The position numbers and the translations under genes are program-made. 64,000 nt of DNA from an uncultured Lachnospiraceae bacterium (GTDB lineage Bacteria > Bacillota > Clostridia > Lachnospirales > Lachnospiraceae), in contig CAMNTM010000010.1 in NCBI GenBank assembly GCA_946558465.1, positions 1,574 to 65,573 of the forward strand. The letters run 5' to 3'. The notes under the pieces are model-generated. The model was given only the letters and a program-made list of their open reading frames with translations. It did not search any database and had not been told where the DNA came from. Shown one piece after another: positions 1 through 64,000 of this stretch (its first letter is position 1; each line of letters begins with the position of its first letter).

Positions 1-155
1 ATATCCACAGCAGAATAACCTATCCAGCACACAAGTAAAAGCCCCACAGCTGCTACAAGAACTTTACGGACCGTATTCTGCATCTTTTCTTTCTTCATAA
101 TCTGTTTACGGTTTGCTTTTTCCTTTTTATATCGATCCACTTTCGCCTGACTCAT
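1..155 (-). CDS. partial small membrane-anchored protein (N-terminal part; continues past the left edge)
   Basis: ATG at 155-153 with AAGGAG about 9 nt upstream. Translation MSQAKVDRYKKEKANRKQIMKKEKMQNTVRKVLVAAVGLLLVCWIGYSAVDI has a basic N-terminus followed by one hydrophobic helix. Too short inside the window to appear in the ORF track. Confidence 0.35.
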   Translation of the reverse strand, partial: MSQAKVDRYKKEKANRKQIMKKEKMQNTVRKVLVAAVGLLLVCWIGYSAVD

Positions 156-246
156 CTGTCAAAAACTCCTTTACTGAAACTTATACGCCTGACTGTCTCA
201 CAAAAGACCGGCCGCCTTAACTTTCAGTATAGCATAAAACCATCTC

Positions 247-1086
247 CTATACAACTACAATTATGCCTCCGTCTGCCGCATACATGCTGCTGATTCCTGC
301 AGTATCCAGAATGATGACATCCTTAAATTCTGCCTTTTCCTTCAACATCTTCTTTACCCCTTCTGCTCTTTCCCGGCAGTTACAGTGTGAGATAGCAAGA
401 ATTTTTTCTTTTGAATTTTTCAGACCGGAAACCACATGTTCACCCATCTTTATTAATGCCTTATTCATTCCGCGCGCTTGTCCCAGCTGACAGATAGTCC
501 CCTCTGAAGTAGCCCCCATTACCGGCTTAATATTTAGTGCAGTTGCTACAATTGCTTTTACCCCGGTCAGCCTTCCGTTTTTTCTGAGTGTCTCTAATGT
601 CTCCAGGACAAAATATGTATTCTGTCCTTTAATGTAGGCTTCCACCTGTTCCACCACCTCATAAAAAGGCATACCTTTTTCTTCACACTCCTGAATTTTA
701 AGAGCAATCAAAGTCTCACCAATAGAAGCTGAGCGTGAATTAAACACATATATATCCTTTTTACCGTACTCCTCGAAATATAGATTCCTGCCAAGCTGTG
801 CACTGTTATACGATCCGCTAAGCTCTGCTGAAAGTGTTACTGCATACACATGCTCCGCCTCACAGCGGTATTTTTCCATATATTTCTCCGGCGACGGACA
901 GGAAGACTTCGGACACTCCGGTGACTCCTTCACATATTTTAAAAACTGCGCCTGATTAAAGGTCTCATCATCAATCAAATGATGTCCGGCCACATCAATC
1001 TCCAGTGATGCGGTTTCAAAATATCCCGACACTTTCATCTCATCTGTCAGTTCCCCGCAGCTGTCCACAATAATCTTATAGCTCAT
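247..1086 (-). CDS. DegV family fatty-acid-binding protein
   Basis: MSYKIIVDSCGELTDEMK... is a typical DegV N-terminus at about 280 aa. I moved the start to ATG 1086, which follows GGGAGGAA. The track ORF extends 12 codons further upstream. Confidence 0.85.
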   Translation of the reverse strand: MSYKIIVDSCGELTDEMKVSGYFETASLEIDVAGHHLIDDETFNQAQFLKYVKESPECPKSSCPSPEKYMEKYRCEAEHVYAVTLSAELSGSYNSAQLGRNLYFEEYGKKDIYVFNSRSASIGETLIALKIQECEEKGMPFYEVVEQVEAYIKGQNTYFVLETLETLRKNGRLTGVKAIVATALNIKPVMGATSEGTICQLGQARGMNKALIKMGEHVVSGLKNSKEKILAISHCNCRERAEGVKKMLKEKAEFKDVIILDTAGISSMYAADGGIIVVV

Positions 1087-1205
1087 GTTATTCCTCCCGG
1101 CATACCTTTCTCGACCACACAAAGCATGTCATTAATTTCTATTATATGTAGTTTTTAATACTACATATTCTATAATATCACATTCCCATTGGAAAATAAA
1201 GCCTT

Positions 1206-2354
1206 TTATTCGTCAAATTTAATACTTCTCGACACACCAAGTGCTATCCCCATTTCTGCCATAAGAAAAAGAATAGATGTACCTCCATAGCTGATAAATG
1301 GAAGCGTGATTCCTGTCGTCGGTATCATATTCGTAACAACCGCAACATTCAAAATTACCTGAAGGGCTATATGCGCAAAAATCCCTGTCACAATCATAGA
1401 TCCATACATATCCGGCGCATTCTGCGCAATAAACAGTAAACGATACAAGAGCATTCCGAACAGCACTAAAAGCATGAGTGCCCCGCACACACCCAGCTCT
1501 TCACAGATAACCGAAAGAATCATATCATTTTGAACCTCAGGGATAATCATTTTCTGAGCACTGTTTCCAAGACCCTTTCCAAAAAATCCTCCCGATCCGA
1601 TTGCATAAAGCCCCTGCAGTGTCTGATAGCTTCCATCAGAGGCATAAGCTTCAGGGTTCAGCCATACAATAATTCTGCGCAGACGAAAATTTTCACTTGT
1701 CTCCACTGCCTTAATAAGTATTTGAAGACCAACTGCAAGAAGTCCCGCAGCCCCCGCGGCAATCACCATAAACGGCGCCGTCTTCGGATGCATGACAAAT
1801 ATCATAACACAGGTGATCCCCATCACAATAACCGCCGTACTTAGATTCTCGGTAAGTATGTATACACAGCCTGCTGAAAATCCGCCCCACAGAACCACCT
1901 TTCCAATACCGGCCCAGGTCTTTGCATTTTTTCCCAGCTGGATAATCAAAACTGGAATAAATAATATAACAGCTATTTTTGTCACCTCTGCCGGCTGAAG
2001 CTGCTGTCCAAGCGGAAGCCTGATCCACCTCCTTGCGCCATTCACCTCTTTTCCTAAAGGCGTCTGTACAAGTGCCATGAGAAAAACCGAAAAAAAATAC
2101 AGAAGCCTTGCCCATTTAATATAAATATGATAATTAATATGTGACACAAACAGCATTCCTGCAAAACCTGCCGCACAAAACATAATCTGTCTCTTGAAAT
2201 AATACATACTGTCGTTGTAATTAATCAATGCGCTGTATGCACTGGTACTATACAGCATTACAAGCCCAAAACAAATCAAAAATGCCAGTACAGCCAGCAT
2301 ACTGTAATCAAAATATCGTGCTGCTCTTTTTTTCTTTACCTGTCTCTTTGCCAT
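1206..2354 (-). CDS. FtsW/RodA/SpoVE (SEDS) family peptidoglycan glycosyltransferase
   Basis: 382 aa and polytopic. C-terminal SEDS signature GITLPFISYGGTSILF, with GSGGFFGKGLGNS further upstream. Confidence 0.9.
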   Translation of the reverse strand: MAKRQVKKKRAARYFDYSMLAVLAFLICFGLVMLYSTSAYSALINYNDSMYYFKRQIMFCAAGFAGMLFVSHINYHIYIKWARLLYFFSVFLMALVQTPLGKEVNGARRWIRLPLGQQLQPAEVTKIAVILFIPVLIIQLGKNAKTWAGIGKVVLWGGFSAGCVYILTENLSTAVIVMGITCVMIFVMHPKTAPFMVIAAGAAGLLAVGLQILIKAVETSENFRLRRIIVWLNPEAYASDGSYQTLQGLYAIGSGGFFGKGLGNSAQKMIIPEVQNDMILSVICEELGVCGALMLLVLFGMLLYRLLFIAQNAPDMYGSMIVTGIFAHIALQVILNVAVVTNMIPTTGITLPFISYGGTSILFLMAEMGIALGVSRSIKFDE

Positions 2355-2580
2355 AATCTTACACTCCCATCGCCTCTATTATATCGTATCCGTTAAAGTA
2401 CGTCTATAAAAAAAGAAAACAGAACATTAAACATAAATTTCTTTAATTTTACACAATTGCTTTCATATATTGGCAAGTGCTATATGAATAAAGCCCGAAA
2501 TATATGACTGCCAATATCAAATCAATGTTGTCTTGATGAAACTTAAGCCACTCTTCTTTGTCAAAACAATGTTCAAAAAC

Positions 2581-2607
2581 ACAACTTCTATATTTTTACA
2601 TAGTATA
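2581..2607 (+). promoter_or_regulatory. possible mother-cell (sigma-K/sigma-E type) promoter of cotJABC
   Basis: AC at 2581-2582, a 16-nt spacer, then CATAGTATA at 2599-2607, which fits the CATAnnnTA -10 pattern. Sits 36 nt upstream of the cotJA start. Pattern match only. Confidence 0.25.
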
Positions 2608-2642
2608 ATATTGCAAATAATTTTATGGAAGGAGAACAAAAT

Positions 2643-2927
2643 ATGCCGAATTACCGTTATAATTCGCAGGATTATATGAGACGCAGGGGCTGCGGCTCAC
2701 CAATGGCCCCATCACCTGCTGTATGTCCGGAAGCAGCATGTCCTGTATGCCGTGACACACGAAACACCTATGATGAATTAAGCAGTATGCCTCTTGCTAT
2801 GGCTTACGTCCCCTGGCAGGAATGGCAGAATATCTACGAAGCAGAAAAAGGATTTTGCTGCGGAACAATATTTGAAGAGCTAAACAAGCCATTTCGTGGG
2901 ATAGGAGGTTGTCAAAATGTCAGATAA
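2643..2927 (+). CDS. cotJA: spore coat-associated protein CotJA
   Basis: LAMAYVPWQEWQNIYEAEKGFCCGTIFEELNKPF is the conserved CotJA core. Start set at ATG 2643, directly after GGAAGGAG. It overlaps cotJB by 11 nt. Confidence 0.85.
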   Translation: MPNYRYNSQDYMRRRGCGSPMAPSPAVCPEAACPVCRDTRNTYDELSSMPLAMAYVPWQEWQNIYEAEKGFCCGTIFEELNKPFRGIGGCQNVR

Positions 2928-3186
2928 CAAACCTTGCCGTGAAGAATTATTACAATGGATTAATGTAGTAAGCTTTGCTGTTGATGATGTTAAACTTTTT
3001 CTTGACACACATCCATGTGATGAAAACGCACTGGAGTATTTTGAAGAATTTAAAAAACAGCGCGTACAGGCATTGAAAGAATACGCAAAGTTCTATGGGC
3101 CTTTAAATATTGACTCTGCCTGTACACCGGCAGAACGCTGGGCATGGATCAGCAGTCCATGGCCCTGGCAGGAAGGAGGTTGTTAA
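2917..3186 (+). CDS. cotJB: spore coat protein CotJB
   Basis: REELLQWINVVSFAVDDVKLFLDTHPCDENALEYF is the CotJB motif. GGAGG RBS present. Lies between cotJA and cotJC. Confidence 0.9.
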   Translation: MSDNKPCREELLQWINVVSFAVDDVKLFLDTHPCDENALEYFEEFKKQRVQALKEYAKFYGPLNIDSACTPAERWAWISSPWPWQEGGC

Positions 3187-3189
3187 TAT

Positions 3190-3801
3190 ATGTGGAATTA
3201 TGAAAAACGCTTACAGTATCCGGTAAAAATCACACAGACAAATCCTAAGATTGCGCAGGTAATCATTACTCAGTTCGGTGGACCAGACGGAGAGCTGGCA
3301 GCTTCCATGCGTTACCTCTCTCAGCGCTATTCTATGCCTTATAATGAAGTAACCGGGATTTTAACTGACATCGGTACAGAAGAACTTGCTCACATGGAAA
3401 TGATTTGTGCTATCGTTCATCAGCTTACAAGAAATCTGACGCCAGAACAGTTAGTTGAATCCGGTTTTGACAAATATTATGTAGATCACACACTGGCTCT
3501 CTGGCCCCAGGCAGCAAGCGGCGCTCCTTGGACAGCAACATATTTCCAGTCTAAAGGAGACCCTATTACAGATATTCATGAGGATATGGCAGCAGAGCAG
3601 AAGGCTAGAACTACCTATGATAATATTCTGCGTCTGGTGAAAGATCCAGAAGTGTGCGAACCAATCCGTTTCCTGAGGGAACGTGAGATTGTTCACTATC
3701 AGAGGTTCGGTGAAAGCCTGCGGATTATCCAGGATCACCTCGACAGCAAGAACTTCTATGCCATAAATCCAGAATTCGACACCCGCTCCTGCTGTAAATA
3801 A
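3190..3801 (+). CDS. cotJC: CotJC, manganese-catalase-family spore coat protein
   Basis: MWNYEKRLQYPVKI..., GGPDGELAASMRYLSQRY and EELAHMEMI are ferritin-like/Mn-catalase motifs typical of CotJC. GGAGG RBS present. Confidence 0.92.
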   Translation: MWNYEKRLQYPVKITQTNPKIAQVIITQFGGPDGELAASMRYLSQRYSMPYNEVTGILTDIGTEELAHMEMICAIVHQLTRNLTPEQLVESGFDKYYVDHTLALWPQAASGAPWTATYFQSKGDPITDIHEDMAAEQKARTTYDNILRLVKDPEVCEPIRFLREREIVHYQRFGESLRIIQDHLDSKNFYAINPEFDTRSCCK

Positions 3802-3838
3802 ACATGAAATTACTCTAATTCTGACATATTAACTCATC

Positions 3839-3969
3839 TGATTGTTTCATCTGCGATGCCGATCCGTACCCCGTTTCGCCTGCTATAGCTACGCGCCGCC
3901 GTCACACACCAGTGTCAGCCAGGCAGCACTGCCGCATTTCACACTGCCGCATCGCATATGAAGCAATCA
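3839..3969. repeat. 131-bp element bounded by 21-bp inverted repeats around a GC-rich core
   Basis: TGATTGTTTCATCTGCGATGC (3839-3859) pairs with GCATCGCATATGAAGCAATCA (3949-3969): 19 Watson-Crick pairs, 1 G-U and 1 mismatch. The 89-nt core is much more GC-rich than its flanks and has inner hairpins (CAGTGT/ACACTG, GGCA/TGCC). ATC flanks both ends. The right arm is followed by TCTTTTT. Confidence 0.6.
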
Positions 3970-4117
3970 ATCTTTTTCATCTATGATATCTCTTTATTCC
4001 GCAGCCCTCTTCTTGCATTCTACACAATGAACACAAAACTCCCTTCTTGATTCTCTCCTCCTTGTTTGATAGAATAAAATTATTAACAGTAGTCTTAAAA
4101 GGAGGTATTGCCACACT

Positions 4118-4768
4118 ATGAATACATTTTCAAACGTAAAAAACGCAACGCTCTACACCTTAGATTGTTCTTTCTATTCTTCTGTCCAGTACAATACAAA
4201 AAGTCCGGAATCCGTAACCCTCATTTTTCATGAAAAGCCTTCACAGCAGCTCCCTGAAAGACTATTTCTTATGCCTGAAGGTACAGAATACGATTACCGG
4301 GCATTTATCTTTACCTTGTCACATGAAATAGAAACCTGCTGTATAAAAGAATCAAATCATATGTGTTATCTGATAAATGCCGTCACAACCGATATTCCTG
4401 ACCAACGAAAAAATTTCCGCGTTTATACGACCTTCCAGGCTCCTATTTTACTGGAGGGCCGGACAAAAGAAATCTATGTTACAGTTAAGGATATTGGAAC
4501 CGGAGGCTTCCAGTTTATCTCGAAACATAAATTCGAACCCGGCACAAATCTGTCTACTGTCTTCTCATCTGGTATCAGGACTCCTGCGTGCATCACGGCA
4601 TGTATACAAAAGCAGCGTCCTGTACGTCAGAAAGGAGTATACGGCTACGGCTGCCAGTTTATAAATCTTCCGCAGAGTACAGAAGCTTTGATACGAAATT
4701 TTGTATTTCAGACGGAACTCCTTCAGGCTAAGGCAAAGAAGGAACGCGAGGAGGCTCTCACGAAATAG
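4118..4768 (+). CDS. PilZ domain protein (putative c-di-GMP receptor) with an uncharacterised N-terminal half
   Basis: RKNFR (RxxxR) followed 24 aa later by DIGTGG (D/NxSxxG-like). AAGGAGG RBS sits 12 nt upstream. Confidence 0.75.
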   Translation: MNTFSNVKNATLYTLDCSFYSSVQYNTKSPESVTLIFHEKPSQQLPERLFLMPEGTEYDYRAFIFTLSHEIETCCIKESNHMCYLINAVTTDIPDQRKNFRVYTTFQAPILLEGRTKEIYVTVKDIGTGGFQFISKHKFEPGTNLSTVFSSGIRTPACITACIQKQRPVRQKGVYGYGCQFINLPQSTEALIRNFVFQTELLQAKAKKEREEALTK

Positions 4769-4785
4769 CCTCCTTATCATTTTCT

Positions 4786-6171
4786 TCAGCTTCTATTTGT
4801 ACAGAATCCGTGCACCCAGTCAGAACGCAGATAATAAATGAGATAAATGACCGAACTGATACACCACGTAATCGGATATGCCCAGTAAATATATTCTATT
4901 TCTCCAAGCAAGGACATAACAGCCGCTATATAGGCAATTCGGATTACACACCAGACCGACAGCATAATACACATAGGAACAAAGGCTTTCCCCGCGCCGC
5001 GGCAGACGGCTGCAACTCCATGCGAAAACGCCAGTAAAAAATAAAACAGCGCAACTATATGGGCTTGTTTTACCCCAAGTCCGATAACTCCTTCAGATTT
5101 ATCAAACAGACCAATCAATGCCGGAGCAAAAAGATAATATCCGATACCAATAATCTCTGCCAAAACCACAGTCGCCAATATACTGAAACGCGCTCCTTTT
5201 TTTGCACGGTCATATTCCCCGGCTCCCAGATTCTGACTGATAAAGGTTGTACCTGCCATATTAAAGCTCGTAATAGGAAGAAATGCAAAGCCTTCAATTT
5301 TTGCGTGTGTACCATAGGCCGCCATTGCAAATTTCCCAAAAGAATTAATCTGTGACTGAACAATTACATTAGCAAAGGCTATCACTGAATTCTGAACTCC
5401 TGAAGGAAATCCGTAGCGAACCACCTCTGAGAGCAAATCTCGGTGAAAACGAATCTTTTTCAGTTCTACAGTAAATATATTTCCGCCGCGCAGCAGATAC
5501 CTCATACAAAGCACTACACTGGCTCCCTGGGATATCACCGTTGCCGCTGCCGCTGCCCAGACCCCAAAATGAAATATTCCTATAAGTATCAAATCCAGCA
5601 GCACATTAAGAACAGAAGAAAAGATCAGATAATACAACGGTCTTTTACTGTCTCCCAGTGCATTCATGATGCTCCGGCAGATATTATACATAACCAGCGC
5701 AAGCGCACCAAGAAAATAGTAACGGAAATATTCCACCGCATTCGGCATAACCGCCGCATCTGTACGCATCCATCTAAGAAAGACCGGCGTAAAGATAACA
5801 CCTGTCACGGTTAAAAATACTCCGCTGGCCAGTCCAAAGGCGAGAGTGGTATGAATAGCACGCGACACCTTATTTTTATCACCCGCACCAAAATACCGGG
5901 AGATAACCACTCCCCCTCCCATCGCAATCCCTGCAAAAAAACTAACCATCAAAAAAATCAATGTTCCAGACGAAGTAACTGCCGCAAGCGCATCTGTTCC
6001 CAAAAACTTACCTACTATTAGTGCGTCGGCAGTATTATAAAGCTGCTGAAAAACTTGACTTAAAAAAATCGGCATCGCAAAACCAGTCATCAAAGAATAA
6101 ATATTGCCCTTTGTCATATCCACTACCTGTGATGAACTGTTTCGCTTCATATTTTCTTTCTTGTTTAACAT
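4786..6171 (-). CDS. MATE family efflux transporter
   Basis: 461 aa with 12 predicted helices. N-terminal GNIYSLMTGFAMPIFLSQVFQQLYNTADALIVGKFLG is the MATE (NorM/DinF) signature. Confidence 0.9.
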   Translation of the reverse strand: MLNKKENMKRNSSSQVVDMTKGNIYSLMTGFAMPIFLSQVFQQLYNTADALIVGKFLGTDALAAVTSSGTLIFLMVSFFAGIAMGGGVVISRYFGAGDKNKVSRAIHTTLAFGLASGVFLTVTGVIFTPVFLRWMRTDAAVMPNAVEYFRYYFLGALALVMYNICRSIMNALGDSKRPLYYLIFSSVLNVLLDLILIGIFHFGVWAAAAATVISQGASVVLCMRYLLRGGNIFTVELKKIRFHRDLLSEVVRYGFPSGVQNSVIAFANVIVQSQINSFGKFAMAAYGTHAKIEGFAFLPITSFNMAGTTFISQNLGAGEYDRAKKGARFSILATVVLAEIIGIGYYLFAPALIGLFDKSEGVIGLGVKQAHIVALFYFLLAFSHGVAAVCRGAGKAFVPMCIMLSVWCVIRIAYIAAVMSLLGEIEYIYWAYPITWCISSVIYLIYYLRSDWVHGFCTNRS

Positions 6172-6279
6172 ACATATTTCCCCATCTTTTTACATTTACG
6201 AAAACCTGCTTCACAAAAGGCACCAATGTTTATATTATAAATGTCCTCCTCTGGCAGTACAGAAAAGGACATTTAATTA

Positions 6280-6666
6280 TCATTTCAGCAGCATATATGC
6301 GATAACTCCTGCTACAATAACGATTGCTATACCAAGAATAATGATAGGAAGTTTTGATCCTCCTTCATCCTCATAGTAGTCATCTTCATATAAATCATCT
6401 TCTATTTCTTCACGTCTCTTTGCTCTCCTCTTCTGAGACCTTTTATCTTCTACCGCAAGCAAATCATCGTAAGCCTTTTTCATCTCTCGCTCACGCTTTT
6501 CTCTCACAGTCTTTGGCGGAATATTAGAGTACTTCTGCTCCTCATTCTCTTCTGCCGCTTTTTTCTTCTGCGGAACTTTAAATTTCTTTTTGCACGTATA
6601 GCACAAAAGATAATCCGGATCTTTTTTTCCTGGACGAAGCGGCTCGCCGCATATCGGACATTTCAT
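6280..6666 (-). CDS. zinc-ribbon protein with charged linker and C-terminal membrane anchor
   Basis: CPICGEPL...CYTCKKKF gives a CxxC-N15-CxxC ribbon. It is followed by a K/E/R-rich linker and a C-terminal helix LPIIILGIAIVIVAGVIAYMLL. GGAGGAA RBS present. Confidence 0.6.
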   Translation of the reverse strand: MKCPICGEPLRPGKKDPDYLLCYTCKKKFKVPQKKKAAEENEEQKYSNIPPKTVREKREREMKKAYDDLLAVEDKRSQKRRAKRREEIEDDLYEDDYYEDEGGSKLPIIILGIAIVIVAGVIAYMLLK

Positions 6667-6695
6667 TAGTATCTTGTTCCTCCTTCGTATAATTT

Positions 6696-7931
6696 TTATG
6701 GCAGCGGATAACGGTCTGTCAGGCTCTTAACCATCTCCCGCACCTTATTAGTATTTTTCTTATCCCTCATAGCAAGGATAATTCCCTCTGCAATCGTCTC
6801 CATATCTTCTTCTTTCATTCCTCTTGTTGTCACAGCCGGAGTTCCAAGCCTTATTCCGCTCGTAACAAAAGGTGATCGCGGATCATTAGGAATCGTGTTT
6901 TTATTACAGGTAATATAAGCCTCATCTAAACGCCTCTCCAGCTCCTTTCCACTAATTTCCTCCTGCCTGAGATCTAAAAGCATCAGGTGATTATCCGTAC
7001 CTCCCGATACAATCTGACCGCCCCTTCTTAGAAGCCCTCCGCACAGAGCCTGTGCATTTTTCACTACCTGCTGCTGATATTCCTTAAACTCCGGTGAAAG
7101 TGCCTCCTTAAAACATACCGCCTTTGCTGCGATTACATGCTCAAGCGGACCTCCCTGTGTTCCGGGAAAGACAGCCTTATTAAAATTGAATCTCTCCGCC
7201 GCCTCCTCACTGCAGAGGAGCATGCCGCCTCTCGGCCCTCTCAGCGTCTTATGTGTCGTCGTCGTAATTACATCCGCGTACGGCACCGGACTCGGATGCA
7301 GTCCTGCTGCAACAAGGCCTGCAATGTGAGCCATATCCACCATAAGATACGCCCCTGCCTCATCTGCAATCTCACGAAACTTCTTAAAGTCAATCACTCT
7401 TGCATATGCGCTTGCTCCTGCAACAATCAGCTTTGGACGCTCCTTAAGCGCTGTCCTGCGGACCTTATCATAATCTATAAATCCGTTTTCCTCCACTCCG
7501 TAAAAAGAAGTTTCAAAATAAGAACCGGAAATATTTACCGGAGAACCATGTGTCAGATGTCCGCCGTGATCCAGATTCATTCCGAGAATCTTATCTCCCG
7601 GTTTCAGCAACGCAAAGAACGCAGCCATATTTGCCTGCGCCCCGGAATGCGGCTGTACATTGACATACCCGCATCCAAATAATTTCTTTGCCCTTTCTAT
7701 TGCAAGATTTTCTATCTCATCTACACATTGACAGCCTCCATAATACCGTCTTCCGGGATAGCCTTCTGCATATTTATTAGTAAGCGGACTTCCCATCGCA
7801 GCCATCACTGCCTTGCTGACCCAGTTTTCAGACGCAATTAACTCAATATGTGAAGCCTGTCTCTCATACTCTGCTGTAATTAAATCTGCTGTCTCAGCAT
7901 CTGCTCTTTTAATTTCATCAAATGTATACAT
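6696..7931 (-). CDS. glyA: serine hydroxymethyltransferase
   Basis: [23 protein letters not shown] and the PLP-lysine motif [14 protein letters not shown]. Confidence 0.97.
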
Positions 7932-7966
7932 ATTTGTACCCTCCTACGGGCACCATTATATCATTA

Positions 7967-9226
7967 TTATGAGCTGGTTCCAAGTGTAACTTCTACAATT
8001 TCTTCTTTATATTCTCCATCCTTCTGAGGAATCTGCACTGTTACCTTCACAGTCTCCCCAGCACGATAATATTGAAGCTGTTCCTGCAGAGTAGTCATAC
8101 CGTCAATTGCCGTTCCTTCCAGCGCTGTAATCACAGAACCCTTTGACAGTCCTGCCCTCGATGCGCCTCCTCCCTTGATGACACTGGAAATATAGACGCC
8201 TGTAGGCATATTGTACATCTCGGCACTGTCACTCGTCACATCCACTCCCTGGATTCCAAGATATCCCTTCTCATCATCCGCTACCTTCGTTCTTGTTTTC
8301 CGGTTCATAAGATCTTTGATAATATCACTTGCATCTGAGATAGGGATTGCATAGCCCATGCCCTCTACACCTACATTATTCATACCACTTGATGCAACCT
8401 TAATTGTATTGATCCCGATCACCTCTCCTCTGGCATTTAAGAGAGCCCCTCCGCTGTTTCCGGGATTAATCGCCGCATCTGTCTGAATCAGTTCACTGTC
8501 AAACCCTTCCAGCATGCGCTTCGTAGCTGATACAATTCCTGTTGTTACAGACTGTCCATATCCAAGAGCATTACCGATTGCTATAGCCGGCTCCCCAACC
8601 TGCAGCTTCGTAGAATCTCCCAATGTGGCTACTGCAATTGCCTCCATCGTAGACTCCTTAATATCCTCAAGCTTTACTGCCACTACTGCAATATCTCTAG
8701 AAGCATCTGTTCCCTTAATAGCTGCTTCTACACTCTCCTCATCAATAAAGGAAACCGTCAGTGTATCACTGCCCTCCACCACATGGTTATTAGTGAGAAT
8801 TAAAAGCTCCGTCTCATTCTGACTGATAATAATCCCAGAACCGGCACTTGGTATCTCCTGTTCCCGTACTCCTCCGAAAAAGCTCTGTACCTGCTGTATA
8901 CTGATATTAGTAATTGATACTACAGAAGGCATGGCATTTTGTGCAATCTTTGAGACATCAGATGTGACAGTATCTCCTGACCCAGTCGCAAGGACCGCGC
9001 CCTTTACTGTCTCTGTCTGCTTTGCCGTTTTATTTTCTTTGTTCGTCCCGAAAATCTTTCCGGTTACATAACTACTGGCTTGAAATGCAGCTCCTGCAGT
9101 AAGTCCGAAAACCAACCCAAAGCAAATCATTTTAACTGCTCCAGGCACTTTTCTTTTTTTCTTTTTATCCGGCTCCTTATCCCGGTGATCCTGTTCAGGT
9201 GTATAATAAGTATATTGATTTTCCAT
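7967..9226 (-). CDS. HtrA/DegP-family (S1C) serine protease with N-terminal membrane anchor and C-terminal PDZ domain
   Basis: TNNHVV (His), RDIAV (Asp), GNSGGALLN (Ser), and a PDZ-like C-terminus. The track start at 9244 is GTG. ATG 9226 follows AAAGGGGA at 7 nt. Confidence 0.9.
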   Translation of the reverse strand: MENQYTYYTPEQDHRDKEPDKKKKRKVPGAVKMICFGLVFGLTAGAAFQASSYVTGKIFGTNKENKTAKQTETVKGAVLATGSGDTVTSDVSKIAQNAMPSVVSITNISIQQVQSFFGGVREQEIPSAGSGIIISQNETELLILTNNHVVEGSDTLTVSFIDEESVEAAIKGTDASRDIAVVAVKLEDIKESTMEAIAVATLGDSTKLQVGEPAIAIGNALGYGQSVTTGIVSATKRMLEGFDSELIQTDAAINPGNSGGALLNARGEVIGINTIKVASSGMNNVGVEGMGYAIPISDASDIIKDLMNRKTRTKVADDEKGYLGIQGVDVTSDSAEMYNMPTGVYISSVIKGGGASRAGLSKGSVITALEGTAIDGMTTLQEQLQYYRAGETVKVTVQIPQKDGEYKEEIVEVTLGTSS

Positions 9227-9310
9227 ATATAAGTCCCCTTTCACTATCTTATGTTAAACAGTGTAGACTCCAATTGTGTTCAAAATGTGATAAAATCTTG
9301 TCAAAATCTT

Positions 9311-9356
9311 TAATTTATAAAATGACCAGGCTTCAAAATAAAGAAACCTGGTCATT
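9311..9356 (-). terminator. probable intrinsic terminator after ORF 9374-9955
   Basis: AATGACCAGG (9321-9330) pairs with CCTGGTCATT (9347-9356), a 10-bp stem with a 16-nt loop. On the minus strand it is followed by TTATAAATT. Confidence 0.45.
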
Positions 9357-9373
9357 AATTTTCCTATTCAATT

Positions 9374-9955
9374 TTAATTTTCAGCCGGATTCTCATATGC
9401 ATCTCTGAGGTCTGACAATGCCTCCCGCAGCAATGCATCAGATGCCAATGCCTGTGCATAATCTTCATTTACTTCCGCAAAAAGCTTCTGAACATCTTCA
9501 TGTGCGCTTATCACGGCCGCATAATCCTTCATCTCAGAATCCTCTCCTGACTTTATCTCATACCCTCCGCTTGTCCCATTCTGCTCCGCATAAAGTGTTC
9601 CAAGCCCCGGCACCTTTGTATAAATATCCTGAATCTTCATCTCATATCGAACAAATACCAGATAGGAACCTGTCTTTTTCCCAAGCTTTGTGTAAACCCG
9701 AATGTTATCATAGGATTCCACGAACCCGGCGCTTCCTTCAAGCTGCTCATAATATTCCCTTACAGTGTTCGAAAGCTCTGGATAACTGTCCTCTCGAAGC
9801 GGATTCATTGCCATTGCCTCACATCCAAGATTCTCACCCTTGGCTGCTCTGACACTCATCTTATGTACCTCATGTGCTTTCTCTCCGGTAAGTCCGAATC
9901 CCACAGCTCCTACTACTAAAACAAGAAGCATGGGGACGAGCCACCTTTTCTTCAT
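9374..9955 (-). CDS. hypothetical membrane-anchored or secreted protein
   Basis: GGAGG RBS. N-terminal helix MKKRWLVPMLLVLVVGAVGFGL. I recognise no family motif. Confidence 0.6.
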   Translation of the reverse strand: MKKRWLVPMLLVLVVGAVGFGLTGEKAHEVHKMSVRAAKGENLGCEAMAMNPLREDSYPELSNTVREYYEQLEGSAGFVESYDNIRVYTKLGKKTGSYLVFVRYEMKIQDIYTKVPGLGTLYAEQNGTSGGYEIKSGEDSEMKDYAAVISAHEDVQKLFAEVNEDYAQALASDALLREALSDLRDAYENPAEN

Positions 9956-9990
9956 AGACTACCTCCACACAATCAGCACTTTATTAAGTA

Positions 9991-10062
9991 CACACCCGGG
10001 CGGATTCGAACCGCCGCTCCCGCCTCCGGAGGGCGGTGCTCTATCCCCTGAGCTACGGGTGC
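9991..10062 (-). tRNA. tRNA-Arg (anticodon CCG)
   Basis: Cloverleaf read on the minus strand: GCACCCG-TA-GCTC-AGGGGATA-GAGC-A-CCGCC-CTCCGGA-GGCGG-GAGC-GGCGG-TTCGAAT-CCGCC-CGGGTGT-G. U33 and anticodon CCG are in place, with a TTCGAAT T-loop. CCA is not encoded. Confidence 0.9.
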
Positions 10063-10299
10063 ATAATCTAAAACTACCTTTGTAATACTAACACATTTTT
10101 AGGACAAAGTAAAGAAAATGCTATCGACAAATCTCACATTTTTATAAAATTTACGCAGCAATTCGGACATACTGCTTTGCCCAACCTGCTGCGTAAAATT
10201 TTTATTCACCGTCCGCTCGTGAAATGTCCTTTGAATAACGTTATAGCTCTGAAAGACACCGCAAATACTTTTTAACAAGCACGGAAATGAATCATTTCA

Positions 10300-11175
10300 T
10301 CATAAACTGAGCTTCCCATAAGCACAGTCATAAAAATATGCTCTGTCTGAAAGAACTTCTTCCGGAGGCACCTGTGTCTCATTAATCTCCGAAATCATGT
10401 CACCTAGAGCTTTTTTCCCTGCGGCAGCGCTCTTCGGAAGAATAAGAGTCTCATGGACACTGCTTGGAAGAACATAATAATCTTCTCCTAGATATCTCCC
10501 AATCTCCGCAAGGCGTCCCGGATATAAAATCACAGAAGCTCCAAAGCTCCTAAGACAGTTAGTGAGTACATACAGACAATCTTCTCCGTTATCCTCACCC
10601 AAATCTGCAAGTTCCGCTATCACCGCACGCATTGTCTGAAATTCATAGGGCAGCAGTCTCTGCGTATTTTTACATGCCTGACTATAAATCTGGCTCTCTG
10701 ACACATTCCAAAACCTCAGATGCTCTTTTCTTACCGGCATCGCTGCTGTTCCATATTCACTTATCTCAAGCAGAACATAAAACACAACCGCAAGATCCAA
10801 ATACGATATATACGGCATCTCCTCCAATATATCCTGGTTTGCCCTAAGGTTAATCAGGCGGTAGACTATCCTGCTTCGCAGCTTATTATAATCCTTAAGC
10901 ATATCCTCCTGCCACCGTTCCTTAAAGCGTATCTTTCCATAAAGTCTTAGTATCTCTTCTACAATACTTTCCAGCGGCTTTCCCTGCTGAAACTGCCAGT
11001 AATATTCCTCCAGATAAATCGTAGGAGACACATTGCTGTCATCCTCTGAAAACAAAAGCCCGTGCCGGCTGGTTCCGTTATTTTTACGCGCCATGTATGT
11101 ACTTACACTCGCGCATTCTCTTATCTCCTCCTTCACCCTTAGTTCTATTGCCTGTACAAACTGCTGATAGGTCAT
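10300..11175 (-). CDS. conserved hypothetical protein (about 290 aa, Clostridia-type; family not confidently recognised)
   Basis: The track start at 11202 is TTG. ATG 11175 (MTYQQFVQAIELRVKEE...) follows AAGGGAG. The protein is soluble with no motif I can name. Confidence 0.6.
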   Translation of the reverse strand: MTYQQFVQAIELRVKEEIRECASVSTYMARKNNGTSRHGLLFSEDDSNVSPTIYLEEYYWQFQQGKPLESIVEEILRLYGKIRFKERWQEDMLKDYNKLRSRIVYRLINLRANQDILEEMPYISYLDLAVVFYVLLEISEYGTAAMPVRKEHLRFWNVSESQIYSQACKNTQRLLPYEFQTMRAVIAELADLGEDNGEDCLYVLTNCLRSFGASVILYPGRLAEIGRYLGEDYYVLPSSVHETLILPKSAAAGKKALGDMISEINETQVPPEEVLSDRAYFYDCAYGKLSL

Positions 11176-11232
11176 TCTTCTCCCTTCTGCATCAGGCAGC
11201 AATATTTCTGAAATATTATGGTATTACAATTG

Positions 11233-11267
11233 TAAAAAAGTCCTGCATAAAATGCAAGACTTTTTTA
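11233..11267 (-). terminator. intrinsic terminator of efp
   Basis: The minus strand reads AAAAAGTCTTGCAT-TTT-ATGCAGGACTTTTT. This gives a 14-bp stem (one G-U) whose 3' arm ends in a T-run. Confidence 0.7.
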
Positions 11268-11314
11268 TAACTTATGTTAAACATATAAGCGGCATAAAAA
11301 CCTAACACAGCTCC

Positions 11315-11872
11315 CTATGCTCTGGACAGATACTCTCCCGTACGGGTATCAATCTTAATCTTTTCTCCCTGCTCTACAAAAAGAGGCACCATAACCTGTG
11401 CTCCAGTTTCAACAATTGCCGGCTTAGTAGCTCCCGTCGCCGTATTTCCCTTTACTCCGGGTTCAGACTCTGTAATCTCAAGCTCTACAGTAAACGGAGG
11501 TTCAATAGAAAATACCTTTCCCTGATAGGACTTCATATTCACCATCTCATTCTCTTTTACAAACTTAAGAGCATCACCTACATCTGCTTTTCCCACCGGA
11601 GTCTGCTCAAAAGATTCCATATCCATGAAATAATACAAATCTCCGTCATTATACAAATACTGCACTTCTTTTCTTTCTATAAATGCCTTCTTTAAATTAT
11701 CCTTAGACGGATTAAACGTTCTCTCAACTACACCGCCGTTAATGACATCCTTTAATTTTGTACGGACAAACGCAGAACCTTTTCCCGGTTTTACATGTAA
11801 AAACTCTAAACATTCATATACTTTTCCATCAATCTCGTACGTAGTACCCTTCTCAATATAAGCATCTGCCAT
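11315..11872 (-). CDS. efp: translation elongation factor P
   Basis: 185 aa, with [18 protein letters not shown] (the KPGKG loop) and a C-terminal OB domain. AAGGAGG RBS present. Confidence 0.95.
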
Positions 11873-11934
11873 CCTATAAATCCTCCTTAGCCGCGCCCAG
11901 ACAGCGCTTTCATACTTTCTCTACCGCTTTTTCC

Positions 11935-11963
11935 ATTCTATAATAAATTCCTGTTTTTTTCAA
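11935..11963 (-). promoter_or_regulatory. candidate sigma-A promoter for efp
   Basis: The minus strand reads TTGAAA, a 17-nt spacer, then TAGAAT, about 60 nt upstream of efp. Confidence 0.4.
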
Positions 11964-12080
11964 GCCCTTTTTCGCCTTCAGCCTCTCATCCTTTGTCTTC
12001 GCTCTGATCTTTCTTCCGATTTGTTTCCAGCCTTCTTTTCATTTCTCTGTTGATTTGTTTCCGGTCTTCCTTCCATTTTT

Positions 12081-12587
12081 CTACTGGTTTTTCTTACGGC
12101 TTTTCATGTAAAAATGCAGCACAATCTTCTCCAGATATCGTTTCAGCACAATCTGAAACTCCTCCTTCGGATGAATCGGTTTCACAAGAATATTTGCTAT
12201 ACCTGTACGCTTTGCCCCCCACACATCTGTAAAAAGCTGATCTCCGACAAAAACTGTATTATTTCTGTCTGTCCCCATAATTTCCATAGCCTTAATATAA
12301 TTTTTCGTTGAAGGCTTATGCGCATCATAGACATAATCTACCTGAATTTTCTCATTGAACATCTTCACACGTGGTTCCTGGTTATTGGAAATCAGACAGC
12401 ACCGAAATCCCCTCTTTTTCAGCCGTTTAAACAGCGCTTCCGCTCTTGCATCTGCCGGAGCTCCATGGGGAACAAGCGTATTATCAATATCAAAAATCAA
12501 TCCCCGGTATCCCTCTTCATACAGCTTCTCAAAATCAATAACATAGGCAGATACAACATACCTGTCCGGAAAAAACATTTCAAACAT
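12081..12587 (-). CDS. YqeG-family HAD-IIIA phosphatase
   Basis: GLIFDIDNTLVPH (the DxD motif), ISNN and VFVGDQLFTDVWGA. Same neighbourhood as yqeG in Bacilli. Confidence 0.85.
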   Translation of the reverse strand: MFEMFFPDRYVVSAYVIDFEKLYEEGYRGLIFDIDNTLVPHGAPADARAEALFKRLKKRGFRCCLISNNQEPRVKMFNEKIQVDYVYDAHKPSTKNYIKAMEIMGTDRNNTVFVGDQLFTDVWGAKRTGIANILVKPIHPKEEFQIVLKRYLEKIVLHFYMKSRKKNQ

Positions 12588-13113
12588 CGCTCAATTCTCC
12601 TATCCCAGACACCTTTTCCATCAGTTCTCTGCATACCTCCGGAATTGTCTTATTTTCCGTATCTATCACATAATCTGCTGCTGCTTTGTATTTTTCCCTG
12701 CGCTCCTCCATAAGCTCAGCAATCCCTTCCACACTTCCTCTGCCGGAAAGTACCGGCCTGTCATGACTATTCCTTACACGCCTGTACACTGTCTCTGGAC
12801 TGGCTGTAAGAAGGACTGACTTTCCGATTTTCTTCAGCTCTGCAGCATTTTCTGCACGCATAGGCACCCCTCCTCCGCAGGAAATCACAATCTGCTTTCG
12901 TCCCTTAAATTCCCTCAAAAGTCTGGTCTCCAGACTGCGGAAATATTCCTCTCCGTATTCTGAAAATATTTCCGGAATACTTTTTCCCTCACGTTCTGCG
13001 ATGATTTGGTCCATTTCTGCCGATTCCATGCCGTATTCCTGTTCCAGGTACCTGGCTACGGCCGATTTACCAGTTCCCATGAATCCTATCAGAACAATAT
13101 TAAAATTCTGCAT
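12580..13113 (-). CDS. aroK: shikimate kinase
   Basis: NIVLIGFMGTGKS (Walker A) and ISCGGG. ATG 13113 follows AGGAGAA. The stop overlaps the yqeG start. Confidence 0.9.
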   Translation of the reverse strand: MQNFNIVLIGFMGTGKSAVARYLEQEYGMESAEMDQIIAEREGKSIPEIFSEYGEEYFRSLETRLLREFKGRKQIVISCGGGVPMRAENAAELKKIGKSVLLTASPETVYRRVRNSHDRPVLSGRGSVEGIAELMEERREKYKAAADYVIDTENKTIPEVCRELMEKVSGIGELSDV

Positions 13114-13164
13114 TTTCTGCTTTTCTCCTGTCCTGTATATTTTATAATCAAGCATTAAATCAAA

Positions 13165-13881
13165 TTATTTTGTTCTCTTAAGAGCTTCCTGAATATCTTC
13201 CTGAAATATTTTCCAGGCTTTCTCATCCTCCACAAAATATTTCGGACAGTTTTTCCCTGTCACATCATAATGCCGGATAACATCCCGGGCATCCAGATCA
13301 AATTTCATACAAAGCCACGCGCACAGCCGGACCATAGACTGATATGTCGCCTCCGTAAACTTTCCGCTCTCGTCAGGATGGCAGCATTCAATAGATACGG
13401 TATCATGATTACGCTCATTTGACGCGTACGCTACCTCCCAGGTAGGCACGCACTGCACAATCTCTCCCTCCAGTCCGATAACAAAATTACTGCTTGCCGA
13501 CGTCCCATGGTTATCCTTCAGTCCTTCAAAGTAGTTCCGGTTATCTATTGCCGACGCCCCTGGATTTGCTGTATAATGTACTACAATTCCGGTAATCTTA
13601 TCCGTCTCCGTCCCCGGCCTGGAATAAGGATTCACACTTAGAAGCTGTACATCTATCTCCGGCTTGGAGGCGTCTATCTCTTCACTGCTGAGTTCAAAGT
13701 ACCCCCTCGCGAACCACCCTGGCTTTATTAGTCTGAGTATCCCCAGCACTACAGCCAGAATACCTAATAAAATCAGGCCCAGGCGGATATACCTCTGGAC
13801 CTTTCTTTTCCTTTGCACCTCTGTCAGCCTTTTCTTATGTCTGTACTTCTGTCTCTTCATTTTTTCATTAGCACTCTCCAT
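13165..13881 (-). CDS. membrane-anchored N-acetylmuramoyl-L-alanine amidase (Amidase_2/PGRP type)
   Basis: N-terminal helix LGLILLGILAVVLGIL. Catalytic-domain motifs IVVHYTANPG, SIECCH and RHYDVTGKNCP. Confidence 0.85.
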   Translation of the reverse strand: MESANEKMKRQKYRHKKRLTEVQRKRKVQRYIRLGLILLGILAVVLGILRLIKPGWFARGYFELSSEEIDASKPEIDVQLLSVNPYSRPGTETDKITGIVVHYTANPGASAIDNRNYFEGLKDNHGTSASSNFVIGLEGEIVQCVPTWEVAYASNERNHDTVSIECCHPDESGKFTEATYQSMVRLCAWLCMKFDLDARDVIRHYDVTGKNCPKYFVEDEKAWKIFQEDIQEALKRTK

Positions 13882-14011
13882 CGTTTTATCCTGTTATATT
13901 CTAACACATCTTACTGATAAAACTATGAAAACTTCCTTATAAATTTATGAAGATTTCCACCTGCTGCTTTCACAGATCCATACAGAGACAAGATATATTC
14001 TGGCAGTCTTC

Positions 14012-15469
<1,458 letters not shown>

Positions 15470-15538
15470 TCATTCCCTCTCCTTTTAGTATATTACCTGC
15501 TATCATACAAAACCTTATCCCTGCTTGTCAACAACTTT

Positions 15539-16033
15539 TTACTTCCGGCGTATAACTTTTCTCGGAGCCATAAGAAAGATGCCTTCAATGATTGTATCAT
15601 TCGGCTCAAAAATTACTTTTGATATCTGTCCGTTGTCCACTGTTACAAACACATATCTCCTTGCTCCCTGCGCCCCGGAGCTGAAGTCAAATGTTCTTCC
15701 TCCCCGGAACTGACCAAGCTCCAAGGACTCCTCCGGCGCAAGAAGCTCCATATTTCCTATATTTCCGGAAAAAATTCTTTTACGCTTTGATTTATTCATA
15801 ATTTTATCAATATCCAGATCCCCATTTACATAGAGATATTCATACTCTACGTTCAGACGCCGTATAAGAAAAACTACCACTGTAATTACGATGACTGGAA
15901 TCAGAATACCTACTGGGAAGATAAATATAGTAAATACGGATGCAATTGCTACAGCTACAAGAAGTGCCTTTAGAAATACGTCCTTCATTGTTGTCTGTTT
16001 TTTTACCAGCTGTTCTGTATAAAAATCACTCAT
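15539..16033 (-). CDS. hypothetical membrane protein
   Basis: ATG 16033 (MSDFYTEQLVKKQ...) is preceded by GGAGGAAATAAAA. Two adjacent hydrophobic helices precede a soluble C-terminal domain. The track ORF extends 24 codons upstream into the repeat region. Confidence 0.65.
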   Translation of the reverse strand: MSDFYTEQLVKKQTTMKDVFLKALLVAVAIASVFTIFIFPVGILIPVIVITVVVFLIRRLNVEYEYLYVNGDLDIDKIMNKSKRKRIFSGNIGNMELLAPEESLELGQFRGGRTFDFSSGAQGARRYVFVTVDNGQISKVIFEPNDTIIEGIFLMAPRKVIRRK

Positions 16034-16071
16034 TTTTATTTCCTCCTGTTTGTGTTGTAATATGATTGACG

Positions 16072-16340
16072 ACGGGCGTTTCTGCAAAGAGCCCGGCTGT
16101 TTCAATGTGGGGCTGATTGTACGCCTTCGCCGGGCTCGGCTCGGTCATTGCGGCGGCTTGTAGAACGCCTTCGCAAAGCTCGGCTGATTCATTGCGGCGG
16201 CTTGTAGGACGCCTTTGCAAAGCTCGGCTGATTCATTGCGGCGGCTTGTAGGACGCCTTTGCAAAGCTCGGCTGATTCATTGCAGTGGCTTGTAGGACGC
16301 CTTCGCAGGCTCGGCTGATTGAGGATGGCGAAAGGTACGG
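16072..16340. repeat. tandem array of about six 44-bp units, non-coding
   Basis: Units begin at 16121, 16165, 16209 and 16253 with an exact 44-bp period. Consensus is ACGCCTTYGCAAAGCTCGGCTGATTCATTGCGGCGGCTTGTAGG. Degenerate copies flank both ends. Units at 16209 and 16253 carry the perfect 10-bp palindrome CTTTGCAAAG. Confidence 0.9.
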
Positions 16341-16434
16341 TTTTTGGCGTACGTTCAGCCGCGCCATTCGCAAACCGCACCTTTGGTGCTCTTCGCCGCT
16401 GCGCGGCTATTTTGCTCATAAACGGGCGCTCCCT

Positions 16435-16494
16435 CAGTCAGAATAAGCATCAAAAAATTTGTGCAAGCACATTTTTTGATGTTTATTCTGACTG
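16435..16494. repeat. 60-nt near-perfect palindrome (24-bp stem, 12-nt loop)
   Basis: CAGTCAGAATAAGCATCAAAAAAT (16435-16458) pairs with ATTTTTTGATGTTTATTCTGACTG (16471-16494). The single non-Watson-Crick position is G-U if the plus strand is transcribed and A-C if the minus strand is. The loop contains GTGCAAGCAC. Confidence 0.85.
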
Positions 16495-16530
16495 GCTGAA
16501 CTGTTATTGTATATTGTACCACACATACCT

Positions 16531-16561
16531 ATAAAAAGAAAACTCCCATGCAGGGAGTTTT
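16531..16561 (-). terminator. intrinsic terminator of groESL
   Basis: The minus strand reads AAAACTCCC-TGCAT-GGGAGTTTT followed by CTTTTTAT, 30 nt after the groEL stop. Confidence 0.75.
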
Positions 16562-16592
16562 CAAAAAATTTATGATTTTATGGGGTTGTATC

Positions 16593-18218
<1,626 letters not shown>

Positions 18219-18249
18219 TCATACGCCTCCTGATTCTTAATTCTATCTT

Positions 18250-18534
18250 TTACTCAACAACTGCAAGAATATCATCCTGCTTTACAATAATATATTCCTC
18301 TTCGTCAATCTCCACGGTAGTTCCTGAATACTTGGAATAAATTACCTGCTGCCCGACCGAAATGTTCATCTTTACTTCCTTTCCGTCTACCGTTCCGCCG
18401 GGACCGACTGCAAGGACCTCTGCCTGCTGCGGTTTTTCTTTTGACTGTCCGGGAATTACAATTCCTGACTTTGTAGTTTCTTCAGCAACTAACTGCTTTA
18501 ATACAACTCTGTCTCCTAATGGTACTAATTTCAT
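18250..18534 (-). CDS. groES: co-chaperonin GroES
   Basis: 94 aa, MKLVPLGDRVVLK..., immediately upstream of groEL. Confidence 0.97.
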   Translation of the reverse strand: MKLVPLGDRVVLKQLVAEETTKSGIVIPGQSKEKPQQAEVLAVGPGGTVDGKEVKMNISVGQQVIYSKYSGTTVEIDEEEYIIVKQDDILAVVE

Positions 18535-18566
18535 AGTGATTCCTCCTTATTGATATCTATGTTTTG

Positions 18567-18593
18567 TTAGCACTCACAAAAAGAGAGTGCTAA
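18567..18593 (-). promoter_or_regulatory. CIRCE operator (HrcA binding site)
   Basis: TTAGCACTC-N9-GAGTGCTAA is an exact match to the CIRCE consensus, between the promoter and the groES RBS. Confidence 0.9.
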
Positions 18594-18607
18594 AAACTTC
18601 TAGATAT

Positions 18608-18636
18608 AAAATAGCACTCTCTCTATGTTTTGTCAA
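18608..18636 (-). promoter_or_regulatory. candidate sigma-A promoter of groESL
   Basis: The minus strand reads TTGACA, a 17-nt spacer, then TATTTT, directly upstream of CIRCE. The spacer contains a half-CIRCE (GAGTGCTAT). Confidence 0.45.
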
Positions 18637-18647
18637 CACACTTTTAT

Positions 18648-18953
18648 TTAGTTTAGATTATTTTTATAAAATCCATTGCGGACACGAAATACAATGACTC
18701 TTCCAGCCCTGCTCCAGTATCTTTCCCTTATCATGCCGCTGCATCTGGTTTGTCCGTCCTCTGTATGAATTGTACATTCATAGATACTGTCCAGGGAGAA
18801 TAGTGTGATATCTGTTTTCCCCGTTAATAAGTATATGCTTTCTTCCTCGGTATTATACCGGATTATTTTACAGTGGTACACATTTTCATCAAACATACCA
18901 TCCTTTAGTATCACCTTCATCATCTGAAGGTCTGCAGGGCACTCTTCAAACAT
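18648..18953 (-). CDS. small hypothetical protein (101 aa)
   Basis: ATG 18953 (MFEECPADLQMMKV...) follows AAGGAGGATGGT. The longer track ORF would overlap the codY 3' end. The predicted all-beta-like sequence has no RxxxR or DxSxxG motif. Confidence 0.5.
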   Translation of the reverse strand: MFEECPADLQMMKVILKDGMFDENVYHCKIIRYNTEEESIYLLTGKTDITLFSLDSIYECTIHTEDGQTRCSGMIRERYWSRAGRVIVFRVRNGFYKNNLN

Positions 18954-18972
18954 ACCATCCTCCTTTGGAGCA

Positions 18973-19758
18973 TTATCCTCTGCCGCGCTCTGATTTGATG
19001 CGGTCCAGCTCTGTAAACACATAGTCATTTACAACCTTAATGTAAGTACCTTTCATTCCGGAGGAACGAGACTCAATCACCCCTGCGCTCTCAAATTTAC
19101 GCAGAGCATTTACAATTACTGAACGAGTAATACCGACTCTGTCAGCAATCTTGCTTGCTACCAGAATCCCTTCTGTCCCATTCAGCTCATCAAATATGTG
19201 AATAATCGCTTCCAGCTCAGAGTAAGACAATGTACCGATAGCAGACTGCACAATATGCTCTTTCCTTGTCTCCTCTGCATTTTCCTCATTTACAGACCTG
19301 AGCATCTCAAGACCTACCACTGTTGTTCCATACTCACTTAAAATAATATCATCAATTTCATACATCTGATCTTTTTTATAAATAAACAACGTACCCAGAC
19401 GTTCACCGGCAATATCAATCGGTGTAATGATAGCTTGATTTCCCTTTACTTCATCCTCTGAAAAACCTAGCGTCTGCAAATTTACATTTTCTTTTGTAGA
19501 CAAAATACTTAAAAGCCTTTCATTCAGCATACTGTCAATATGCTTTCCTACTTCATTCACAATCAGCTCCTCAATATACGGAACTCCCTCACATTTACTT
19601 TTCCCAAGCACCTTACCTTTCTTACTTACTACAAGCACATTTGAGTTCAGTATCTCTGTCAGGACCTCACATATATCGTCAAACACAACTTTACTCGAAT
19701 TATTATTGTGCAGTAACTTGTTGATTTTCCTAGTTTTATCTAACAATTGTACGCTCAT
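18973..19758 (-). CDS. codY: GTP/BCAA-sensing global repressor CodY
   Basis: MSVQLLDKTRKINKLL... and a C-terminal wHTH ASKIADRVGITRSVIVNALRKFESAG. ATG 19758 follows GGAGGGAA. Confidence 0.93.
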   Translation of the reverse strand: MSVQLLDKTRKINKLLHNNNSSKVVFDDICEVLTEILNSNVLVVSKKGKVLGKSKCEGVPYIEELIVNEVGKHIDSMLNERLLSILSTKENVNLQTLGFSEDEVKGNQAIITPIDIAGERLGTLFIYKKDQMYEIDDIILSEYGTTVVGLEMLRSVNEENAEETRKEHIVQSAIGTLSYSELEAIIHIFDELNGTEGILVASKIADRVGITRSVIVNALRKFESAGVIESRSSGMKGTYIKVVNDYVFTELDRIKSERGRG

Positions 19759-19820
19759 CGGCTTCCCTCCATTCTTTGAATGTATATTATCATACAATTT
19801 TATAACATTCAATGAATTTC

Positions 19821-21902
19821 CTAAATATTTTTGAGTTTTTCTTTATTTTCTGTAAATCCACATTGCTCGTTACTGCACAAGAGCCGGTTTCCTTTTTCAA
19901 TCATATAGCTTCCGCATTTCGGACACTTTTCCTTCGACGGCTTCTGCCAGGACATAAACTCGCAGTCCGGGTTATCCTCGCAGCCAAAATATCGTCTTCC
20001 CTTTTTTGTCTTTCTCACTACAACCTCTTTTCCGCAGTGAGGACAAGGAACACCTATTTTCTCAAGATATGGCTTGGTATTACGGCATTCCGGAAATCCG
20101 GGACATGCAAGAAACCTTCCGTGAGGACCATATTTGATAACCATCTGCCTTCCGCATTCCTCACAGATCTCATCTGTGACCTCATCTTCAATCTTCACAT
20201 GCTCCAGCTCCTCCTGAGCCTGTTCTACTGCCTCGTCAAGATCCGGATAAAAATTTTCGATAATCGTCTTCCACCTGACCTTACCCTCTGCAACTCCATC
20301 CAGCAGACTTTCCATATTTGCAGTAAAATTCACGTCCACAATACTTGGAAACGACTGCTTCATAATGTGGTCTACCACTTCTCCAAGCTCAGTCAGATAG
20401 AGATTTTTATTTTCTTTTGCCACATACCTTCTGGCTATAATTGTAGATATTGTAGGTGCATAGGTGCTGGGACGCCCAATTCCCAATTCTTCCAGCGTCT
20501 TAACCAATGCTGCCTCTGTATAATGTGCTGGAGGCTGTGTAAAATGCTGTCTTTTGTCAAAATTTTCAAACGCAAGCTTTGTATCCTTGTTAAGACCCTT
20601 AAGGAGCATACCTCCCTCTTCCTTCTCTTCTCCCGCCTCCGTATAAATCAAGCGAAATCCAGGAAAAACAATCTTGGATCCGGAAGCTGTAAACCTATAC
20701 CTGCCCGCCGCAATTTTTACAGATGCAGTCTCATACCTTGCCGCTTCCATACGGCTTGCAACGAACCTCTTCCAAATCAGCTGATAAAGGCGAAACTGAT
20801 CTCTTGTTAAAGAATCCTTAAGTCTTGCAGGGGTCCGGGACACATCTGTGGGACGGATTGCCTCATGCGCATCCTGAATCTTCTGCCCGCTCCCTTTTTT
20901 TGTACCTCCTGCTGATACATACTCTTCTCCGTATTCCTTTTCAATATAAGCTCTTACATCCGCATCTGCCTCATCAGATACACGGGTGGAGTCTGTACGA
21001 AGATAAGTAATCACGCCGACCGTGCCATTCCCTTTAATATCAATCCCCTCGTAAAGCTGCTGTGCAATTCTCATCGTTTTTGAAGTAGCAAAATTAAGTA
21101 CCTTAGAAGCTTCCTGCTGCAGCGTACTGGTAGTAAATACTACAGGTGCCTTTTTTAAACGTTCGCCTTTCTTTACCTCCGCAACAGAATATTCTGCTCC
21201 CTTAATCTCTTTTACAATCTGTTCCAGCTCTTCTTCCGAACCAATTGTCATTTTCTTATCTTCTAATCCATAAAATTTTGCAGTCAGCAGCTTCTTCTCC
21301 CCTGCTGCCTTAAGCTGTGCATCAAGCGTCCAATATTCTTCTGGAATAAAAGCACTAATCTCTTCCTCCCGGTCTGCAATAATCCTGAGCGCTACCGACT
21401 GTACCCGCCCGGCACTTAAGCCTCTCTTTACCTTTGCCCATAAAAGCGGACTGATTCTATATCCTACAATACGGTCCAGCACACGTCTGGCCTGCTGCGC
21501 ATCTACTAAATCCATATCTATCTCCCGTGCATTCTTAAGTGATGCCTTCACCGCATTTTTGGTAATTTCATTAAAGCTGATTCGGTATACCTTCTTTCCC
21601 TCAAGCTTAAGTGCCTGGCTTAAATGCCAGGAAATTGCCTCTCCTTCACGGTCAGGGTCAGTTGCAAGGTATATTTTATCCGCACGCTTCACTTCTTTTC
21701 TTAAGTTTGCCAGAATCTCTCCTTTTCCTCGTATCGTAATATATTTCGGCTCATAATCATGCTCTACATCAATCCCCATCTGACTCTTGGGAAGATCTCT
21801 TACGTGTCCGTTCGATGCCAGAACCGCATAATTGCTTCCAAGAAATTTTTTAATTGTCTTCACCTTTGCCGGTGACTCAACGATTACAAGATAATGTGCC
21901 AT
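19821..21902 (-). CDS. topA: DNA topoisomerase I
   Basis: MAHYLVIVESPAKVKTI (Toprim), DPDREGE, an active-site Tyr region, and three or four C-terminal CxxC zinc ribbons. ATG 21902 follows GGAGGA. Confidence 0.96.
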   Translation of the reverse strand: MAHYLVIVESPAKVKTIKKFLGSNYAVLASNGHVRDLPKSQMGIDVEHDYEPKYITIRGKGEILANLRKEVKRADKIYLATDPDREGEAISWHLSQALKLEGKKVYRISFNEITKNAVKASLKNAREIDMDLVDAQQARRVLDRIVGYRISPLLWAKVKRGLSAGRVQSVALRIIADREEEISAFIPEEYWTLDAQLKAAGEKKLLTAKFYGLEDKKMTIGSEEELEQIVKEIKGAEYSVAEVKKGERLKKAPVVFTTSTLQQEASKVLNFATSKTMRIAQQLYEGIDIKGNGTVGVITYLRTDSTRVSDEADADVRAYIEKEYGEEYVSAGGTKKGSGQKIQDAHEAIRPTDVSRTPARLKDSLTRDQFRLYQLIWKRFVASRMEAARYETASVKIAAGRYRFTASGSKIVFPGFRLIYTEAGEEKEEGGMLLKGLNKDTKLAFENFDKRQHFTQPPAHYTEAALVKTLEELGIGRPSTYAPTISTIIARRYVAKENKNLYLTELGEVVDHIMKQSFPSIVDVNFTANMESLLDGVAEGKVRWKTIIENFYPDLDEAVEQAQEELEHVKIEDEVTDEICEECGRQMVIKYGPHGRFLACPGFPECRNTKPYLEKIGVPCPHCGKEVVVRKTKKGRRYFGCEDNPDCEFMSWQKPSKEKCPKCGSYMIEKGNRLLCSNEQCGFTENKEKLKNI

Positions 21903-21952
21903 TGAACAGTTCCTCCATTTTGCCAGCATTACCCGGCATGATACTTGGATAT

Positions 21953-23023
21953 TTACCGGGCTTTTATATAATAATTCTTCGAAATCTCTTTTATACATCC
22001 ATCAATTTCCAATGCGGTCAGTATCTGAAGCAGCTCTCTTGGAGACATTCCGGTACTTTGTATCAGCTCATCCGCACTTTTGGGAAACAAATCAAGGCAA
22101 CTATACACCAATTTTTCCTGAGTTTCAAGCACTATTTTATTTTTGTCTATATTTTTAATATTCTGCAGATTCAATTCCTCTAAAAAATCCTGAGGACTTA
22201 TCAATATATCTGCTCCCTGCTGGATCAGCCTGTGACATCCTGTGCTCAGCGGGCTTGTCACAGGTCCCGGCAGTGCGTAGACATCCTTTCCCTGCTCTAA
22301 CGCAAGATCTGCAGTAATAAGTGAGCCGCTTTTTTCCCTCGCCTCTATCACCAGAATTACATCCGACAGACCGCTGATAATCCGGTTTCTTCTCGGAAAC
22401 TGATACGGAAGCGGAGGCTCCCCCGGACACAGTTCAGACAAAATTCCTCCTGCTCCCTGAATATCCATATACAGCCCGATATGTTCTCTTGGATAACAGA
22501 TATCTGCCCCGCATCCTAATACAGCAAACGTTTTTCCTGCTCCATTTAGAGCTCCTCTGTGTCCGGCTCCGTCAATCCCTCTCGCCATACCGCTTATTAC
22601 CTGTATTCCGGCGCGCGCCAGCGCTTCCCCATATTCTAAAGCCTCTGCTTCTCCATAGCGGGTACACCTTCTTGCACCGACGATTGACGCCGATATTTTA
22701 TTTTCCTTTGGCAGCTCTCCTTTCACATATAAAGCGTAGGGCGGATCTGAAAGCTGGCTCAGACGTGCCGGATATGCAGCATCAAAATATGGAACAAACC
22801 TGATTTTCCGCTTTTCAAGCTCCCGATATCTATCCTCAAGCCCAGTCTCCCGTTTTGCCTGCCTTATAATTTCTCTGTCTTTCTCACGGAAACATTCTGG
22901 ATAAAAAAGCTTTTTTTCTTCTATATAGTATATTTCTCTTCCGCCTCCGCATTCCTCTCGGAGCATTCTTTTTTTCTTGTCGGCAAGAGCTTTTATCGAT
23001 GCCAGCCAGTACTCATAGATCAT
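21953..23023 (-). CDS. dprA: DNA-processing protein DprA (Smf)
   Basis: VSGMARGIDGAGHRGAL, the FPRRNRIISGLS motif, and a C-terminal wHTH. The dprA-topA-codY order matches Bacillus. Confidence 0.9.
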   Translation of the reverse strand: MIYEYWLASIKALADKKKRMLREECGGGREIYYIEEKKLFYPECFREKDREIIRQAKRETGLEDRYRELEKRKIRFVPYFDAAYPARLSQLSDPPYALYVKGELPKENKISASIVGARRCTRYGEAEALEYGEALARAGIQVISGMARGIDGAGHRGALNGAGKTFAVLGCGADICYPREHIGLYMDIQGAGGILSELCPGEPPLPYQFPRRNRIISGLSDVILVIEAREKSGSLITADLALEQGKDVYALPGPVTSPLSTGCHRLIQQGADILISPQDFLEELNLQNIKNIDKNKIVLETQEKLVYSCLDLFPKSADELIQSTGMSPRELLQILTALEIDGCIKEISKNYYIKAR

Positions 23024-23029
23024 ATCTCT

Positions 23030-24568
23030 CTACCTCCCCCAGTATTTTTTATCCAGCGTACGATACCCAAGTGCCTCTTTCAGATGTTCCGTACCGATTC
23101 TTTCTCTTCCTTCCAGATCTGCAATTGTCCTTGCCACTTTCAAAACTTTGTGATAGGTACGCGCTGTGAGACCGAGATTGGTAAACGCCCGCCTCATCAA
23201 ATGCTCCTCTTCTTTTTCAAGCCGGCAGTACTTTTCAATCTCCTTCGCCCCCAGCATGGCATTTGTTGACATCTCCAGTCCCTGATAACGTCTGCTCTGG
23301 ATTTCTCTTGCTATGCATACTCGTCTCCGTATCTCTGCAGAGGTTTCCAGCTTTTCATTTCTTCTGATAACCTCGTATTCCACCCGCGGCGCTTCAATAC
23401 AGATATCAATGCGGTCCAGAAAAGGCTGGCTGATACGGCCAAGATACTGCTGTACCTGTCCTTCCGTGCAGGTACATTTCGTAACATCCGGGTAATTGCC
23501 GCATGGACAGGGATTCATGGCAGCCACCAGCATAAAACCGGCCGGAAACACATAATTTCCCCTGCTTCTTGTAATTCGAATCTGATGCTCTTCCAACGGC
23601 TGCCTCAGTACCTCCAGAACCTGTTTGGGAAACTCTGCCAGCTCATCAAGGAATAATACTCCTCCATGAGCCAGACTGATTTCTCCCGGACACGGCACGA
23701 TACCTCCGCCAATCAGAGCTGCTTTTGTAGCTGTATGATGAACACTCCTAAACGGTCTTCCGGTAATCAGCGGATATCTTTTATCTACTAATCCCAAGAC
23801 ACTGTAAATCTTTGTAATCTCCATACTTTCTTCCATAGAGGGCGGTGGAAGAATCGTAGGAATCCGTCCGGCTATCATGGATTTTCCACTTCCCGGCGGT
23901 CCGATTAAAAGCAGATTATGCCCTCCTGCAACTGCTACCTCTGATGCCCTTTTTAACGCCTCCTGCCCCTGAACATCACTGTAATCAAGCTGTACTGCCC
24001 CAGATAAATCCTTTTCTATCTCCCGCACACTTCCGGAATATGGCTTAATTTTTCTTTCTCCTGTCAGGTGCTCGCAGATCTCCTTAAGACTTCCGGCCCC
24101 AATAATCTGAATTCCATCTATCAAAGAGCCTTCTCTTATGTTTTGTCTTGGCAGAATGCAGGTTTTACATCCTGCTTTTTGGGCTTCAGACACAATCGGC
24201 AGGACCCCTGCCGTTTCCTGTATCTGACCGTTCAGGCTCAGCTCTCCCACAGCTACTGTATGCTTAAGCGCATCCGCCGGGATACTTCCAATAGAAGACA
24301 ACACCGCCAGCGCAATGGGAAGATCAAAGGATGGACCATGCTTCTTTACCGTTGCAGGCGACAGATTAATCACAATTTTTTTAGGAGGAAGAATAAAATC
24401 CGAATTTCGGATTGCTGTACGTACCCGCTCAGAAGCCTCCTTCACCTCCGAGGAAAGATAGCCTACCATATGAAACATAGGAAGACCGCTGCTTACATCC
24501 GCCTCCACCTGAAGCATCTCTACATGAAGCCCCTGAATTACGGCAGATGTCACTGTACTAAATGCCAT
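23030..24568 (-). CDS. comM: YifB/ComM family Mg-chelatase-like AAA+ ATPase
   Basis: An N-terminal Lon-like domain, Walker A GPPGSGKS, Walker B VLFLDE, and a C-terminal ChlI_C-like region. Confidence 0.92.
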   Translation of the reverse strand: MAFSTVTSAVIQGLHVEMLQVEADVSSGLPMFHMVGYLSSEVKEASERVRTAIRNSDFILPPKKIVINLSPATVKKHGPSFDLPIALAVLSSIGSIPADALKHTVAVGELSLNGQIQETAGVLPIVSEAQKAGCKTCILPRQNIREGSLIDGIQIIGAGSLKEICEHLTGERKIKPYSGSVREIEKDLSGAVQLDYSDVQGQEALKRASEVAVAGGHNLLLIGPPGSGKSMIAGRIPTILPPPSMEESMEITKIYSVLGLVDKRYPLITGRPFRSVHHTATKAALIGGGIVPCPGEISLAHGGVLFLDELAEFPKQVLEVLRQPLEEHQIRITRSRGNYVFPAGFMLVAAMNPCPCGNYPDVTKCTCTEGQVQQYLGRISQPFLDRIDICIEAPRVEYEVIRRNEKLETSAEIRRRVCIAREIQSRRYQGLEMSTNAMLGAKEIEKYCRLEKEEEHLMRRAFTNLGLTARTYHKVLKVARTIADLEGRERIGTEHLKEALGYRTLDKKYWGR

Positions 24569-24744
24569 TCATATACCTCTTTTCATTTTTTAATTAACAA
24601 GGATTTCTTTCGGCTGGAACCGCCGTGAAAACCAGATATTTAAGCAGACAGTCCGATAGATTAAGAATATAATGCTCCTGTCTGAATGTAGGGCCAGTAT
24701 ATCACCTTTCCTTTGTCCCTGCAATAATTTTCTGTTGGAAAAGC

Positions 24745-24772
24745 ACAAAAACCTTTTCTTCGTCATAGATTA
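24745..24772 (+). promoter_or_regulatory. possible sigma-E/sigma-K-type promoter of sigK
   Basis: AC at 24745-24746, a 17-nt spacer, then CATAGATTA at 24764-24772 (CATAnnnTA). It lies downstream of the track ATG (24672) and upstream of the AAGAGGTG RBS. Confidence 0.3.
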
Positions 24773-24800
24773 TATCAAATACGCTAAGAGGTGCCTTGTC

Positions 24801-25418
24801 TTGAAATCATTTCCCCAACCCCTCACAGCCGCAGAAGAACGACATTACATGCAAAAATATACAGAGGGTGATCTTGAAGCAAAGCATATTCTCATCGAAC
24901 GAAACCTGCGCCTCGTTGCACATATTGTTAAAAAATACCAGTCCTTCGAGGATGATACGGAGGATCTTCTGTCTATTGGAACGATTGGTTTAATTAAAGC
25001 CGTTGTCACATTTGACCCCGACAAATGTGTACGTCTCGGAACCTACGCTGCAAGATGTATTGAAAATGAAATTCTTATGCATATGCGCGGCAAAAAAAAA
25101 TCATCCAGAGAAATTTCTTTATATGAACCAATCGGAACAGATCGAGAAGGCAATGAAATCCAGCTTTTCGACATTATCGAGACAGAGGAAGACGATGCCC
25201 ACCGCAAGGTGGAATTAAAAGACGATGTCCGAACACTGTATAACAAGGTAGAATCAGAGCTTTCCCCCAGAGAACGTATGGTTCTCAAAATGAGGTACGG
25301 ACTTTATAATGAAGAAGAATATACACAGCGGGAGATTGCAAAGCTTCTTGGCATCTCTCGTTCTTACGTTTCCAGAATCGAAAAAAGTGCAATTGAAAAA
25401 CTGCGCGAGTACTTTTAA
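24801..25418 (+). CDS. sigK: sporulation sigma factor SigK (apparently without a pro-sequence)
   Basis: FPQPLTAAEE, ERNLRLVAHIVKKY, YAARCIENEILMHMR and ISRSYVSRIEKSAIEKL match the SigK pattern (LVAHIVKK and ILMH distinguish it from SigE). I place the start at in-frame TTG 24801, 7 nt after AAGAGGTG. The alternative is ATG 24672. Confidence 0.8.
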   Translation: MKSFPQPLTAAEERHYMQKYTEGDLEAKHILIERNLRLVAHIVKKYQSFEDDTEDLLSIGTIGLIKAVVTFDPDKCVRLGTYAARCIENEILMHMRGKKKSSREISLYEPIGTDREGNEIQLFDIIETEEDDAHRKVELKDDVRTLYNKVESELSPRERMVLKMRYGLYNEEEYTQREIAKLLGISRSYVSRIEKSAIEKLREYF

Positions 25419-25553
25419 TACTTGCGCAGTTTTCCAGCCGCTTATTTGCGCTTTGCCTATCTTTATTACGGCACGCAGCAGATAAAACAAACCTGCCTGC
25501 ATATTTGACAGCAGATTCATGAAACAGACATACTTTTAAAACAGGAGAGCCTG

Positions 25554-26795
25554 CTACATGGGCTCGGCCCTCCTTAATATGTCGTATCTCTCTGCCTTAT
25601 TTTCTCCTAAATCTACATATAGTATTTGTTTTGGATGTGGAGCACTCTCCTGTTCCTGTCCTTCCTCGTCTATAATACTGCGGACCACAGCCTCCACATT
25701 CCGTCCATCCGGTTTCATAATTTCGATCATTTCCCCAACCGAAAATTTATTTCTTTGGGAAACCCGGTACAACCCATCTTTTTCTTCATCAATGATTCCA
25801 AGATAGGTATATTCCTTCATATAAGTATTACTGTCATATATCTGGCTCTCATCTCCCGGCTTCCCGAAATAAAAGCCCGTAGTAAACTGCCGGTAGGTAC
25901 AGTTTGAAATCTGATCCAAATACCAGGACATATGTGCCTTATAGAGTTTTGGATCCGTAAAATAATCATCAATTGCTTTTCGGTAGGTTCTGGCAGCCGC
26001 TGCCACATAAAGGGCAGTCTTCATACGTCCTTCTATTTTAAAGCTGTTAATTCCGGCTTCTACCATCTCCGGAATATGCTCAATCATACATAAGTCTTTG
26101 GAATTAAAAATATAAGTGCCTCTCTCATTTTCATAAACCGGCATGTATTCACCCGGTCTTGTCTCCTCCACTACTGCATATTTCCAGCGGCACGGATGAG
26201 TACAGGCTCCCTGATTAGCGTCACGTCCTGTAAAATAATTGCTCAAAAGACATCTTCCGGAATAAGAGATACACATAGCTCCGTGAATAAAGCTCTCGAT
26301 TTCCATCTCCTCTGGTATCTTTTCTCTGATTTCCCTGATTTCTGTCAGAGACAGCTCTCGCGCAGACACTACCCTCTTCGCCCCCTGCTTCCACCAGAAC
26401 CGATAGGTCCCATAGTTAGTGTTATTTGCCTGAGTACTGATATGCCTCTCTATCTCCGGACAGATTTCCTTTGCCAGCTCAAAGACTGCCGGGTCTGCAA
26501 TGATCAGAGCATCGGGAGCCAAAGACTTCAGTTCCTTCAAATATCTCTCTATTTCCGGCAGATCGCTGTTATGTGCCAGAATATTCACCGTCACATACAC
26601 CCGCACGTGGTGCGCATGCGCAAATGCAATTCCTTCCTGCATATCCTCCATAGAAAAATTCTTTGCTTTGGCACGCAGACCAAAGGCTTCTCCTCCGATA
26701 TACACTGCATCGGCACCAAAAATAACTGCGGTTTTTAATACTTCAAGACTGCTGGCAGGAATCAGCAGCTCCGGTTTTTTGTAATTCATCTGCAT
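25554..26795 (-). CDS. U32 family protein (YrrO/TrhP-like, RNA hydroxylation family; formerly called collagenase-like peptidase)
   Basis: KPELLIPASSLEVLKTAVIFGADAVYIGG and the Cys-rich segment CISYSGRCLLSNYFTGRDANQGACTHPCRW are typical of U32. ATG 26789 is an alternative start. Confidence 0.88.
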   Translation of the reverse strand: MQMNYKKPELLIPASSLEVLKTAVIFGADAVYIGGEAFGLRAKAKNFSMEDMQEGIAFAHAHHVRVYVTVNILAHNSDLPEIERYLKELKSLAPDALIIADPAVFELAKEICPEIERHISTQANNTNYGTYRFWWKQGAKRVVSARELSLTEIREIREKIPEEMEIESFIHGAMCISYSGRCLLSNYFTGRDANQGACTHPCRWKYAVVEETRPGEYMPVYENERGTYIFNSKDLCMIEHIPEMVEAGINSFKIEGRMKTALYVAAAARTYRKAIDDYFTDPKLYKAHMSWYLDQISNCTYRQFTTGFYFGKPGDESQIYDSNTYMKEYTYLGIIDEEKDGLYRVSQRNKFSVGEMIEIMKPDGRNVEAVVRSIIDEEGQEQESAPHPKQILYVDLGENKAERYDILRRAEPM

Positions 26796-26801
26796 ATTCT
26801 C

Positions 26802-27479
26802 CTAACATTTGTTTTTAAACACATGCTCTTTATGAAAAGTATGTTTGATACTTACCGCTACTCCGTCGCCCAGCGGAAGAATTGAGGTCTGCAGATCCTC
26901 TCTATGCTTAAGCTCATACAAATACTCCCGCATCCGGCTGTGGATGGTACGATTCCGCCGCTCTACCGCAAACCGGGACTCAATTACATCTCCGTCCTGC
27001 AGTATATTGTCCGACACAAGAATCCCTCCCGGGGCAAGGAGGCGGACTGCCTCCGGCAGATAATTCAGATATTGTCCCTTTGCCGCATCCATAAAGATAA
27101 AATCATAGTTTCCGGAAAGCGACTGCATCACCTGAAGTGCATCACCTTCTATAAGAACAATCCTTTCTTCCCTCCCAGCCCTTTTAAAATTTTCTCTGGC
27201 AACAGGAATTCTCTTCTCATAATTTTCTATTGTTGTAATGTGTCCATTTTCCGGCATATACTCACTCATTAAGAGTGCCGAGAACCCAACTGCAGTTCCA
27301 ACCTCCAGCACATGCAGAGGCTTTTTAATAAGAAGAAGCGTCTTCAGGAAGCTTTGGGTTTCTTTCCGGATAATCGGAATACGCGCCGACAATGCCTCCT
27401 GCTCAATTGTTTCTATGATCTCACTTTCCGGAGTTTCAAGTGAACAGATATATGTCGCGATTCTTTCATACATTTCCAA
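26802..27479 (-). CDS. class I SAM-dependent O-methyltransferase (YrrM/TrmR-like)
   Basis: VLEVGTAVGFSAL (SAM motif I), DFIFMDAAK, and caffeoyl-CoA-OMT-like length. Lies immediately upstream of the U32 gene, as yrrM does in Bacillus. Confidence 0.85.
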   Translation of the reverse strand: MEMYERIATYICSLETPESEIIETIEQEALSARIPIIRKETQSFLKTLLLIKKPLHVLEVGTAVGFSALLMSEYMPENGHITTIENYEKRIPVARENFKRAGREERIVLIEGDALQVMQSLSGNYDFIFMDAAKGQYLNYLPEAVRLLAPGGILVSDNILQDGDVIESRFAVERRNRTIHSRMREYLYELKHREDLQTSILPLGDGVAVSIKHTFHKEHVFKNKC

Positions 27480-27501
27480 TTTGGGACACCCCTTTCTGCA
27501 G

Positions 27502-27539
27502 TTGGGGACGGGGTATTTTTAATTTTACCCCGTCCCCAA
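27502..27539. terminator. GC-rich hairpin between rnj and the methyltransferase gene
   Basis: TTGGGGACGGGGTA (27502-27515) pairs perfectly with TACCCCGTCCCCAA (27526-27539): a 14-bp stem with a 10-nt A/T loop. A T-run follows only on the plus strand, so its role on the minus strand is uncertain. Confidence 0.5.
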
Positions 27540-27543
27540 TTTG

Positions 27544-29211
27544 CTAAACATCCATGATTATCGGCAGTATCATCGGCTTACGCTTTGTCCTGCGCCAGAT
27601 AAATTCATTCATTTTATCCCGGATTACAAGCTTAATCTTACTCCAGTCAGCATTCCGCTGATGTGTAAGACAATCCTCCACCGCTTCCGTAAGTACCTGT
27701 CTGGCTTCCTCCATAAGTCCTTCGGACTCCCTGACATAGACGAAACCTCTGGATACTATATCTGGCCCTGCGAGAAGCTGGTTGCTGCCTTTTTCCAGTG
27801 TCAGTACAACAATCATAATACCGTCCTCTGCAAGATGCTGGCGGTCCCGGAGTACAATATTTCCTACATCACCTACACCAAGACCGTCTACCAGTATTTC
27901 TCCGGTATGCACTTTATCTACTACCTTAGCCTCTTTATCATTTACCTCCAGTACATCTCCAGACTGCAGGAGAAATACATTTTCTTTTGGAATACCGAGA
28001 TTTTTCGCCAGTCCCGCATTTGCCTTTCTGTGACGATATTCTCCATGAATCGGCACTGCGTACTTAGGCTTTACAAGTGAGTAAATCAGCTTCAATTCCT
28101 CCTGACACGCATGTCCCGAAACATGTGCGTCTGAAAAAATAACGTTTGCGCCTTTTTCTGACAATTCATTGATGACCTTGGATACAGACTTCTCATTTCC
28201 CGGAATTGGATTGGAGCTGAAGATAACTGTATCTCCCGGCATAATTGTCACCTTTTTATGCACATCCGCCGCCATGCGGGAAAGAGCGGCCATCGACTCT
28301 CCCTGGCTTCCTGTCGTAATAAGCACGGTCTTCTCCGGCGGATAATTCTTAAGCTGGTCTATCTCCACCAGCGTATTTTCCGGTACATTCAGATATCCCA
28401 GTTCCTGCGCAACCTGAATAATATTTACCATGCTGCGTCCTTCTACCACAACCTTACGTCCATATTTGCAGGCAGAATTGATAATCTGCTGCACACGGTC
28501 CACATTAGATGCAAAGGTTGCAATAATAATACGCGTACTTTGATATTCCGAAAATATATGATCAAAAGTAATCCCCACCGTACGCTCCGACTGAGTAAAA
28601 CCCGGCCGTTCTGCGTTTGTGCTGTCTGACATAAGAGCCAGCACACCTTTCTTTCCAATTTCAGCAAAGCGCTGCAGATCAATGGCGTCGCCAAATACCG
28701 GTGTATAATCCACCTTAAAATCCCCGGTATGGACCACTATCCCAGCCGGTGAATAGATAGCAAGCGCTGCCGCATCCTGAATACTGTGATTCGTCTTAAT
28801 AAATTCAATCCTGAACTGTCCAAGATTGATAGACTGTCCATGCTTTACTACCTTTCTTCTTGTACTGCGCAGAAGATTATGCTCCGTAAGCTTTCTTTCA
28901 ATGATACCCATCGTAAGCTTCGTTGCATAAATCGGAAGATTCATCTCGCGCAGGACATAACAAAGTGCTCCAATATGATCCTCATGTCCATGCGTAATGA
29001 CAAAACCCTTCACCTTCTGGATATTCTCCTTCAGATAACTGACATCCGGAATCACCAAATCGATTCCCAGCATATCATCCTCCGGAAATGCCAGACCGCA
29101 GTCCACAACAATAATACTGTCTTCATATTCGAAGGCAGTAATATTCATTCCGATCTTCTCCAGTCCCCCGAGCGGAATGATTCTCATGTTTCCAATATTC
29201 TCTTTTTTCAA
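27544..29211 (-). CDS. rnj: ribonuclease J
   Basis: IIPLGGLEKIGMN, ITHGHEDHIG (metallo-beta-lactamase HxHxDH), and beta-CASP plus C-terminal domains. The TTG start at 29211 is supported by GGAGG 7 nt upstream. Confidence 0.95.
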   Translation of the reverse strand: MKKENIGNMRIIPLGGLEKIGMNITAFEYEDSIIVVDCGLAFPEDDMLGIDLVIPDVSYLKENIQKVKGFVITHGHEDHIGALCYVLREMNLPIYATKLTMGIIERKLTEHNLLRSTRRKVVKHGQSINLGQFRIEFIKTNHSIQDAAALAIYSPAGIVVHTGDFKVDYTPVFGDAIDLQRFAEIGKKGVLALMSDSTNAERPGFTQSERTVGITFDHIFSEYQSTRIIIATFASNVDRVQQIINSACKYGRKVVVEGRSMVNIIQVAQELGYLNVPENTLVEIDQLKNYPPEKTVLITTGSQGESMAALSRMAADVHKKVTIMPGDTVIFSSNPIPGNEKSVSKVINELSEKGANVIFSDAHVSGHACQEELKLIYSLVKPKYAVPIHGEYRHRKANAGLAKNLGIPKENVFLLQSGDVLEVNDKEAKVVDKVHTGEILVDGLGVGDVGNIVLRDRQHLAEDGIMIVVLTLEKGSNQLLAGPDIVSRGFVYVRESEGLMEEARQVLTEAVEDCLTHQRNADWSKIKLVIRDKMNEFIWRRTKRKPMILPIIMDV

Positions 29212-29213
29212 GT

Positions 29214-29699
29214 CTACACCTCCACGTGCTTTTCCGTACTATTTTGCTTTTCCCGGCATTCTCTGCACTGTCCATAGAACTTTAATTCGTGATCCAGCAC
29301 GTGAAATCCTGTCTCTTCCTCGATATGACGCTCAAGCTCCTCCAACAGGTCGTCCTTAAAAGGCAGAACCTTCCCACATTCTTTACATACTAAATGATGG
29401 TGATGGTGCTTTCCATGTGCATCCTCATACAAATTTTGTCCAATCTCATAACGCACACACCCATCATCCAAATTAATACGATCCACCAATTGCATTTCTA
29501 ATAACAGCTGCACGGTCCGGTAAATTGTTGCCAGTCCAATATCCGGATAATCCTCCTTTACGAGCTCATAGATATCTTCCGCAGTCATATGTCTGTCGCG
29601 GTTTCCTGACAGTACTTCTAATACAAGCAGCCTCTGATTCGTTACCTTAAGCCCCTTTTTCTTCAACATCTCCTTAAATTTTTCCTGACTGACTGACAT
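29214..29699 (-). CDS. Fur family transcriptional regulator (Fur, PerR or Zur not distinguishable)
   Basis: VTNQRLLVLEVL, ATIYRTVQLL, HHHHHLVCKECG and a second CxxC (CRECRE). Confidence 0.9.
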   Translation of the reverse strand: MSVSQEKFKEMLKKKGLKVTNQRLLVLEVLSGNRDRHMTAEDIYELVKEDYPDIGLATIYRTVQLLLEMQLVDRINLDDGCVRYEIGQNLYEDAHGKHHHHHLVCKECGKVLPFKDDLLEELERHIEEETGFHVLDHELKFYGQCRECREKQNSTEKHVEV

Positions 29700-29704
29700 A
29701 TTGC

Positions 29705-29962
29705 TTACCTTTCAATCTCTACATCTTCCAATAGCTCTTCAAATACTTTTGATACCGCAGTTAGTTCCTCGTCATCTTCCACAATCTCATAGATACTGTC
29801 GGATGCTTCCTCTGAAGATATGTCTTTTAAAATCAAACATTCTGCATCGTCTTCTTCCGAATCCGTTACAAGAATATAAGACACCCCATTTAATCTTGTC
29901 TGCTCCAGGACATAAAAATCTTCCTCCTGCATTTCCTCAGACACAAAAGTAATTTTCTCCAT
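29705..29962 (-). CDS. DUF1292 (YrzB-like) acidic protein
   Basis: 85 aa and very acidic. It sits between ruvX and downstream genes, as yrzB does in Bacillus. Confidence 0.75.
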   Translation of the reverse strand: MEKITFVSEEMQEEDFYVLEQTRLNGVSYILVTDSEEDDAECLILKDISSEEASDSIYEIVEDDEELTAVSKVFEELLEDVEIER

Positions 29963-29971
29963 TCTGACACC

Positions 29972-30397
29972 TTATTTTTCACTGAGAGAATCCAGATAAG
30001 ATTGTAATATAAAAACTGCCGCAATCTTATCAATATATTTCTTGCGGTCCTCTCTTCTCACCTTATTTTCAACTAAAACCCGCTCGGCCGAGACTGTCGT
30101 CAGACGTTCATCCCACATGACAACTCCAAGACCTGTCCGTCTTTTCAGCATCTCTCCGAACTCCATCGCTCTTTTTGCCCGTTCTCCAATTTCATTATTC
30201 ATATGCTTTGGAAATCCAAGAACAATCCGTTCTGCCTCATACTCCTGCACAAGCTCTTCAATACGTGCGCAAGTTCTGCGAAGCTTGTTCTCCTCCTTAC
30301 GGCATATTGTCTCAACCCCCTGAGCCGTAATACCCAGAGCATCGCTCACTGCAACTCCTACAGTTTTAGAACCATAGTCCAAACCAATTATTCTCAT
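29972..30397 (-). CDS. ruvX: Holliday-junction-resolvase-like nuclease RuvX (YqgF)
   Basis: [19 protein letters not shown]..., WDERLTT and [11 protein letters not shown]. Confidence 0.92.
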
Positions 30398-30400
30398 ATA

Positions 30401-30664
30401 TTATACCCAGCCGTTATGCTCAATATACGTCTTAAGCATCTCTTCTACCAGCTCGTCACGCTCCATCTTCATAATCAGACTCCGCGCACTGTTATAGCTC
30501 GTAATATAGGTCGGATCCCCCGACATAATATAACCCACCACCTGATTCACCGGATTATATCCTTTTTCACTCAGCGCCTTGTACACAATCTCAAGAATAT
30601 CTTTTGCCTGAATCTGCGGAGCGCTTTCTACCTGAAAAAACTGGGTGTTGCTTAACTCCTTCAT
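30401..30664 (-). CDS. IreB family regulatory phosphoprotein (UPF0297)
   Basis: YNPVNQVVGYIMSGDPTYITSYNSAR is the family core. 87 aa, upstream of ruvX. Confidence 0.85.
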   Translation of the reverse strand: MKELSNTQFFQVESAPQIQAKDILEIVYKALSEKGYNPVNQVVGYIMSGDPTYITSYNSARSLIMKMERDELVEEMLKTYIEHNGWV

Positions 30665-30722
30665 ATACTCACGTCCTCCAAAATTACTTCTTTTATCATT
30701 CTACCTTATTGCTGCTCAAAAT

Positions 30723-32087
30723 TCAATGGATGATTTGTGAAGCATCTGCAATTTCTACATTTATGAGCTGATTGACACAATTTTCAGAACTTTTTCGTCC
30801 AATTTTTACATATTCCCTCGTATAGCCGATCTGATAAATACCATCTGCACGCTCCTGCACCTCTTCCACAAGTATCTCCTGTACAGTCCCGATAAACGCT
30901 GCCTCATATATATTACGTTTCTTATTCCCAAGAGCAAGAAGCTCACTGCTTCTTTTTGTCTTTATCTCCTCAGGCACTTGATGCTCCATAGATGCGGCCT
31001 TTGTTCCTCTTCGCCTGGAATACTTAAATATATGCGTTTCATAGAAATTCATCTCATCTATAAATGCTTCAGACCTTCTAAATTCTTCCTCTGTCTCCCC
31101 CGGAAATCCTACAATCACATCTGTCGTAAGCGCCGGCTGATAAAAATGCTCCCGAAGAACCGCGCATTTTTCCCGGTATTCCTCTGCAGTATATCTGCGG
31201 TTCATTCTCTGCAATGTCTCATTACAGCCGCTCTGCAGAGAAAGATGAAAATGCGGACACACCTTTTCAAGCTTCCCAAGCTCTTCTGCAAATTCCTCTG
31301 TGACAATCCTAGGCTCCAAAGAACCCAGACGGATTCTCCGGATTCCCTCCACCGCATGAACCGATTGAATTAAAGACAGCAGATTCTCCCTTGTGTCTAT
31401 GCCATAGGAACTTAAATGAATCCCAGTAAGCACGATCTCCTTATATCCTCCTGCTGCCAGCCTTCTGACTTCCTCTAGAACCTGTCCGCTTTCACGGCTT
31501 CTGACACGTCCTCTGGCATAAGGGATAATGCAATAGGAACAGAACTGATTGCAGCCGTCCTGCACCTTGATATAAGCTCTCGTATGCTCCGCCGGATGAC
31601 TTAGGCTCAGCTCCTCATACTCCTTTGTGCGGTTAATATCAATAACCTCTCTCCTTGCCGTATGTCCTGTCCGCACCAGTCCCCTCGTTTCTTCCGTCTC
31701 CCCCGTTCTTTCCGTCTTCTCAATTCCTTCTAAACCTTCCGGCATTCTTTCCTTCTCAAATGCCTCCAAAATAGAAACAATCTCCTGTTTCTTATTATTT
31801 CCTACAATAATATCCACCGCCGGATCTGTTTCACCTGCTTCCGTCTGCGCATAACACCCCGCCGCTACTACAACCGCATCCGGATTCAGCCTCCTGGCCT
31901 TATGGAGCATCTGTCTTGATTTTCTATCCGCCATGTTCGTTACTGTACAAGTATTAATGATATAAACATCCGCCCTCTCTCCAAACGGAACAATCTCGTA
32001 CCCTGCCTTGCAAAGCATCTCCTGCATAGCCTCCGTCTCATAGGCATTTACCTTACAGCCCAAATTATGAAGCGCCGCTTTTTTCAT
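30723..32087 (-). CDS. mtaB: tRNA t6A37 methylthiotransferase MtaB (radical SAM)
   Basis: An N-terminal UPF0004 domain (LGCKVN, NTCTVT) and the radical-SAM CNQFCSYCIIP motif. The C-terminus is TRAM-like with no ribosomal S12 features. Confidence 0.9.
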   Translation of the reverse strand: MKKAALHNLGCKVNAYETEAMQEMLCKAGYEIVPFGERADVYIINTCTVTNMADRKSRQMLHKARRLNPDAVVVAAGCYAQTEAGETDPAVDIIVGNNKKQEIVSILEAFEKERMPEGLEGIEKTERTGETEETRGLVRTGHTARREVIDINRTKEYEELSLSHPAEHTRAYIKVQDGCNQFCSYCIIPYARGRVRSRESGQVLEEVRRLAAGGYKEIVLTGIHLSSYGIDTRENLLSLIQSVHAVEGIRRIRLGSLEPRIVTEEFAEELGKLEKVCPHFHLSLQSGCNETLQRMNRRYTAEEYREKCAVLREHFYQPALTTDVIVGFPGETEEEFRRSEAFIDEMNFYETHIFKYSRRRGTKAASMEHQVPEEIKTKRSSELLALGNKKRNIYEAAFIGTVQEILVEEVQERADGIYQIGYTREYVKIGRKSSENCVNQLINVEIADASQIIH

Positions 32088-32376
32088 TCATTCCCCCTCC
32101 TTCTCCTGCCATAGAAATAATATATTCTCAAAAATACAGCTTTTCCTCCACTGTAATTTGCAAAACTTTACCGCTCACATTCTCCTGTCTCAATCACAAT
32201 TTACCGCCGCCCACTCCATTATCACATAACAGCTTACCAATATGCATCTGCTTTAAACTGCGCCCCTCAAAAAAATTATAATTTCCCTCATTCTTTGGTA
32301 AATTGTTCCTTGACTTTTACCAGCTATCCTCTTAAGATAGTGATAGAGCATGAATTAAAAAGGAGGTTATATTTCA

Positions 32377-32613
32377 ATGAAAACGGTACAGATTTCATTA
32401 AATTCGATTGATAAGGTAAAATCTTTTGTAAATGCCATTACAAAATTTGATTTTGATTTCGACCTGGTATCCGGAAGATATGTTATTGACGCAAAATCTA
32501 TCATGGGTATCTTTAGTTTAGATTTATCCAAACCGATTGAACTTAATATTCACGCAGGCGAAGCTGATATGGATGGCATCCTGACAGCCCTTAAAGATTA
32601 TCTTGTCGGCTGA
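32377..32613 (+). CDS. HPr-fold protein lacking the His15 site
   Basis: 78 aa. DAKSIMGIFSLDL matches the HPr Ser46 region (KSIMGVMSLG). The N-terminal region (SLNSIDKVKSF) has no GIHARPA motif or His15. Strong AAGGAGG RBS. Confidence 0.75.
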   Translation: MKTVQISLNSIDKVKSFVNAITKFDFDFDLVSGRYVIDAKSIMGIFSLDLSKPIELNIHAGEADMDGILTALKDYLVG

Positions 32614-32649
32614 TTTCTGCCTTCGTTTTTACACGATGTTACTACACAG

Positions 32650-32685
32650 AACAGGACCTGCAGACCGCAGGTCCTGTTTTCGTTT
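32650..32685 (+). terminator. intrinsic terminator after the HPr-like gene
   Basis: AACAGGACCTGC-AGACC-GCAGGTCCTGTT forms a 12-bp perfect stem followed by TTCGTTTT. Confidence 0.85.
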
Positions 32686-32751
32686 TCCAAATTTTTATCC
32701 TGCCGGATTCTTTTTCGTTTTCTATGCTTCTATCCTGTCGGACTTTTTCAA

Positions 32752-33933
32752 CTATCGGATTTCCAACACTTCCGCTGTATCTAATGCTTCTTTCACCAGT
32801 GCATCGATCTTTTCGCTCAGACGCCCCTCAGAACGTCTGATGATTTCAATATTCGGCTTCGTCACCGGATGCTTCGCTACAAAAATTGTACAGCAGTCCT
32901 CGAAAGGCTGGATAGAGGTCTCATAGGTGCCTATTTTCTCCGCAATATTCACAATATCCTGCTTGTCAAAGCCGATAACCGGACGATAAACCGGAAGCGT
33001 ACACACATCATTGGTAGCAGCAAGGCTCTGCATTGTCTGGCTAGCCACCTGTCCAATACTTTCTCCGGTAATTAATCCGAGACAGCCATCCTTTTTTGCA
33101 AAATATTCTGCGATCCTCATCATATAACGCCGCATAATAATCGTAAGCTCGTCGTGAGGACATTGATCATAAATATAGAGCTGAATATCTGTAAAATTCA
33201 CCACATGAAGCTTTACAGGCCCTGAATATCTGGCAACAATCTTTGCCAGATCAATCACCTTCTGCTTTGCCCGCTCACTAGTATACGGCGGCGCATGAAA
33301 ATACACAGCCTCCAGTCCCACTCCCCGCTTTGCAATCATATATCCTGCGGCAGGGCTGTCGATCCCCCCGGACAAAAGAAGCATTGCCTTTCCGTTAGTT
33401 CCTACCGGCATGCCGCCGGCTCCCGGGATAATCTGAGAATACACATAAACTGCATTTCGAATCTCTACATGCAGCATTACATCCGGATGATGAACATCTA
33501 CACGAATTTCCGGAAATGCCTCCAGAATTGCTTCTCCCAAATCACAATTCATCTCCATGGAGTTTTTTGGATAGGACTTTCTTGCACGCCTGGACTCCAC
33601 CTTAAAGGTCAGATGCTTATCCGGATACATCTCATCCATATATGCCACTACATCCTTTTTCAGCTCTTCAAAGCCTTTATCCTCCATACGGACTACCGGG
33701 CAGATACCCACCAGACCGAACACCCTGGTAAGCTTCTCTACTACATCGTCATAATCATAACCGCCTTCACAGTCTACATAAATTCTCGCCTGAGATTTGT
33801 ACACCCGAAAGCTGCCTTCGACATTCCTTAACGCATTTCCCACCTGACGGACCAATGCATCTTCAAACAAATACCTGTTTTTTCCCTTAATTCCAATCTC
33901 TCCGTATTTTAATAAAAATGTATGAAATCTCAT
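32752..33933 (-). CDS. thiI: tRNA 4-thiouridine(8) synthase ThiI
   Basis: N-terminal ferredoxin-like and THUMP domains, and the PP-loop LLLSGGIDSPAAGY. There is no C-terminal rhodanese domain, as in Bacillus-type ThiI. Confidence 0.93.
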   Translation of the reverse strand: MRFHTFLLKYGEIGIKGKNRYLFEDALVRQVGNALRNVEGSFRVYKSQARIYVDCEGGYDYDDVVEKLTRVFGLVGICPVVRMEDKGFEELKKDVVAYMDEMYPDKHLTFKVESRRARKSYPKNSMEMNCDLGEAILEAFPEIRVDVHHPDVMLHVEIRNAVYVYSQIIPGAGGMPVGTNGKAMLLLSGGIDSPAAGYMIAKRGVGLEAVYFHAPPYTSERAKQKVIDLAKIVARYSGPVKLHVVNFTDIQLYIYDQCPHDELTIIMRRYMMRIAEYFAKKDGCLGLITGESIGQVASQTMQSLAATNDVCTLPVYRPVIGFDKQDIVNIAEKIGTYETSIQPFEDCCTIFVAKHPVTKPNIEIIRRSEGRLSEKIDALVKEALDTAEVLEIR

Positions 33934-33969
33934 CTGATATTTCTCCTTATGTTAATACCTGACATATCT

Positions 33970-34158
33970 TCATCTATATAGTCCAAATACGAGTGCAGGC
34001 ACATTTTCATCTATACAGCACATATACGAGTGCAGGCACATTTTCATCTACACAGCACGAATACGAGTGCAGGCATACCCTCATCTACACAGCACGAATA
34101 TAAATGCAGATATACCCTCTTTCATATCTCCGGTATACAAATGCCGGTATATTGCTTC
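33970..34158. repeat. decaying tandem array of 37-bp units between nifS and thiI
   Basis: TCATCTA anchors at 33970, 34007, 34044 and 34081 give an exact 37-bp period. The units are TCATCTATATAGTCCAAATACGAGTGCAGGCACATTT, TCATCTATACAGCACATATACGAGTGCAGGCACATTT, TCATCTACACAGCACGAATACGAGTGCAGGCATACCC and TCATCTACACAGCACGAATATAAATGCAGATATACCC. A degenerate fifth copy follows. Confidence 0.85.
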
Positions 34159-34247
34159 ATATTATCTATACACTAATATCAATATATTTCACTCATATTG
34201 TCCGCAGACAAATATCCGGCAGACTTTTCACCCATATCGTTTATGCG

Positions 34248-35405
34248 TTAATGCCTTGTATATTTTCGAAGCGCCGGTACTATATTATATAAGGTCTCAA
34301 GTGTATAGTCAATCTCTTCCAGCGTTGTAAATTCTGACATACTAAACCGAAGTGTAGCATCCAGAAATTCCTGGCTCGCTCCGATTCCTTTTAACACGCC
34401 GCTCACCTGCGGGTGATTTGAAGAACAGGCAGAGCCGGAAGATACATATATCCCTTTCTCCTCCAGTGCATGAAGAAGTACTTCGCTGCGGATTCCTGCA
34501 AATCCCACACTGATAATATGCGGAGCAGAGGTTTCGTCATACAAGCCGTGAATCGTCGTATTCTCAATCTTCGCCACGCCCTCAATAAAATGCTGTTTAA
34601 GCCCCCGCATCCGTTCTACCTTTTCATCTAGATTATCATAAATCATCTTTGCCGCAAGGGAAAGTCCGGCAATACCAGGCACATTTTCCGTACCAGAGCG
34701 GATATTCTTCTGCTGTTCTCCACCAAACACAATCGGCTTGATTTTCACATGCTCATCAATATATAAGGCTCCGATTCCCTTAGGCCCGTGAATCTTATGA
34801 CCGCTTATAGAGCACATGTCTACCTTCAGCTTTTTGGGATAAATCCTGTATTTTCCAAAACCTTGTACCGCATCTACATGAAAGAGAATCTTCTTATTAT
34901 ATGCCTTCACGATGCCGGCTGCCTCCTGTATCGGCTGTACAGAGCCTACCTCATTATTGACATACATAACCGATACAAGAATCGTGTCCTCACAAAGCGC
35001 CTCCTTGAGTGCCTCCAGCCTGATACGGCCATATCGGTCTACCGGCAGAAAGGTAATCCGAAACCCCTCCTCCTCCAGATAACGCATCGTATTGATGATT
35101 GCCGGATGCTCGATTGCCGACGTAATCAGATGCTTTCCCGCGCGCTGATTTGCCCGGGCCGCGCCAATCAGCGCCAAATTATCGCTCTCCGTGCCTCCGG
35201 AGGTAAAAAACACCTCTTTCTCCTGCACCTTCCACAGCCTGGCAAGTGTTTCTTTTGCTTCCTTCATATATTTTTCTGCCTCTACACCTTTGGCATGCAT
35301 GGAAGAAGGATTACCGTAATCCTCACACATGACCTTCCGGACAAGCCCGCCTACCTCATCATAGGCCCTCGTCGTAGCAGAATTGTCTAAATACACTTCC
35401 TTCAT
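34248..35405 (-). CDS. cysteine desulfurase (NifS/NifZ type), probable ThiI partner
   Basis: YLDNSATT, the PLP-lysine region SISGHKIHGPKGIG, and the active-site SSGSACSS. Lies upstream of thiI as in Bacillus nifZ-thiI. Confidence 0.92.
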   Translation of the reverse strand: MKEVYLDNSATTRAYDEVGGLVRKVMCEDYGNPSSMHAKGVEAEKYMKEAKETLARLWKVQEKEVFFTSGGTESDNLALIGAARANQRAGKHLITSAIEHPAIINTMRYLEEEGFRITFLPVDRYGRIRLEALKEALCEDTILVSVMYVNNEVGSVQPIQEAAGIVKAYNKKILFHVDAVQGFGKYRIYPKKLKVDMCSISGHKIHGPKGIGALYIDEHVKIKPIVFGGEQQKNIRSGTENVPGIAGLSLAAKMIYDNLDEKVERMRGLKQHFIEGVAKIENTTIHGLYDETSAPHIISVGFAGIRSEVLLHALEEKGIYVSSGSACSSNHPQVSGVLKGIGASQEFLDATLRFSMSEFTTLEEIDYTLETLYNIVPALRKYTRH

Positions 35406-35448
35406 TCATTCACTTCCTATTTCTTTTTCTTATTATCAGAGTATGTTT

Positions 35449-36186
35449 TTACCCCTCTAAGTGGAACATCAGCACAGAAACAATTGCAAGCCCGGCTGTC
35501 TCTGTTCTAAGAATTCGTTTCCCCAAAGTAATTTCTTTAGCTCCTCTGGAAATGGCAAGCTCCGCCTCCTCCTTTGCAAAGCCTCCCTCCGGACCTATAA
35601 AAATACCTATCGACTGCCCCGGCTTCACAGCTTCTATCACCTCTTTTGTTTCCTTCATACCTGAAGCCAGCTCATAAGGAAGCAGACAGATATCAAGCTC
35701 TGACGCCATATCCAGCGCCTCCTCAAAGGACATAACCGGCAACACCTCTGGAATCCGGCTCCTTCCCGCCTGCTTTGATGCGCTTTCAGAAATCTTATTC
35801 CAGCGCTCAACCTTCTTGTCAGCCTTTTTCTCGTCCAGCCTTACAACACAGCGCTTCATCACTGTCGGAACAACCGCATATACCCCAAGCTCCACACATT
35901 TCTGTATTATGAATTCCATCTTCTCCTGCTTGGGAAGCCCCTGAAACAGGTAGATGCGGGAAGGAAGCTCCGTATCTGCCTGCCGCTTTTCCATAATCTT
36001 AAGAACAGCTCGTTCTTCTTCATAATCCTCCACACGGCATACATACTGACCATTATTTCCGTCACTGACACTTAACTCCTCACCGGGCCGCATACGCAGG
36101 ACATTTCTCATATGGTTCACATCAGAGCCTTCAATATAGATAATATCGTCCCCTACCTGATCAGGCATCACAAAAAAATGCTGCAT
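35449..36186 (-). CDS. rsmE: 16S rRNA (uracil1498-N3)-methyltransferase RsmE
   Basis: A PUA-like N-terminus and a SPOUT C-terminus (GPEGGF, LGKRILRTETA). Confidence 0.9.
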   Translation of the reverse strand: MQHFFVMPDQVGDDIIYIEGSDVNHMRNVLRMRPGEELSVSDGNNGQYVCRVEDYEEERAVLKIMEKRQADTELPSRIYLFQGLPKQEKMEFIIQKCVELGVYAVVPTVMKRCVVRLDEKKADKKVERWNKISESASKQAGRSRIPEVLPVMSFEEALDMASELDICLLPYELASGMKETKEVIEAVKPGQSIGIFIGPEGGFAKEEAELAISRGAKEITLGKRILRTETAGLAIVSVLMFHLEG

Positions 36187-36235
36187 TCCACGTCTCCTAT
36201 TTCTTATTTTTACTTTTTAATTTTGCTGCTGTTCA

Positions 36236-37192
36236 CTAAAGATTCTTTCTTGCAATCACAGACACCCATTCTCCCTGATGATTTACCTCAAGCACAGTAA
36301 GTCCTGCCGCTTTTACAGCCTCCACCACTGTCCTTTCCTTATCATCAATAATTCCGCTTGTTATATACACTGCTCCCGGCTTCATCTGCCGGACAATGAC
36401 AGGTGTCAGAGGAACTAATACTTCCGCCAGAATATTAGCAGCCACAATATCGTACTTTTCATATCCTGCCTTATCCTGCACCGCTTTATCATCAATAATA
36501 TTTCCAATCATAATCTCATATTTATCTTTGGAAATCCCATTCTCTTCCATATTTTTATGAGAAGCTTCAACTGCACACGGGTCCAGATCCGTTCCCACCG
36601 AATATCCGGCGCCAAATTTAAGTGCCAGCATTCCAAGTATTCCGCTTCCACAGCCCACATCCAAAATTCTCGCTCCCGGCACCACATATTTTTTCAGCGC
36701 GCGTATGCAAAGCTGAGTCGTTTCATGCATGCCTGTACCAAAAGCTGTTCCCGGATCGATATGAATAATTATCCTGCTGCTGTCCTCTTCCTTTACTTTC
36801 TCCCAAGAGGGAATGACAAGAATATCGTCAATATAAAACTGATGGAAATACCGCTTCCAGTTATTGACCCAGTCCACATCCTCTGTCTGCGATTCTTCAA
36901 TCGTACAATCTCCCACATCTAAATACGAACGCATTTCTTCCAATTCTTTTTTGATGGCAAGAAGCACTTCTTCCGTGTCTTCTTCCTCCTCCAGATAAAA
37001 AGTCAGATATGCAGTCCCATCATCCTCTGGAAACTCCGGCAGAATGTCCACAAACATCTGCTCCTTATCTCTTGCCGTAAGAGGCATCTTGTCCTCAATC
37101 TGTACACCCTCTATGCCCAGATCTGCAAGTACGCTGATAATAATATCCTCCGCCTCCGTTGTTGTTTTCAGGCGAAATTGATTCCATCTCAT
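36236..37192 (-). CDS. prmA: ribosomal protein L11 methyltransferase
   Basis: PGTAFGTGMHETT, ILDVGCGSGIL and ANILA. ATG 37192 follows AGGAGAA. Confidence 0.92.
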   Translation of the reverse strand: MRWNQFRLKTTTEAEDIIISVLADLGIEGVQIEDKMPLTARDKEQMFVDILPEFPEDDGTAYLTFYLEEEEDTEEVLLAIKKELEEMRSYLDVGDCTIEESQTEDVDWVNNWKRYFHQFYIDDILVIPSWEKVKEEDSSRIIIHIDPGTAFGTGMHETTQLCIRALKKYVVPGARILDVGCGSGILGMLALKFGAGYSVGTDLDPCAVEASHKNMEENGISKDKYEIMIGNIIDDKAVQDKAGYEKYDIVAANILAEVLVPLTPVIVRQMKPGAVYITSGIIDDKERTVVEAVKAAGLTVLEVNHQGEWVSVIARKNL

Positions 37193-37229
37193 TGACCGTT
37201 CTCCTTTTTTAATAGTTCCCAACCGAATA

Positions 37230-37799
37230 TTATCCTAAAACACCTAAATGCTCCAAAAGTATTTTGACTCCTATCAAAATCAAAATAGCACCGCCGGCCA
37301 GCTCAGCTTTAGCCTGGTATTTTGTTCCGAATATATTGCCTATTTTAACACCTGCGATCGAAATTGTAAATGTAATTACACCGATAAAGCAGACTGCGGG
37401 CATAATATCTACATGAAGAAAAGCAAAGGTCACACCTACGGCCAGAGCATCAATGCTTGTGGCAACTGCAAGACCAAGCATCGTCCGAAAGTCTACCGAC
37501 TCATCTGCCTCTTTGCAGTCCTCCCCCGGCTTTGCCGCCTCCCGTACCATATTCAGTCCAATAATTCCAAGAAGAATAAAGGCAATCCAATGATCAACCG
37601 ATGTGATAGCCTCCTTAAACTGAACTCCCAGAAAATAACCTGCCGCCGGCATCAGCGCCTGAAACACTCCGAAATATAAACCGACAATTCCTGCTTTCTT
37701 AAATGTACACTGCTTCATTGCAAGCCCCTTACAAATAGATACTGCAAATGCATCCATGGAAAGTCCTACTGCAATTAAAAAAAGTTCCGTAACTCCCAT
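37230..37799 (-). CDS. mntP: manganese efflux pump MntP
   Basis: 189 aa with six helices. The DAFAVS and DALAVG duplicated motifs are present. Confidence 0.9.
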
Positions 37800-37832
37800 A
37801 ATTCCTCTCCTTTCCTTTGTAATCTGGCATTT

Positions 37833-38855
37833 TCACCGAATCTCCGCAAGAATGCTTTTTCGTAATGCTGCTTTTTCGTTCTCCGAGAGAAATGCCGCTT
37901 CCACCCCATTTAAGGAAAGTCTTTCAGCTTCCTCCCTGGTTAATCCGCACTGCCTTCTTAAAAATTCATACCCGGCACCCGCCCAAGTATCAGATACTGT
38001 CATATTATCACTATTTACCGTAACCATAAGTCCCCGTTCAAGATAGCTTTTCAACGGATATTTAGAGAAATCCTTCACTGTCTTGGTCTGCTGATTACTG
38101 ACCGGACACATCTCCAGTGGTATTCTCCTTCTCCGAAGCTCCTCCACAAGCTCTCTGTCCTCTGAGGCACGGACTCCATGTCCAATCCTCGATGCACCAA
38201 ATTCTAGTGCCTTCCATATACTTTCCGGCCCGGCCGCCTCTCCGGCATGAATCGTAAAAGGAATCTTAAGCTCTCCTGCAAGCCGGAATATTTCTTCATA
38301 ATCTGAGGTGGGAAACACCCCTTCGGCACCTGCAAGGTCAAGCGCCGCTACACCCCTGCCCAGATATTTCTCTGCTATGTAAACAGTCTCCAGATTCGCC
38401 TCTGTATTTCCTATTCCACGCATACAGCACAGAATGATCTGCACCCGAATATTTTTCCCTTTTTTATCCGCCATTTTTACCGCCTTTTTAACGCCTTCCA
38501 GCACAGATAGAACGGAATCTGCCTGTCTTAATCCGGTTCTTGTGTGAAGCTGCGGTGCATAACGAATCTCAGCATAACGAATTCCCCTGTCTGCCAGCTC
38601 CTCTGTCAGACGGTACGCAGATATGGACAGCGCTTCTCCTGTCTGAAGTATCTGGAGGGGAAGCTCAAAGCATTTCAAATAATCATTCAAATCCTCACAG
38701 CCGGCCGGAGCGGTAAGATAAGAATACAATCCCTCCCTCGTATCCGCCGGGAGCTCTATCGACTGGAGCTTTGCCAGATCCAAAACTGTCTCCGGGGAAA
38801 GAGAACCATCTAAATGCAGATGAAGATCTGTAATCCCGTATTTCAAAAAAGACAT
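37833..38855 (-). CDS. add: adenosine deaminase
   Basis: DLHLHLDGS, HAGE and VNSDNM (metal and catalytic motifs). The track start at 38864 is GTG. ATG 38855 follows AAGGAGAG at 8 nt. Confidence 0.92.
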   Translation of the reverse strand: MSFLKYGITDLHLHLDGSLSPETVLDLAKLQSIELPADTREGLYSYLTAPAGCEDLNDYLKCFELPLQILQTGEALSISAYRLTEELADRGIRYAEIRYAPQLHTRTGLRQADSVLSVLEGVKKAVKMADKKGKNIRVQIILCCMRGIGNTEANLETVYIAEKYLGRGVAALDLAGAEGVFPTSDYEEIFRLAGELKIPFTIHAGEAAGPESIWKALEFGASRIGHGVRASEDRELVEELRRRRIPLEMCPVSNQQTKTVKDFSKYPLKSYLERGLMVTVNSDNMTVSDTWAGAGYEFLRRQCGLTREEAERLSLNGVEAAFLSENEKAALRKSILAEIR

Positions 38856-38924
38856 CTCATTCACTCTCCTTATTCACAAACAAGGCCCGAAAAATCATTC
38901 TCATAATTTCCCGGACCTCTGCCT

Positions 38925-39332
38925 TTACTCCTTAACTCTAAAAGCAAAATATCTTTGACCAATATAATTAAATCCCACAAACAGTACCATTCCCACAAGC
39001 ATCGCCGCATTCTCCTGCATCCCAACCGACATATCTGTCAGAAGCTTCATTGTCAAGGGCCTGGCAATACCATATGCCAGCAGATAACACAGCAGAATAT
39101 TCAATACGAACTTCAGGACAACTTTTATCGACTTTTCCTTATTCTGAAAGGTAAAATGCTTGTTCAGCACATAGCTTACAATACTGCCGATTATATAATT
39201 CAATGCTGATGATATCCAGTAGCTCAGATGAAGCCCATTATATGCAGTGAACATCACAGCAGTACCCACCGCAGTATTAATAATTCCCACTATCAGGAAC
39301 TTAATCGTAACCCAGTCAACAATCTTTTTCAT
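38925..39332 (-). CDS. GtrA family membrane protein (putative polyprenyl-phosphate-sugar flippase)
   Basis: About 135 aa with four helices. KFLIVGIINTAVGTAVMF and the C-terminal RYFAFR match the GtrA family. It starts 7 nt after the stop of the cohesin-like gene. Confidence 0.85.
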   Translation of the reverse strand: MKKIVDWVTIKFLIVGIINTAVGTAVMFTAYNGLHLSYWISSALNYIIGSIVSYVLNKHFTFQNKEKSIKVVLKFVLNILLCYLLAYGIARPLTMKLLTDMSVGMQENAAMLVGMVLFVGFNYIGQRYFAFRVKE

Positions 39333-39341
39333 CACATACCT

Positions 39342-40946
39342 TTAATCCAGATCAATAAAGTCTATCTTGAACGCATCATCCTTTTCTTCATGACCATGCC
39401 GCTTTTCCGATAAATCATTGATAAGCTCTGACAAATCATCCGGATCTTCCACTGCACCTGCCGGAACGCTGTCACGATAGCTTTTTGTATCGTATCTTTT
39501 CAGCTTTTTATCGGAAAAAATGTCTTCGTCAGGTCTTTTTCCGGAATTTTTCTTAGCAGTATTTCTGCCTGAGCTTCTGGAAGAAGTACGTTGAGATTTC
39601 CCTCTGCCTAAATCAAAATCATCATCCTCAAAATCGTCCTCGTCAAAATCATCATCCTCAAGGTCAGACATATCGAAATCATCGTCCTCAAAATCATCAT
39701 CCTCAAAGTCATCATCCTCAAAATCTGATTTTGCCTTCCTTCCGGTTCCAAATCTCGGTGTGCGTTCCTTCACTGCCGGTTTATTCAGATCCGGCCCGTC
39801 TTCTTCCTCGTCAATTCCATATTCATCATACAAATCATCAAGCTCCAGATTACGGTTACGCAGCTTTACTGCAAGAACAATAATAAGTATCAATGCAAGC
39901 AGACCGCCCAGACCGCCTGCCAATACAATCATCTGAAGATGCTTATCAAAAAAGCTTCTGAGCTTTCCAATCAAACCGCCTTCTTTATTTTCTGCTGTTT
40001 TCTCCGAAGACGCCTCAAATCTCTGATACGTATTTTCTACCGAATCATACTGATAATAGCCTGTTTTTCCACTGTTATTCATGGCATACAAAATATAATA
40101 TCCCTCATGATCTGCATCATGCCATACCGGAAACTTCTTATCATTCAAGGTAAGCTCGCCTTCTTTGTAGGATTTCGGAAGCTTTACCCTCGAAGTATCA
40201 CTTAACACAATAATAGATGTCGTATCTGAAATAACGATCTCTTCATACGGCATAAACGTAGCATCCTCGGAATTATACATATAGAAGTCTCCCGCACCTG
40301 CAGCGTCTAAAAGATAACCCAGATAAATACTGCCTGACTCATTCATAACCATCTGGCGGTCCCTGCCATCCAGACTCATGGTAATTCTCGTATAACCGGA
40401 AGGAATATCTGTATCCGCAAAATTATCGGTAAGAGAAAATGTCTCTCCGTTTACCTCCACCTGTACATCATCTGCACTTGGAGCAGTCGGCTGGACAATC
40501 TTTGACGGGTCCCCTGGTCCGATTGACACTGTAGAATCTCCCTCATCCAAAGACAGAGAGCCGCCGGAACTTGAAGATACAGACATATTGGAAATCGTCA
40601 CCTTAGCACTGCCTTCGGCCAATGCCTGAAACGTCATTGTGAAGGAAGCCTCCGAAGAACCGCCGGAATCTGTACAGGTAATAGAACCATCTCCGTTTTG
40701 AGAGACACCGTCGCTGCCGGAATCAAATCTAAGAGAAGCGCTGTCATAGCTTAACTCAAGCTCTACATCTCCAAGACTGCCTGCAGAAGAACGCACCACA
40801 CATTTTACCTCAACCATCTCTCCGACTTCCGTCTCAGGGTCTGTAAACGTAATACTGCCGTCTGCTGCATAAACAACTACGGAAAAGCATGACACAGTCA
40901 AAGCCAACGCCAAAAATACAGCACTGATTTTCTTAATTATCTTCAT
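39342..40946 (-). CDS. type I membrane protein with signal peptide, cohesin-like Ig domain, middle domain, one TM helix and a (DDDFE)n acidic cytoplasmic tail
   Basis: Signal peptide MKIIKKISAVFLALALTVSCFSVVVYA. GSITFTDPETEVGEMVEVKCVV...VELELSYDSASLRF resembles a cohesin/Ig-like module. The TM helix is MIVLAGGLGGLLALILIIVLAV. The tail is DDDFEDDDFEDDDFDMSDLEDDDFDEDDFEDDDFD. Confidence 0.6.
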   Translation of the reverse strand: MKIIKKISAVFLALALTVSCFSVVVYAADGSITFTDPETEVGEMVEVKCVVRSSAGSLGDVELELSYDSASLRFDSGSDGVSQNGDGSITCTDSGGSSEASFTMTFQALAEGSAKVTISNMSVSSSSGGSLSLDEGDSTVSIGPGDPSKIVQPTAPSADDVQVEVNGETFSLTDNFADTDIPSGYTRITMSLDGRDRQMVMNESGSIYLGYLLDAAGAGDFYMYNSEDATFMPYEEIVISDTTSIIVLSDTSRVKLPKSYKEGELTLNDKKFPVWHDADHEGYYILYAMNNSGKTGYYQYDSVENTYQRFEASSEKTAENKEGGLIGKLRSFFDKHLQMIVLAGGLGGLLALILIIVLAVKLRNRNLELDDLYDEYGIDEEEDGPDLNKPAVKERTPRFGTGRKAKSDFEDDDFEDDDFEDDDFDMSDLEDDDFDEDDFEDDDFDLGRGKSQRTSSRSSGRNTAKKNSGKRPDEDIFSDKKLKRYDTKSYRDSVPAGAVEDPDDLSELINDLSEKRHGHEEKDDAFKIDFIDLD

Positions 40947-41059
40947 GTTCTTATCCTCTTTCTCTTATAAATAGAATTATGATACCAGGGCAAAATAAAT
41001 TTGACCCTTATTGTCGTATAAAGATATATTAGCATATTTCAAGGCATTTGACAAAGAAT

Positions 41060-42265
41060 TTATTCCTCTTCTTCTAATCCGGATATAATAGGAACACCAG
41101 AATCACTCTTATTTTCTTCGTCTCCGGATTCCTCCTCTAAAGCTTCCTGGGATTTTAAATACTCTTCCATATCAGCCGGCCGCACAACACCTGTCAGATA
41201 AGAGATATCCGCCGATATCTGGCTTACCGTCTTGGAAGGATAATACTTTTCTTCGTTCGGATACAGGAATTCATGCAGCTCCTCCACATTTTCTTCCATC
41301 CCAAGCGCAATAACGATGCTTCCAACGCTCTGATAACTTCCATCTGTCTTTTCGAATGGAAAACCGGCACTTTCACCAAGCTCATATTTGGTCATACCAG
41401 CCGCCAGTTCAATCAGCTCGGCCAGCGTAAAACTGGTAGAAACCTGTGGGAATACGGTGTCAATAATTTCATTGATTGTGGAAAGATTCGTGTGAATAAC
41501 CTTTTCGAAGAGCTTTTCGATTACCAGACGCTGCCTTTCTGTCCTCGTATAATCTCCGCCTTCTGTAGAACGAATCCTCGCATAGGTCACCGCCTGAGCA
41601 CCATCTAAATGCTGCTCACCCGAATGAGAGATAAAGTTTGCCTCCGTTCCGGCCACATCGGCAGTCTCCTGCAGGAATTCATTCATATACTGAACCTCTT
41701 CCTCCTTAATCTCAATGTCCAGTCCTCCAAGCAAATCAATCGTATCAACCAAAGCCTTAAAATCTACAGTCGCATAATCCTCGATATCCAGATCCAGATT
41801 CCGATTCAGCATATTAATCGCCTCCTTAGGACCTCCTCTAAAATACGCCTGATTAGCCTTATGATAAGATCTGTCCTCCTGCTGTACAAAAGCATCCCTA
41901 TAAATAGATGCCATACGGATTTCTTTCGTCTGGTTATCAACAGACGCTATAATAATCGTATCTGCATGCGTACCTTCTTCCAGCTGTCCATCTCTGGAAT
42001 CTCCGCCGAACAACGCAACCGTCATATAGCCCTCCTGCGAAACGCCATCATTAATCTCAATTTCATCCTTATCAATCGTTACGGTCTGAAACTTATTGTA
42101 CTTTGCCATTACATAAACGGTTCCCAGTAAGAGTGCAAGTATAAACACCTCCAGCACCAGTATGGCAATTCTTTTTTTCTTTCTGCTTTTGCGCTTTTTC
42201 CTGGCCTTGGCCGCCTGCGCTGCTGTCAATTGTTTTTGTTTCTTCCTTGCCATAAACAGCCCCAT
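41060..42265 (-). CDS. LytR-CpsA-Psr (LCP) family glycopolymer-peptidoglycan ligase
   Basis: A basic N-terminus plus one TM helix. LCP core motifs include ALFGGDSRD, HADTIIIASV and YARIRSTEGGDYTRTERQR. ATG 42253 is an alternative start. Confidence 0.9.
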   Translation of the reverse strand: MGLFMARKKQKQLTAAQAAKARKKRKSRKKKRIAILVLEVFILALLLGTVYVMAKYNKFQTVTIDKDEIEINDGVSQEGYMTVALFGGDSRDGQLEEGTHADTIIIASVDNQTKEIRMASIYRDAFVQQEDRSYHKANQAYFRGGPKEAINMLNRNLDLDIEDYATVDFKALVDTIDLLGGLDIEIKEEEVQYMNEFLQETADVAGTEANFISHSGEQHLDGAQAVTYARIRSTEGGDYTRTERQRLVIEKLFEKVIHTNLSTINEIIDTVFPQVSTSFTLAELIELAAGMTKYELGESAGFPFEKTDGSYQSVGSIVIALGMEENVEELHEFLYPNEEKYYPSKTVSQISADISYLTGVVRPADMEEYLKSQEALEEESGDEENKSDSGVPIISGLEEEE

Positions 42266-42326
42266 TTCTTTCGTAATCTATTATAACGAACTTTGAATCA
42301 TCTTTGTGCCGGCCGCAGCCCGGCTG

Positions 42327-43433
42327 CTAAGCCTTACACTCTAAAACCTCTTCTACGGTCTTTAAAGCTTCCGCTACAACATGATGCATATCATAGTAAC
42401 GATATTTTCCAAGCCTGCCGCCAAACACAACATTCTTCTCCTGTTTGGCTTTATCTGCATATTTTTGATACAATGCCTGATTTCTCTCATTATTCACCGG
42501 ATAGTACGGCTCGTCCCCTCGTTTCCAGGCTGTCGGATATTCACGAGAAATAATCGTCTCTGGCTGCGTACCAAACTCAAAATGCTTATGCTCAATTATA
42601 CGGGTATAAGGAACTTCATATTCGGTAAAATTAACAACTGCATTTCCCTGATAATTCTCCTGCTCAAGAAGTTCTGTCTCAAAACGTACGGAACGGTACT
42701 CCAGCTCCCCATACTGATAGTCAAAATATGCATCTATCGGGCCGGTATAGATAACCTTATGCGCCAGCTTTTTTAGTTCATCCCGACACTTCAGATAATC
42801 TGTACTAAGTCTGACTTCAATGCCCTTCAGCATTTTCTCAATAATCTGCGTATAGCCGCCTATAGGTATCCCCTGATAGAGGTCATTAAAATAATTATTG
42901 TCATAAGTAAAACGAACCGGGAGACGTCTTATAATCTCTGGCGGAAGCTCCGTGGCCTTACGTCCCCACTGCTTCTCCGTATAACCTTTTACAAGCTTTT
43001 CATAAATGTCTCTTCCCACAAGACTAATCGCCTGTTCCTCAAGATTTCTTGGGACTTCCGTCCCATACTCTTTCTTTTGCTCTTCAATTCGAGCCTTTGC
43101 CTCCTCAGGTGTGATAACTCCCCACATTTTATGAAAGGTATTCATGTTAAAGGGCATATTATAAATCTCTCCTTTATAATATGCAACAGGGCTGTTTGTA
43201 TACCTGTTGAAATCCGTAAACTGCTGGATATAATCCCACACCTCTTTATTGCTGGTGTGAAAAATATGCGCTCCATAACAATGTACCTGAATTCCCTTTA
43301 TCTCCTCCGTATAAATATTACCGCCAACATGATTTCGTTTTTCTACAACAAGACAGCGTTTTCCCCGCTTTTTCGCTTCATACGCAAAAATAGAACCAAA
43401 CAATCCAGATCCTGCGATTAAAAAGTCATACAT
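42327..43433 (-). CDS. glf: UDP-galactopyranose mutase
   Basis: MYDFLIAGSGLFGS (FAD fold), GGNIYTE and GRLGKYRYYDMH. The track start at 43445 is TTG. The ATG at 43433 matches the Glf N-terminus. Confidence 0.95.
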   Translation of the reverse strand: MYDFLIAGSGLFGSIFAYEAKKRGKRCLVVEKRNHVGGNIYTEEIKGIQVHCYGAHIFHTSNKEVWDYIQQFTDFNRYTNSPVAYYKGEIYNMPFNMNTFHKMWGVITPEEAKARIEEQKKEYGTEVPRNLEEQAISLVGRDIYEKLVKGYTEKQWGRKATELPPEIIRRLPVRFTYDNNYFNDLYQGIPIGGYTQIIEKMLKGIEVRLSTDYLKCRDELKKLAHKVIYTGPIDAYFDYQYGELEYRSVRFETELLEQENYQGNAVVNFTEYEVPYTRIIEHKHFEFGTQPETIISREYPTAWKRGDEPYYPVNNERNQALYQKYADKAKQEKNVVFGGRLGKYRYYDMHHVVAEALKTVEEVLECKA

Positions 43434-43446
43434 ATTTTCTTCCAAT

Positions 43447-44958
43447 TTATCCTTTCAAATTTTTTACTCTCTGCAGCACCACCTTAAATTCCTCTGGTTC
43501 ACATATAAAATTAACCAGTAAAAGGCAAATTAATGCTGCTCCTGCAGTTACAACCGCATATACACACCATATAAAGAAGGAATACATCTGCTGGGGAACC
43601 AGCATATAGCAGAATCCCATCGTCATTAATGAAACAACCAGATTTCTGATTATTCTTCTAAAAGTAAGGCCTCCTGAATCCTTCACAAGAAATTTCCTAT
43701 TATACAAAATAATTTCTATGGAACGATACGCATAAGAACAGACTGTCCCAAATAATACCCCGTTGATTCCCCATCTCCATACTAAAAACAGCGAAACCAC
43801 AATATTAATAACTGCCTCCAATACTGCCTGATATCTGGTTTCCTGAAAATGTCCCGCTGCACAGATAATTGTAAGTCCCGGCATACGTATATTTTGAAGA
43901 AGAATAATTATCGTAAAAAGTACTGCAGATATCGGTCTGATATAATCTGCATCTGAAACATTCAAGGTATATACCATAACAAAAGGAATTAACAGAACTC
44001 CCGTACACACAAATATGCAGAATAAAATAAGCATGTATATATATTCATAGTTTGAAAAGCTACGTTTTAATGTGTCCTCTTCCTTTTTCGAAATCACTTC
44101 TCCAAACCCGGCTGTCAGTCCATCTGAAAAGGAGGTCAGCATCGTATTAACAGCATAAGATACCATATTATAGATTCCATATACACTCACCTCAATCAGT
44201 GAATTTGCACCAAGACAAATTGTAAGAAGAACGACATCCGTATTATTTACAACAGCACCTACAATCTGATGCAGAAGCGCTGCGCCTCGTTGTCCAAGTC
44301 CCTCCATTTTCGCCTTTTCAGAAAAGCTTACCTCTGGATATTCCCTCTTAACATACAATTTTACAACAAAAAACCGCAACATATACACAAAAGTCGCCGC
44401 TGCTTTAACAATAAGCACTTCCGCATGCCTGGTTATCAAAAAAATACTGACTGCTATATTCAAAGCAGTCCCTGCAGCCTGAATATATGCAATGACATAT
44501 CCTCTCTGATCTGCAGCCAAAAGCACTTTATATTTCCCAAGAAATAGATAATCTACCAGTGTACTGCTTGCAAGTATTAAAATCATCATTCGAACAAGCC
44601 CGACACTCAGCTGTCCGGTAATCAGATATGGATAAACAAATGTAAAGCCGACAACCAGCGTCCCAAAAATAAAACCTGAACGATTATAAAATCTCCTTGT
44701 AGCAGATAAAATAGCATTTGTCTCCTTCTGGTCTCCTGCTGCCAAAGGTCCATACAAGGCAACCATGGAGGCTGTTCCTACCCCGGCCTCCGCCAGACCA
44801 AGATAAACCAGAAACTGATTTACCGATGTCACCATACCGTTTATGCTTGAGCCGTATTCCATTAAAAAGAAGCGCGGAAGGATAATCCCCGATAAAAATA
44901 TAATTCCCTGCAGAATAATATTGGCAACTGTATTTCTAACTGCTTTTTTACTTCTCAT
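43447..44958 (-). CDS. Wzx-like oligosaccharide flippase (MOP superfamily)
   Basis: About 500 aa with 12-14 helices and a typical polysaccharide-biosynthesis-protein N-terminus KAVRNTVANIILQGIIFLSGIILPRF. ATG 44958 follows GAGGG. Confidence 0.85.
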   Translation of the reverse strand: MRSKKAVRNTVANIILQGIIFLSGIILPRFFLMEYGSSINGMVTSVNQFLVYLGLAEAGVGTASMVALYGPLAAGDQKETNAILSATRRFYNRSGFIFGTLVVGFTFVYPYLITGQLSVGLVRMMILILASSTLVDYLFLGKYKVLLAADQRGYVIAYIQAAGTALNIAVSIFLITRHAEVLIVKAAATFVYMLRFFVVKLYVKREYPEVSFSEKAKMEGLGQRGAALLHQIVGAVVNNTDVVLLTICLGANSLIEVSVYGIYNMVSYAVNTMLTSFSDGLTAGFGEVISKKEEDTLKRSFSNYEYIYMLILFCIFVCTGVLLIPFVMVYTLNVSDADYIRPISAVLFTIIILLQNIRMPGLTIICAAGHFQETRYQAVLEAVINIVVSLFLVWRWGINGVLFGTVCSYAYRSIEIILYNRKFLVKDSGGLTFRRIIRNLVVSLMTMGFCYMLVPQQMYSFFIWCVYAVVTAGAALICLLLVNFICEPEEFKVVLQRVKNLKG

Positions 44959-46036
44959 ACAAACCCTCAATCAGATTTATCCACTGTTTCAATATAGCTT
45001 CCTTACCAAATTTCCCCTTCTTACCCTGATGTTCAGAAAATCTTATTCTTTTTTCTTCATTGGACATTAATTCCTCTATCCGATCTGCCATATTTTCCAA
45101 ATTATATGGGGGAATGAGATAACCGTTTTTCCCATCCTCAATAATCTCATTAGGGCCTGTCTCAATGTCAAAGCTGATCATAGGAAGTCCTAGAGCCATC
45201 GCCTCAAGAAGAACCAGGGGAAGTCCCTCGCGGTAAGAGGGAAGAACAAAAAATGCATATTCAGGATACAACCGGTATGCATTTTTTACATTTCCTTTTA
45301 ATATTAACTGCCCACTCAAACCACATTCCTCGACTGCTGCTGAAATCTCATCAAACACCTCTCCGGTCCCGTAGACATGCCACTGCCAATGCGGATGTCT
45401 GGGAAGCACTTTTTTGGCTGTCTGTACAAGCATATCATACCCTTTTTCTCTTCCAAACCTGCCCACTGATATTATTTTATGACTCTGGATATCATAGGGC
45501 CTTTTTGCGCAAAGCACTTCTTCTGAAATCCAATTATATATGCACTGCACCTTTCCCGGCTTTATATGAAACCTTTTTATATAATCTTTTCTTGTCTTTT
45601 TTGTCAGTACTACAATCTTGTGTGCTGTAACTGCGGCCCAGAAGCGAATCGCTGTAATATCCTTTTTCTCCCACTCATTCATAAGACCGCCATGATCGCA
45701 GAATACATATTTCGCCTTCGTAAAAAACCTGGAGGGTGATACGACAAGCGCCGGATAATTTCCCATCAATAAAATCATATCTATCTGAAAAGCATTCACG
45801 AAATGAATAAACTGACAAAAATTACCCATTATCATTTCCCGGAGTCTTGTGTTTCCTGACTGCCCCTTTACAATATGAATCCGACTGTCCAGGCTGTAGG
45901 CCGGCTCACCTTCCGGATTAATTTCATAAATAAACACTTTATAATATTTACACAACTCATTTGCCAAAGAAGCAGTAACTTGCTCCACACCGCCTGTGAC
46001 AGACATACTGAAATCCACAAAACATATTCTCTTCAT
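44948..46036 (-). CDS. glycosyltransferase family 4 (GT-B)
   Basis: The EX7E region PSYREGLPLVLLEAMALGLPMISFD, with an N-terminal GGVEQV. Confidence 0.88.
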   Translation of the reverse strand: MKRICFVDFSMSVTGGVEQVTASLANELCKYYKVFIYEINPEGEPAYSLDSRIHIVKGQSGNTRLREMIMGNFCQFIHFVNAFQIDMILLMGNYPALVVSPSRFFTKAKYVFCDHGGLMNEWEKKDITAIRFWAAVTAHKIVVLTKKTRKDYIKRFHIKPGKVQCIYNWISEEVLCAKRPYDIQSHKIISVGRFGREKGYDMLVQTAKKVLPRHPHWQWHVYGTGEVFDEISAAVEECGLSGQLILKGNVKNAYRLYPEYAFFVLPSYREGLPLVLLEAMALGLPMISFDIETGPNEIIEDGKNGYLIPPYNLENMADRIEELMSNEEKRIRFSEHQGKKGKFGKEAILKQWINLIEGLYEK

Positions 46037-46079
46037 GACTTCTATGCCCCCTGAGAAAACATACCTACTGTATACAAAC

Positions 46080-47906
46080 CTACTCTACCGTGACAGACTT
46101 TGCAAGATTTCTCGGCTTATCCACATCACAGCCGCGCCCGACTGCCACATAGTATCCGAGCAGCTGTAATGGTATGATTGCCAGCGAATTTGTAAAATAT
46201 TTGTTCGTCTCTGGTATATAAATCACATAATCTGCAGCACGTTCTGCCTCCGTATTTCCTTCCATTGTAACAGCCATAACAAATGCTCCCCTTGTCTGTA
46301 CCTCAACCATGTTGCTGATCATCTTTTTAAACAAATCCTTCTGTGTCAGGACAGAAACTACCAGCGTCCCTTCTTCTACCAGCGATATAGTTCCATGCTT
46401 CAACTCTCCCGCCGCATATGCCTCCGAATGAATGTAGGACACTTCTTTTAATTTCAAAGAGCCTTCCAGAGAAATTGCATAATCAATTCCCCGTCCGATA
46501 AAGAAAATATCCTTTGCTGCCAAATAACGATTGGCAAATTTCTGAATCCGTTCTTTGTTATTTAAAAGCATTTCCACCTGAGCCGGCAGTGCTTTTAAAT
46601 CCTCCAACATATCTGCCAGATCACTGTCATCTATGCATCCCTTTGTATACGCGAACTTCATGGCAAGCAGATACAACGCAATCAAATGTGCTGAGTAAGC
46701 CTTCGTTGTTGCTACCGCAATCTCCGGACCCGCCCACGTATACATTACATTATCTGCTTCTCTCGCAATGGAGCTTCCCACCACATTTACAATGCCAAGC
46801 ACCCTCGCACCCTGCTTTTTCGATTCTCGAAGAGCCGCCAATGTATCTGCCGTCTCGCCTGACTGACTGATAACTATCACCATAGTTCCCTCTTCCAGAA
46901 TCGGATTTCGATACCGGAATTCTGATGCAAGATCTACCTCCACAGGAATCCGGGCCAATCCCTCAAATACATATTTACTCGTGACACCTGTATGATAAGC
47001 GGATCCACAGGCAACAATCATAATCTTTTTTACCGCTTTTATTTCCTCGTCAGACATATTCAGCTCATCAATTACAATCCTTCCGTCCTTTACTCTTGGT
47101 GAAAATGTATCCGTGATTGCTTTTGGCTGTTCGTACATCTCTTTCAGCATAAAGTGCTCGTACCCGCCTTTTTCGGCGGCATTCACGTCCCATTCGATTC
47201 TTACAGATTCCTTCTCAATCGGTTCTTCATCCACATTAAAGAACTCCATTGTATTCTCCGTCATCTGTACGATCTCTTCATTTTCAATAAAGTAAACCTC
47301 TCTCGTATGCTTGAGAACCGCCGGAACATCTGACGCTATAATATTTCCGCCATCCGTATGTCCCACAATCAGCGGACTATCCTTACGGACTGCAAACAGC
47401 TGGTCTGGATGGGCTTTAAAAATAATCCCAAGCGCGTACGATCCCTCCATACGATGCATAATCTTTGTAATCGCCTGAAGCGGATTCCCGGTATAATAAT
47501 AGTCTAATAGATGGGCTATCACCTCTGTGTCTGTATCGGATACAAATTCGTAGCCTTTCTTTTGAAGCTTCTTTTTTAATTTCAGATAGTTTTCAATAAT
47601 TCCATTATGTACAACTACGATGCTGCCTTCCTTATTAAAATGAGGATGTGCATTCTTGTCTGACGGAGAGCCGTGGGTAGCCCAGCGTGTATGTCCTATT
47701 CCAACTGTTCCTGGAAGCTTCTCGCCGTCATGAGTCAGCTCACTTAACACCTTAAGACGCCCTTTTGACTTTACCATGTCAATCCTCTCACCATTATAAA
47801 CAGCAATTCCTGCCGAATCGTATCCTCTGTATTCTAATTTAGATAATCCCTCTAAAAGAATCGGCGCTGCCTGACGATTTCCGATATAACCTACAATTCC
47901 GCACAT
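46080..47906 (-). CDS. glmS: glutamine--fructose-6-phosphate aminotransferase
   Basis: MCGIVGYIG (the Ntn Cys), two SIS domains, and the C-terminal KPRNLAKSVTVE. ATG 47906 follows GGAGG. Confidence 0.97.
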   Translation of the reverse strand: MCGIVGYIGNRQAAPILLEGLSKLEYRGYDSAGIAVYNGERIDMVKSKGRLKVLSELTHDGEKLPGTVGIGHTRWATHGSPSDKNAHPHFNKEGSIVVVHNGIIENYLKLKKKLQKKGYEFVSDTDTEVIAHLLDYYYTGNPLQAITKIMHRMEGSYALGIIFKAHPDQLFAVRKDSPLIVGHTDGGNIIASDVPAVLKHTREVYFIENEEIVQMTENTMEFFNVDEEPIEKESVRIEWDVNAAEKGGYEHFMLKEMYEQPKAITDTFSPRVKDGRIVIDELNMSDEEIKAVKKIMIVACGSAYHTGVTSKYVFEGLARIPVEVDLASEFRYRNPILEEGTMVIVISQSGETADTLAALRESKKQGARVLGIVNVVGSSIAREADNVMYTWAGPEIAVATTKAYSAHLIALYLLAMKFAYTKGCIDDSDLADMLEDLKALPAQVEMLLNNKERIQKFANRYLAAKDIFFIGRGIDYAISLEGSLKLKEVSYIHSEAYAAGELKHGTISLVEEGTLVVSVLTQKDLFKKMISNMVEVQTRGAFVMAVTMEGNTEAERAADYVIYIPETNKYFTNSLAIIPLQLLGYYVAVGRGCDVDKPRNLAKSVTVE

Positions 47907-47965
47907 ATCCGCTACCTCCATATTTTATATAGCTCATACAAGCTGTCATGTATCTTTTCATTTAC

Positions 47966-47994
47966 TACCAGTAGTCATTGTAACAAATTCTTAA
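47966..47994 (-). promoter_or_regulatory. candidate sigma-A promoter of glmS
   Basis: The minus strand reads TTTACA, a 17-nt spacer, then TACAAT, about 60 nt upstream of glmS. Confidence 0.45.
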
Positions 47995-48011
47995 CAATTT
48001 GTAAACCTTCC

Positions 48012-48054
48012 GCAAAAAATTAAGGCTCTCTACAAATATGTTTTGTAGAAAGCC
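48012..48054 (-). terminator. intrinsic terminator after the second LCP gene
   Basis: The minus strand reads GGCTTTCTACAAA-ACATA-TTTGTAGAGAGCC, a 13-bp stem with one mismatch, followed by TTAATTTTTT. Confidence 0.7.
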
Positions 48055-48082
48055 CTAAAACACCTTTATTATTAATTACATA

Positions 48083-49453
48083 TCATGGTGAATTTTCCGG
48101 ATTTCCTCCGTCACCGGTATTCTCTCCGGAGCCTGAATCACCGTCTCCAGGTTGATTCGGTTCTACCGGTTCTACCGGTTTTACTGGATCTACCGGTGTC
48201 GGATCTACCGGGTTAACTGGTTCCACTGGATTTATCGGATTCTGATTATTACCTCCACCGCTCTGATTTCCATTATTATCCCAATTGTTCTGATTATAAT
48301 TATAACCAGGAGCATCCTGAGGATCCTCTTCATATGTCTGGCTGTTCAATACCTCATCAGACTCAGCCTGTCTCTGTCCTACTCTGGATATGATTGCACT
48401 GCTGATACTTTGCACCTTTCCTGACGGAGAATAATTGGGGTCGCCAAATAAAAATTCATGCAGCTGCTTTACATTATCCGCTAAGTCCGCCGGAATGACA
48501 ATACTGCCTAAGCCGGAAATCGTATCGGTTGCTTTATCTATAGGAAACCCTGTATTTTCCCCCAACACGTAATCAGCAAAAAAGCTGGCATACGTAATAA
48601 TCTCTGTTGTCGTAAAATTCGTTGATATGGTGGGAAATACCTTATCTATAATGCTGTTAATTGTTCCCAAATCACTCTGTTTAACTTTTTCCACCATCTT
48701 TTCAATCACAAGACGCTGTCTCTCTGTTCTTGTAAAATCTCCGCCTACGGTGGAACGGATTCTGGCATATGTAGTTGCCTGGACCCCATCCATCAGCTGT
48801 ACTCCTGACTCACTTACATGGTGTGCCTCTTTACCCGCAACTGCACCTGTCTCGTCGATAAACTCATTCAGATACTGAACCTCTTCCGGCTTCAAATCAA
48901 TCTCAACTCCGCCCAGTAAATCAACAACCTCAGCTACGACAGAAAAATCTACTGTTACATATTTCTGAATATCTAAATCCAGATTCATATTCAACATATT
49001 AATAGCCTGAGTAGGTCCTCCGAAACTATATGCGGCATTACACTTTTGAAGTGTACCTTCCGACAGGTCGAGCAGCGTATCTCTGTACACAGATACCATT
49101 TTGATCTCTTTCGTCTCATTATTCAAGCTGGCAACAATGATACAATCCGTTCTTGTCCCCTGCTCCAGGTCCCCTTCTCTAGAATCCACGCCAAATAATG
49201 CAACATTCGTAAATCCCTCGCCCAAATCTCCCTTATTTTCCGCTACCTCTTCATTAATAATGATATCCTCCGCCGCGATCTCCTGGGTATCAATTTTTCC
49301 AAGCTTCGCCGCGATAACGACAACTACTCCTGCAAGAGAAGCACACAATATGCCTGCCGTACATACTCCAATCTTTTTTCCAAGACTCAGACGTGAAAAC
49401 CAATTTCCTTTTTTTCGGCTTCTTCTGCCTCTTCTACGCCTTTTTCCAGCCAT
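48083..49453 (-). CDS. LCP family ligase paralogue with a Pro/Val/Asn-rich C-terminal tail
   Basis: ALFGVDSRE, RTDCIIVASL and YARIRSTVGGDFTRTERQR. The tail is NPINPVEPVNPVDPTPVDPVKPVEPVEPNQPGDG, encoded by 12-nt DNA repeats at about 48155-48240. Confidence 0.9.
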   Translation of the reverse strand: MAGKRRRRGRRSRKKGNWFSRLSLGKKIGVCTAGILCASLAGVVVVIAAKLGKIDTQEIAAEDIIINEEVAENKGDLGEGFTNVALFGVDSREGDLEQGTRTDCIIVASLNNETKEIKMVSVYRDTLLDLSEGTLQKCNAAYSFGGPTQAINMLNMNLDLDIQKYVTVDFSVVAEVVDLLGGVEIDLKPEEVQYLNEFIDETGAVAGKEAHHVSESGVQLMDGVQATTYARIRSTVGGDFTRTERQRLVIEKMVEKVKQSDLGTINSIIDKVFPTISTNFTTTEIITYASFFADYVLGENTGFPIDKATDTISGLGSIVIPADLADNVKQLHEFLFGDPNYSPSGKVQSISSAIISRVGQRQAESDEVLNSQTYEEDPQDAPGYNYNQNNWDNNGNQSGGGNNQNPINPVEPVNPVDPTPVDPVKPVEPVEPNQPGDGDSGSGENTGDGGNPENSP

Positions 49454-49535
49454 AAAACACCTCTTCTTATCTTAGGTTTCCATTACGCTTCATAAAACTA
49501 ACTAATGATTATCATACACCATGCTGTCTACTTCA

Positions 49536-50540
49536 TCAAGTTCTATTTCTTACCCATTCTGCTCTTAAGTGCAGAATGTATGATATTCCGCCTATTCCAA
49601 ACATATTCCACAACTTGTACAAATATGTCTGATATCTTTTTTCAGAATATAATAAGATTTTTCGATAGCGCCTTAACTGCAGCCAGATCTCTTTTCGCCT
49701 GTTTTTATCTAATCTCCAGCTGTCGGCCAAAAGTGCCGCATAGATGCTATTATAATTCCCCATAAATTGTCTTCTCATTTCCTTTGACAGACAATATCTT
49801 CTACAGAATTCTTCTGCATATCTACATACATATAATTTATCCATATAGGTATTCTCATCTACAGAAGCTGTGATAGAACCTTCTCTGTTTTGTCTGTAAA
49901 CATAAAACGGCGTATCAAGATAAGCTGCTCTTTTTGCCTGAAATAACACTTCAGGAGTCCACATGGCATCCTCAAAACAGATACCCTCTTTAAAATATAT
50001 TGCATTCTCTATAATAAAATCTTTTCTTACAATATTCAAACAGGCATACCAGTCATATGTTTTTCCGGACAATAGCTCTCTGAACAGCTTTTCCTTTTCG
50101 ACCCTTTCTACATTCACTTTATCTAAATGATAACTACACTCTTCCTCAATACCGGTTGATGAAAAATAACTGATATACCGGCCAATCAATACATCTGCAC
50201 GCAGACTTGATTTTAATTCATTTATAATATTACAAACGGCATCCGAAGTCAGGAAATCATCTCCGTCTAAAAAAAGAATATATTCGCCCCCCGCCTTTTT
50301 AATGCCCAAATTACGCGTCGCAGATAACCCCTCATTTTCCTTATGGTATACTTTTATGTTATCATACCTTTGGGCATATTCATCACAAATATTTCCGCTT
50401 CCGTCCGTCGAACCGTCATCCAGAAGTAATATCTCCATCTCTTCTGAATTCTGAACAACTACTGAATCCAGACATTTTTTCAAATACAGTTCCAAATTAT
50501 ATACCGGAATGATGATACTTAGCTTCGGCAACTCACTCAC
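49536..50540 (-). CDS. glycosyltransferase family 2
   Basis: LSIIIPVYN, LLLDDGSTD and ILFLDGDD (DxD). The track start at 50540 is GTG, directly after the upstream stop. TTG 50531 follows GGAG at 8 nt and may be the real start. Confidence 0.88.
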   Translation of the reverse strand: MSELPKLSIIIPVYNLELYLKKCLDSVVVQNSEEMEILLLDDGSTDGSGNICDEYAQRYDNIKVYHKENEGLSATRNLGIKKAGGEYILFLDGDDFLTSDAVCNIINELKSSLRADVLIGRYISYFSSTGIEEECSYHLDKVNVERVEKEKLFRELLSGKTYDWYACLNIVRKDFIIENAIYFKEGICFEDAMWTPEVLFQAKRAAYLDTPFYVYRQNREGSITASVDENTYMDKLYVCRYAEEFCRRYCLSKEMRRQFMGNYNSIYAALLADSWRLDKNRRKEIWLQLRRYRKILLYSEKRYQTYLYKLWNMFGIGGISYILHLRAEWVRNRT

Positions 50541-50543
50541 TCC

Positions 50544-51602
50544 CTATTTCAATCGATCAAATACAGTCTTCGTTTTTGTCTGCATCATATAAATCACCTT
50601 ACTAAAACAAAGAAGAACTATCGGCATGTTGCATTTAAAAATCAGATTACATAATTTTTCCTGCCTGGAACTTCCCTTTGCATATTTTTGACATTCTCTT
50701 GAATGCTTTTCCCTCAGCAGACTTCTGGTTCTTCGATATTGTTCAAAAAAACTGTAATTTCCTTCCGGCGAGCAGTTTCTGACAATTCCTGAAACAGCAT
50801 GCTTAATATACATATTCGCAAGCTTTTCTCTTTCAGCCCCGCGATACATATCATTTTTCACCAAGAGTCTTTTTATATACCTGAATCTTTTGTCCATAAT
50901 ATTCAGAAATTCCGGCTGAAACTTTTGTGTAAGCGCCTCTTTAGAGGCTTTTATATAATGATAGCCTGTATGCTCAACAACACATAAGGAAGATATCTTA
51001 TCCCAATACAAGGTATTAAAAATAAAGTCTTCTATAAGCACCTGCTTTGAAAACCACAGCTCTTTTTTTATAATCAGCTCTCTTTTGTACAGCTTATTCC
51101 ACGTATAGGCAAACAGCTTCGCCGTATCGACATCTGCCGCTGTACGGATAATCTCTTTTTTAGCATCCCAGTATTCTTCCGGCATATTGACCGTTCTGCT
51201 GATATATACCTTCTCCCGGTTATCCTCCATTGAATCATGCTGATAGCCGGCTATAATCAAATCCGAATTCTTTCCTCCTGAGTACATGGACTCAAAATAA
51301 TCCCTTTCCACCCAGTCATCCGCGTCTACGAATCCAATATATTCTCCTCTGGCTATTCTCATCCCTGAATTTCTTGCCGCGCTCAGGCCTTCGTTCCTGT
51401 CTTTTTCTATTAAACGGATTCTGGCATCCTGCTGCCGGTAGCTGCGCAGTATCTCTCTTGTAGAATCTGTACTGCCGTCATCTACCGCGATAATCTCTAT
51501 CTGCTTTAATGTCTGTGACAGGATGCTTTCTATACAGTCCCTGATTACCTTTTCGGCATTGTACGCCGGAATTATAATACTAATATATATCTGCTCTTCC
51601 AT
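50544..51602 (-). CDS. glycosyltransferase family 2
   Basis: ISIIIPAYN, IIAVDDGSTD and IGFVDADD. Confidence 0.88.
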   Translation of the reverse strand: MEEQIYISIIIPAYNAEKVIRDCIESILSQTLKQIEIIAVDDGSTDSTREILRSYRQQDARIRLIEKDRNEGLSAARNSGMRIARGEYIGFVDADDWVERDYFESMYSGGKNSDLIIAGYQHDSMEDNREKVYISRTVNMPEEYWDAKKEIIRTAADVDTAKLFAYTWNKLYKRELIIKKELWFSKQVLIEDFIFNTLYWDKISSLCVVEHTGYHYIKASKEALTQKFQPEFLNIMDKRFRYIKRLLVKNDMYRGAEREKLANMYIKHAVSGIVRNCSPEGNYSFFEQYRRTRSLLREKHSRECQKYAKGSSRQEKLCNLIFKCNMPIVLLCFSKVIYMMQTKTKTVFDRLK

Positions 51603-51646
51603 GATACGACTGCCCTTCTTTTTGTTGCCGGCAGAAATCTACCGGT

Positions 51647-52858
51647 TTACGTCAACTCCTCAATCAAATCCACAATTGCATTGTAGGAATTCGGCCTGTC
51701 AAACTGCTTCTTTGCAATCTCTCTGGCCCGCTCTCCCATCTGCCGTCTCTTCTCTTCATCCTTGTACAACTCAATAATCGCGTCTGAGAGAATCTTCTTG
51801 TCTTCCGCCTCTATATTTATTCCGAATCCATCCTGATTCACCTTATTCTTAAATTCAAGACTGCTGCAGGTATTAATCATAGGCTTTCCTGCCGCAAGAT
51901 AATCACCGATTTTTGTCACAATACTCTGAGGCGCCTTTTTCACAAAGGAATTCACTAATATATCCGACTTCTTAAGATAGGCTGCCATTTTCTCATAAGG
52001 AACATAGCCGACAAACTCCACATTACCTTTCAGCTTCTTTGAAAGCTCTTCCAATTCTTCTTTTAACGGCCCGCCCCCCAGTATTTTTATGTGAATATCC
52101 GGATACCCGCCTTTTTTCAGGACATCTGCCGCCAGTATCATCGTTTTAATGTCATAGCTTGTCCCGATTGTGCCGGCATAGGTTACCCAAAACTCTCCCG
52201 GCTTTTTCTCTATCTCTGAGACATACTTCCTGACTCCCTGGTCAAATACCGCCAGCTCATTGCCTACATATACGGTTCTCTTTGGAATATCCCGTTTTTT
52301 CCGCTTGAACGGCCTGTCCCGGTATTCGTCGGAGGTTCCGATTACTCCGGTACACAGGCGGTAGACCTTTTCTGCGTCTCTTAACAGCGGACAGAATAAA
52401 ACATCACTGATTAGCGGAATATCCAGAACCATGTGCATCGCTTCCGGCCATAAATCATTCACATCCACAACAAACGGAATTCCATGCTCCTTTGCATAGC
52501 GTGCTGCTGCTAACGCCACGTCGTTCGGAGGAATCTCACAATATATCAAGTCATAGTGTCCATCTTCCGCCAGCATTTTCTTTAGATTCCGGGCAGCAAC
52601 ACTGTGGCTCCAGATTCTCCTGACCTCGATATTCTTTTTATATCCAGGCTCCGGAATAAATCTTAGATTGAAAGAATACTCGCTCTCCTTAACCTGGGCC
52701 ATATCCCTCTGCGCTTTAGCCCAATGCTGAAAAGAGGTTGTAATCAAATCCACCTTATAGCCCTTCTCAGTCAGGAATTCCGATAAAAAGCGGAATCTTG
52801 TGTATCCGTTTTCATTATTCAATTTCACACCCATTGTGATAATTGCGATTCGTTTCAT
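51647..52858 (-). CDS. glycosyltransferase family 4 (WbuB-like)
   Basis: GT-B architecture at about 400 aa. MKRIAIITMG... with a C-terminal nucleotide-sugar-binding half (VEFVGYVPYEKM...AGKPMINT). Confidence 0.85.
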   Translation of the reverse strand: MKRIAIITMGVKLNNENGYTRFRFLSEFLTEKGYKVDLITTSFQHWAKAQRDMAQVKESEYSFNLRFIPEPGYKKNIEVRRIWSHSVAARNLKKMLAEDGHYDLIYCEIPPNDVALAAARYAKEHGIPFVVDVNDLWPEAMHMVLDIPLISDVLFCPLLRDAEKVYRLCTGVIGTSDEYRDRPFKRKKRDIPKRTVYVGNELAVFDQGVRKYVSEIEKKPGEFWVTYAGTIGTSYDIKTMILAADVLKKGGYPDIHIKILGGGPLKEELEELSKKLKGNVEFVGYVPYEKMAAYLKKSDILVNSFVKKAPQSIVTKIGDYLAAGKPMINTCSSLEFKNKVNQDGFGINIEAEDKKILSDAIIELYKDEEKRRQMGERAREIAKKQFDRPNSYNAIVDLIEELT

Positions 52859-52987
52859 GATTTATGTCCTTTTTATTTCCTGTTAACATTTTTTCAGCCA
52901 TAGGCTTCTTACGCACTGCTTATAGTATAACAGCTTTTTTCATATACCTCAACTTAATAAATTATTAAGTTCAAGCCTCAGTTATTG

Positions 52988-53857
52988 TTATTTTCCATTC
53001 ACAAGCTCCATCAGATACTGTCCATAAGCAGTTTTCTGAATAGGAGAAGCCAATTTTTCCAACTGCTCTTTATCTATAAAATTCCTGTTATAAGCAATTT
53101 CCTCAATACATGAAATATATAGTCCCTGACGATTTTGATAGGAGGCCACAAAATCAGCCGCATCAATTAAGGCTTCTGGTGTTCCCGTATCGAGCCATGC
53201 GAAACCACGACCTAACAATTTTACTTTTAACTCTCTTTTTTCAAGATAGACATTATTTATGCTGGTAATTTCCAGTTCTCCCCTGGCAGAAGGCTTTACA
53301 GACTTCGCGATTTCTACCACATGATTATCATAAAAATATAACCCCGGCACAGCATAATTTGATTTTGGATGCTCTGGCTTTTCCTCAATTGATAGCACCT
53401 CATATTCATCTGAAAATTCCACAACTCCGTAATCCTCAGGATTTTTTACATAATACCCGAAGATAAGCGCTCCCTTATCCAAACACGCCGCACGTCTAAG
53501 AATTGTCGAAAAGCTTTGCCCGTAGAAAATATTATCTCCAAGTACAAGAGCCACATTATCACTGCCAATAAATTTTTCTCCTATAATGAACGCCTCCGCT
53601 AATCCTTTGGGCTTTTCCTGAACTTCATAGCTGATAGAAATTCCCAGTTGTGAACCATCTCCCAACAACTCCTGAAAAACAGGAACATCTCTTTTCGTAG
53701 ATATCAGCAAGATTTCCCGAATTCCCGCCAGCATCAATGTAGATAGCGGATAATAAATCATCGGCTTGTCATAAATCGGAAGTATTTGTTTTGACACTGC
53801 ATATGTCATGGGATATAGCCGCGTCCCCGAACCTCCTGCTAAAATAAGTCCCTTCAT
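52988..53857 (-). CDS. rfbA: glucose-1-phosphate thymidylyltransferase
   Basis: [26 protein letters not shown] and the [13 protein letters not shown] region. Confidence 0.96.
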
Positions 53858-53869
53858 CTATTCACCCCA

Positions 53870-54949
53870 TTATCTTATGTGATACATCTCTTTATAATAC
53901 TTCTGATATTCACCGCTAGTAACGTCTTCTACCCATTCCTGATGTTCAAGATACCACTGTACTGTTTTTTTTATTCCTTCCTCAAAACCAGTCTCCGGGT
54001 ACCAGCCTGTTTCGACTTTCATCTTATCTGGTGCGATTGCATATCTTCGGTCATGTCCCTTTCTATCTTCTACATAGGTAATCAAACTTTCACTGATATA
54101 TTTCTTTCTGCTGTCACTATCAGCCAGTAATTCGTTAAGTACCTGAAGAATTGTTTTTACAATCTGTATGTTTGTTCTTTCATTATGCCCGCCTATATTG
54201 TAAGCCTCATAAAGACGTCCTGTTTCCTGAACCATATCTATCGCTTTCACATGGTCCGTAACGTACAGCCAATCCCGTATATTCAGCCCATCTCCATATA
54301 TCGGAATTTTTTCTCCTTTTAACGCGTTATGAATTGTAAGAGGAATTAACTTTTCCGGAAATTGGTAAGGTCCATAATTATTACTGCAATTAGTTATATT
54401 GGCCGGAAACCGGAACGTATCGATATATGATTTCACCAGCAAATCCGATGAAGCCTTACTGGCAGAATAAGGACTGTGAGGGCTGTATGGTGTCGTCTCA
54501 TAGAAGAAACCTTCTTCTTCGAGAGAACCATAGACTTCATCTGTGGAAACATGGAGAAACTTTTTATCTTTCTTAAATGTCCCATCTGAATTCTCCCAAG
54601 CTGCCTTTGCTGCATTCAGCAGCACTGACGTGCCCAAAACATTTGTTCTGACAAAAATCTCTGGATCCTTTATACTTCTATCCACATGACTTTCTGCCGC
54701 AAAATGAACTACCCGGTCAATGTCATAATCGCAAAAAATCTGCTCTACTACACCTCTATCGCAGATGTCTCCTTTTATAAAAATATAATTTTCGCTTTGT
54801 GATATGGTTTCCAAATTTTTGAGATTCCCTGCATAGGTCAATTTATCAAAATTTATAACACGGATTTCTTCCGCATATTTAAGCATAATATACTGTATAT
54901 AATTGGAGCCGATAAAACCTGCTCCTCCTGTAACTAAATAAGTCCGCAT
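53870..54949 (-). CDS. rfbB: dTDP-glucose 4,6-dehydratase
   Basis: LVTGGAGFIGS, STDEVYG and YSASKASSD (YxxxK). The track start at 54982 is TTG and overlaps the upstream gene. ATG 54949 gives the canonical N-terminus MRTYLVTGGAGF. Confidence 0.95.
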   Translation of the reverse strand: MRTYLVTGGAGFIGSNYIQYIMLKYAEEIRVINFDKLTYAGNLKNLETISQSENYIFIKGDICDRGVVEQIFCDYDIDRVVHFAAESHVDRSIKDPEIFVRTNVLGTSVLLNAAKAAWENSDGTFKKDKKFLHVSTDEVYGSLEEEGFFYETTPYSPHSPYSASKASSDLLVKSYIDTFRFPANITNCSNNYGPYQFPEKLIPLTIHNALKGEKIPIYGDGLNIRDWLYVTDHVKAIDMVQETGRLYEAYNIGGHNERTNIQIVKTILQVLNELLADSDSRKKYISESLITYVEDRKGHDRRYAIAPDKMKVETGWYPETGFEEGIKKTVQWYLEHQEWVEDVTSGEYQKYYKEMYHIR

Positions 54950-54972
54950 TTGTTCTTTCATCCTTTTAATCT

Positions 54973-56100
54973 CTATTTCCAAAAGCTCCCGACTGCTTCC
55001 GCCACTTCTTCTACTTTTCTTTCACTTAATTCATAATACATTGGAAGGCGCAGAAGTCTTTCGCTCTCCTTTGTTGTGAACTTATCCTCTCCAAAAAACC
55101 TGCCATATTTTCTTCCAGCCGGGGCAGAATGAAGCGGAACATAATGGAATACTGCCGATATCCCCTTCTCCTTAAGATATTGTATCAGACTAGTTCTCTC
55201 CCCTAAGTCTTTTACTTTTAAATAAAACATATGCCCATTGGGAACACAGCCTTTGGGAACTGTCGGAAGTTCTACATATCCTTTCTCCTTCAAAGGCAGA
55301 AGCAGCTCATAATATAACCGATACAATTTCAGTCTCTTTTCATTAATTATATCTGCTTTTTCAAGCTGCGCATAAAGATATGCTGCATTTAATTCGCTGG
55401 GAAGATAAGAAGAGCCTTTTTCCACCCAGGAATACTTATCTACCATTCCCCGAAAAAATTGACTGCGGTTTGTTCCCTTTTCACGGATAATCTCGGCATT
55501 CGCCACATCCTTCTTGTTATGAATTAAAAGAGCCCCCCCCTCTCCCATACTGTAATTCTTTGTTTCATGGAAACTATAACAGCCAAAATCTCCAATTGTT
55601 CCAAGTGCTTTTCCTTTGTAACTAGACATTACTCCCTGTGCCGCATCCTCAATAACGAGCAGGCCATGCTTCTTTGCAATATCCATAATAAAGTCCATCT
55701 CACAGGCTACGCCTGCATAATGAACAACTACAATCGCTCTTGTCCTTTCAGTAATCGCTTCCTCTATTAATCTTTCATCTATATTCATAGTATCCGGCCG
55801 TATATCTACAAAAACCGGCACCGCACCACGAAGCACAAATGCATCTGCTGTAGACACAAACGTATAGGAGGGCATAATCACTTCCTCACCCGGATATATC
55901 TCACACAAGAGTGCCGCCATCTCTATAGCATGGGTACAGGAGGTCGTAAGAAGTGCTTTCGTTGTGTTCGTTCGATTTTCTATCCATTCATTACACTTCT
56001 TTGTAAACTCTCCATCTCCACAGATTTTTCTTTTTTTAATCGCAGTGCTGATATACTCTTCTTCTTTTCCCACATATGGAGGAACATTAAATGGAATCAT
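54973..56100 (-). CDS. dTDP-4-keto-6-deoxyhexose 4-aminotransferase (WecE/VioA-like, DegT/DnrJ/EryC1 family)
   Basis: The N-terminus MIPFNVPPYVGKEEEYISTAIKKRKICGDGEFTKKCNEW closely parallels my recollection of E. coli WecE. The PLP-lysine region is SFHETKNYSMGEGG. Confidence 0.9.
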   Translation of the reverse strand: MIPFNVPPYVGKEEEYISTAIKKRKICGDGEFTKKCNEWIENRTNTTKALLTTSCTHAIEMAALLCEIYPGEEVIMPSYTFVSTADAFVLRGAVPVFVDIRPDTMNIDERLIEEAITERTRAIVVVHYAGVACEMDFIMDIAKKHGLLVIEDAAQGVMSSYKGKALGTIGDFGCYSFHETKNYSMGEGGALLIHNKKDVANAEIIREKGTNRSQFFRGMVDKYSWVEKGSSYLPSELNAAYLYAQLEKADIINEKRLKLYRLYYELLLPLKEKGYVELPTVPKGCVPNGHMFYLKVKDLGERTSLIQYLKEKGISAVFHYVPLHSAPAGRKYGRFFGEDKFTTKESERLLRLPMYYELSERKVEEVAEAVGSFWK

Positions 56101-56102
56101 AA

Positions 56103-58457
56103 CTATTCTTTTTCCTTCTCTTTTGCCAAATATTGTTCTTTTCTTTCTTCCAAGTACTTAAAAGTAGTTTCCGGAACTAATTTATATATCACACTAAAAT
56201 CTCCTGTTTTTAAAGCCTTACGTACTCTGGAAGCACTAATCACATCACCGCCTGCCTCTTTTCTTGGGATCTCGCTCACCCTTATTCCGTAACGCGGCAA
56301 GATATCTTTCATACTTTCATTATAGCTGCGTGTAACCATGTCAATTGGCTCCTCACCGACAAATCTTCTTGTAATACGAAGAGGAGCCGCGATATATTTT
56401 GCAAAAATATCCACATCCAATGCAGTATCTACCCCTATAGAATCAGGAGAATCCTTAAGGAAATATCCTGGAAATGTCACAGAACTAATAATCAGCTTCC
56501 CACTAGGAATTACAATCACATTTCCAAATTCAGCAGTTCCGGCCCTCACCAGCTGGATACGGTCCTGGAACGGAAAAAACGATTTATCCTCCTCTACGAC
56601 AAAAATATACAGATGATCTACCTGGCCTGCCGCTCTTTCTATGAGATACTTATGTCCTAAAGTAAACGGATTGCAGTTCATAACAATTGCACCGATCACT
56701 CCTTCTTTCCATGAATCCGGAGTCATCTCCTTCACCATGCTGAGATACTCCCGTGCCTGTTCCCTATACATACACTCTTGTTGAACATTTACTGCCTGCT
56801 CCTCTAAATAGAACTCACTGCCCTCCGTATCTGACGTTCTTTTCAAATCAGGCTCCAGTAAAGAAAACAACTTATGCGCAGCCAGTTGATATCCTCTATA
56901 GTTACAATGGACAACACTATTAAAATACACACTCTCATTTATTACCGGATTATTTAACGCAGTGCTGATATCCCATTTTTTGTAATCAGTTCCTATCGGC
57001 ATATACCCTGCATAACTGATCACAACTATATCTCCACTTCTAAATTTTAGATCATAAAGCTGCTTATAAGTCTGATCAATATTTCCCCCCCAGGTTCCCA
57101 TATTCACAACCTTCCAGTTACACTCTGGAATTCTGCTGTTAATCTCTTTTTGAAGAAAACTTGAAATCGTCTGCGAATCCTCAACTGCATATCCAAAAAA
57201 CACACAGCCTCCAAGCATATATATGGTATTTCTGCTATTCTCCGGCTGGTCTACAGTATATCTTTCCCCATTTGTAACATTAATGCAAGCACTTTTTTTA
57301 TTCTCGTGCCGGATTTTCCCTGAGCTTAACTCTATCTTATTTGGAACTGCAAAAATCTGTTCTAAATACTCTTTCGTACACTTTTCTTCATAGATCCCTT
57401 TCAAAAATTCCTTATAGGGTTCCGGATTCTCTTTTATGTTATATAGATTATAATTTTCCCTTTCTTCCAATTCCACAGAGGTCACTTCATGCTTTGGGAA
57501 GAGCGGAACATTCATAGCCCAGTTCCAATTTACAAGATGTAATTCTACTCCCTTCTCTTTTAAAATAGTGTGAAAATAATTACATAGATTTTCCATAATC
57601 CACGTACGGAACAAAACAATAAACCTGCGAACAACAATTCTGTGATTCTGCTTGTTCCTCTGATAAAATTGTTCTGTCCCCAATAGATTCCCATTTTGTA
57701 TAAGCATTACCTTTTCTACATCTGTACAGGAAAGCTTTGCATCAGCGGCATAAATCACTTTTTTTCCTTTATATTTCCTGACAACCTGATCTGCTAAAGG
57801 TGTTCTCTCGGAAAAAAGGATATTCCAGCCTGTATCCAGAAAAATATCACAAAATCTAAAAACAAACGCTTTAAAGCTCTCCGCGTCTTCCACAGCTTCT
57901 TTTATTTCCTCTGGAAAGGCTGCCAGTACTTCTAATTCATATAAAAACTGGCGTATTCCCAATTTATGGAAACCGTTCCTTTCTTCCTCCCACTCCCGTG
58001 TGTCAATATATTCCGTAATATGAAGTGCATTCTCCCCTTCTTCACACTCTGTTTGATCCAATAGATTCAGTTTCCGGATACATTCATTCTCCCCTTCATA
58101 TACAATAGAAGAATATCCGAATAATTTCTTGTATGCCTTAATACTTGCTTCTGTAACCATAGACAGCTGCTTAAACATCCTGCAGTATTCAGTGAGAAGA
58201 ACAATACATTTCAATCCTGCTGTCTTTTCTTCCAGTTCCAATACACGCTCATTTTTATCAATACATAGCAAAATTCCCTTTCCGCCTGACTTACATTTCC
58301 CAATGTCTGTAAAAACAAAATCTCTGGCTTCCTCAAAAATAGACACAAGCGTTTCATCAAGCACCAGCATATACTTATATCCCTGGCTCTGGAACAGCCG
58401 AATCATCTGTTCTTTATTCTTCTCTGTTAATCTGCATATTTCCTTTATATCTGTCAT
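56103..58457 (-). CDS. 784-aa multidomain protein: unknown N-terminal region, SGNH-like domain with Cys at the nucleophile position, and a CitC-type ligase domain
   Basis: GGAGG RBS. The stop lies 2 nt from the wecE-like start. See the domain features and findings for motifs. Confidence 0.8.
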   Translation of the reverse strand: MTDIKEICRLTEKNKEQMIRLFQSQGYKYMLVLDETLVSIFEEARDFVFTDIGKCKSGGKGILLCIDKNERVLELEEKTAGLKCIVLLTEYCRMFKQLSMVTEASIKAYKKLFGYSSIVYEGENECIRKLNLLDQTECEEGENALHITEYIDTREWEEERNGFHKLGIRQFLYELEVLAAFPEEIKEAVEDAESFKAFVFRFCDIFLDTGWNILFSERTPLADQVVRKYKGKKVIYAADAKLSCTDVEKVMLIQNGNLLGTEQFYQRNKQNHRIVVRRFIVLFRTWIMENLCNYFHTILKEKGVELHLVNWNWAMNVPLFPKHEVTSVELEERENYNLYNIKENPEPYKEFLKGIYEEKCTKEYLEQIFAVPNKIELSSGKIRHENKKSACINVTNGERYTVDQPENSRNTIYMLGGCVFFGYAVEDSQTISSFLQKEINSRIPECNWKVVNMGTWGGNIDQTYKQLYDLKFRSGDIVVISYAGYMPIGTDYKKWDISTALNNPVINESVYFNSVVHCNYRGYQLAAHKLFSLLEPDLKRTSDTEGSEFYLEEQAVNVQQECMYREQAREYLSMVKEMTPDSWKEGVIGAIVMNCNPFTLGHKYLIERAAGQVDHLYIFVVEEDKSFFPFQDRIQLVRAGTAEFGNVIVIPSGKLIISSVTFPGYFLKDSPDSIGVDTALDVDIFAKYIAAPLRITRRFVGEEPIDMVTRSYNESMKDILPRYGIRVSEIPRKEAGGDVISASRVRKALKTGDFSVIYKLVPETTFKYLEERKEQYLAKEKEKE
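56148..56705 (-). other. [citrate (pro-3S)-lyase] ligase (CitC)-like adenylating domain (residues about 585-770)
   Basis: IVMNCNPFTLGHKYLIE (the HxGH nucleotidyltransferase motif in the CitC context), SSVTFPGYFLK, RRFVGEEP and VISASRVRKAL. Confidence 0.75.
56853..57236 (-). other. SGNH/GDSL-like domain (residues about 408-535) with divergent catalytic residues
   Basis: The blocks appear in canonical order and spacing. Block I is TIYMLGGCVFFG (GDS replaced by GGC, Cys418). Block II is VVNMGTWGGN. Block III is DIVVISYAGY. Block V is NSVVHCNYRGYQLAA (His516 retained). Recognised by eye only. Confidence 0.5.
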
Positions 58458-58470
58458 CCAAACCTCCTGC

Positions 58471-59409
58471 TTAATCTTCTATATCCTCATTCAGTGATTC
58501 ACGAATCACAAATTGAGGTGATTCATTGATGCACATATATATCCTGCCGATATATTCTCCTATCATTCCCAGTACTAAAAGAATAATACCTCCCAGAATC
58601 AGCATAATGCTCACTGTAGAGCTCCACCCAATCGCAACCGTTGGATGAACAATTTTATTTATAATTGTAAGCAATGCACACAAAAGTCCCACAAACGATG
58701 AAAACACACCAAAAAAGCTGGCAATCCGTAAAGGTTTGATTGAAAATGCAGTAAATCCATTCAGCCAAACTCCTAAAAGCTTTTTAAATGAATAACCGGA
58801 CTGTCCTAACATCCTTTTCCTGTGCTTCACCGGTAAATATCCAATATTTCTCGTTGTCCGATAAACTAGACCTGAAATATACGGATAAGCATGATGATAA
58901 CGAATCATCTCATCAATCACAAATCTTCTCGCCAAAGAAAAGCTGACAACACGCTCTGTGGCAGGTCTGTCAAACATTACCTTTGCCATCCAGCTGTTTA
59001 CCTTTGACCCCAGACGCCGGAATATATTAAACTTTGCCTCTTCACAGGTTCCATAAACCACATCAAAATCCTGCTCTTTCAAAAGCCCCAAAGCAGTCTT
59101 CGTACTGTCAAGAGGACTCTGGCCGTCATCATCTATTGTAATCACATAGTCTCCTGTAACCTTAGAATATCCCGCCATTACAGCTGATGCCTGACCAAAA
59201 TTCTTTGCCAGGCACACACCTTTTATCCGTTTATCTTTACACAGCTCTTTAATTGTATTCCATACATGATCCGGAGAATAATCGTTCACCAATATAATCT
59301 CGTAATCATAATCTTGTAATGACTGCATAATACCCTGAATCTCTGCTACTACTCTTCCAATCGTATTCTCCGACCTATAACACGGAATTACATATGATAT
59401 CTTCTCCAT
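58471..59409 (-). CDS. GtrB/ArnC/CsbB-type polyprenyl-phosphate glycosyltransferase (GT2 with C-terminal TM pair)
   Basis: ISYVIPCYRSE, ILVNDYSPD and ITIDDDGQ (the DxD region). Two C-terminal helices are present (FFGVFSSFVGLLCALLTII and VSIMLILGGIILLVLGMIGEYIGRIY). ATG 59409 follows GGGGAAGAG. Confidence 0.88.
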   Translation of the reverse strand: MEKISYVIPCYRSENTIGRVVAEIQGIMQSLQDYDYEIILVNDYSPDHVWNTIKELCKDKRIKGVCLAKNFGQASAVMAGYSKVTGDYVITIDDDGQSPLDSTKTALGLLKEQDFDVVYGTCEEAKFNIFRRLGSKVNSWMAKVMFDRPATERVVSFSLARRFVIDEMIRYHHAYPYISGLVYRTTRNIGYLPVKHRKRMLGQSGYSFKKLLGVWLNGFTAFSIKPLRIASFFGVFSSFVGLLCALLTIINKIVHPTVAIGWSSTVSIMLILGGIILLVLGMIGEYIGRIYMCINESPQFVIRESLNEDIED

Positions 59410-59410
59410 T

Positions 59411-60160
59411 TTATACACTCTTCCCCAAATCGTCTACTACATCTCTCATCTGATAAAATCCTGTTTTTCCCTTAATAAATTTTGCAGCAAGAAGAGCGCC
59501 TTTTGCAAAAGCCTTTCTTGAAAAGGACTCATGCTCAATGGTAATTCTTTCCTCCTCACTGGCCGCTGTCACCTCATGGACTCCTACATACCCTCCTGCT
59601 CTAACTGAAGATATGGGCGTCTCCCCTCTGTCAATCGCTTTTGAAATCAACTTAGCCGTAGTCGTTACTCTCGGTTTATCTTTACGGTGACGCTCCACAA
59701 TTTCAAAATCAAATTCCGGCAAGATTCTCGATAACTTAGCTACAAATTCCATCAGCAAGTTAATTCCTAATGTCAGATTTGGCGCATACACCAGTCCAAA
59801 TTCTCCTGACCTTCCCAGTTCTTCCAAAAAATCTTGTTCATATCTTGTAAAATTAGTAGTGCAAATCACAAGATTCTTTTTCGACTTATTACAGATTTCT
59901 GCCAGCTTTAAAGACGTTTCCTTTCCTGAAAAATCAATAACCACATCTACTTCTTTTTCCCTCAAAGCCTGTCCGCTTTCTGAAAGTCTGTATAAATATG
60001 TTTCCGTCGGCGCCATTCCAATCAGCTCTCCGATATCCTTTCCAGCTGTCAGACTTGTATCTCTGCAGATTCCCATAACCAGCTGATTTTCCGAATCCAA
60101 AATGATTTTTCTGGCTAATTCCTTTCCTGCACGTCCCATACCACATACTGCAATATTCAT
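59411..60160 (-). CDS. divergent DapB (4-hydroxy-tetrahydrodipicolinate reductase) family oxidoreductase
   Basis: Rossmann N-terminus MNIAVCGMGRAGKEL. VVIDFS, LVICTTNF and VYAPNLTLGINLL parallel DapB. The substrate-loop signature is only partly kept (ERHRKDKPRVTTTA). Confidence 0.8.
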   Translation of the reverse strand: MNIAVCGMGRAGKELARKIILDSENQLVMGICRDTSLTAGKDIGELIGMAPTETYLYRLSESGQALREKEVDVVIDFSGKETSLKLAEICNKSKKNLVICTTNFTRYEQDFLEELGRSGEFGLVYAPNLTLGINLLMEFVAKLSRILPEFDFEIVERHRKDKPRVTTTAKLISKAIDRGETPISSVRAGGYVGVHEVTAASEEERITIEHESFSRKAFAKGALLAAKFIKGKTGFYQMRDVVDDLGKSV

Positions 60161-60164
60161 ATTA

Positions 60165-60914
60165 TTATCTCCTTCTACTTGTATAAATCTCAGGATTCCA
60201 AGAATTGTACATCATATCTGTTAAAGATACAATATCAAATACCGGCAGCTTCGATACTTCCTGTATATCCCTGGAAAATGGCGGCATATTCGTACATTCC
60301 AGAACAACTGCCCCAATGGAGTCATCAGATTCCAACATTTCGCTTGTTGCCTGTCTAAGCTCTCTTCTACATGCTTCTACTTCTACTTCTGTCCAATTCT
60401 GCACTGTAAAATGTGTAAAATTAGGCTTATCTTCAAGTCCTTTAATCACACAATCCGCTTTGTTCACCCCTGCTGCCCTCAAATGACCGTCACTTAAGGT
60501 TCCTTTACTAGCTGTTAGAACACCTACCTTTTTTGTACCGATCATCCGTTTTACCATAGGCACCATCAAAAGCGCTGACGTGAAAACAGGAATACGAACT
60601 GCCTCCGACAATTCCTTCTGGAACAACGCTAAAAAACCACAGGAAGTTGTAATGGCTTTCACTCCTTCACTCTCAAGCTCCTTCGCTGCATCAATAAAAG
60701 GACAGATATCTTCGGCGGTCAATTCCATCACCACCTTCTTGGGCGTCCCTCCCACAACCTTCTTATACAATACCGGATACTTCCATGTCCTTGCATTTCC
60801 CACATCTCCTTCAATCCGGGGAAATATAGAATCCAATATCAGAATACCGATGTCAAAGCCATAGGTGTTAAATCCCCCGTATGCTATTGTCCCCTGTATC
60901 TGTCGGTTATCCAT
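60165..60914 (-). CDS. Asp/Glu/hydantoin racemase-superfamily protein (two-Cys type)
   Basis: About 250 aa with candidate catalytic Cys motifs ITTSCGF and VLECTNMPPF, about 118 aa apart. ATG 60914 overlaps the ATP-grasp stop (TAATG). Confidence 0.7.
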   Translation of the reverse strand: MDNRQIQGTIAYGGFNTYGFDIGILILDSIFPRIEGDVGNARTWKYPVLYKKVVGGTPKKVVMELTAEDICPFIDAAKELESEGVKAITTSCGFLALFQKELSEAVRIPVFTSALLMVPMVKRMIGTKKVGVLTASKGTLSDGHLRAAGVNKADCVIKGLEDKPNFTHFTVQNWTEVEVEACRRELRQATSEMLESDDSIGAVVLECTNMPPFSRDIQEVSKLPVFDIVSLTDMMYNSWNPEIYTSRRR

Positions 60915-62152
60915 TACCAATTGATCCTCCTCACTCCGTCCGTTCCTTTCGTTTCTATTTGTAAAGTCTGCTCCACAAGCTTCAAGCTTTCAAAACATTC
61001 CTTACGGGAATCCCCATATACTAAAATCGGACCATGTTTTCGTGTATCGTCTGTCAGTTCATATACCTCCTGCCCTTCTTTAAGTCCGTCTAAACAAATT
61101 TTATACACTCCCGGTATTTTTTTCACTTCCTCTACACCTGCTATCTTTGTGATAACACCTGGAACTAATTCGAAGCAGCGCCATGCAGACACTTTCTTTT
61201 TCAGCTTAATTCTGTTTAGATGATACTTGGTCCCGTTAAGTACATGCTCAATTAACATCTCGTTTGTGTTAATTCCTGATGCCAAAGGAGTCAGATCAGA
61301 CGACAAATATACGCCGCCTCCTCTTGCTGCTATCTCCACAAGGTACACTCTGTCGTCGTTTTCACAGTAAATGTATTCTCCGTGAGTAATTCCAAATTCC
61401 AGTCCCAAGCCTTCTACCAGCTTCTTGTTAGTTTCCAGAACCTTTTTTTCTTTCTCATCTTTGATTAAATCTGGAGAAGAAAACATACACATTTTAGAAA
61501 TATACATATTAGGTTTATCAAAATACTCCTTGATACCCAAATCCGTATTGATATATTCATAATCAAGAGCCAAACCGTCTACAATGTATTCCTTTCCCTG
61601 TATAAATTCTTCAATAATAGCCTTTTTATTTCCTGAACATTCTATTGCATCTCTTACTGCAATCTCCAGCTCTTTCAGAGCATTTACTTTATGGACACCT
61701 CTGCTTCCACTGCTGTTTGTTGGCTTTACCATAACTGGATACCTCATGTTTGAGACCAAACAAACAGCTTCCTGATAATTCTCCGCCTGTCCGAACTTAG
61801 GAACAGATATCCCCGCCTTCTCTGCCTCTGTACGCATGAGATACTTGTCCGAAAATTTCATAGCTGTATGGTACCCAATTCCTTTTAATCCCAGCTTTTC
61901 CGAAACATAGGCCACCGTCGGAACAGAAACATCCGTCTGATCTGTCAATACGGCATCTACCTGCTCTTTTTCTGCAATTTTCAAAATGCCTTCTTTGTCA
62001 CGAATATCACAATAATAACATCTATCAGCCACTCGAAAACCTGGATAATCTCCTTTGATGCTGACAGCTATTACCTCAGCACCTTTTTCTTTACAAATAC
62101 CCATAAATGGAATCTGTCCATTGTTAGCGCCCAATATCATTACTTTCTTCAT
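60914..62152 (-). CDS. ATP-grasp carboxylate-amine ligase (L-amino-acid-ligase-like)
   Basis: A pre-ATP-grasp Rossmann region MKKVMILGANNGQ. Also DKYLMRTEAEKAGISVPKF, YPVMVKPTNSSGSRGV, IIEEFIQGKEY and YLVEIAARGGG. Confidence 0.85.
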   Translation of the reverse strand: MKKVMILGANNGQIPFMGICKEKGAEVIAVSIKGDYPGFRVADRCYYCDIRDKEGILKIAEKEQVDAVLTDQTDVSVPTVAYVSEKLGLKGIGYHTAMKFSDKYLMRTEAEKAGISVPKFGQAENYQEAVCLVSNMRYPVMVKPTNSSGSRGVHKVNALKELEIAVRDAIECSGNKKAIIEEFIQGKEYIVDGLALDYEYINTDLGIKEYFDKPNMYISKMCMFSSPDLIKDEKEKKVLETNKKLVEGLGLEFGITHGEYIYCENDDRVYLVEIAARGGGVYLSSDLTPLASGINTNEMLIEHVLNGTKYHLNRIKLKKKVSAWRCFELVPGVITKIAGVEEVKKIPGVYKICLDGLKEGQEVYELTDDTRKHGPILVYGDSRKECFESLKLVEQTLQIETKGTDGVRRINW

Positions 62153-62211
62153 GAATTATTTCCCTTCTGAAACATTTTTACTGTATATTTGAACTTCCTG
62201 CATTTATCATG

Positions 62212-63438
62212 CTAAAGCCAATCTGGGCCATTGAGCAAATGAATATAGTAATAAACCCCAGATATAAAATGGGCGGCCAGCAATATATCTCCAATTTTAA
62301 ATATCCGCTCTAGCCTCCCCCCTGAAATTTTTGAACTGGATTTTTTCTTTTGGAAATATTTTATAACAGCAATCACCCATAAAAAATAAACGGACAGTTG
62401 CTTCGCCCATGAAAAATTACCGGCACTATTATCCAAAGCTTCTGCCATACACGCAGACTCACAGAATGATACTACCGAAAATAAAATAATCATCTGTAAA
62501 TACTTATCTGTAAATATCTCTTTACGTGCAATAGTCAAAATACAAAATACTGGAAACGCATAGAGTAAAACAGAAGAAACTACTATATTAGGAGCACTGT
62601 TTCCTACAAAACCAAAGAAGGTAAATCTAATCCCGCCTCTGCTATATTCGCTTCCATCACCATAGTAAAACAAAACCTGGTATAAAAGATACAGGCAGCT
62701 TGGTAAAAAGGCCAAACCCGACTGCATGCAAAAAGGAAAAATTTTCCCTCTCGAATTTATCAGCTCAATCAATAAAAATACGCCTACTGCTGGAAGAAAT
62801 CCCTGTAGAAATGACGGCTTAGCCAATACCGTATAAAATAAAAGCAAAGAAAGTATTCCTATTTTCTTCCATGAAAACAACTTTACTTTGCCTTCATCTC
62901 TTAAAATTTCCTTGTATTCATAATAATATTTTACATATAAAAAAATTGCTAACAATGCTCCCGCCTTTACTACTGCCTGAGTAGGACTGTGCCAAATATT
63001 GGGAGAACTCACCCCTCTGTAAACCTCTTTGCTATACCATGGATAATAAATCGCTGTTACATATGTCAAAACAAAAGTAAGCGCACAAATCTCATATTCA
63101 CTACATACTCCTTTTAGAAAACACGTCAATATCATATAAGTAACAATAACTGTCAATACTACAAAAACAGTAACTACAAAAACGCCAGAATCATATATAG
63201 AAATATGAAAAATTCTGCTAAAAAACGCTGTCAATATATGATATACCGGATAAGTAAACCTTCTAAGAAAAGGAAATGGATTTGTAAACTCCAACAACGC
63301 TGCATTATCTGAATGTTTAATTAAATCTGAGCCTCCACCCCTTTCCATAATAGAATTCGTCAATATGAAGGTTCCGTAAAATATAACAACACACACAAAG
63401 CCTATCGGCCATATCCAATTTTTCTTTTGTCCTCTCAT
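62212..63438 (-). CDS. polytopic membrane protein (at least 10 helices); candidate GT-C-type transferase or polymerase
   Basis: 408 aa and almost entirely hydrophobic helices, with a first loop ERGGGSDLIKHSDNAALLEFTNPFPFLRR. I recognise no motif with confidence. The start overlaps the upstream stop (TAATG). Confidence 0.7.
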   Translation of the reverse strand: MRGQKKNWIWPIGFVCVVIFYGTFILTNSIMERGGGSDLIKHSDNAALLEFTNPFPFLRRFTYPVYHILTAFFSRIFHISIYDSGVFVVTVFVVLTVIVTYMILTCFLKGVCSEYEICALTFVLTYVTAIYYPWYSKEVYRGVSSPNIWHSPTQAVVKAGALLAIFLYVKYYYEYKEILRDEGKVKLFSWKKIGILSLLLFYTVLAKPSFLQGFLPAVGVFLLIELINSRGKIFPFCMQSGLAFLPSCLYLLYQVLFYYGDGSEYSRGGIRFTFFGFVGNSAPNIVVSSVLLYAFPVFCILTIARKEIFTDKYLQMIILFSVVSFCESACMAEALDNSAGNFSWAKQLSVYFLWVIAVIKYFQKKKSSSKISGGRLERIFKIGDILLAAHFISGVYYYIHLLNGPDWL

Positions 63439-64000
63439 TATTCAGACCTCCAAAGCAAACTATAAAGCAAAGTAATGCCTTTTTCTAAAACAACAGAAAG
63501 CATCCAGGAAATTACACATGTCCATATTAACGTACTTACAAATGTAATGATTAGAGCACCGGTAAACGATATATATTCGAGCAGTTTTTGCATTATATAA
63601 TATCCCCATACGTATATCACTATAACATGTGACACATAAATATAAAATGATATTACCCCCCCCCTTGCCAGAAAAGGACAACTTAGCGCTTTTTTTGCAC
63701 GCTCACATTGAAACAAAAAAAGAAGAGCAACAAAGCATAAGATGCCCTGTCCAATAAATAAAACCTCATTTTCCCCCATATGAAGGGACATAACCTTATA
63801 TACGGTGAATAATCCCATAAAAACGAGGCCTATAATTTCCTTTTTCAACTTAAAAGTATGATTCAGATAATAAACAACTCCTCCCATACACCCAATCCCA
63901 ACCCAGGTCCATCCACAGGCAAGAGCACCCACAATTACACATAACAATACTATCAAACTTATTTTCTTTACTCTAAAAGCCGAAAATAAAACAGCAATAA
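63438..64000 (-). CDS. acyltransferase-3 (OatA/WecH-like) family membrane protein, C-terminal part (5' end beyond the window)
   Basis: The reading frame stays open to the window edge. The track TTG at 63956 is not a real start, since upstream in-frame codons read ...IAVLFSAFRVKKIS. Multi-helix sequence with VISFYIYVSHVIVIY, resembling the conserved C-terminal motif of acyltransferase_3. Confidence 0.55.
   Translation of the reverse strand, partial: IAVLFSAFRVKKISLIVLLCVIVGALACGWTWVGIGCMGGVVYYLNHTFKLKKEIIGLVFMGLFTVYKVMSLHMGENEVLFIGQGILCFVALLFLFQCERAKKALSCPFLARGGVISFYIYVSHVIVIYVWGYYIMQKLLEYISFTGALIITFVSTLIWTCVISWMLSVVLEKGITLLYSLLWRSE

Follow-up and report, generated by a model that had tools for sequence, protein, structure and literature searches.

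In the Arn pathway, ArnB, ArnA, ArnC, ArnD, ArnE/F and ArnT put 4-amino-4-deoxy-L-arabinose on lipid A. CitC, the [citrate (pro-3S)-lyase] ligase, activates acetate as acetyl-AMP. Multi-component transmembrane glycosylation was defined as a pathway type in PMC8035078, and its known Gram-positive systems take the Gal, Glc or GlcNAc that they transfer straight from common UDP-sugars (PMC8035078). In lactococci and enterococci, an operon encodes the ATP-grasp D-aspartate ligase AslA and the aspartate racemase RacD, and D-Asp is ligated to the amine of a nucleotide-linked precursor (PMC4155827).

Here we describe a region of a 64,000-nucleotide stretch of DNA, the whole of which is called the window. 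We put the probability at about 60% that this region is an arm of a cell-wall polysaccharide locus and that its genes specify multi-component transmembrane glycosylation with an N-acylated 4-amino-4,6-dideoxyhexose.

Gene layout and sugar-nucleotide genes

The ORF listing shows ten co-directional genes in 52988-64000, all on the minus strand. By ascending coordinate, the junction spacings are 12, 23, 2, 13, 1 and 4 nt, a TAATG overlap, 59 nt and a second TAATG overlap. A junction script reproduced these values, already given in the initial annotation, with ATG starts. A purine-rich stretch is found 5′ of the start codon in all ten genes. With transcription running along the minus strand, the sugar-nucleotide genes end the transcription order, which runs from the acyltransferase-3 (AT3) gene through the genes for a 408-aa membrane protein, ATP-grasp, racemase-like, DapB-like, GT2, fusion, WecE and RfbB to rfbA. 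The initial annotation had placed the sugar-nucleotide genes first, which reverses the order.

Judged by Pfam matches, gaps and a hairpin, the transcription unit probably continues past rfbA (48020..52858, minus strand). The genes in this part encode a GT4 (51647-52858), two GT2 proteins (50544-51602 and 49536-50540) and an LCP ligase (48083-49453), all on the minus strand, and are separated by gaps of 129, 44, 3 and 82 nt counted from rfbA. The first three are soluble glycosyltransferases. The first strong minus-strand terminator-like element is a 17-pair hairpin followed by a T run at 48058-48020. GT4-GT2-GT2 and LCP genes likewise lie 3′ of rfbA in one related locus (L008), and an LCP gene alone in another (L001). 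The polysaccharide locus carries two LCP ligase genes and several glycosyltransferase genes (Pfam), which supports the earlier proposal that a wall polymer is the target.

Profile-HMM annotation with Pfam and NCBIfam confirmed the family assignments made earlier. RfbA (glucose-1-phosphate thymidylyltransferase, 289 aa; 52988..53857, minus strand) scored 480 bits against TIGR01207 (rmlA; cut-off 361). RfbB (dTDP-glucose 4,6-dehydratase, 359 aa from the ATG at 54949; 53870..54949, minus strand) scored 473 bits against TIGR01181 (cut-off 365). The WecE-type dTDP-4-keto-6-deoxyglucose 4-aminotransferase (375 aa; 54973..56100, minus strand) scored 632 bits against NF008687 (cut-off 375) and 630 bits against TIGR02379 (cut-off 435). 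All three exceed curated equivalog cut-offs, in agreement with their suggested role as makers of a 4-amino sugar. The product is probably the galacto form, Fuc4N, with WecE homology that fits galacto and gluco alike. Annotation of the window, which covered 27.5-64 kb, turned up neither a GNAT or hexapeptide acetyltransferase nor rfbC/rfbD; the absence of a WecD/VioB-type acetyltransferase and of rfbC/rfbD, as first reported, holds across this part.

The ATP-grasp, racemase-like and DapB-like trio and the CitC-like fusion

The ATP-grasp protein (412 aa; 60914..62152, minus strand) is a carboxylate-amine ligase of the L-amino-acid-ligase (LAL) type, with Pfam matches to ATP-grasp_4, Dala_Dala_lig_C and LAL_C2 and with the L-amino-acid ligases BL00235 and BacD as PDB relatives. 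In related loci its gene always adjoins the racemase-like gene. The racemase-like protein (249 aa from the ATG at 60914; 60165..60914, minus strand; PF01177) belongs to the PRK07475 subfamily of the Asp/Glu-racemase superfamily (NF005679, 279 bits, cut-off 231). Its two cysteines C92 and C207 do not vary across 29 homologues, and in the alignment they coincide with the Cys pair of chain 2eq5, which is hydantoin-racemase-like. Environmental relatives of its gene adjoin FAD oxidoreductases and amino-acid/TRAP transporters, as expected for amino-acid racemases. The third protein (249 aa; 59411..60160, minus strand) is a paralogue of the DapB family of NAD(P)H reductases with an altered substrate loop (TIGR00036, 156 bits, cut-off 122). 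The loop reads ERHRKDK-PRVTTTA, and its E. coli DapB counterpart is EAHHRHKVDAPSGTA. This signature is kept in 11 module orthologues, and the DapB-like proteins form a separate subfamily whose altered loop is conserved.

DegT, ATP-grasp, racemase-like, DapB-like and GT2 genes form a conserved core that recurs across many gut Bacillota. The core co-occurs in 11 of the 12 non-redundant loci tabulated with a WecE-type aminotransferase, at 43-81% identity to the window proteins; in L012 the GT2 was not seen in the tblastn tables, and L009 is a short contig that ends before the ATP-grasp and racemase-like genes. Since the same block recurs in relatives at such identities, the arrangement is beyond chance. 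Gene order varies among related loci outside the trio, and the order of the trio is constant.

The trio was also found inside a PseB-PseC-PseF-PseG-PseI cluster that lacks PseH (55, 56 and 47% identity for ATP-grasp, racemase-like and DapB-like proteins, respectively). This pseudaminic acid cluster also lacks the GT2. The trio is a portable cassette shared by two sugar pathways. The two settings have in common an NDP-4-amino-4,6-dideoxyhexose as substrate and a missing N-acetyltransferase gene. Because the trio occurs both in the PseH-less cluster and in the WecD-less window locus, it most likely substitutes for the usual N-acetyltransferase on this substrate. These observations support the unusual non-acetyl N-acyl group proposed in the initial annotation. 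An acetyltransferase gene is absent from seven of nine Pfam-annotated related loci. Two related loci, L005 and L096, have a hexapeptide acyltransferase gene nearby, which in L096 lies ∼5 kb upstream of the aminotransferase gene among glycosyltransferase genes. The proposed three-enzyme logic is incomplete because the DapB-like enzyme has no assigned substrate.

It is hardly credible that the trio consists of housekeeping enzymes (lysine synthesis, D-Glu/D-Asp supply and a Ddl-like ligase) that lie in a polysaccharide operon by happenstance. The DapB-like protein does exceed the TIGR00036 cut-off, and a second dapB could be looked for within the window alone. However, the order of the trio is constant across 43-75% identity, the trio moves between two sugar pathways, and overlapping stop/start codons link its genes to their neighbours. 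In addition, a subfamily-specific motif replaces the DapB substrate loop, and the racemase-like protein is far removed from MurI and aspartate racemases (aspartate and glutamate racemase chains in the PDB match at E 0.0037 or weaker).

Between the GT2 and wecE genes lies a gene for a 784-aa cytoplasmic fusion of three parts (56103..58457, minus strand). Its N-terminal domain (about nt 57423-58457) has no recognised fold. The middle domain (about nt 56883-57275) is SGNH-like. In the alignment to the GDSL/SGNH esterases that its profile hits (E 6.5e-5), GxC falls on GDS and H517 on the block V His; Cys418 takes the place of the nucleophile. Across the fusion family this nucleophile is Cys or Ser. 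The C-terminal domain (nt 56151-56696; aa 588-769) is a CitC-type adenylating domain that scored 230 bits against PF08218 (Citrate_ly_lig), with invariant HxGH and ISxxR motifs; the score against TIGR00124, 218 bits, is below the cut-off of 262. In the AF2 model (pLDDT 86.8), the C-terminal domain alone was matched by Foldseek, to PPAT-type nucleotidyltransferases. No membrane helices were found in the fusion. The family is found in at least 587 species.

Could this fusion be an ATP- and acetate-dependent acetyl ligase that replaces WecD and gives Fuc4NAc, while the trio makes another product such as a D-amino-acid-containing wall component? We regard this as quite improbable. The CitC match, the acetyl-AMP chemistry of CitC, the fused domain with its Cys/Ser nucleophile and the lack of any other acetyltransferase in the window locus would all fit. 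However, the fusion is missing from three variants of the module (L092, L096 and L094) that keep the aminotransferase and the trio, with no acetyltransferase gene adjoining either. The wider fusion family is found in many unrelated polysaccharide loci without WecE, and both contexts of the trio are amino-sugar pathways. Its absence from the three variants makes the fusion a common accessory and not part of the core, which corrects the initial annotation.

Lipid-carrier and membrane components

The GT2 of the ten-gene unit (312 aa from the ATG at 59409; 58471..59409, minus strand; PF00535) is a polyprenyl-phosphate glycosyltransferase of the ArnC/GtrB/PgfS type. Its best NCBIfam matches, ArnC (156 bits, 1.2e-45) and PgfS (150 bits, 1.1e-43), are both below cut-offs. 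Two C-terminal hydrophobic helices span aa 232-250 and 266-284. The 408-aa polytopic membrane protein (62212..63438, minus strand) has no Pfam match. Its AF2 model (pLDDT 87.6, pTM 0.90) is predicted to have a GT-C fold, with modest Foldseek E-values: STT3, PglB, AglB, AftA and ALG9 were matched in the PDB with a best E of 7.5e-4 and a TM-score of 0.54 on the query. Among 25 homologues D38 is invariant and H42 nearly so, both directly after the first helix. The AT3 gene (63438..64000, minus strand; PF01757) joins this gene by a TAATG overlap. Its 5′ end lies past the window edge, and the 186 C-terminal residues available match PF01757 at E 4.8e-6; the full-length homologue in L008 (347 aa) matches at 1.2e-19.

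A candidate flippase, a small GtrA-family membrane protein (136 aa; 38925..39335, minus strand; PF04138, E 3.2e-24), is encoded at the far end of the polysaccharide locus. Some 19 kb separate its gene from the GT2 gene, and it could act in a different system. In related loci the core has as partners YfhO in L088, GtrA beside the GT2 in L090, and a pair of small EamA proteins (ArnE/F-like) beside the GT2 in L003 and L096. Together with the ArnC/GtrB architecture of the GT2 and the GT-C model, these genes support the undecaprenyl phosphate route suggested at the outset.

It is also possible, but unlikely, that the acylated 4-amino sugar enters the repeat unit in the cytoplasm via the GT4/GT2 enzymes and that the GtrB-like GT2 and the GT-C protein separately decorate the polymer with an ordinary sugar (Glc, Gal or GlcNAc). 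All characterised Gram-positive systems of this type add one of these sugars (PMC8035078), and three soluble glycosyltransferases are encoded downstream of rfbA. The GT2 donor and the GT-C acceptor are not predictable from sequence, and the ArnC and PgfS matches of the GT2 are both below cut-offs. Against this, the GT2 gene is part of the cassette, 1 nt from the DapB-like gene and 13 nt from the fusion. Where a WecE-type aminotransferase is encoded, it nearly always adjoins or nears the trio, and it is absent precisely from the setting in which the sugar comes as a CMP-nonulosonate. The best family match of the GT2, ArnC, acts on a 4-acylamido sugar.

Proposed pathway and comparison with known systems

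In the pathway we favour, RfbA, RfbB and WecE, assigned by homology, would make dTDP-4-amino-4,6-dideoxyhexose. The trio would then provide and attach a non-acetyl acyl group at the C4 amine, in place of an acetyl-CoA transferase. The two-cysteine racemase-like enzyme most likely yields a D-configured or epimerised acidic amino acid, which the DapB-like reductase may make or tailor by NAD(P)H-dependent chemistry of the DapB (cyclic imine) type. The LAL-type ligase, as the proposed N-acylating enzyme, would turn the carboxylate into an acyl phosphate. The ArnC/GtrB-like GT2 would move the acylated sugar onto undecaprenyl phosphate, and the GtrA-type flippase would carry it outward. Outside the cytoplasm, the GT-C protein would hand the sugar to the polymer made by the neighbouring GT4/GT2 enzymes, which LCP ligases would anchor to the wall. 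The cytoplasmic fusion and the AT3 protein may be accessory tailoring enzymes; the fusion probably makes an acyl-AMP from a small acid and passes the acyl group via Cys418 to the sugar or its aminoacyl substituent.

No literature on this gene combination was found. It is not rare and is common in gut metagenomes. It appears to be a conserved uncharacterised module of gut Clostridia for a 4-amino sugar that receives a non-acetyl acyl group from three unusual enzymes, with wall attachment via a lipid carrier.

Like CsbB/GtcA/YfhO, GtlA/GtcA/GtlB and CsdAB/CflA, the locus encodes a GT-A-type GT2 that is linked to the membrane and has C-terminal helices, a GtrA-family protein and a multi-spanning protein of predicted GT-C fold, in a wall-polymer setting that includes LCP ligases. 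In contrast to these systems, the GT2 is embedded in a dedicated dTDP-4-amino-4,6-dideoxyhexose pathway with its own acylation enzymes, and the GT-C protein is small and without a Pfam family. The fusion shares with CitC a clearly homologous adenylating domain with conserved motifs. However, it scores below the equivalog level, has the unrecognised and SGNH-like domains where CitC has an N-terminal GNAT-like part, and lies in a polysaccharide-synthesis context with no citrate lyase genes nearby.

As in AslA/RacD, a gene for an ATP-grasp ligase adjoins one for an Asp/Glu-superfamily racemase. The acceptor there is the Lys of UDP-MurNAc-pentapeptide and no DapB-like partner is present, whereas here the racemase-like protein is of the PRK07475 subfamily and the ligase of the LAL type. 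The pathways to dTDP-Fuc4NAc (ECA: RmlA, RmlB, WecE, WecD) and dTDP-Qui4NAc (VioA, VioB) share the equivalog-level RfbA, RfbB and WecE; in place of their WecD/VioB-type acetyl-CoA N-acetyltransferase, this locus has the trio cassette. With Arn it shares the logic of a DegT-type 4-aminotransferase, a proposed N-acylation of the amine, an ArnC-type GT2 acting onto undecaprenyl phosphate and a GT-C transferase, and the small flippase pair of Arn is matched by the EamA pairs of related loci. Unlike Arn, it has neither the ArnA formyltransferase/decarboxylase nor the ArnD deformylase, and acylation is proposed to be performed by the ATP-grasp ligase. The sugar is a dTDP-6-deoxyhexose and not a UDP-pentose, and the proposed target is a Gram-positive wall polymer instead of lipid A.

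Organization of the operon and its surroundings

An ORF map and a junction script confirmed ten co-directional genes from 52988 to the end of the window. The spacings of 12, 23, 2, 13, 1 and 4 nt, a TAATG overlap, 59 nt and a second TAATG overlap, as read in the initial annotation, were reproduced exactly. All ten genes share one strand as had been listed, but this is the minus strand, and transcription runs from AT3 towards RfbA. The order is AT3, a 408-aa membrane protein, an ATP-grasp protein, a racemase-like protein, a DapB-like protein, GT2, a 784-aa fusion protein, WecE, RfbB and RfbA. The 5′ end of the AT3 gene is missing, cut by the window edge. A look-up of the window's fusion protein on public contigs gave no match, and the region beyond 64000 was inferred from locus L008 of Lachnospiraceae bacterium 50-23, the closest species representative in a scan of species genomes. 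In that genome, the homologue of the 408-aa protein (L008 3886-5111) is split into two consecutive ORFs of 279 and 121 aa, and the WecE homologue (L008 12349-13475) into two of 225 and 157 aa. Frameshifts, pseudogenes or errors of assembly may account for these splits.

On the 3′ side of RfbA lie GT4, GT2, GT2 and LCP ligase genes with gaps of 129, 44, 3 and 82 nt, and the first convincing minus-strand terminator-like hairpin is at 48058-48020. Within the ten-gene block, promoter-like and terminator-like matches were no more frequent than in shuffled sequence. The polysaccharide locus extends to ∼38.9 kb. It includes GlmS (46080-47921), a Wzx-like 507-aa protein (43447-44970), the UDP-galactopyranose mutase Glf (42327-43445), which implies galactofuranose, a second LCP ligase (41060-42265) and a GtrA-family gene (38925-39335; PF04138, 3e-24). 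A further GT4 gene and a 534-aa protein, which adjoins GtrA, lie in the same stretch between ∼38.9 kb and the operon. The 534-aa protein had no Pfam match, and it was rejected as a second GT-C candidate because it has only two hydrophobic segments. A 40%-identical relative sits after the LCP gene in the related locus L001. The GC content of the whole window is ∼0.41. GC skew is strongly negative over positions 1-64000 (-0.08 to -0.34), and almost every long ORF lies on the minus strand, which fits a leading-strand-biased Bacillota chromosome read in reverse.

The sugar-nucleotide genes were identified as first proposed, since all three products beat the curated NCBIfam cut-offs. RfbA scored 480 bits (cut-off 361), RfbB 473 bits (cut-off 365) and the WecE-type transaminase 632 and 630 bits (cut-offs 375 and 435, respectively). 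The reported absence of an acetyltransferase and of rfbC/rfbD also held for the annotated stretch of 27.5-64 kb. No GNAT or hexapeptide acetyltransferase of the WecD/VioB type was found among the genes of this interval or in the syntenic L008 flank.

A three-gene cassette and its proposed acyl group

The ATP-grasp, racemase-like and DapB-like genes form a trio. The ATP-grasp protein (60914-62152) has the C-terminal domain of L-amino-acid ligases in Pfam, and the nearest solved structures are those of 4dim, a chain deposited under the name phosphoribosylglycinamide synthetase, and of the L-amino-acid ligases BL00235 and BacD. The racemase-like protein (60165-60914) scored 279 bits against a cut-off of 231 for the uncharacterized PRK07475 subfamily of the Asp/Glu racemase superfamily. 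Its C92 and C207, which line up with the Cys pair of 2eq5, do not vary across 29 homologues. They correspond to the two catalytic cysteines, in TSCG-like and ECTN-like motifs, of PLP-independent Asp/Glu/hydantoin racemases. Environmental relatives of this protein (45-52% identity; metagenome contigs L101-L177) occur without the other module genes. Their neighbours are FAD-dependent oxidoreductases (14 loci), TRAP or amino-acid ABC transporters and enolase-superfamily genes. These settings look catabolic, and such neighbours fit amino-acid racemization.

The DapB-like protein (59411-60160) scored 156 bits against a family cut-off of 122. It retains the first catalytic His and the C-terminal Ser-Arg, but other residues stand in place of the second His and the DAPSG loop in 11 of 11 module orthologues. 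DapB, a 4-hydroxy-tetrahydrodipicolinate reductase, has the loop E-x-H-H-x-x-K-x-D-A-P-S-G-T-A, whereas the DapB-like proteins have K-x-x-(V/I/P)-T-(T/K)-T in place of DAPSG. By sequence, the DapB-like proteins form a subfamily of their own.

Neighbourhoods of fusion homologues (41-60% identity) all hold the trio, GT2 and a WecE-like aminotransferase. L011 (10001-12316), the single exception in the close clade, is a long-form fusion homologue (37-78% identity by domain) with no trio, GT2 or WecE within 10 kb. A search with the racemase-like protein gave 3477 matches, and individual close homologues turn up in more than 200 indexed blocks of the assembly collection. The module is therefore much commoner than the fusion-based search implied. 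Named carriers include Coprobacillus cateniformis and Dorea sp. Five related loci differ in composition. L088 has the order YfhO, a 393-aa protein, trio, GT2, fusion, AT3, Bac_transf, DegT (the family of WecE) and an aspartokinase-like gene; L090 has DegT, trio, GT2, fusion, a Wzx-like gene, AT3 and GtrA. L092 has DegT, trio and GT2, and L096 has DegT, trio, GT2 and two EamA genes, both without the fusion. In L003, an EamA pair follows the DapB-like gene. These variants therefore define a core of aminotransferase, trio and GT2. The fusion and AT3 are frequent accessories, and the partner genes of the core are those that would be expected for a lipid-carrier route.

The trio was also found in a second pathway. 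In the Dorea-like loci L094/L095 it lies between PseG and PseI of a pseudaminic acid cluster (∼3660-14200), with the order PseB, PseC, a 360-aa protein, PseF, PseG(-like), trio, methyltransferase and PseI. Two methyltransferases in all accompany the trio between PseG and PseI, and one cluster member is annotated as Dorea sp. The trio proteins are 55, 56 and 47% identical to those of the window, and the cluster has no GT2 and no PseH. PseH usually acetylates the C4 amine of UDP-4-amino-4,6-dideoxy-AltNAc, and WecD performs the same acetylation on dTDP-Fuc4N. Since both settings combine an NDP-4-amino-4,6-dideoxyhexose substrate, a missing acetyltransferase and the trio, the trio probably supplies and attaches a different acyl group. 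This co-occurrence in two contexts is the strongest evidence for such a role. It predicts that the L094/L095 cluster would make pseudaminic acid with an unusual N7-acyl group.

As candidates for the acyl group, we considered D-Asp or D-Glu, a tetrahydrodipicolinate-like cyclic imino diacid and an opine-type N-carboxyalkyl group. The aspartokinase-like gene of L088 (19292-20530; AA_kinase and ACT domains, 412 aa) lies directly 3′ of DegT and may hint at an acyl precursor from the aspartate family.

Proposed lipid-carrier transfer and the fusion protein

The GT2 protein belongs to PF00535. Its best NCBIfam matches were ArnC (1.2e-45) and PgfS (1.1e-43), both under cut-off. Two C-terminal hydrophobic helices were found in GT2, and none in the trio or the fusion. 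These features suggest a membrane-linked GT-A-fold C55-P-sugar synthase as in multi-component transmembrane glycosylation systems (PMC8035078). The flippase of such systems, of the GtrA or Wzx type, has only a loose counterpart in this window: the candidates, GtrA and the Wzx-like protein, belong to the same locus but lie 14-19 kb away from GT2. In related loci, GtrA or an EamA pair adjoins GT2.

The 408-aa membrane protein had no Pfam match. Its AF2 model, built on 25 homologues, reached a pLDDT of 87.6 and a pTM of 0.90. Foldseek with this predicted model returned the GT-C enzymes STT3, PglB, AglB, AftA and ALG9 as top PDB matches (best E 7.5e-4; TM-score ∼0.54 on query). Among the 25 homologues D38 is invariant and H42 nearly so, and both are located directly past the first helix. 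We took the GT-C definition for Gram-positive decoration systems from PMC8035078, namely a multi-spanning protein that has an acidic motif within one of its extracellular loops. The 408-aa protein fits it, with D38 as a putative residue of such a loop. A Wzy-type polymerase was also considered for this protein and rejected, as the fold search favours GT-C.

The fusion (56103-58457) carries a C-terminal CitC domain (aa 588-769, 230 bits). Against TIGR00124 it scored 218 bits (cut-off 262), matching only profile positions 122-331, and no citrate lyase genes (citDEF) were found in the window. A model built on 28 full-length homologues had a pLDDT of 86.8 (AF2), and Foldseek with the whole model matched the C-terminal domain alone, as a PPAT-like nucleotidyltransferase. 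The middle domain matched the GDSL/SGNH esterases 9otv (E 6.5e-5) and 1yzf by profile. In the alignment, GxC/S falls on the GDS nucleophile, VvNxG on block II and H517 on the block V His. Among 100 family members, R399, G416, Q436, D476 and H517 are invariant, N452 is 98% conserved and the nucleophile position is Cys or Ser (Cys418 in the fusion). By this alignment, the middle domain has the block I nucleophile, the block II/III Gly and Asn and the block V His of SGNH/GDSL proteins. The N-terminal 345 residues had no match in Pfam, nor in PDB by domain profile.

Across many phyla, at least 587 species in the scan of species genomes encode relatives of the middle and CitC domains; the N-termini of these proteins differ and their polysaccharide loci vary. 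Members of this wider CitC-SGNH family (L015-L087) are ∼660 aa and include proteins from Selenomonadaceae, Treponema, Bacteroidales and Propionibacteriaceae. Their neighbours are often pyruvyl transferase, DegT or NeuB genes. The L059 member is a fusion with a 4Fe-4S protein (978 aa), and stand-alone 4Fe-4S homologues adjoin the family in 8 loci.

We infer that the fusion is an ATP-dependent acyltransferase. The CitC-type domain would form an acyl-AMP, with the SGNH-like Cys or Ser as carrier of the acyl group and the variable N-terminus as selector of the acceptor. The fusion was rejected as part of the core pathway because L092, L094 and L096 have the trio without it. Fusion and AT3 occur together in 7 of 8 module loci, but a general functional link was rejected because an AT3 gene lies within 7 kb in only 2 of 73 loci of the wider family. 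Their joint presence in the module can be put down to common descent.

Interpretation and comparison with known systems

The overall interpretation first proposed, an acylated 4-amino sugar moved by a lipid carrier onto a wall polymer, is supported by the trio in two acetyltransferase-less sugar pathways and by the GT2 and GT-C features. From sequence and predicted structure, we give this mechanism a probability of roughly 60%. Literature searches yielded no description of this gene combination, in which the trio cassette and the CitC-SGNH family are what is new. A bolder reading is offered tentatively, and we consider it rather improbable as a whole. The trio would be an undescribed portable cassette that makes a non-proteinogenic acid, which could be D-configured or an aspartate-family cyclic imino dicarboxylic acid, and couples this acid to NDP-4-amino-4,6-dideoxyhexoses at their C4 amine. 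This would give new N-acyl Fuc4N/Qui4N and N7-acyl pseudaminic acids on abundant gut Clostridia. In the same reading, CitC-SGNH proteins would be CoA-independent, ATP-driven glycan acyltransferases acting via a Cys/Ser acyl-enzyme.

To our knowledge, most surface glycans of Lachnospiraceae, Oscillospiraceae and Erysipelotrichaceae from the gut have yet to be charted. Such glycans influence how phages adsorb and how the immune system recognizes the cells. The module suggests an amino sugar that bears a new N-acyl group, and the trio offers a testable account of clusters that apparently have no WecD or PseH. If the proposed chemistry is true, the CitC-SGNH family would be a new class of glycan-acylation enzymes.

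The module shares RmlA, RmlB and a 4-aminotransferase with the dTDP-Fuc4NAc/Qui4NAc pathway. However, that pathway has an acetyl-CoA-dependent N-acetyltransferase of the WecD or VioB type, and none was found at 27.5-64 kb or in the L008 flank, so the module is not the ECA/WecD pathway. The Arn (Ara4N) pathway has ArnA, a UDP-GlcA decarboxylase/formyltransferase, and the deformylase ArnD. Neither family was found in Pfam and NCBIfam scans of the locus, so the module is not Arn. CitC [citrate lyase] ligase has a full-length equivalog score and an association with citDEF; the fusion has neither and, by these sequence measures, is not CitC. In the AslA/RacD operon, an ATP-grasp ligase and a racemase put D-Asp on the amine of a nucleotide-linked precursor (PMC4155827), and this pairing is a precedent for the trio. 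With multi-component transmembrane glycosylation systems the module shares the GT-A and GT-C features, but Gal, Glc and GlcNAc are the only sugars that the known Gram-positive members add (PMC8035078). The module suggests a decoration system with a lipid carrier that would be the first in Gram-positive bacteria to deliver an N-acylated amino sugar.

What the first reader, a model, noticed from the sequence alone, without database searches (positions are those of the whole stretch)
59411..62152. Translationally coupled trio of ATP-grasp ligase, two-Cys racemase-family protein and divergent DapB-like reductase inside a sugar operon
Seen: the ATP-grasp stop and the racemase start share TAATG. The racemase stop lies 4 nt from the DapB-like start, and the DapB-like stop lies 1 nt from the GtrB-like start. 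The ATP-grasp protein has the EIAARGGG-type C-terminal motif I associate with L-amino-acid ligases rather than with biotin carboxylase or PurK types. The racemase-family protein has two candidate catalytic Cys (TSCGF and ECTNM). The DapB-like protein keeps the fold-defining segments. However, the canonical substrate signature (as I recall it from E. coli DapB, E-x-H-H-x-x-K-x-D-A-P-S-G-T-A) is altered to ERHRKDKPRVTTTA, so it is unlikely to be the housekeeping lysine-pathway enzyme. Established: Qui4N and Fuc4N residues in several Gram-negative O-antigens carry N-linked amino-acyl or dicarboxylic acyl groups, but the ligases involved are poorly defined. Inference: this trio prepares an amino or dicarboxylic acid by stereo-inversion and/or reduction and ligates it to the sugar 4-amine.
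Basis: partly seen in the sequence, partly recalled or inferred. Interest (0 to 1): 0.62.

Follow-up and report, generated by a model that had tools for sequence, protein, structure and literature searches.

The report
Sugar-acylating ligase, racemase, DapB-like reductase
Three tightly packed genes in a mouse-gut Lachnospiraceae cell-wall sugar operon (an ATP-driven amide ligase, a two-cysteine racemase-type enzyme and a spare, altered copy of the lysine-pathway enzyme DapB) form a cassette that recurs in gut anaerobes and most likely puts an unusual acid side group on a 4-amino sugar, extending chemistry known from Bacillus cereus.

Summary
The three genes, their junctions (TAATG; TAA+4 nt+ATG; TAA+1 nt+ATG) and the quoted motifs are all there.

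- **The DapB-like gene is a spare copy.** The genome has a canonical dapB beside dapA and a third paralogue. All 12 other carrier genomes tested also keep a better-scoring DapB.
- **It belongs to a small separate clade.** These proteins keep Glu, the first His, Lys and Thr-Ala of the DapB signature. They lose the second His and D-A-P-S-G.
- **The clade is linked to glycan loci.** Of 24 species-level loci, 18 have an ATP-grasp ligase directly upstream and 16 also have the racemase-type gene between. All 18 have a DegT/WecE sugar aminotransferase nearby. Four stand alone in non-glycan surroundings.
- **The common form is a five-gene block:** ATP-grasp, racemase, DapB-like, GtrB/ArnC-like GT2, CitC fusion.
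- **The ligase type often pairs with DegT genes.** More distant relatives of the ligase sit beside DegT genes in many Clostridia.

The closest characterised system is Bacillus cereus Pat/Pyl, where an ATP-grasp ligates 2-oxoglutarate to a UDP-4-amino sugar and the mature polymer carries 2-hydroxyglutaryl.

My reading: the ligase N-acylates dTDP-Fuc4N, the DapB-like enzyme reduces the acid's 2-oxo or imino group, and the racemase sets its stereochemistry. The identity of the acid is inferred, not shown. This is a new variant of a known kind.

The parts
60914..62152 (-). ATP-grasp carboxylate-amine ligase, L-amino-acid-ligase-like (412 aa). Proposed N-acyl ligase for the sugar 4-amine.
   Evidence: PF13535, PF07478, PF02786 and LAL_C2 PF18603 are above cut-off. 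Best PDB relatives are 4dim, BL00235 (3vot), BacD and RizA, aligned over the full length. The motif E273-I-A-A-R-G-G-G280 is invariant in 16 orthologues and aligns to EVGARIGG of BL00235.
60165..60920 (-). Asp/Glu/hydantoin-racemase-family protein, PRK07475 subfamily (249 aa from ATG 60914, or 251 aa from TTG 60920). Proposed epimerase of the acid's C2.
   Evidence: PF01177 scores 50 bits and NF005679 scores 279 bits against a cut-off of 231. The two Cys (TSCGF, ECTNM) align to the catalytic Cys of aspartate racemase 1jfl and are invariant. The AF2 model has pLDDT 87, and its best folds are Asp, hydantoin and Glu racemases.
59411..60160 (-). Divergent DapB paralogue (249 aa) with an altered substrate signature. 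Proposed NAD(P)H reductase of a 2-oxo or imino dicarboxylate.
   Evidence: PF01113 plus PF05173, and TIGR00036 at 155.7 bits against a cut-off of 122. The AF2 model has pLDDT 93.6, and the top 50 PDB folds are all DapB with TM 0.8-0.9. In the subfamily alignment E156, H158, K162, T168, A169, G7 and G9 are invariant, while the second His and DAPSG are lost. The group forms a separate clade with SH-aLRT 100.
58471..59409 (-). GT2 polyprenyl-phosphate glycosyltransferase (GtrB/ArnC/PgfS-like), coupled to the DapB-like stop.
   Evidence: PF00535. NF007986 ArnC scores 157 bits and PgfS 150 bits, both below cut-off. It follows the DapB-like gene in 10 of 19 glycan-type loci.
56103..58457 (-). 784-aa fusion with a CitC-type (citrate lyase ligase) C-terminal domain. 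Fifth gene of the conserved block.
   Evidence: PF08218 scores 230 bits. It is present in 9 of 19 glycan-type loci and in L137-L139.
54973..56100 (-). WecE-type dTDP-4-amino-4,6-dideoxyhexose aminotransferase. It supplies the amine and releases 2-oxoglutarate.
   Evidence: NF008687 scores 632 bits against a cut-off of 375, and TIGR02379 scores 630 bits. A DegT-family gene lies within eight genes of every ATP-grasp-linked DapB-like gene.
52988..54982 (-). RmlA (52988-53857) and RmlB (53870-54982). They supply dTDP-4-keto-6-deoxyglucose.
   Evidence: ORFs and translations. Homologues lie in the same place in L010, L030 and L139. I did not scan these two proteins against family libraries. The naming rests on sequence features I recognise.
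62212..63438 (-). 408-aa polytopic membrane protein upstream of the trio. Candidate extracytoplasmic transferase.
   Evidence: No Pfam hit. Homologues lie upstream in L010. Related blocks carry YfhO (L138) and GtrA (L137).

Best explanation
The trio is the acid-handling core of a mobile glycan-tailoring cassette.

Proposed pathway:
1. RmlA, RmlB and WecE make dTDP-4-amino-4,6-dideoxy-D-galactose (Fuc4N). WecE releases 2-oxoglutarate as it does so.
2. The ATP-grasp enzyme activates a carboxylate as an acyl phosphate and forms an amide with the sugar's 4-amino group.
3. The acid is a C4 or C5 dicarboxylate with a 2-oxo, 2-amino or 2-imino group. 2-Oxoglutarate, as in Bacillus cereus Pyl, is the single most likely donor. 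Asp or Glu come next.
4. The DapB paralogue keeps the NAD(P)H site and the catalytic Glu/His/Lys and Thr of DapB. It reduces the C2 carbonyl or imine of that acid, in its open or cyclised form, free or already sugar-bound.
5. The two-Cys racemase-family enzyme inverts the resulting C2 centre.
6. The GtrB/ArnC-like GT2 then moves the acylated sugar to undecaprenyl phosphate for extracytoplasmic transfer to a wall polymer.
7. The CitC fusion adds a further small acyl group.

Shown: gene anatomy, family membership, residue conservation, paralogy, and conserved linkage to DegT and GT2 genes.
Inferred: all substrates, the order of the steps, and the Fuc4N configuration.
For: - **Paralogy.** A canonical dapB-dapA pair lies elsewhere in the genome. 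All 12 other carriers tested also keep a second DapB.
- **Separate clade.** The altered-motif proteins form one clade, SH-aLRT 100. The catalytic E/H/K/T and the GxG motif are invariant, and the DapB fold is intact.
- **Linkage.** Of 24 species-level loci, 18 have an ATP-grasp directly upstream and 16 also have the racemase gene. A DegT gene is nearby in all 18.
- **Reciprocal test.** Three of three racemase orthologues at 65-69% identity sit in the order ATP-grasp, racemase, DapB-like, GT2, CitC. GtrA or YfhO lies nearby.
- **Wider pairing.** ATP-grasps at 24-33% identity neighbour DegT/WecE in 15 of 29 Clostridia loci. One locus reads WecE, ATP-grasp, RmlA, RmlB.
[quoted passage not shown] The mature B. 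cereus polymer carries 2-R-hydroxyglutar-5-ylamido-Fuc2NAc4N, which requires a 2-oxo reductase (PMC6222762).
- **Known products of this kind.** D-aspartyl-Fuc4N and N-acetyl-D-aspart-4-yl-Qui4N are described (PMC10609480).
- **Expression hint.** Contigs from mouse-gut metatranscriptomes, 100% identical to the window, cross all three junctions.
Against: - No biochemical data exist for any member.
- I could not obtain Pyl's sequence, so homology to it is untested.
- Two-Cys racemases are known for amino and imino acids, not for 2-hydroxy acids. A plain 2-hydroxyglutaryl product therefore leaves the racemase unexplained.
- Four altered-motif DapB genes stand alone in non-glycan surroundings (L014, L015, L021, L024). 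This suggests a free-metabolite substrate and possibly a different role.
- DapB chemistry is a conjugate reduction of a cyclic imine, not a simple ketone reduction.
- Metatranscriptome contigs can contain DNA.
Confidence: 0.6

Rival explanations
1. Plain D-amino-acid decoration. The racemase-family enzyme makes D-Asp or D-Glu from the L-form. The ATP-grasp ligates it, through the side-chain or alpha carboxyl, to the sugar 4-amine. The CitC fusion N-acetylates it. The DapB-like enzyme has a side role, such as salvage or making a co-substrate.
For: - The racemase-family protein has both catalytic Cys aligned with aspartate racemase.
- Its remote homologues sit in amino-acid catabolic clusters with DAO oxidoreductases and branched-chain-type ABC transporters.
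- D-aspartyl on Fuc4N (Treponema medium) and N-acetyl-D-aspart-4-yl on Qui4N (Providencia stuartii O33) are known structures.
- The ligase is L-amino-acid-ligase-like.
Against: - It gives no reason for the DapB-like gene, although that gene is the most constant partner of the ligase.
- ATP-grasp plus DapB-like occurs without the racemase in L018, L030 and L006. In this survey the racemase orthologues were never seen without the DapB-like gene.
Confidence: 0.2
2. Imino-acid or opine-type acyl group. The DapB-like enzyme reduces a free cyclic or acyclic imine to a saturated imino acid. Candidate substrates are a lysine-pathway intermediate such as tetrahydrodipicolinate, a pyrroline or piperideine carboxylate, or an amino-acid/pyruvate Schiff base. 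The racemase epimerises the product and the ligase attaches it.
For: - DapB is by ancestry a reductase of a cyclic alpha-imino dicarboxylate, and the general-acid His and Lys are kept.
- Remote homologues of the racemase lie directly after an Octopine_DH gene (L133, L134). Others lie beside HcnABC/opine-oxidase-like genes (L130).
- An alanopine derivative of Qui4N and 5-oxoproline-type N-acyl groups are known in O-antigens.
- Stand-alone DapB-like genes imply a free metabolite as substrate.
Against: - The cassette has no DapA-like aldolase or other imine-forming enzyme.
- The carboxylate-binding D-A-P-S-G loop is rebuilt, so the dipicolinate-type substrate is probably not kept.
- No such decoration is known in Gram-positive polymers.
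Confidence: 0.13
3. The ATP-grasp amidates a sugar carboxylate (a uronic acid) with an amine or amino acid made by the other two enzymes, as in Campylobacter jejuni Cj1438 or TupA-type systems.
For: ATP-grasp amidoligases for uronates exist (my own knowledge). There is a weak PF14397 'sugar-transfer associated ATP-grasp' hit at E = 0.0045, below cut-off.
Against: - No UDP-sugar dehydrogenase lies in the operon.
- A DegT 4-aminotransferase is the constant neighbour.
- The enzyme is not TupA-like.
Confidence: 0.04
4. A redundant housekeeping lysine/diaminopimelate enzyme set that merely happens to lie in the sugar operon.
For: The DapB-like protein passes the TIGR00036 equivalog cut-off.
Against: - A canonical dapB-dapA pair lies elsewhere.
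- The substrate signature is altered throughout the clade.
- Linkage to ATP-grasp and DegT genes is conserved across four phyla.
Confidence: 0.03

Closest known systems
Bacillus cereus ATCC 14579 UDP-yelosamine pathway (Pat aminotransferase and Pyl ATP-grasp; Hwang et al. 2014, J Biol Chem 289:35620, PMID 25368324)
   Same: A DegT-type 4-aminotransferase sits next to an ATP-grasp that forms an amide between a dicarboxylic acid (2-oxoglutarate) and the 4-amino group of a nucleotide-linked, fuco-configured 4-amino-6-deoxy sugar. The mature polymer carries the reduced 2-hydroxyglutaryl form. The setting is a Gram-positive wall polysaccharide.
   Different: - The nucleotide here is dTDP (RmlA, RmlB, WecE), not UDP-GlcNAc-derived.
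- The cassette adds a DapB paralogue and a racemase-family gene, which are not reported for B. cereus.
- It continues with a GtrB/ArnC-like GT2 and a CitC fusion, not a small phosphoglycosyl transferase.
- Sequence relatedness to Pyl could not be tested here.
DapB, 4-hydroxy-tetrahydrodipicolinate reductase (EC 1.17.1.8; TIGR00036; PDB 1arz, 4ywj, 1vm6)
   Same: - The two-domain fold is the same, with TM 0.8-0.9.
- The GxG NAD(P)H motif is kept.
- Glu, the first His, Lys and Thr-Ala of the signature are kept.
- The score is above the equivalog cut-off.
   Different: - The second His is not conserved.
- D-A-P-S-G is replaced by x-x-V/P-T-x, and the loop is one residue shorter.
- It is never the only DapB in a genome.
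- It is linked to ATP-grasp and DegT genes, not to dapA.
L-amino-acid ligases (BL00235 PDB 3vot, BacD/YwfE 3vmm, RizA 4wd3) and the uncharacterised 4dim protein
   Same: It shows full-length similarity, including the LAL_C2 domain and the E-x-(A/G)-A-R-x-G-G motif.
   Different: - Scores are far below every equivalog cut-off. BacD scores 62.9 against 850, and DdaF scores 40.9 against 840.
- The genomic partner is a sugar aminotransferase, so the nucleophile is probably a sugar amine and not an amino acid.
Arn pathway of Gram-negative bacteria (ArnB, ArnA, ArnC, ArnT)
   Same: The logic is the same: DegT-type transamination, N-acylation of the new amine, transfer by a GT2 to undecaprenyl phosphate, then extracytoplasmic transfer. 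The GT2 scores 157 bits against the ArnC model. The comparison of pathway logic rests on my own knowledge.
   Different: The sugar, the acyl group and the acylating enzyme all differ (an ATP-grasp in place of a formyltransferase). The target polymer is also different.
Aspartate, glutamate and hydantoin racemases (PF01177; PDB 1jfl, 2eq5, 5hj7)
   Same: It has the same fold and both catalytic Cys.
   Different: Identity is only 13-19% and TM about 0.55-0.6. It belongs to the uncharacterised PRK07475 subfamily, and its substrate is unknown.

Membership tests
DapB (4-hydroxy-tetrahydrodipicolinate reductase) | Two-domain DapB fold (PF01113 plus PF05173) | tested here: met
   Pfam scores are 80.3 and 99.7 bits. 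The AF2 model has pLDDT 93.6, and the top 50 PDB matches are all DapB.
DapB (4-hydroxy-tetrahydrodipicolinate reductase) | N-terminal GxGxxG-type NAD(P)H motif | tested here: met
   G7 and G9 are invariant, and GRAGK is conserved in 34 sequences.
DapB (4-hydroxy-tetrahydrodipicolinate reductase) | Substrate signature E-x-H-H-x-x-K-x-D-A-P-S-G-T-A | tested here: not met
   The window has ERHRKDKPRVTTTA. Clade-wide, only E, the first H, K, T and A are invariant, and the loop is one residue shorter. The genome's own canonical DapB has ERHHNQKIDAPSGTA.
DapB (4-hydroxy-tetrahydrodipicolinate reductase) | Housekeeping role: sole or main copy, linked to dapA and lysine genes | tested here: not met
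   The genome has three DapB_C genes, and the best-scoring one lies next to dapA. All 12 other carrier genomes have a better-scoring second DapB.
DapB (4-hydroxy-tetrahydrodipicolinate reductase) | HTPA/DHDP reductase activity | not testable with these tools
   This needs an enzyme assay or complementation of an E. coli K-12 dapB deletion.
Asp/Glu/hydantoin racemase superfamily (PF01177), PRK07475 subfamily | Family profile above cut-off, and the fold | tested here: met
   PF01177 scores 50 bits against a cut-off of 31. NF005679 scores 279 bits against 231. The Foldseek best hits are Asp, hydantoin and Glu racemases.
Asp/Glu/hydantoin racemase superfamily (PF01177), PRK07475 subfamily | Two catalytic Cys, one in each half-domain | tested here: met
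   TSCGF aligns to MPCNTAH and ECTNM aligns to GCTE of 1jfl. Both Cys are invariant in 16 orthologues and in two remote homologues.
Asp/Glu/hydantoin racemase superfamily (PF01177), PRK07475 subfamily | Racemase activity and substrate | not testable with these tools
   I know of no characterised member of PRK07475. The Asp racemase and CuyB models score only about 30 bits.
L-amino-acid-ligase-type ATP-grasp | ATP-grasp core plus the LAL C-terminal domain 2 | tested here: met
   PF13535 scores 55.9 bits, and PF18603 scores 35.7 bits against a cut-off of 29.4.
L-amino-acid-ligase-type ATP-grasp | Equivalog-level match to a characterised LAL (BacD, DdaF, RizA) | tested here: not met
   BacD scores 62.9 bits against 850, and DdaF scores 40.9 bits against 840.
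Pyl-type NDP-4-amino-sugar:carboxylate ligase (B. cereus) | ATP-grasp encoded beside the DegT 4-aminotransferase of a 4-amino-6-deoxy sugar pathway | tested here: met
   A WecE or other DegT gene lies within eight genes in all 18 linked loci. More distant ATP-grasps neighbour DegT in 15 of 29 loci.
Pyl-type NDP-4-amino-sugar:carboxylate ligase (B. cereus) | Sequence homology to Pyl and ligation of 2-oxoglutarate | not testable with these tools
   Pyl's sequence and the 2014 paper were not obtainable here.

The most novel reading that the evidence does not exclude
The altered-motif DapB clade may be a new enzyme activity that acts on a glycan side chain. It would reduce the 2-oxoglutar-5-ylamido group of a nucleotide-linked sugar, possibly in its cyclised 2-hydroxy-5-oxoproline form, which resembles DapB's cyclic substrate. 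If so, it is an example of the unidentified reduction step needed to make hydroxyglutaryl-type glycans. The PRK07475 racemase would then be the first two-Cys epimerase to work on a sugar-bound acyl group.
Probability: 0.2. Interest if true: 0.75.

Novelty: new variant of a known kind. Interest (0 to 1): 0.55.

Why it matters
Surface glycans of gut Clostridia are almost uncharted chemically, yet they shape immune recognition and phage adsorption.

This cassette is seen in many gut metagenome contigs. One racemase orthologue alone is indexed in 263 blocks of the collection. It predicts a wall polymer carrying an acidic, stereochemically defined N-acyl-Fuc4N.

It also gives a clean case of a core lysine-pathway enzyme being duplicated and retooled for glycan tailoring. 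Annotation pipelines currently mislabel the copy as housekeeping DapB, which can mislead metabolic reconstructions.

Finally, it offers candidate enzymes for ATP-driven, CoA-independent acylation of nucleotide sugars, which would be useful for glycoengineering.

Tried and rejected
- **Literature.** Searches for the trio (ATP-grasp with dihydrodipicolinate reductase and racemase; DapB with nonulosonic; aspartate racemase with O-antigen) found nothing relevant.
- **The Pyl paper.** The 2014 paper (PMC4271244) and PMC2168959 are not held. The PLoS One QuiNAc paper says nothing about Pyl. Homology to Pyl therefore stays untested.
- **First tree.** Two rows had been extracted in the wrong frame and spoiled it. 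I rebuilt it without them.
- **Is the altered motif simply the housekeeping form in Eggerthella or Oscillospiraceae?** Rejected. Those genomes have a second, canonical DapB.
- **Are racemase homologues in the same family always beside a DapB-like gene?** They are not. Homologues at 31-44% identity lie in catabolic clusters. This shows the PRK07475 family is broader than the cassette.
- **The 320-aa protein of the racemase-less variants.** It has no Pfam or NCBIfam hit and only a weak PLP-fold relative. It is absent from this genome.
- **Uronate amidation.** I considered this and set it aside, because there is no dehydrogenase gene and the DegT linkage is constant.


Full report
**Observation.** All genes in 52988-64000 lie on the minus strand and are nearly gapless. 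The ATP-grasp gene (60914-62152) ends in TGG TAA, and its final A begins an ATG (TAATG). A TTG six bases upstream (60920) sits 5 nt after GGAGG and may be the real start of the next gene, giving a 7-nt overlap. The racemase-family gene ends in TAA, followed by 'taat' and the ATG of the DapB-like gene. That gene ends in TAA, followed by one base and the ATG of a GT2 gene. The quoted peptide motifs are present.

**Family assignments.**
- The 412-aa protein is an ATP-grasp with the C-terminal domain of L-amino-acid ligases (PF18603, above cut-off). Its best solved relatives are the uncharacterised 4dim protein, BL00235, BacD and RizA, over the full length. Its invariant E-I-A-A-R-G-G-G aligns with E-V-G-A-R-I-G-G of BL00235, whereas carbamoyl-phosphate synthetase has E-M-N-P-R there.
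- The 249/251-aa protein belongs to PF01177 and passes the uncharacterised NCBIfam subfamily PRK07475. Its two Cys align with the catalytic Cys of Pyrococcus aspartate racemase and are invariant in 16 orthologues. An AlphaFold model (pLDDT 87) is about equally distant from Asp, hydantoin and Glu racemases.
- The 249-aa protein has both DapB domains and even passes the dapB equivalog cut-off. Its model (pLDDT 93.6) matches only DapB structures.

**The DapB-like gene is a retooled paralogue.**
- The window's genome has three DapB_C genes. The best-scoring one carries ERHHNQKIDAPSGTA and lies directly beside dapA. A second paralogue has EMHDQWKKDAPSGT.
- A database search found about 280 relatives, the best 120 at 44-100% identity to the window protein. 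In 34 of them G7, G9, E156, H158, K162, T168 and A169 are invariant. The second His is free to vary, D-A-P-S-G is gone, and the loop is one residue shorter.
- Of 80 species-level genomic loci, 24 carry this altered motif. The other 56 (39-46% identity) carry canonical-type signatures and have no ATP-grasp neighbour.
- On a tree of 62 sequences the 24 altered-motif proteins form one side of a branch with SH-aLRT 100. They are apart from the carriers' own housekeeping DapBs.
- All 12 other carrier genomes tested have a second, better-scoring DapB.
- In a library of 1.84 billion cluster representatives, only the first handful of hits, roughly eight to ten clusters at 50% identity, show the altered motif. 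The clade is small.

**Linkage.**
- Among the 24 loci, 18 have an ATP-grasp directly upstream of the DapB-like gene, and 16 have the racemase-family gene in between. Two are cut by contig ends. Four stand alone in non-glycan surroundings: beside gyrBA-trpS in L015, beside argCJB in L021, and in L014 and L024.
- All 18 linked loci have a DegT-family aminotransferase within eight genes. Among the 19 glycan-type loci (those 18 plus the truncated L038), ten have the GtrB-like GT2 and nine the CitC fusion.
- The carriers span Lachnospiraceae, Oscillospiraceae, Eubacteriaceae, Selenomonadaceae, Eggerthellaceae and Desulfovibrio, so the cassette moves horizontally.
- Reciprocally, three of three racemase orthologues taken from a separate search sit in the order ATP-grasp, racemase, DapB-like, GT2, CitC. 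GtrA or YfhO lies nearby.
- The cassette is rare. No other genome among 300 of the same family has a racemase orthologue above 44% identity. None of about 400 genomes sampled from the class (one could not be scored) has an orthologous ligase.
- The wider pairing is common. ATP-grasps at 24-33% identity occur in 45 of those genomes and neighbour a DegT/WecE gene in 15 of 29 loci fetched. One locus reads WecE, ATP-grasp, RmlA, RmlB. The ligase-aminotransferase pair is therefore the general module, and the racemase and DapB-like genes are a rare add-on.

**Variants.** Roseburia loci carry DegT, PglC-like transferase, PLP-fold protein, ATP-grasp, (racemase), DapB-like, FemAB-like and GT4. Eggerthella and Ruminococcaceae loci carry DegT, LAL-type ATP-grasp, a 320-aa protein without family hits, a PylC-like ATP-grasp and the DapB-like gene, with no racemase. 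The DapB-like gene is thus the constant partner of a ligase, and the racemase is optional.

**Remote relatives of the racemase.** Those at 31-44% identity lie in catabolic clusters with one of the following:
- DAO-type FAD oxidoreductases;
- an Octopine_DH gene directly upstream;
- HcnABC/opine-oxidase-like subunits;
- branched-chain-type ABC transporters.

This fits an amino- or imino-acid substrate class.

**Comparison with what is known.** No paper describing the trio was found.
- ATP-grasp N-acylation of a nucleotide 4-amino sugar is established. [quoted passage not shown]
- The mature B. cereus polymer contains 2-R-hydroxyglutar-5-ylamido-Fuc2NAc4N (PMC6222762). A 2-oxo reduction must therefore follow ligation.
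- Amino-acyl groups on the same sugars are also known: D-aspartyl-Fuc4N, N-acetyl-D-aspart-4-yl-Qui4N, an alanopine derivative of Qui4N, and 5-oxoproline derivatives (PMC10609480).
- 2-Oxoglutarate is also the by-product of the WecE reaction itself (established knowledge of DegT aminotransferases).

**Mechanism proposed.**
1. WecE makes dTDP-Fuc4N.
2. The ATP-grasp acylates the 4-amine with a 2-oxo, 2-amino or 2-imino dicarboxylate.
3. The DapB paralogue reduces C2 with NAD(P)H.
4. The two-Cys enzyme sets the C2 configuration.
5. The GT2 loads the product on undecaprenyl phosphate.
6. The CitC fusion adds another small acyl group.

The general model (acid handling plus ligation to the sugar amine) I hold at about 0.6. 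Within it, a 2-oxoglutarate-derived group is the single most likely donor, at about 0.3 overall. A simple D-Asp or D-Glu comes next, then an imino or opine-type acid. The stand-alone DapB-like genes and the lack of precedent for two-Cys racemases on hydroxy acids are the main unexplained points.

**Expression.** Contigs from three mouse-gut metatranscriptome runs match the operon at 100% identity and cross each of the three junctions. This is compatible with co-transcription in vivo, although DNA carry-over cannot be excluded.

**Verdict.** This is a real, conserved, horizontally mobile cassette. It is a new variant of a known kind of system (ATP-grasp acylation of amino sugars). It contains an uncharacterised DapB-derived clade that pipelines mislabel as housekeeping DapB.

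Noticed in passing
G000 contig C24:18787-19191 (L002:1117-1917): A third DapB paralogue with EMHDQWKKDAPSGT, where the second His is replaced by Asp. It is conserved in two other carrier genomes (L102, L103) and forms its own clade. Its function is unknown.
   Followed up: partly
L006:6692-7654, L030:7672-8637, L018:7591-8670, L012:19761-20735: A family of 320-360-aa proteins without Pfam or NCBIfam hits. Only the Roseburia member shows faint PLP fold-type-I similarity. It precedes a PylC-like ATP-grasp plus DapB-like pair where the racemase gene is absent.
   Followed up: partly
L133:6333-8400 and L134: A remote PRK07475 homologue lies directly after an Octopine_DH-family gene and a 2-oxoacid:ferredoxin oxidoreductase, and is followed by EutH. 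This may be an opine or imino-acid pathway in Lachnospiraceae.
   Followed up: partly
L129 (G028:C36) and L130 (G075:C8): Two or three PRK07475 paralogues lie within 10 kb. They sit with DAO, Fer2_4/Pyr_redox_2 and Fer4/SO_alpha_A3 genes (HcnABC/opine-oxidase-like), two D-2-hydroxyacid dehydrogenases and ABC transporter genes.
   Followed up: partly
L020:8523-10004: In a Selenomonadaceae MAG the ATP-grasp and racemase genes are broken into fragments (165 aa; 71, 119 and 140 aa) upstream of an intact DapB-like gene. This is either decay of the cassette or assembly error.
   Followed up: no
L035: A contig labelled as a Burkholderiales MAG carries a DapB nearly identical to those of Bacillota MAGs (L029, L031), with the same neighbours. 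It is probably a binning error.
   Followed up: no
L016/L008 (Butyrivibrio sp. LB2008): The five-gene block, with its WecE-like gene, is inserted in a nonulosonic-acid cluster (NeuB, NeuC-like, PglD-like, CMP-transferase, PglF-like genes).
   Followed up: no
L018:10776-11774, L019:6844-7842: A FemAB-like, aminoacyl-tRNA-type transferase lies directly after the DapB-like gene in Roseburia. This hints that the acyl group carries a free amine that is extended further.
   Followed up: no
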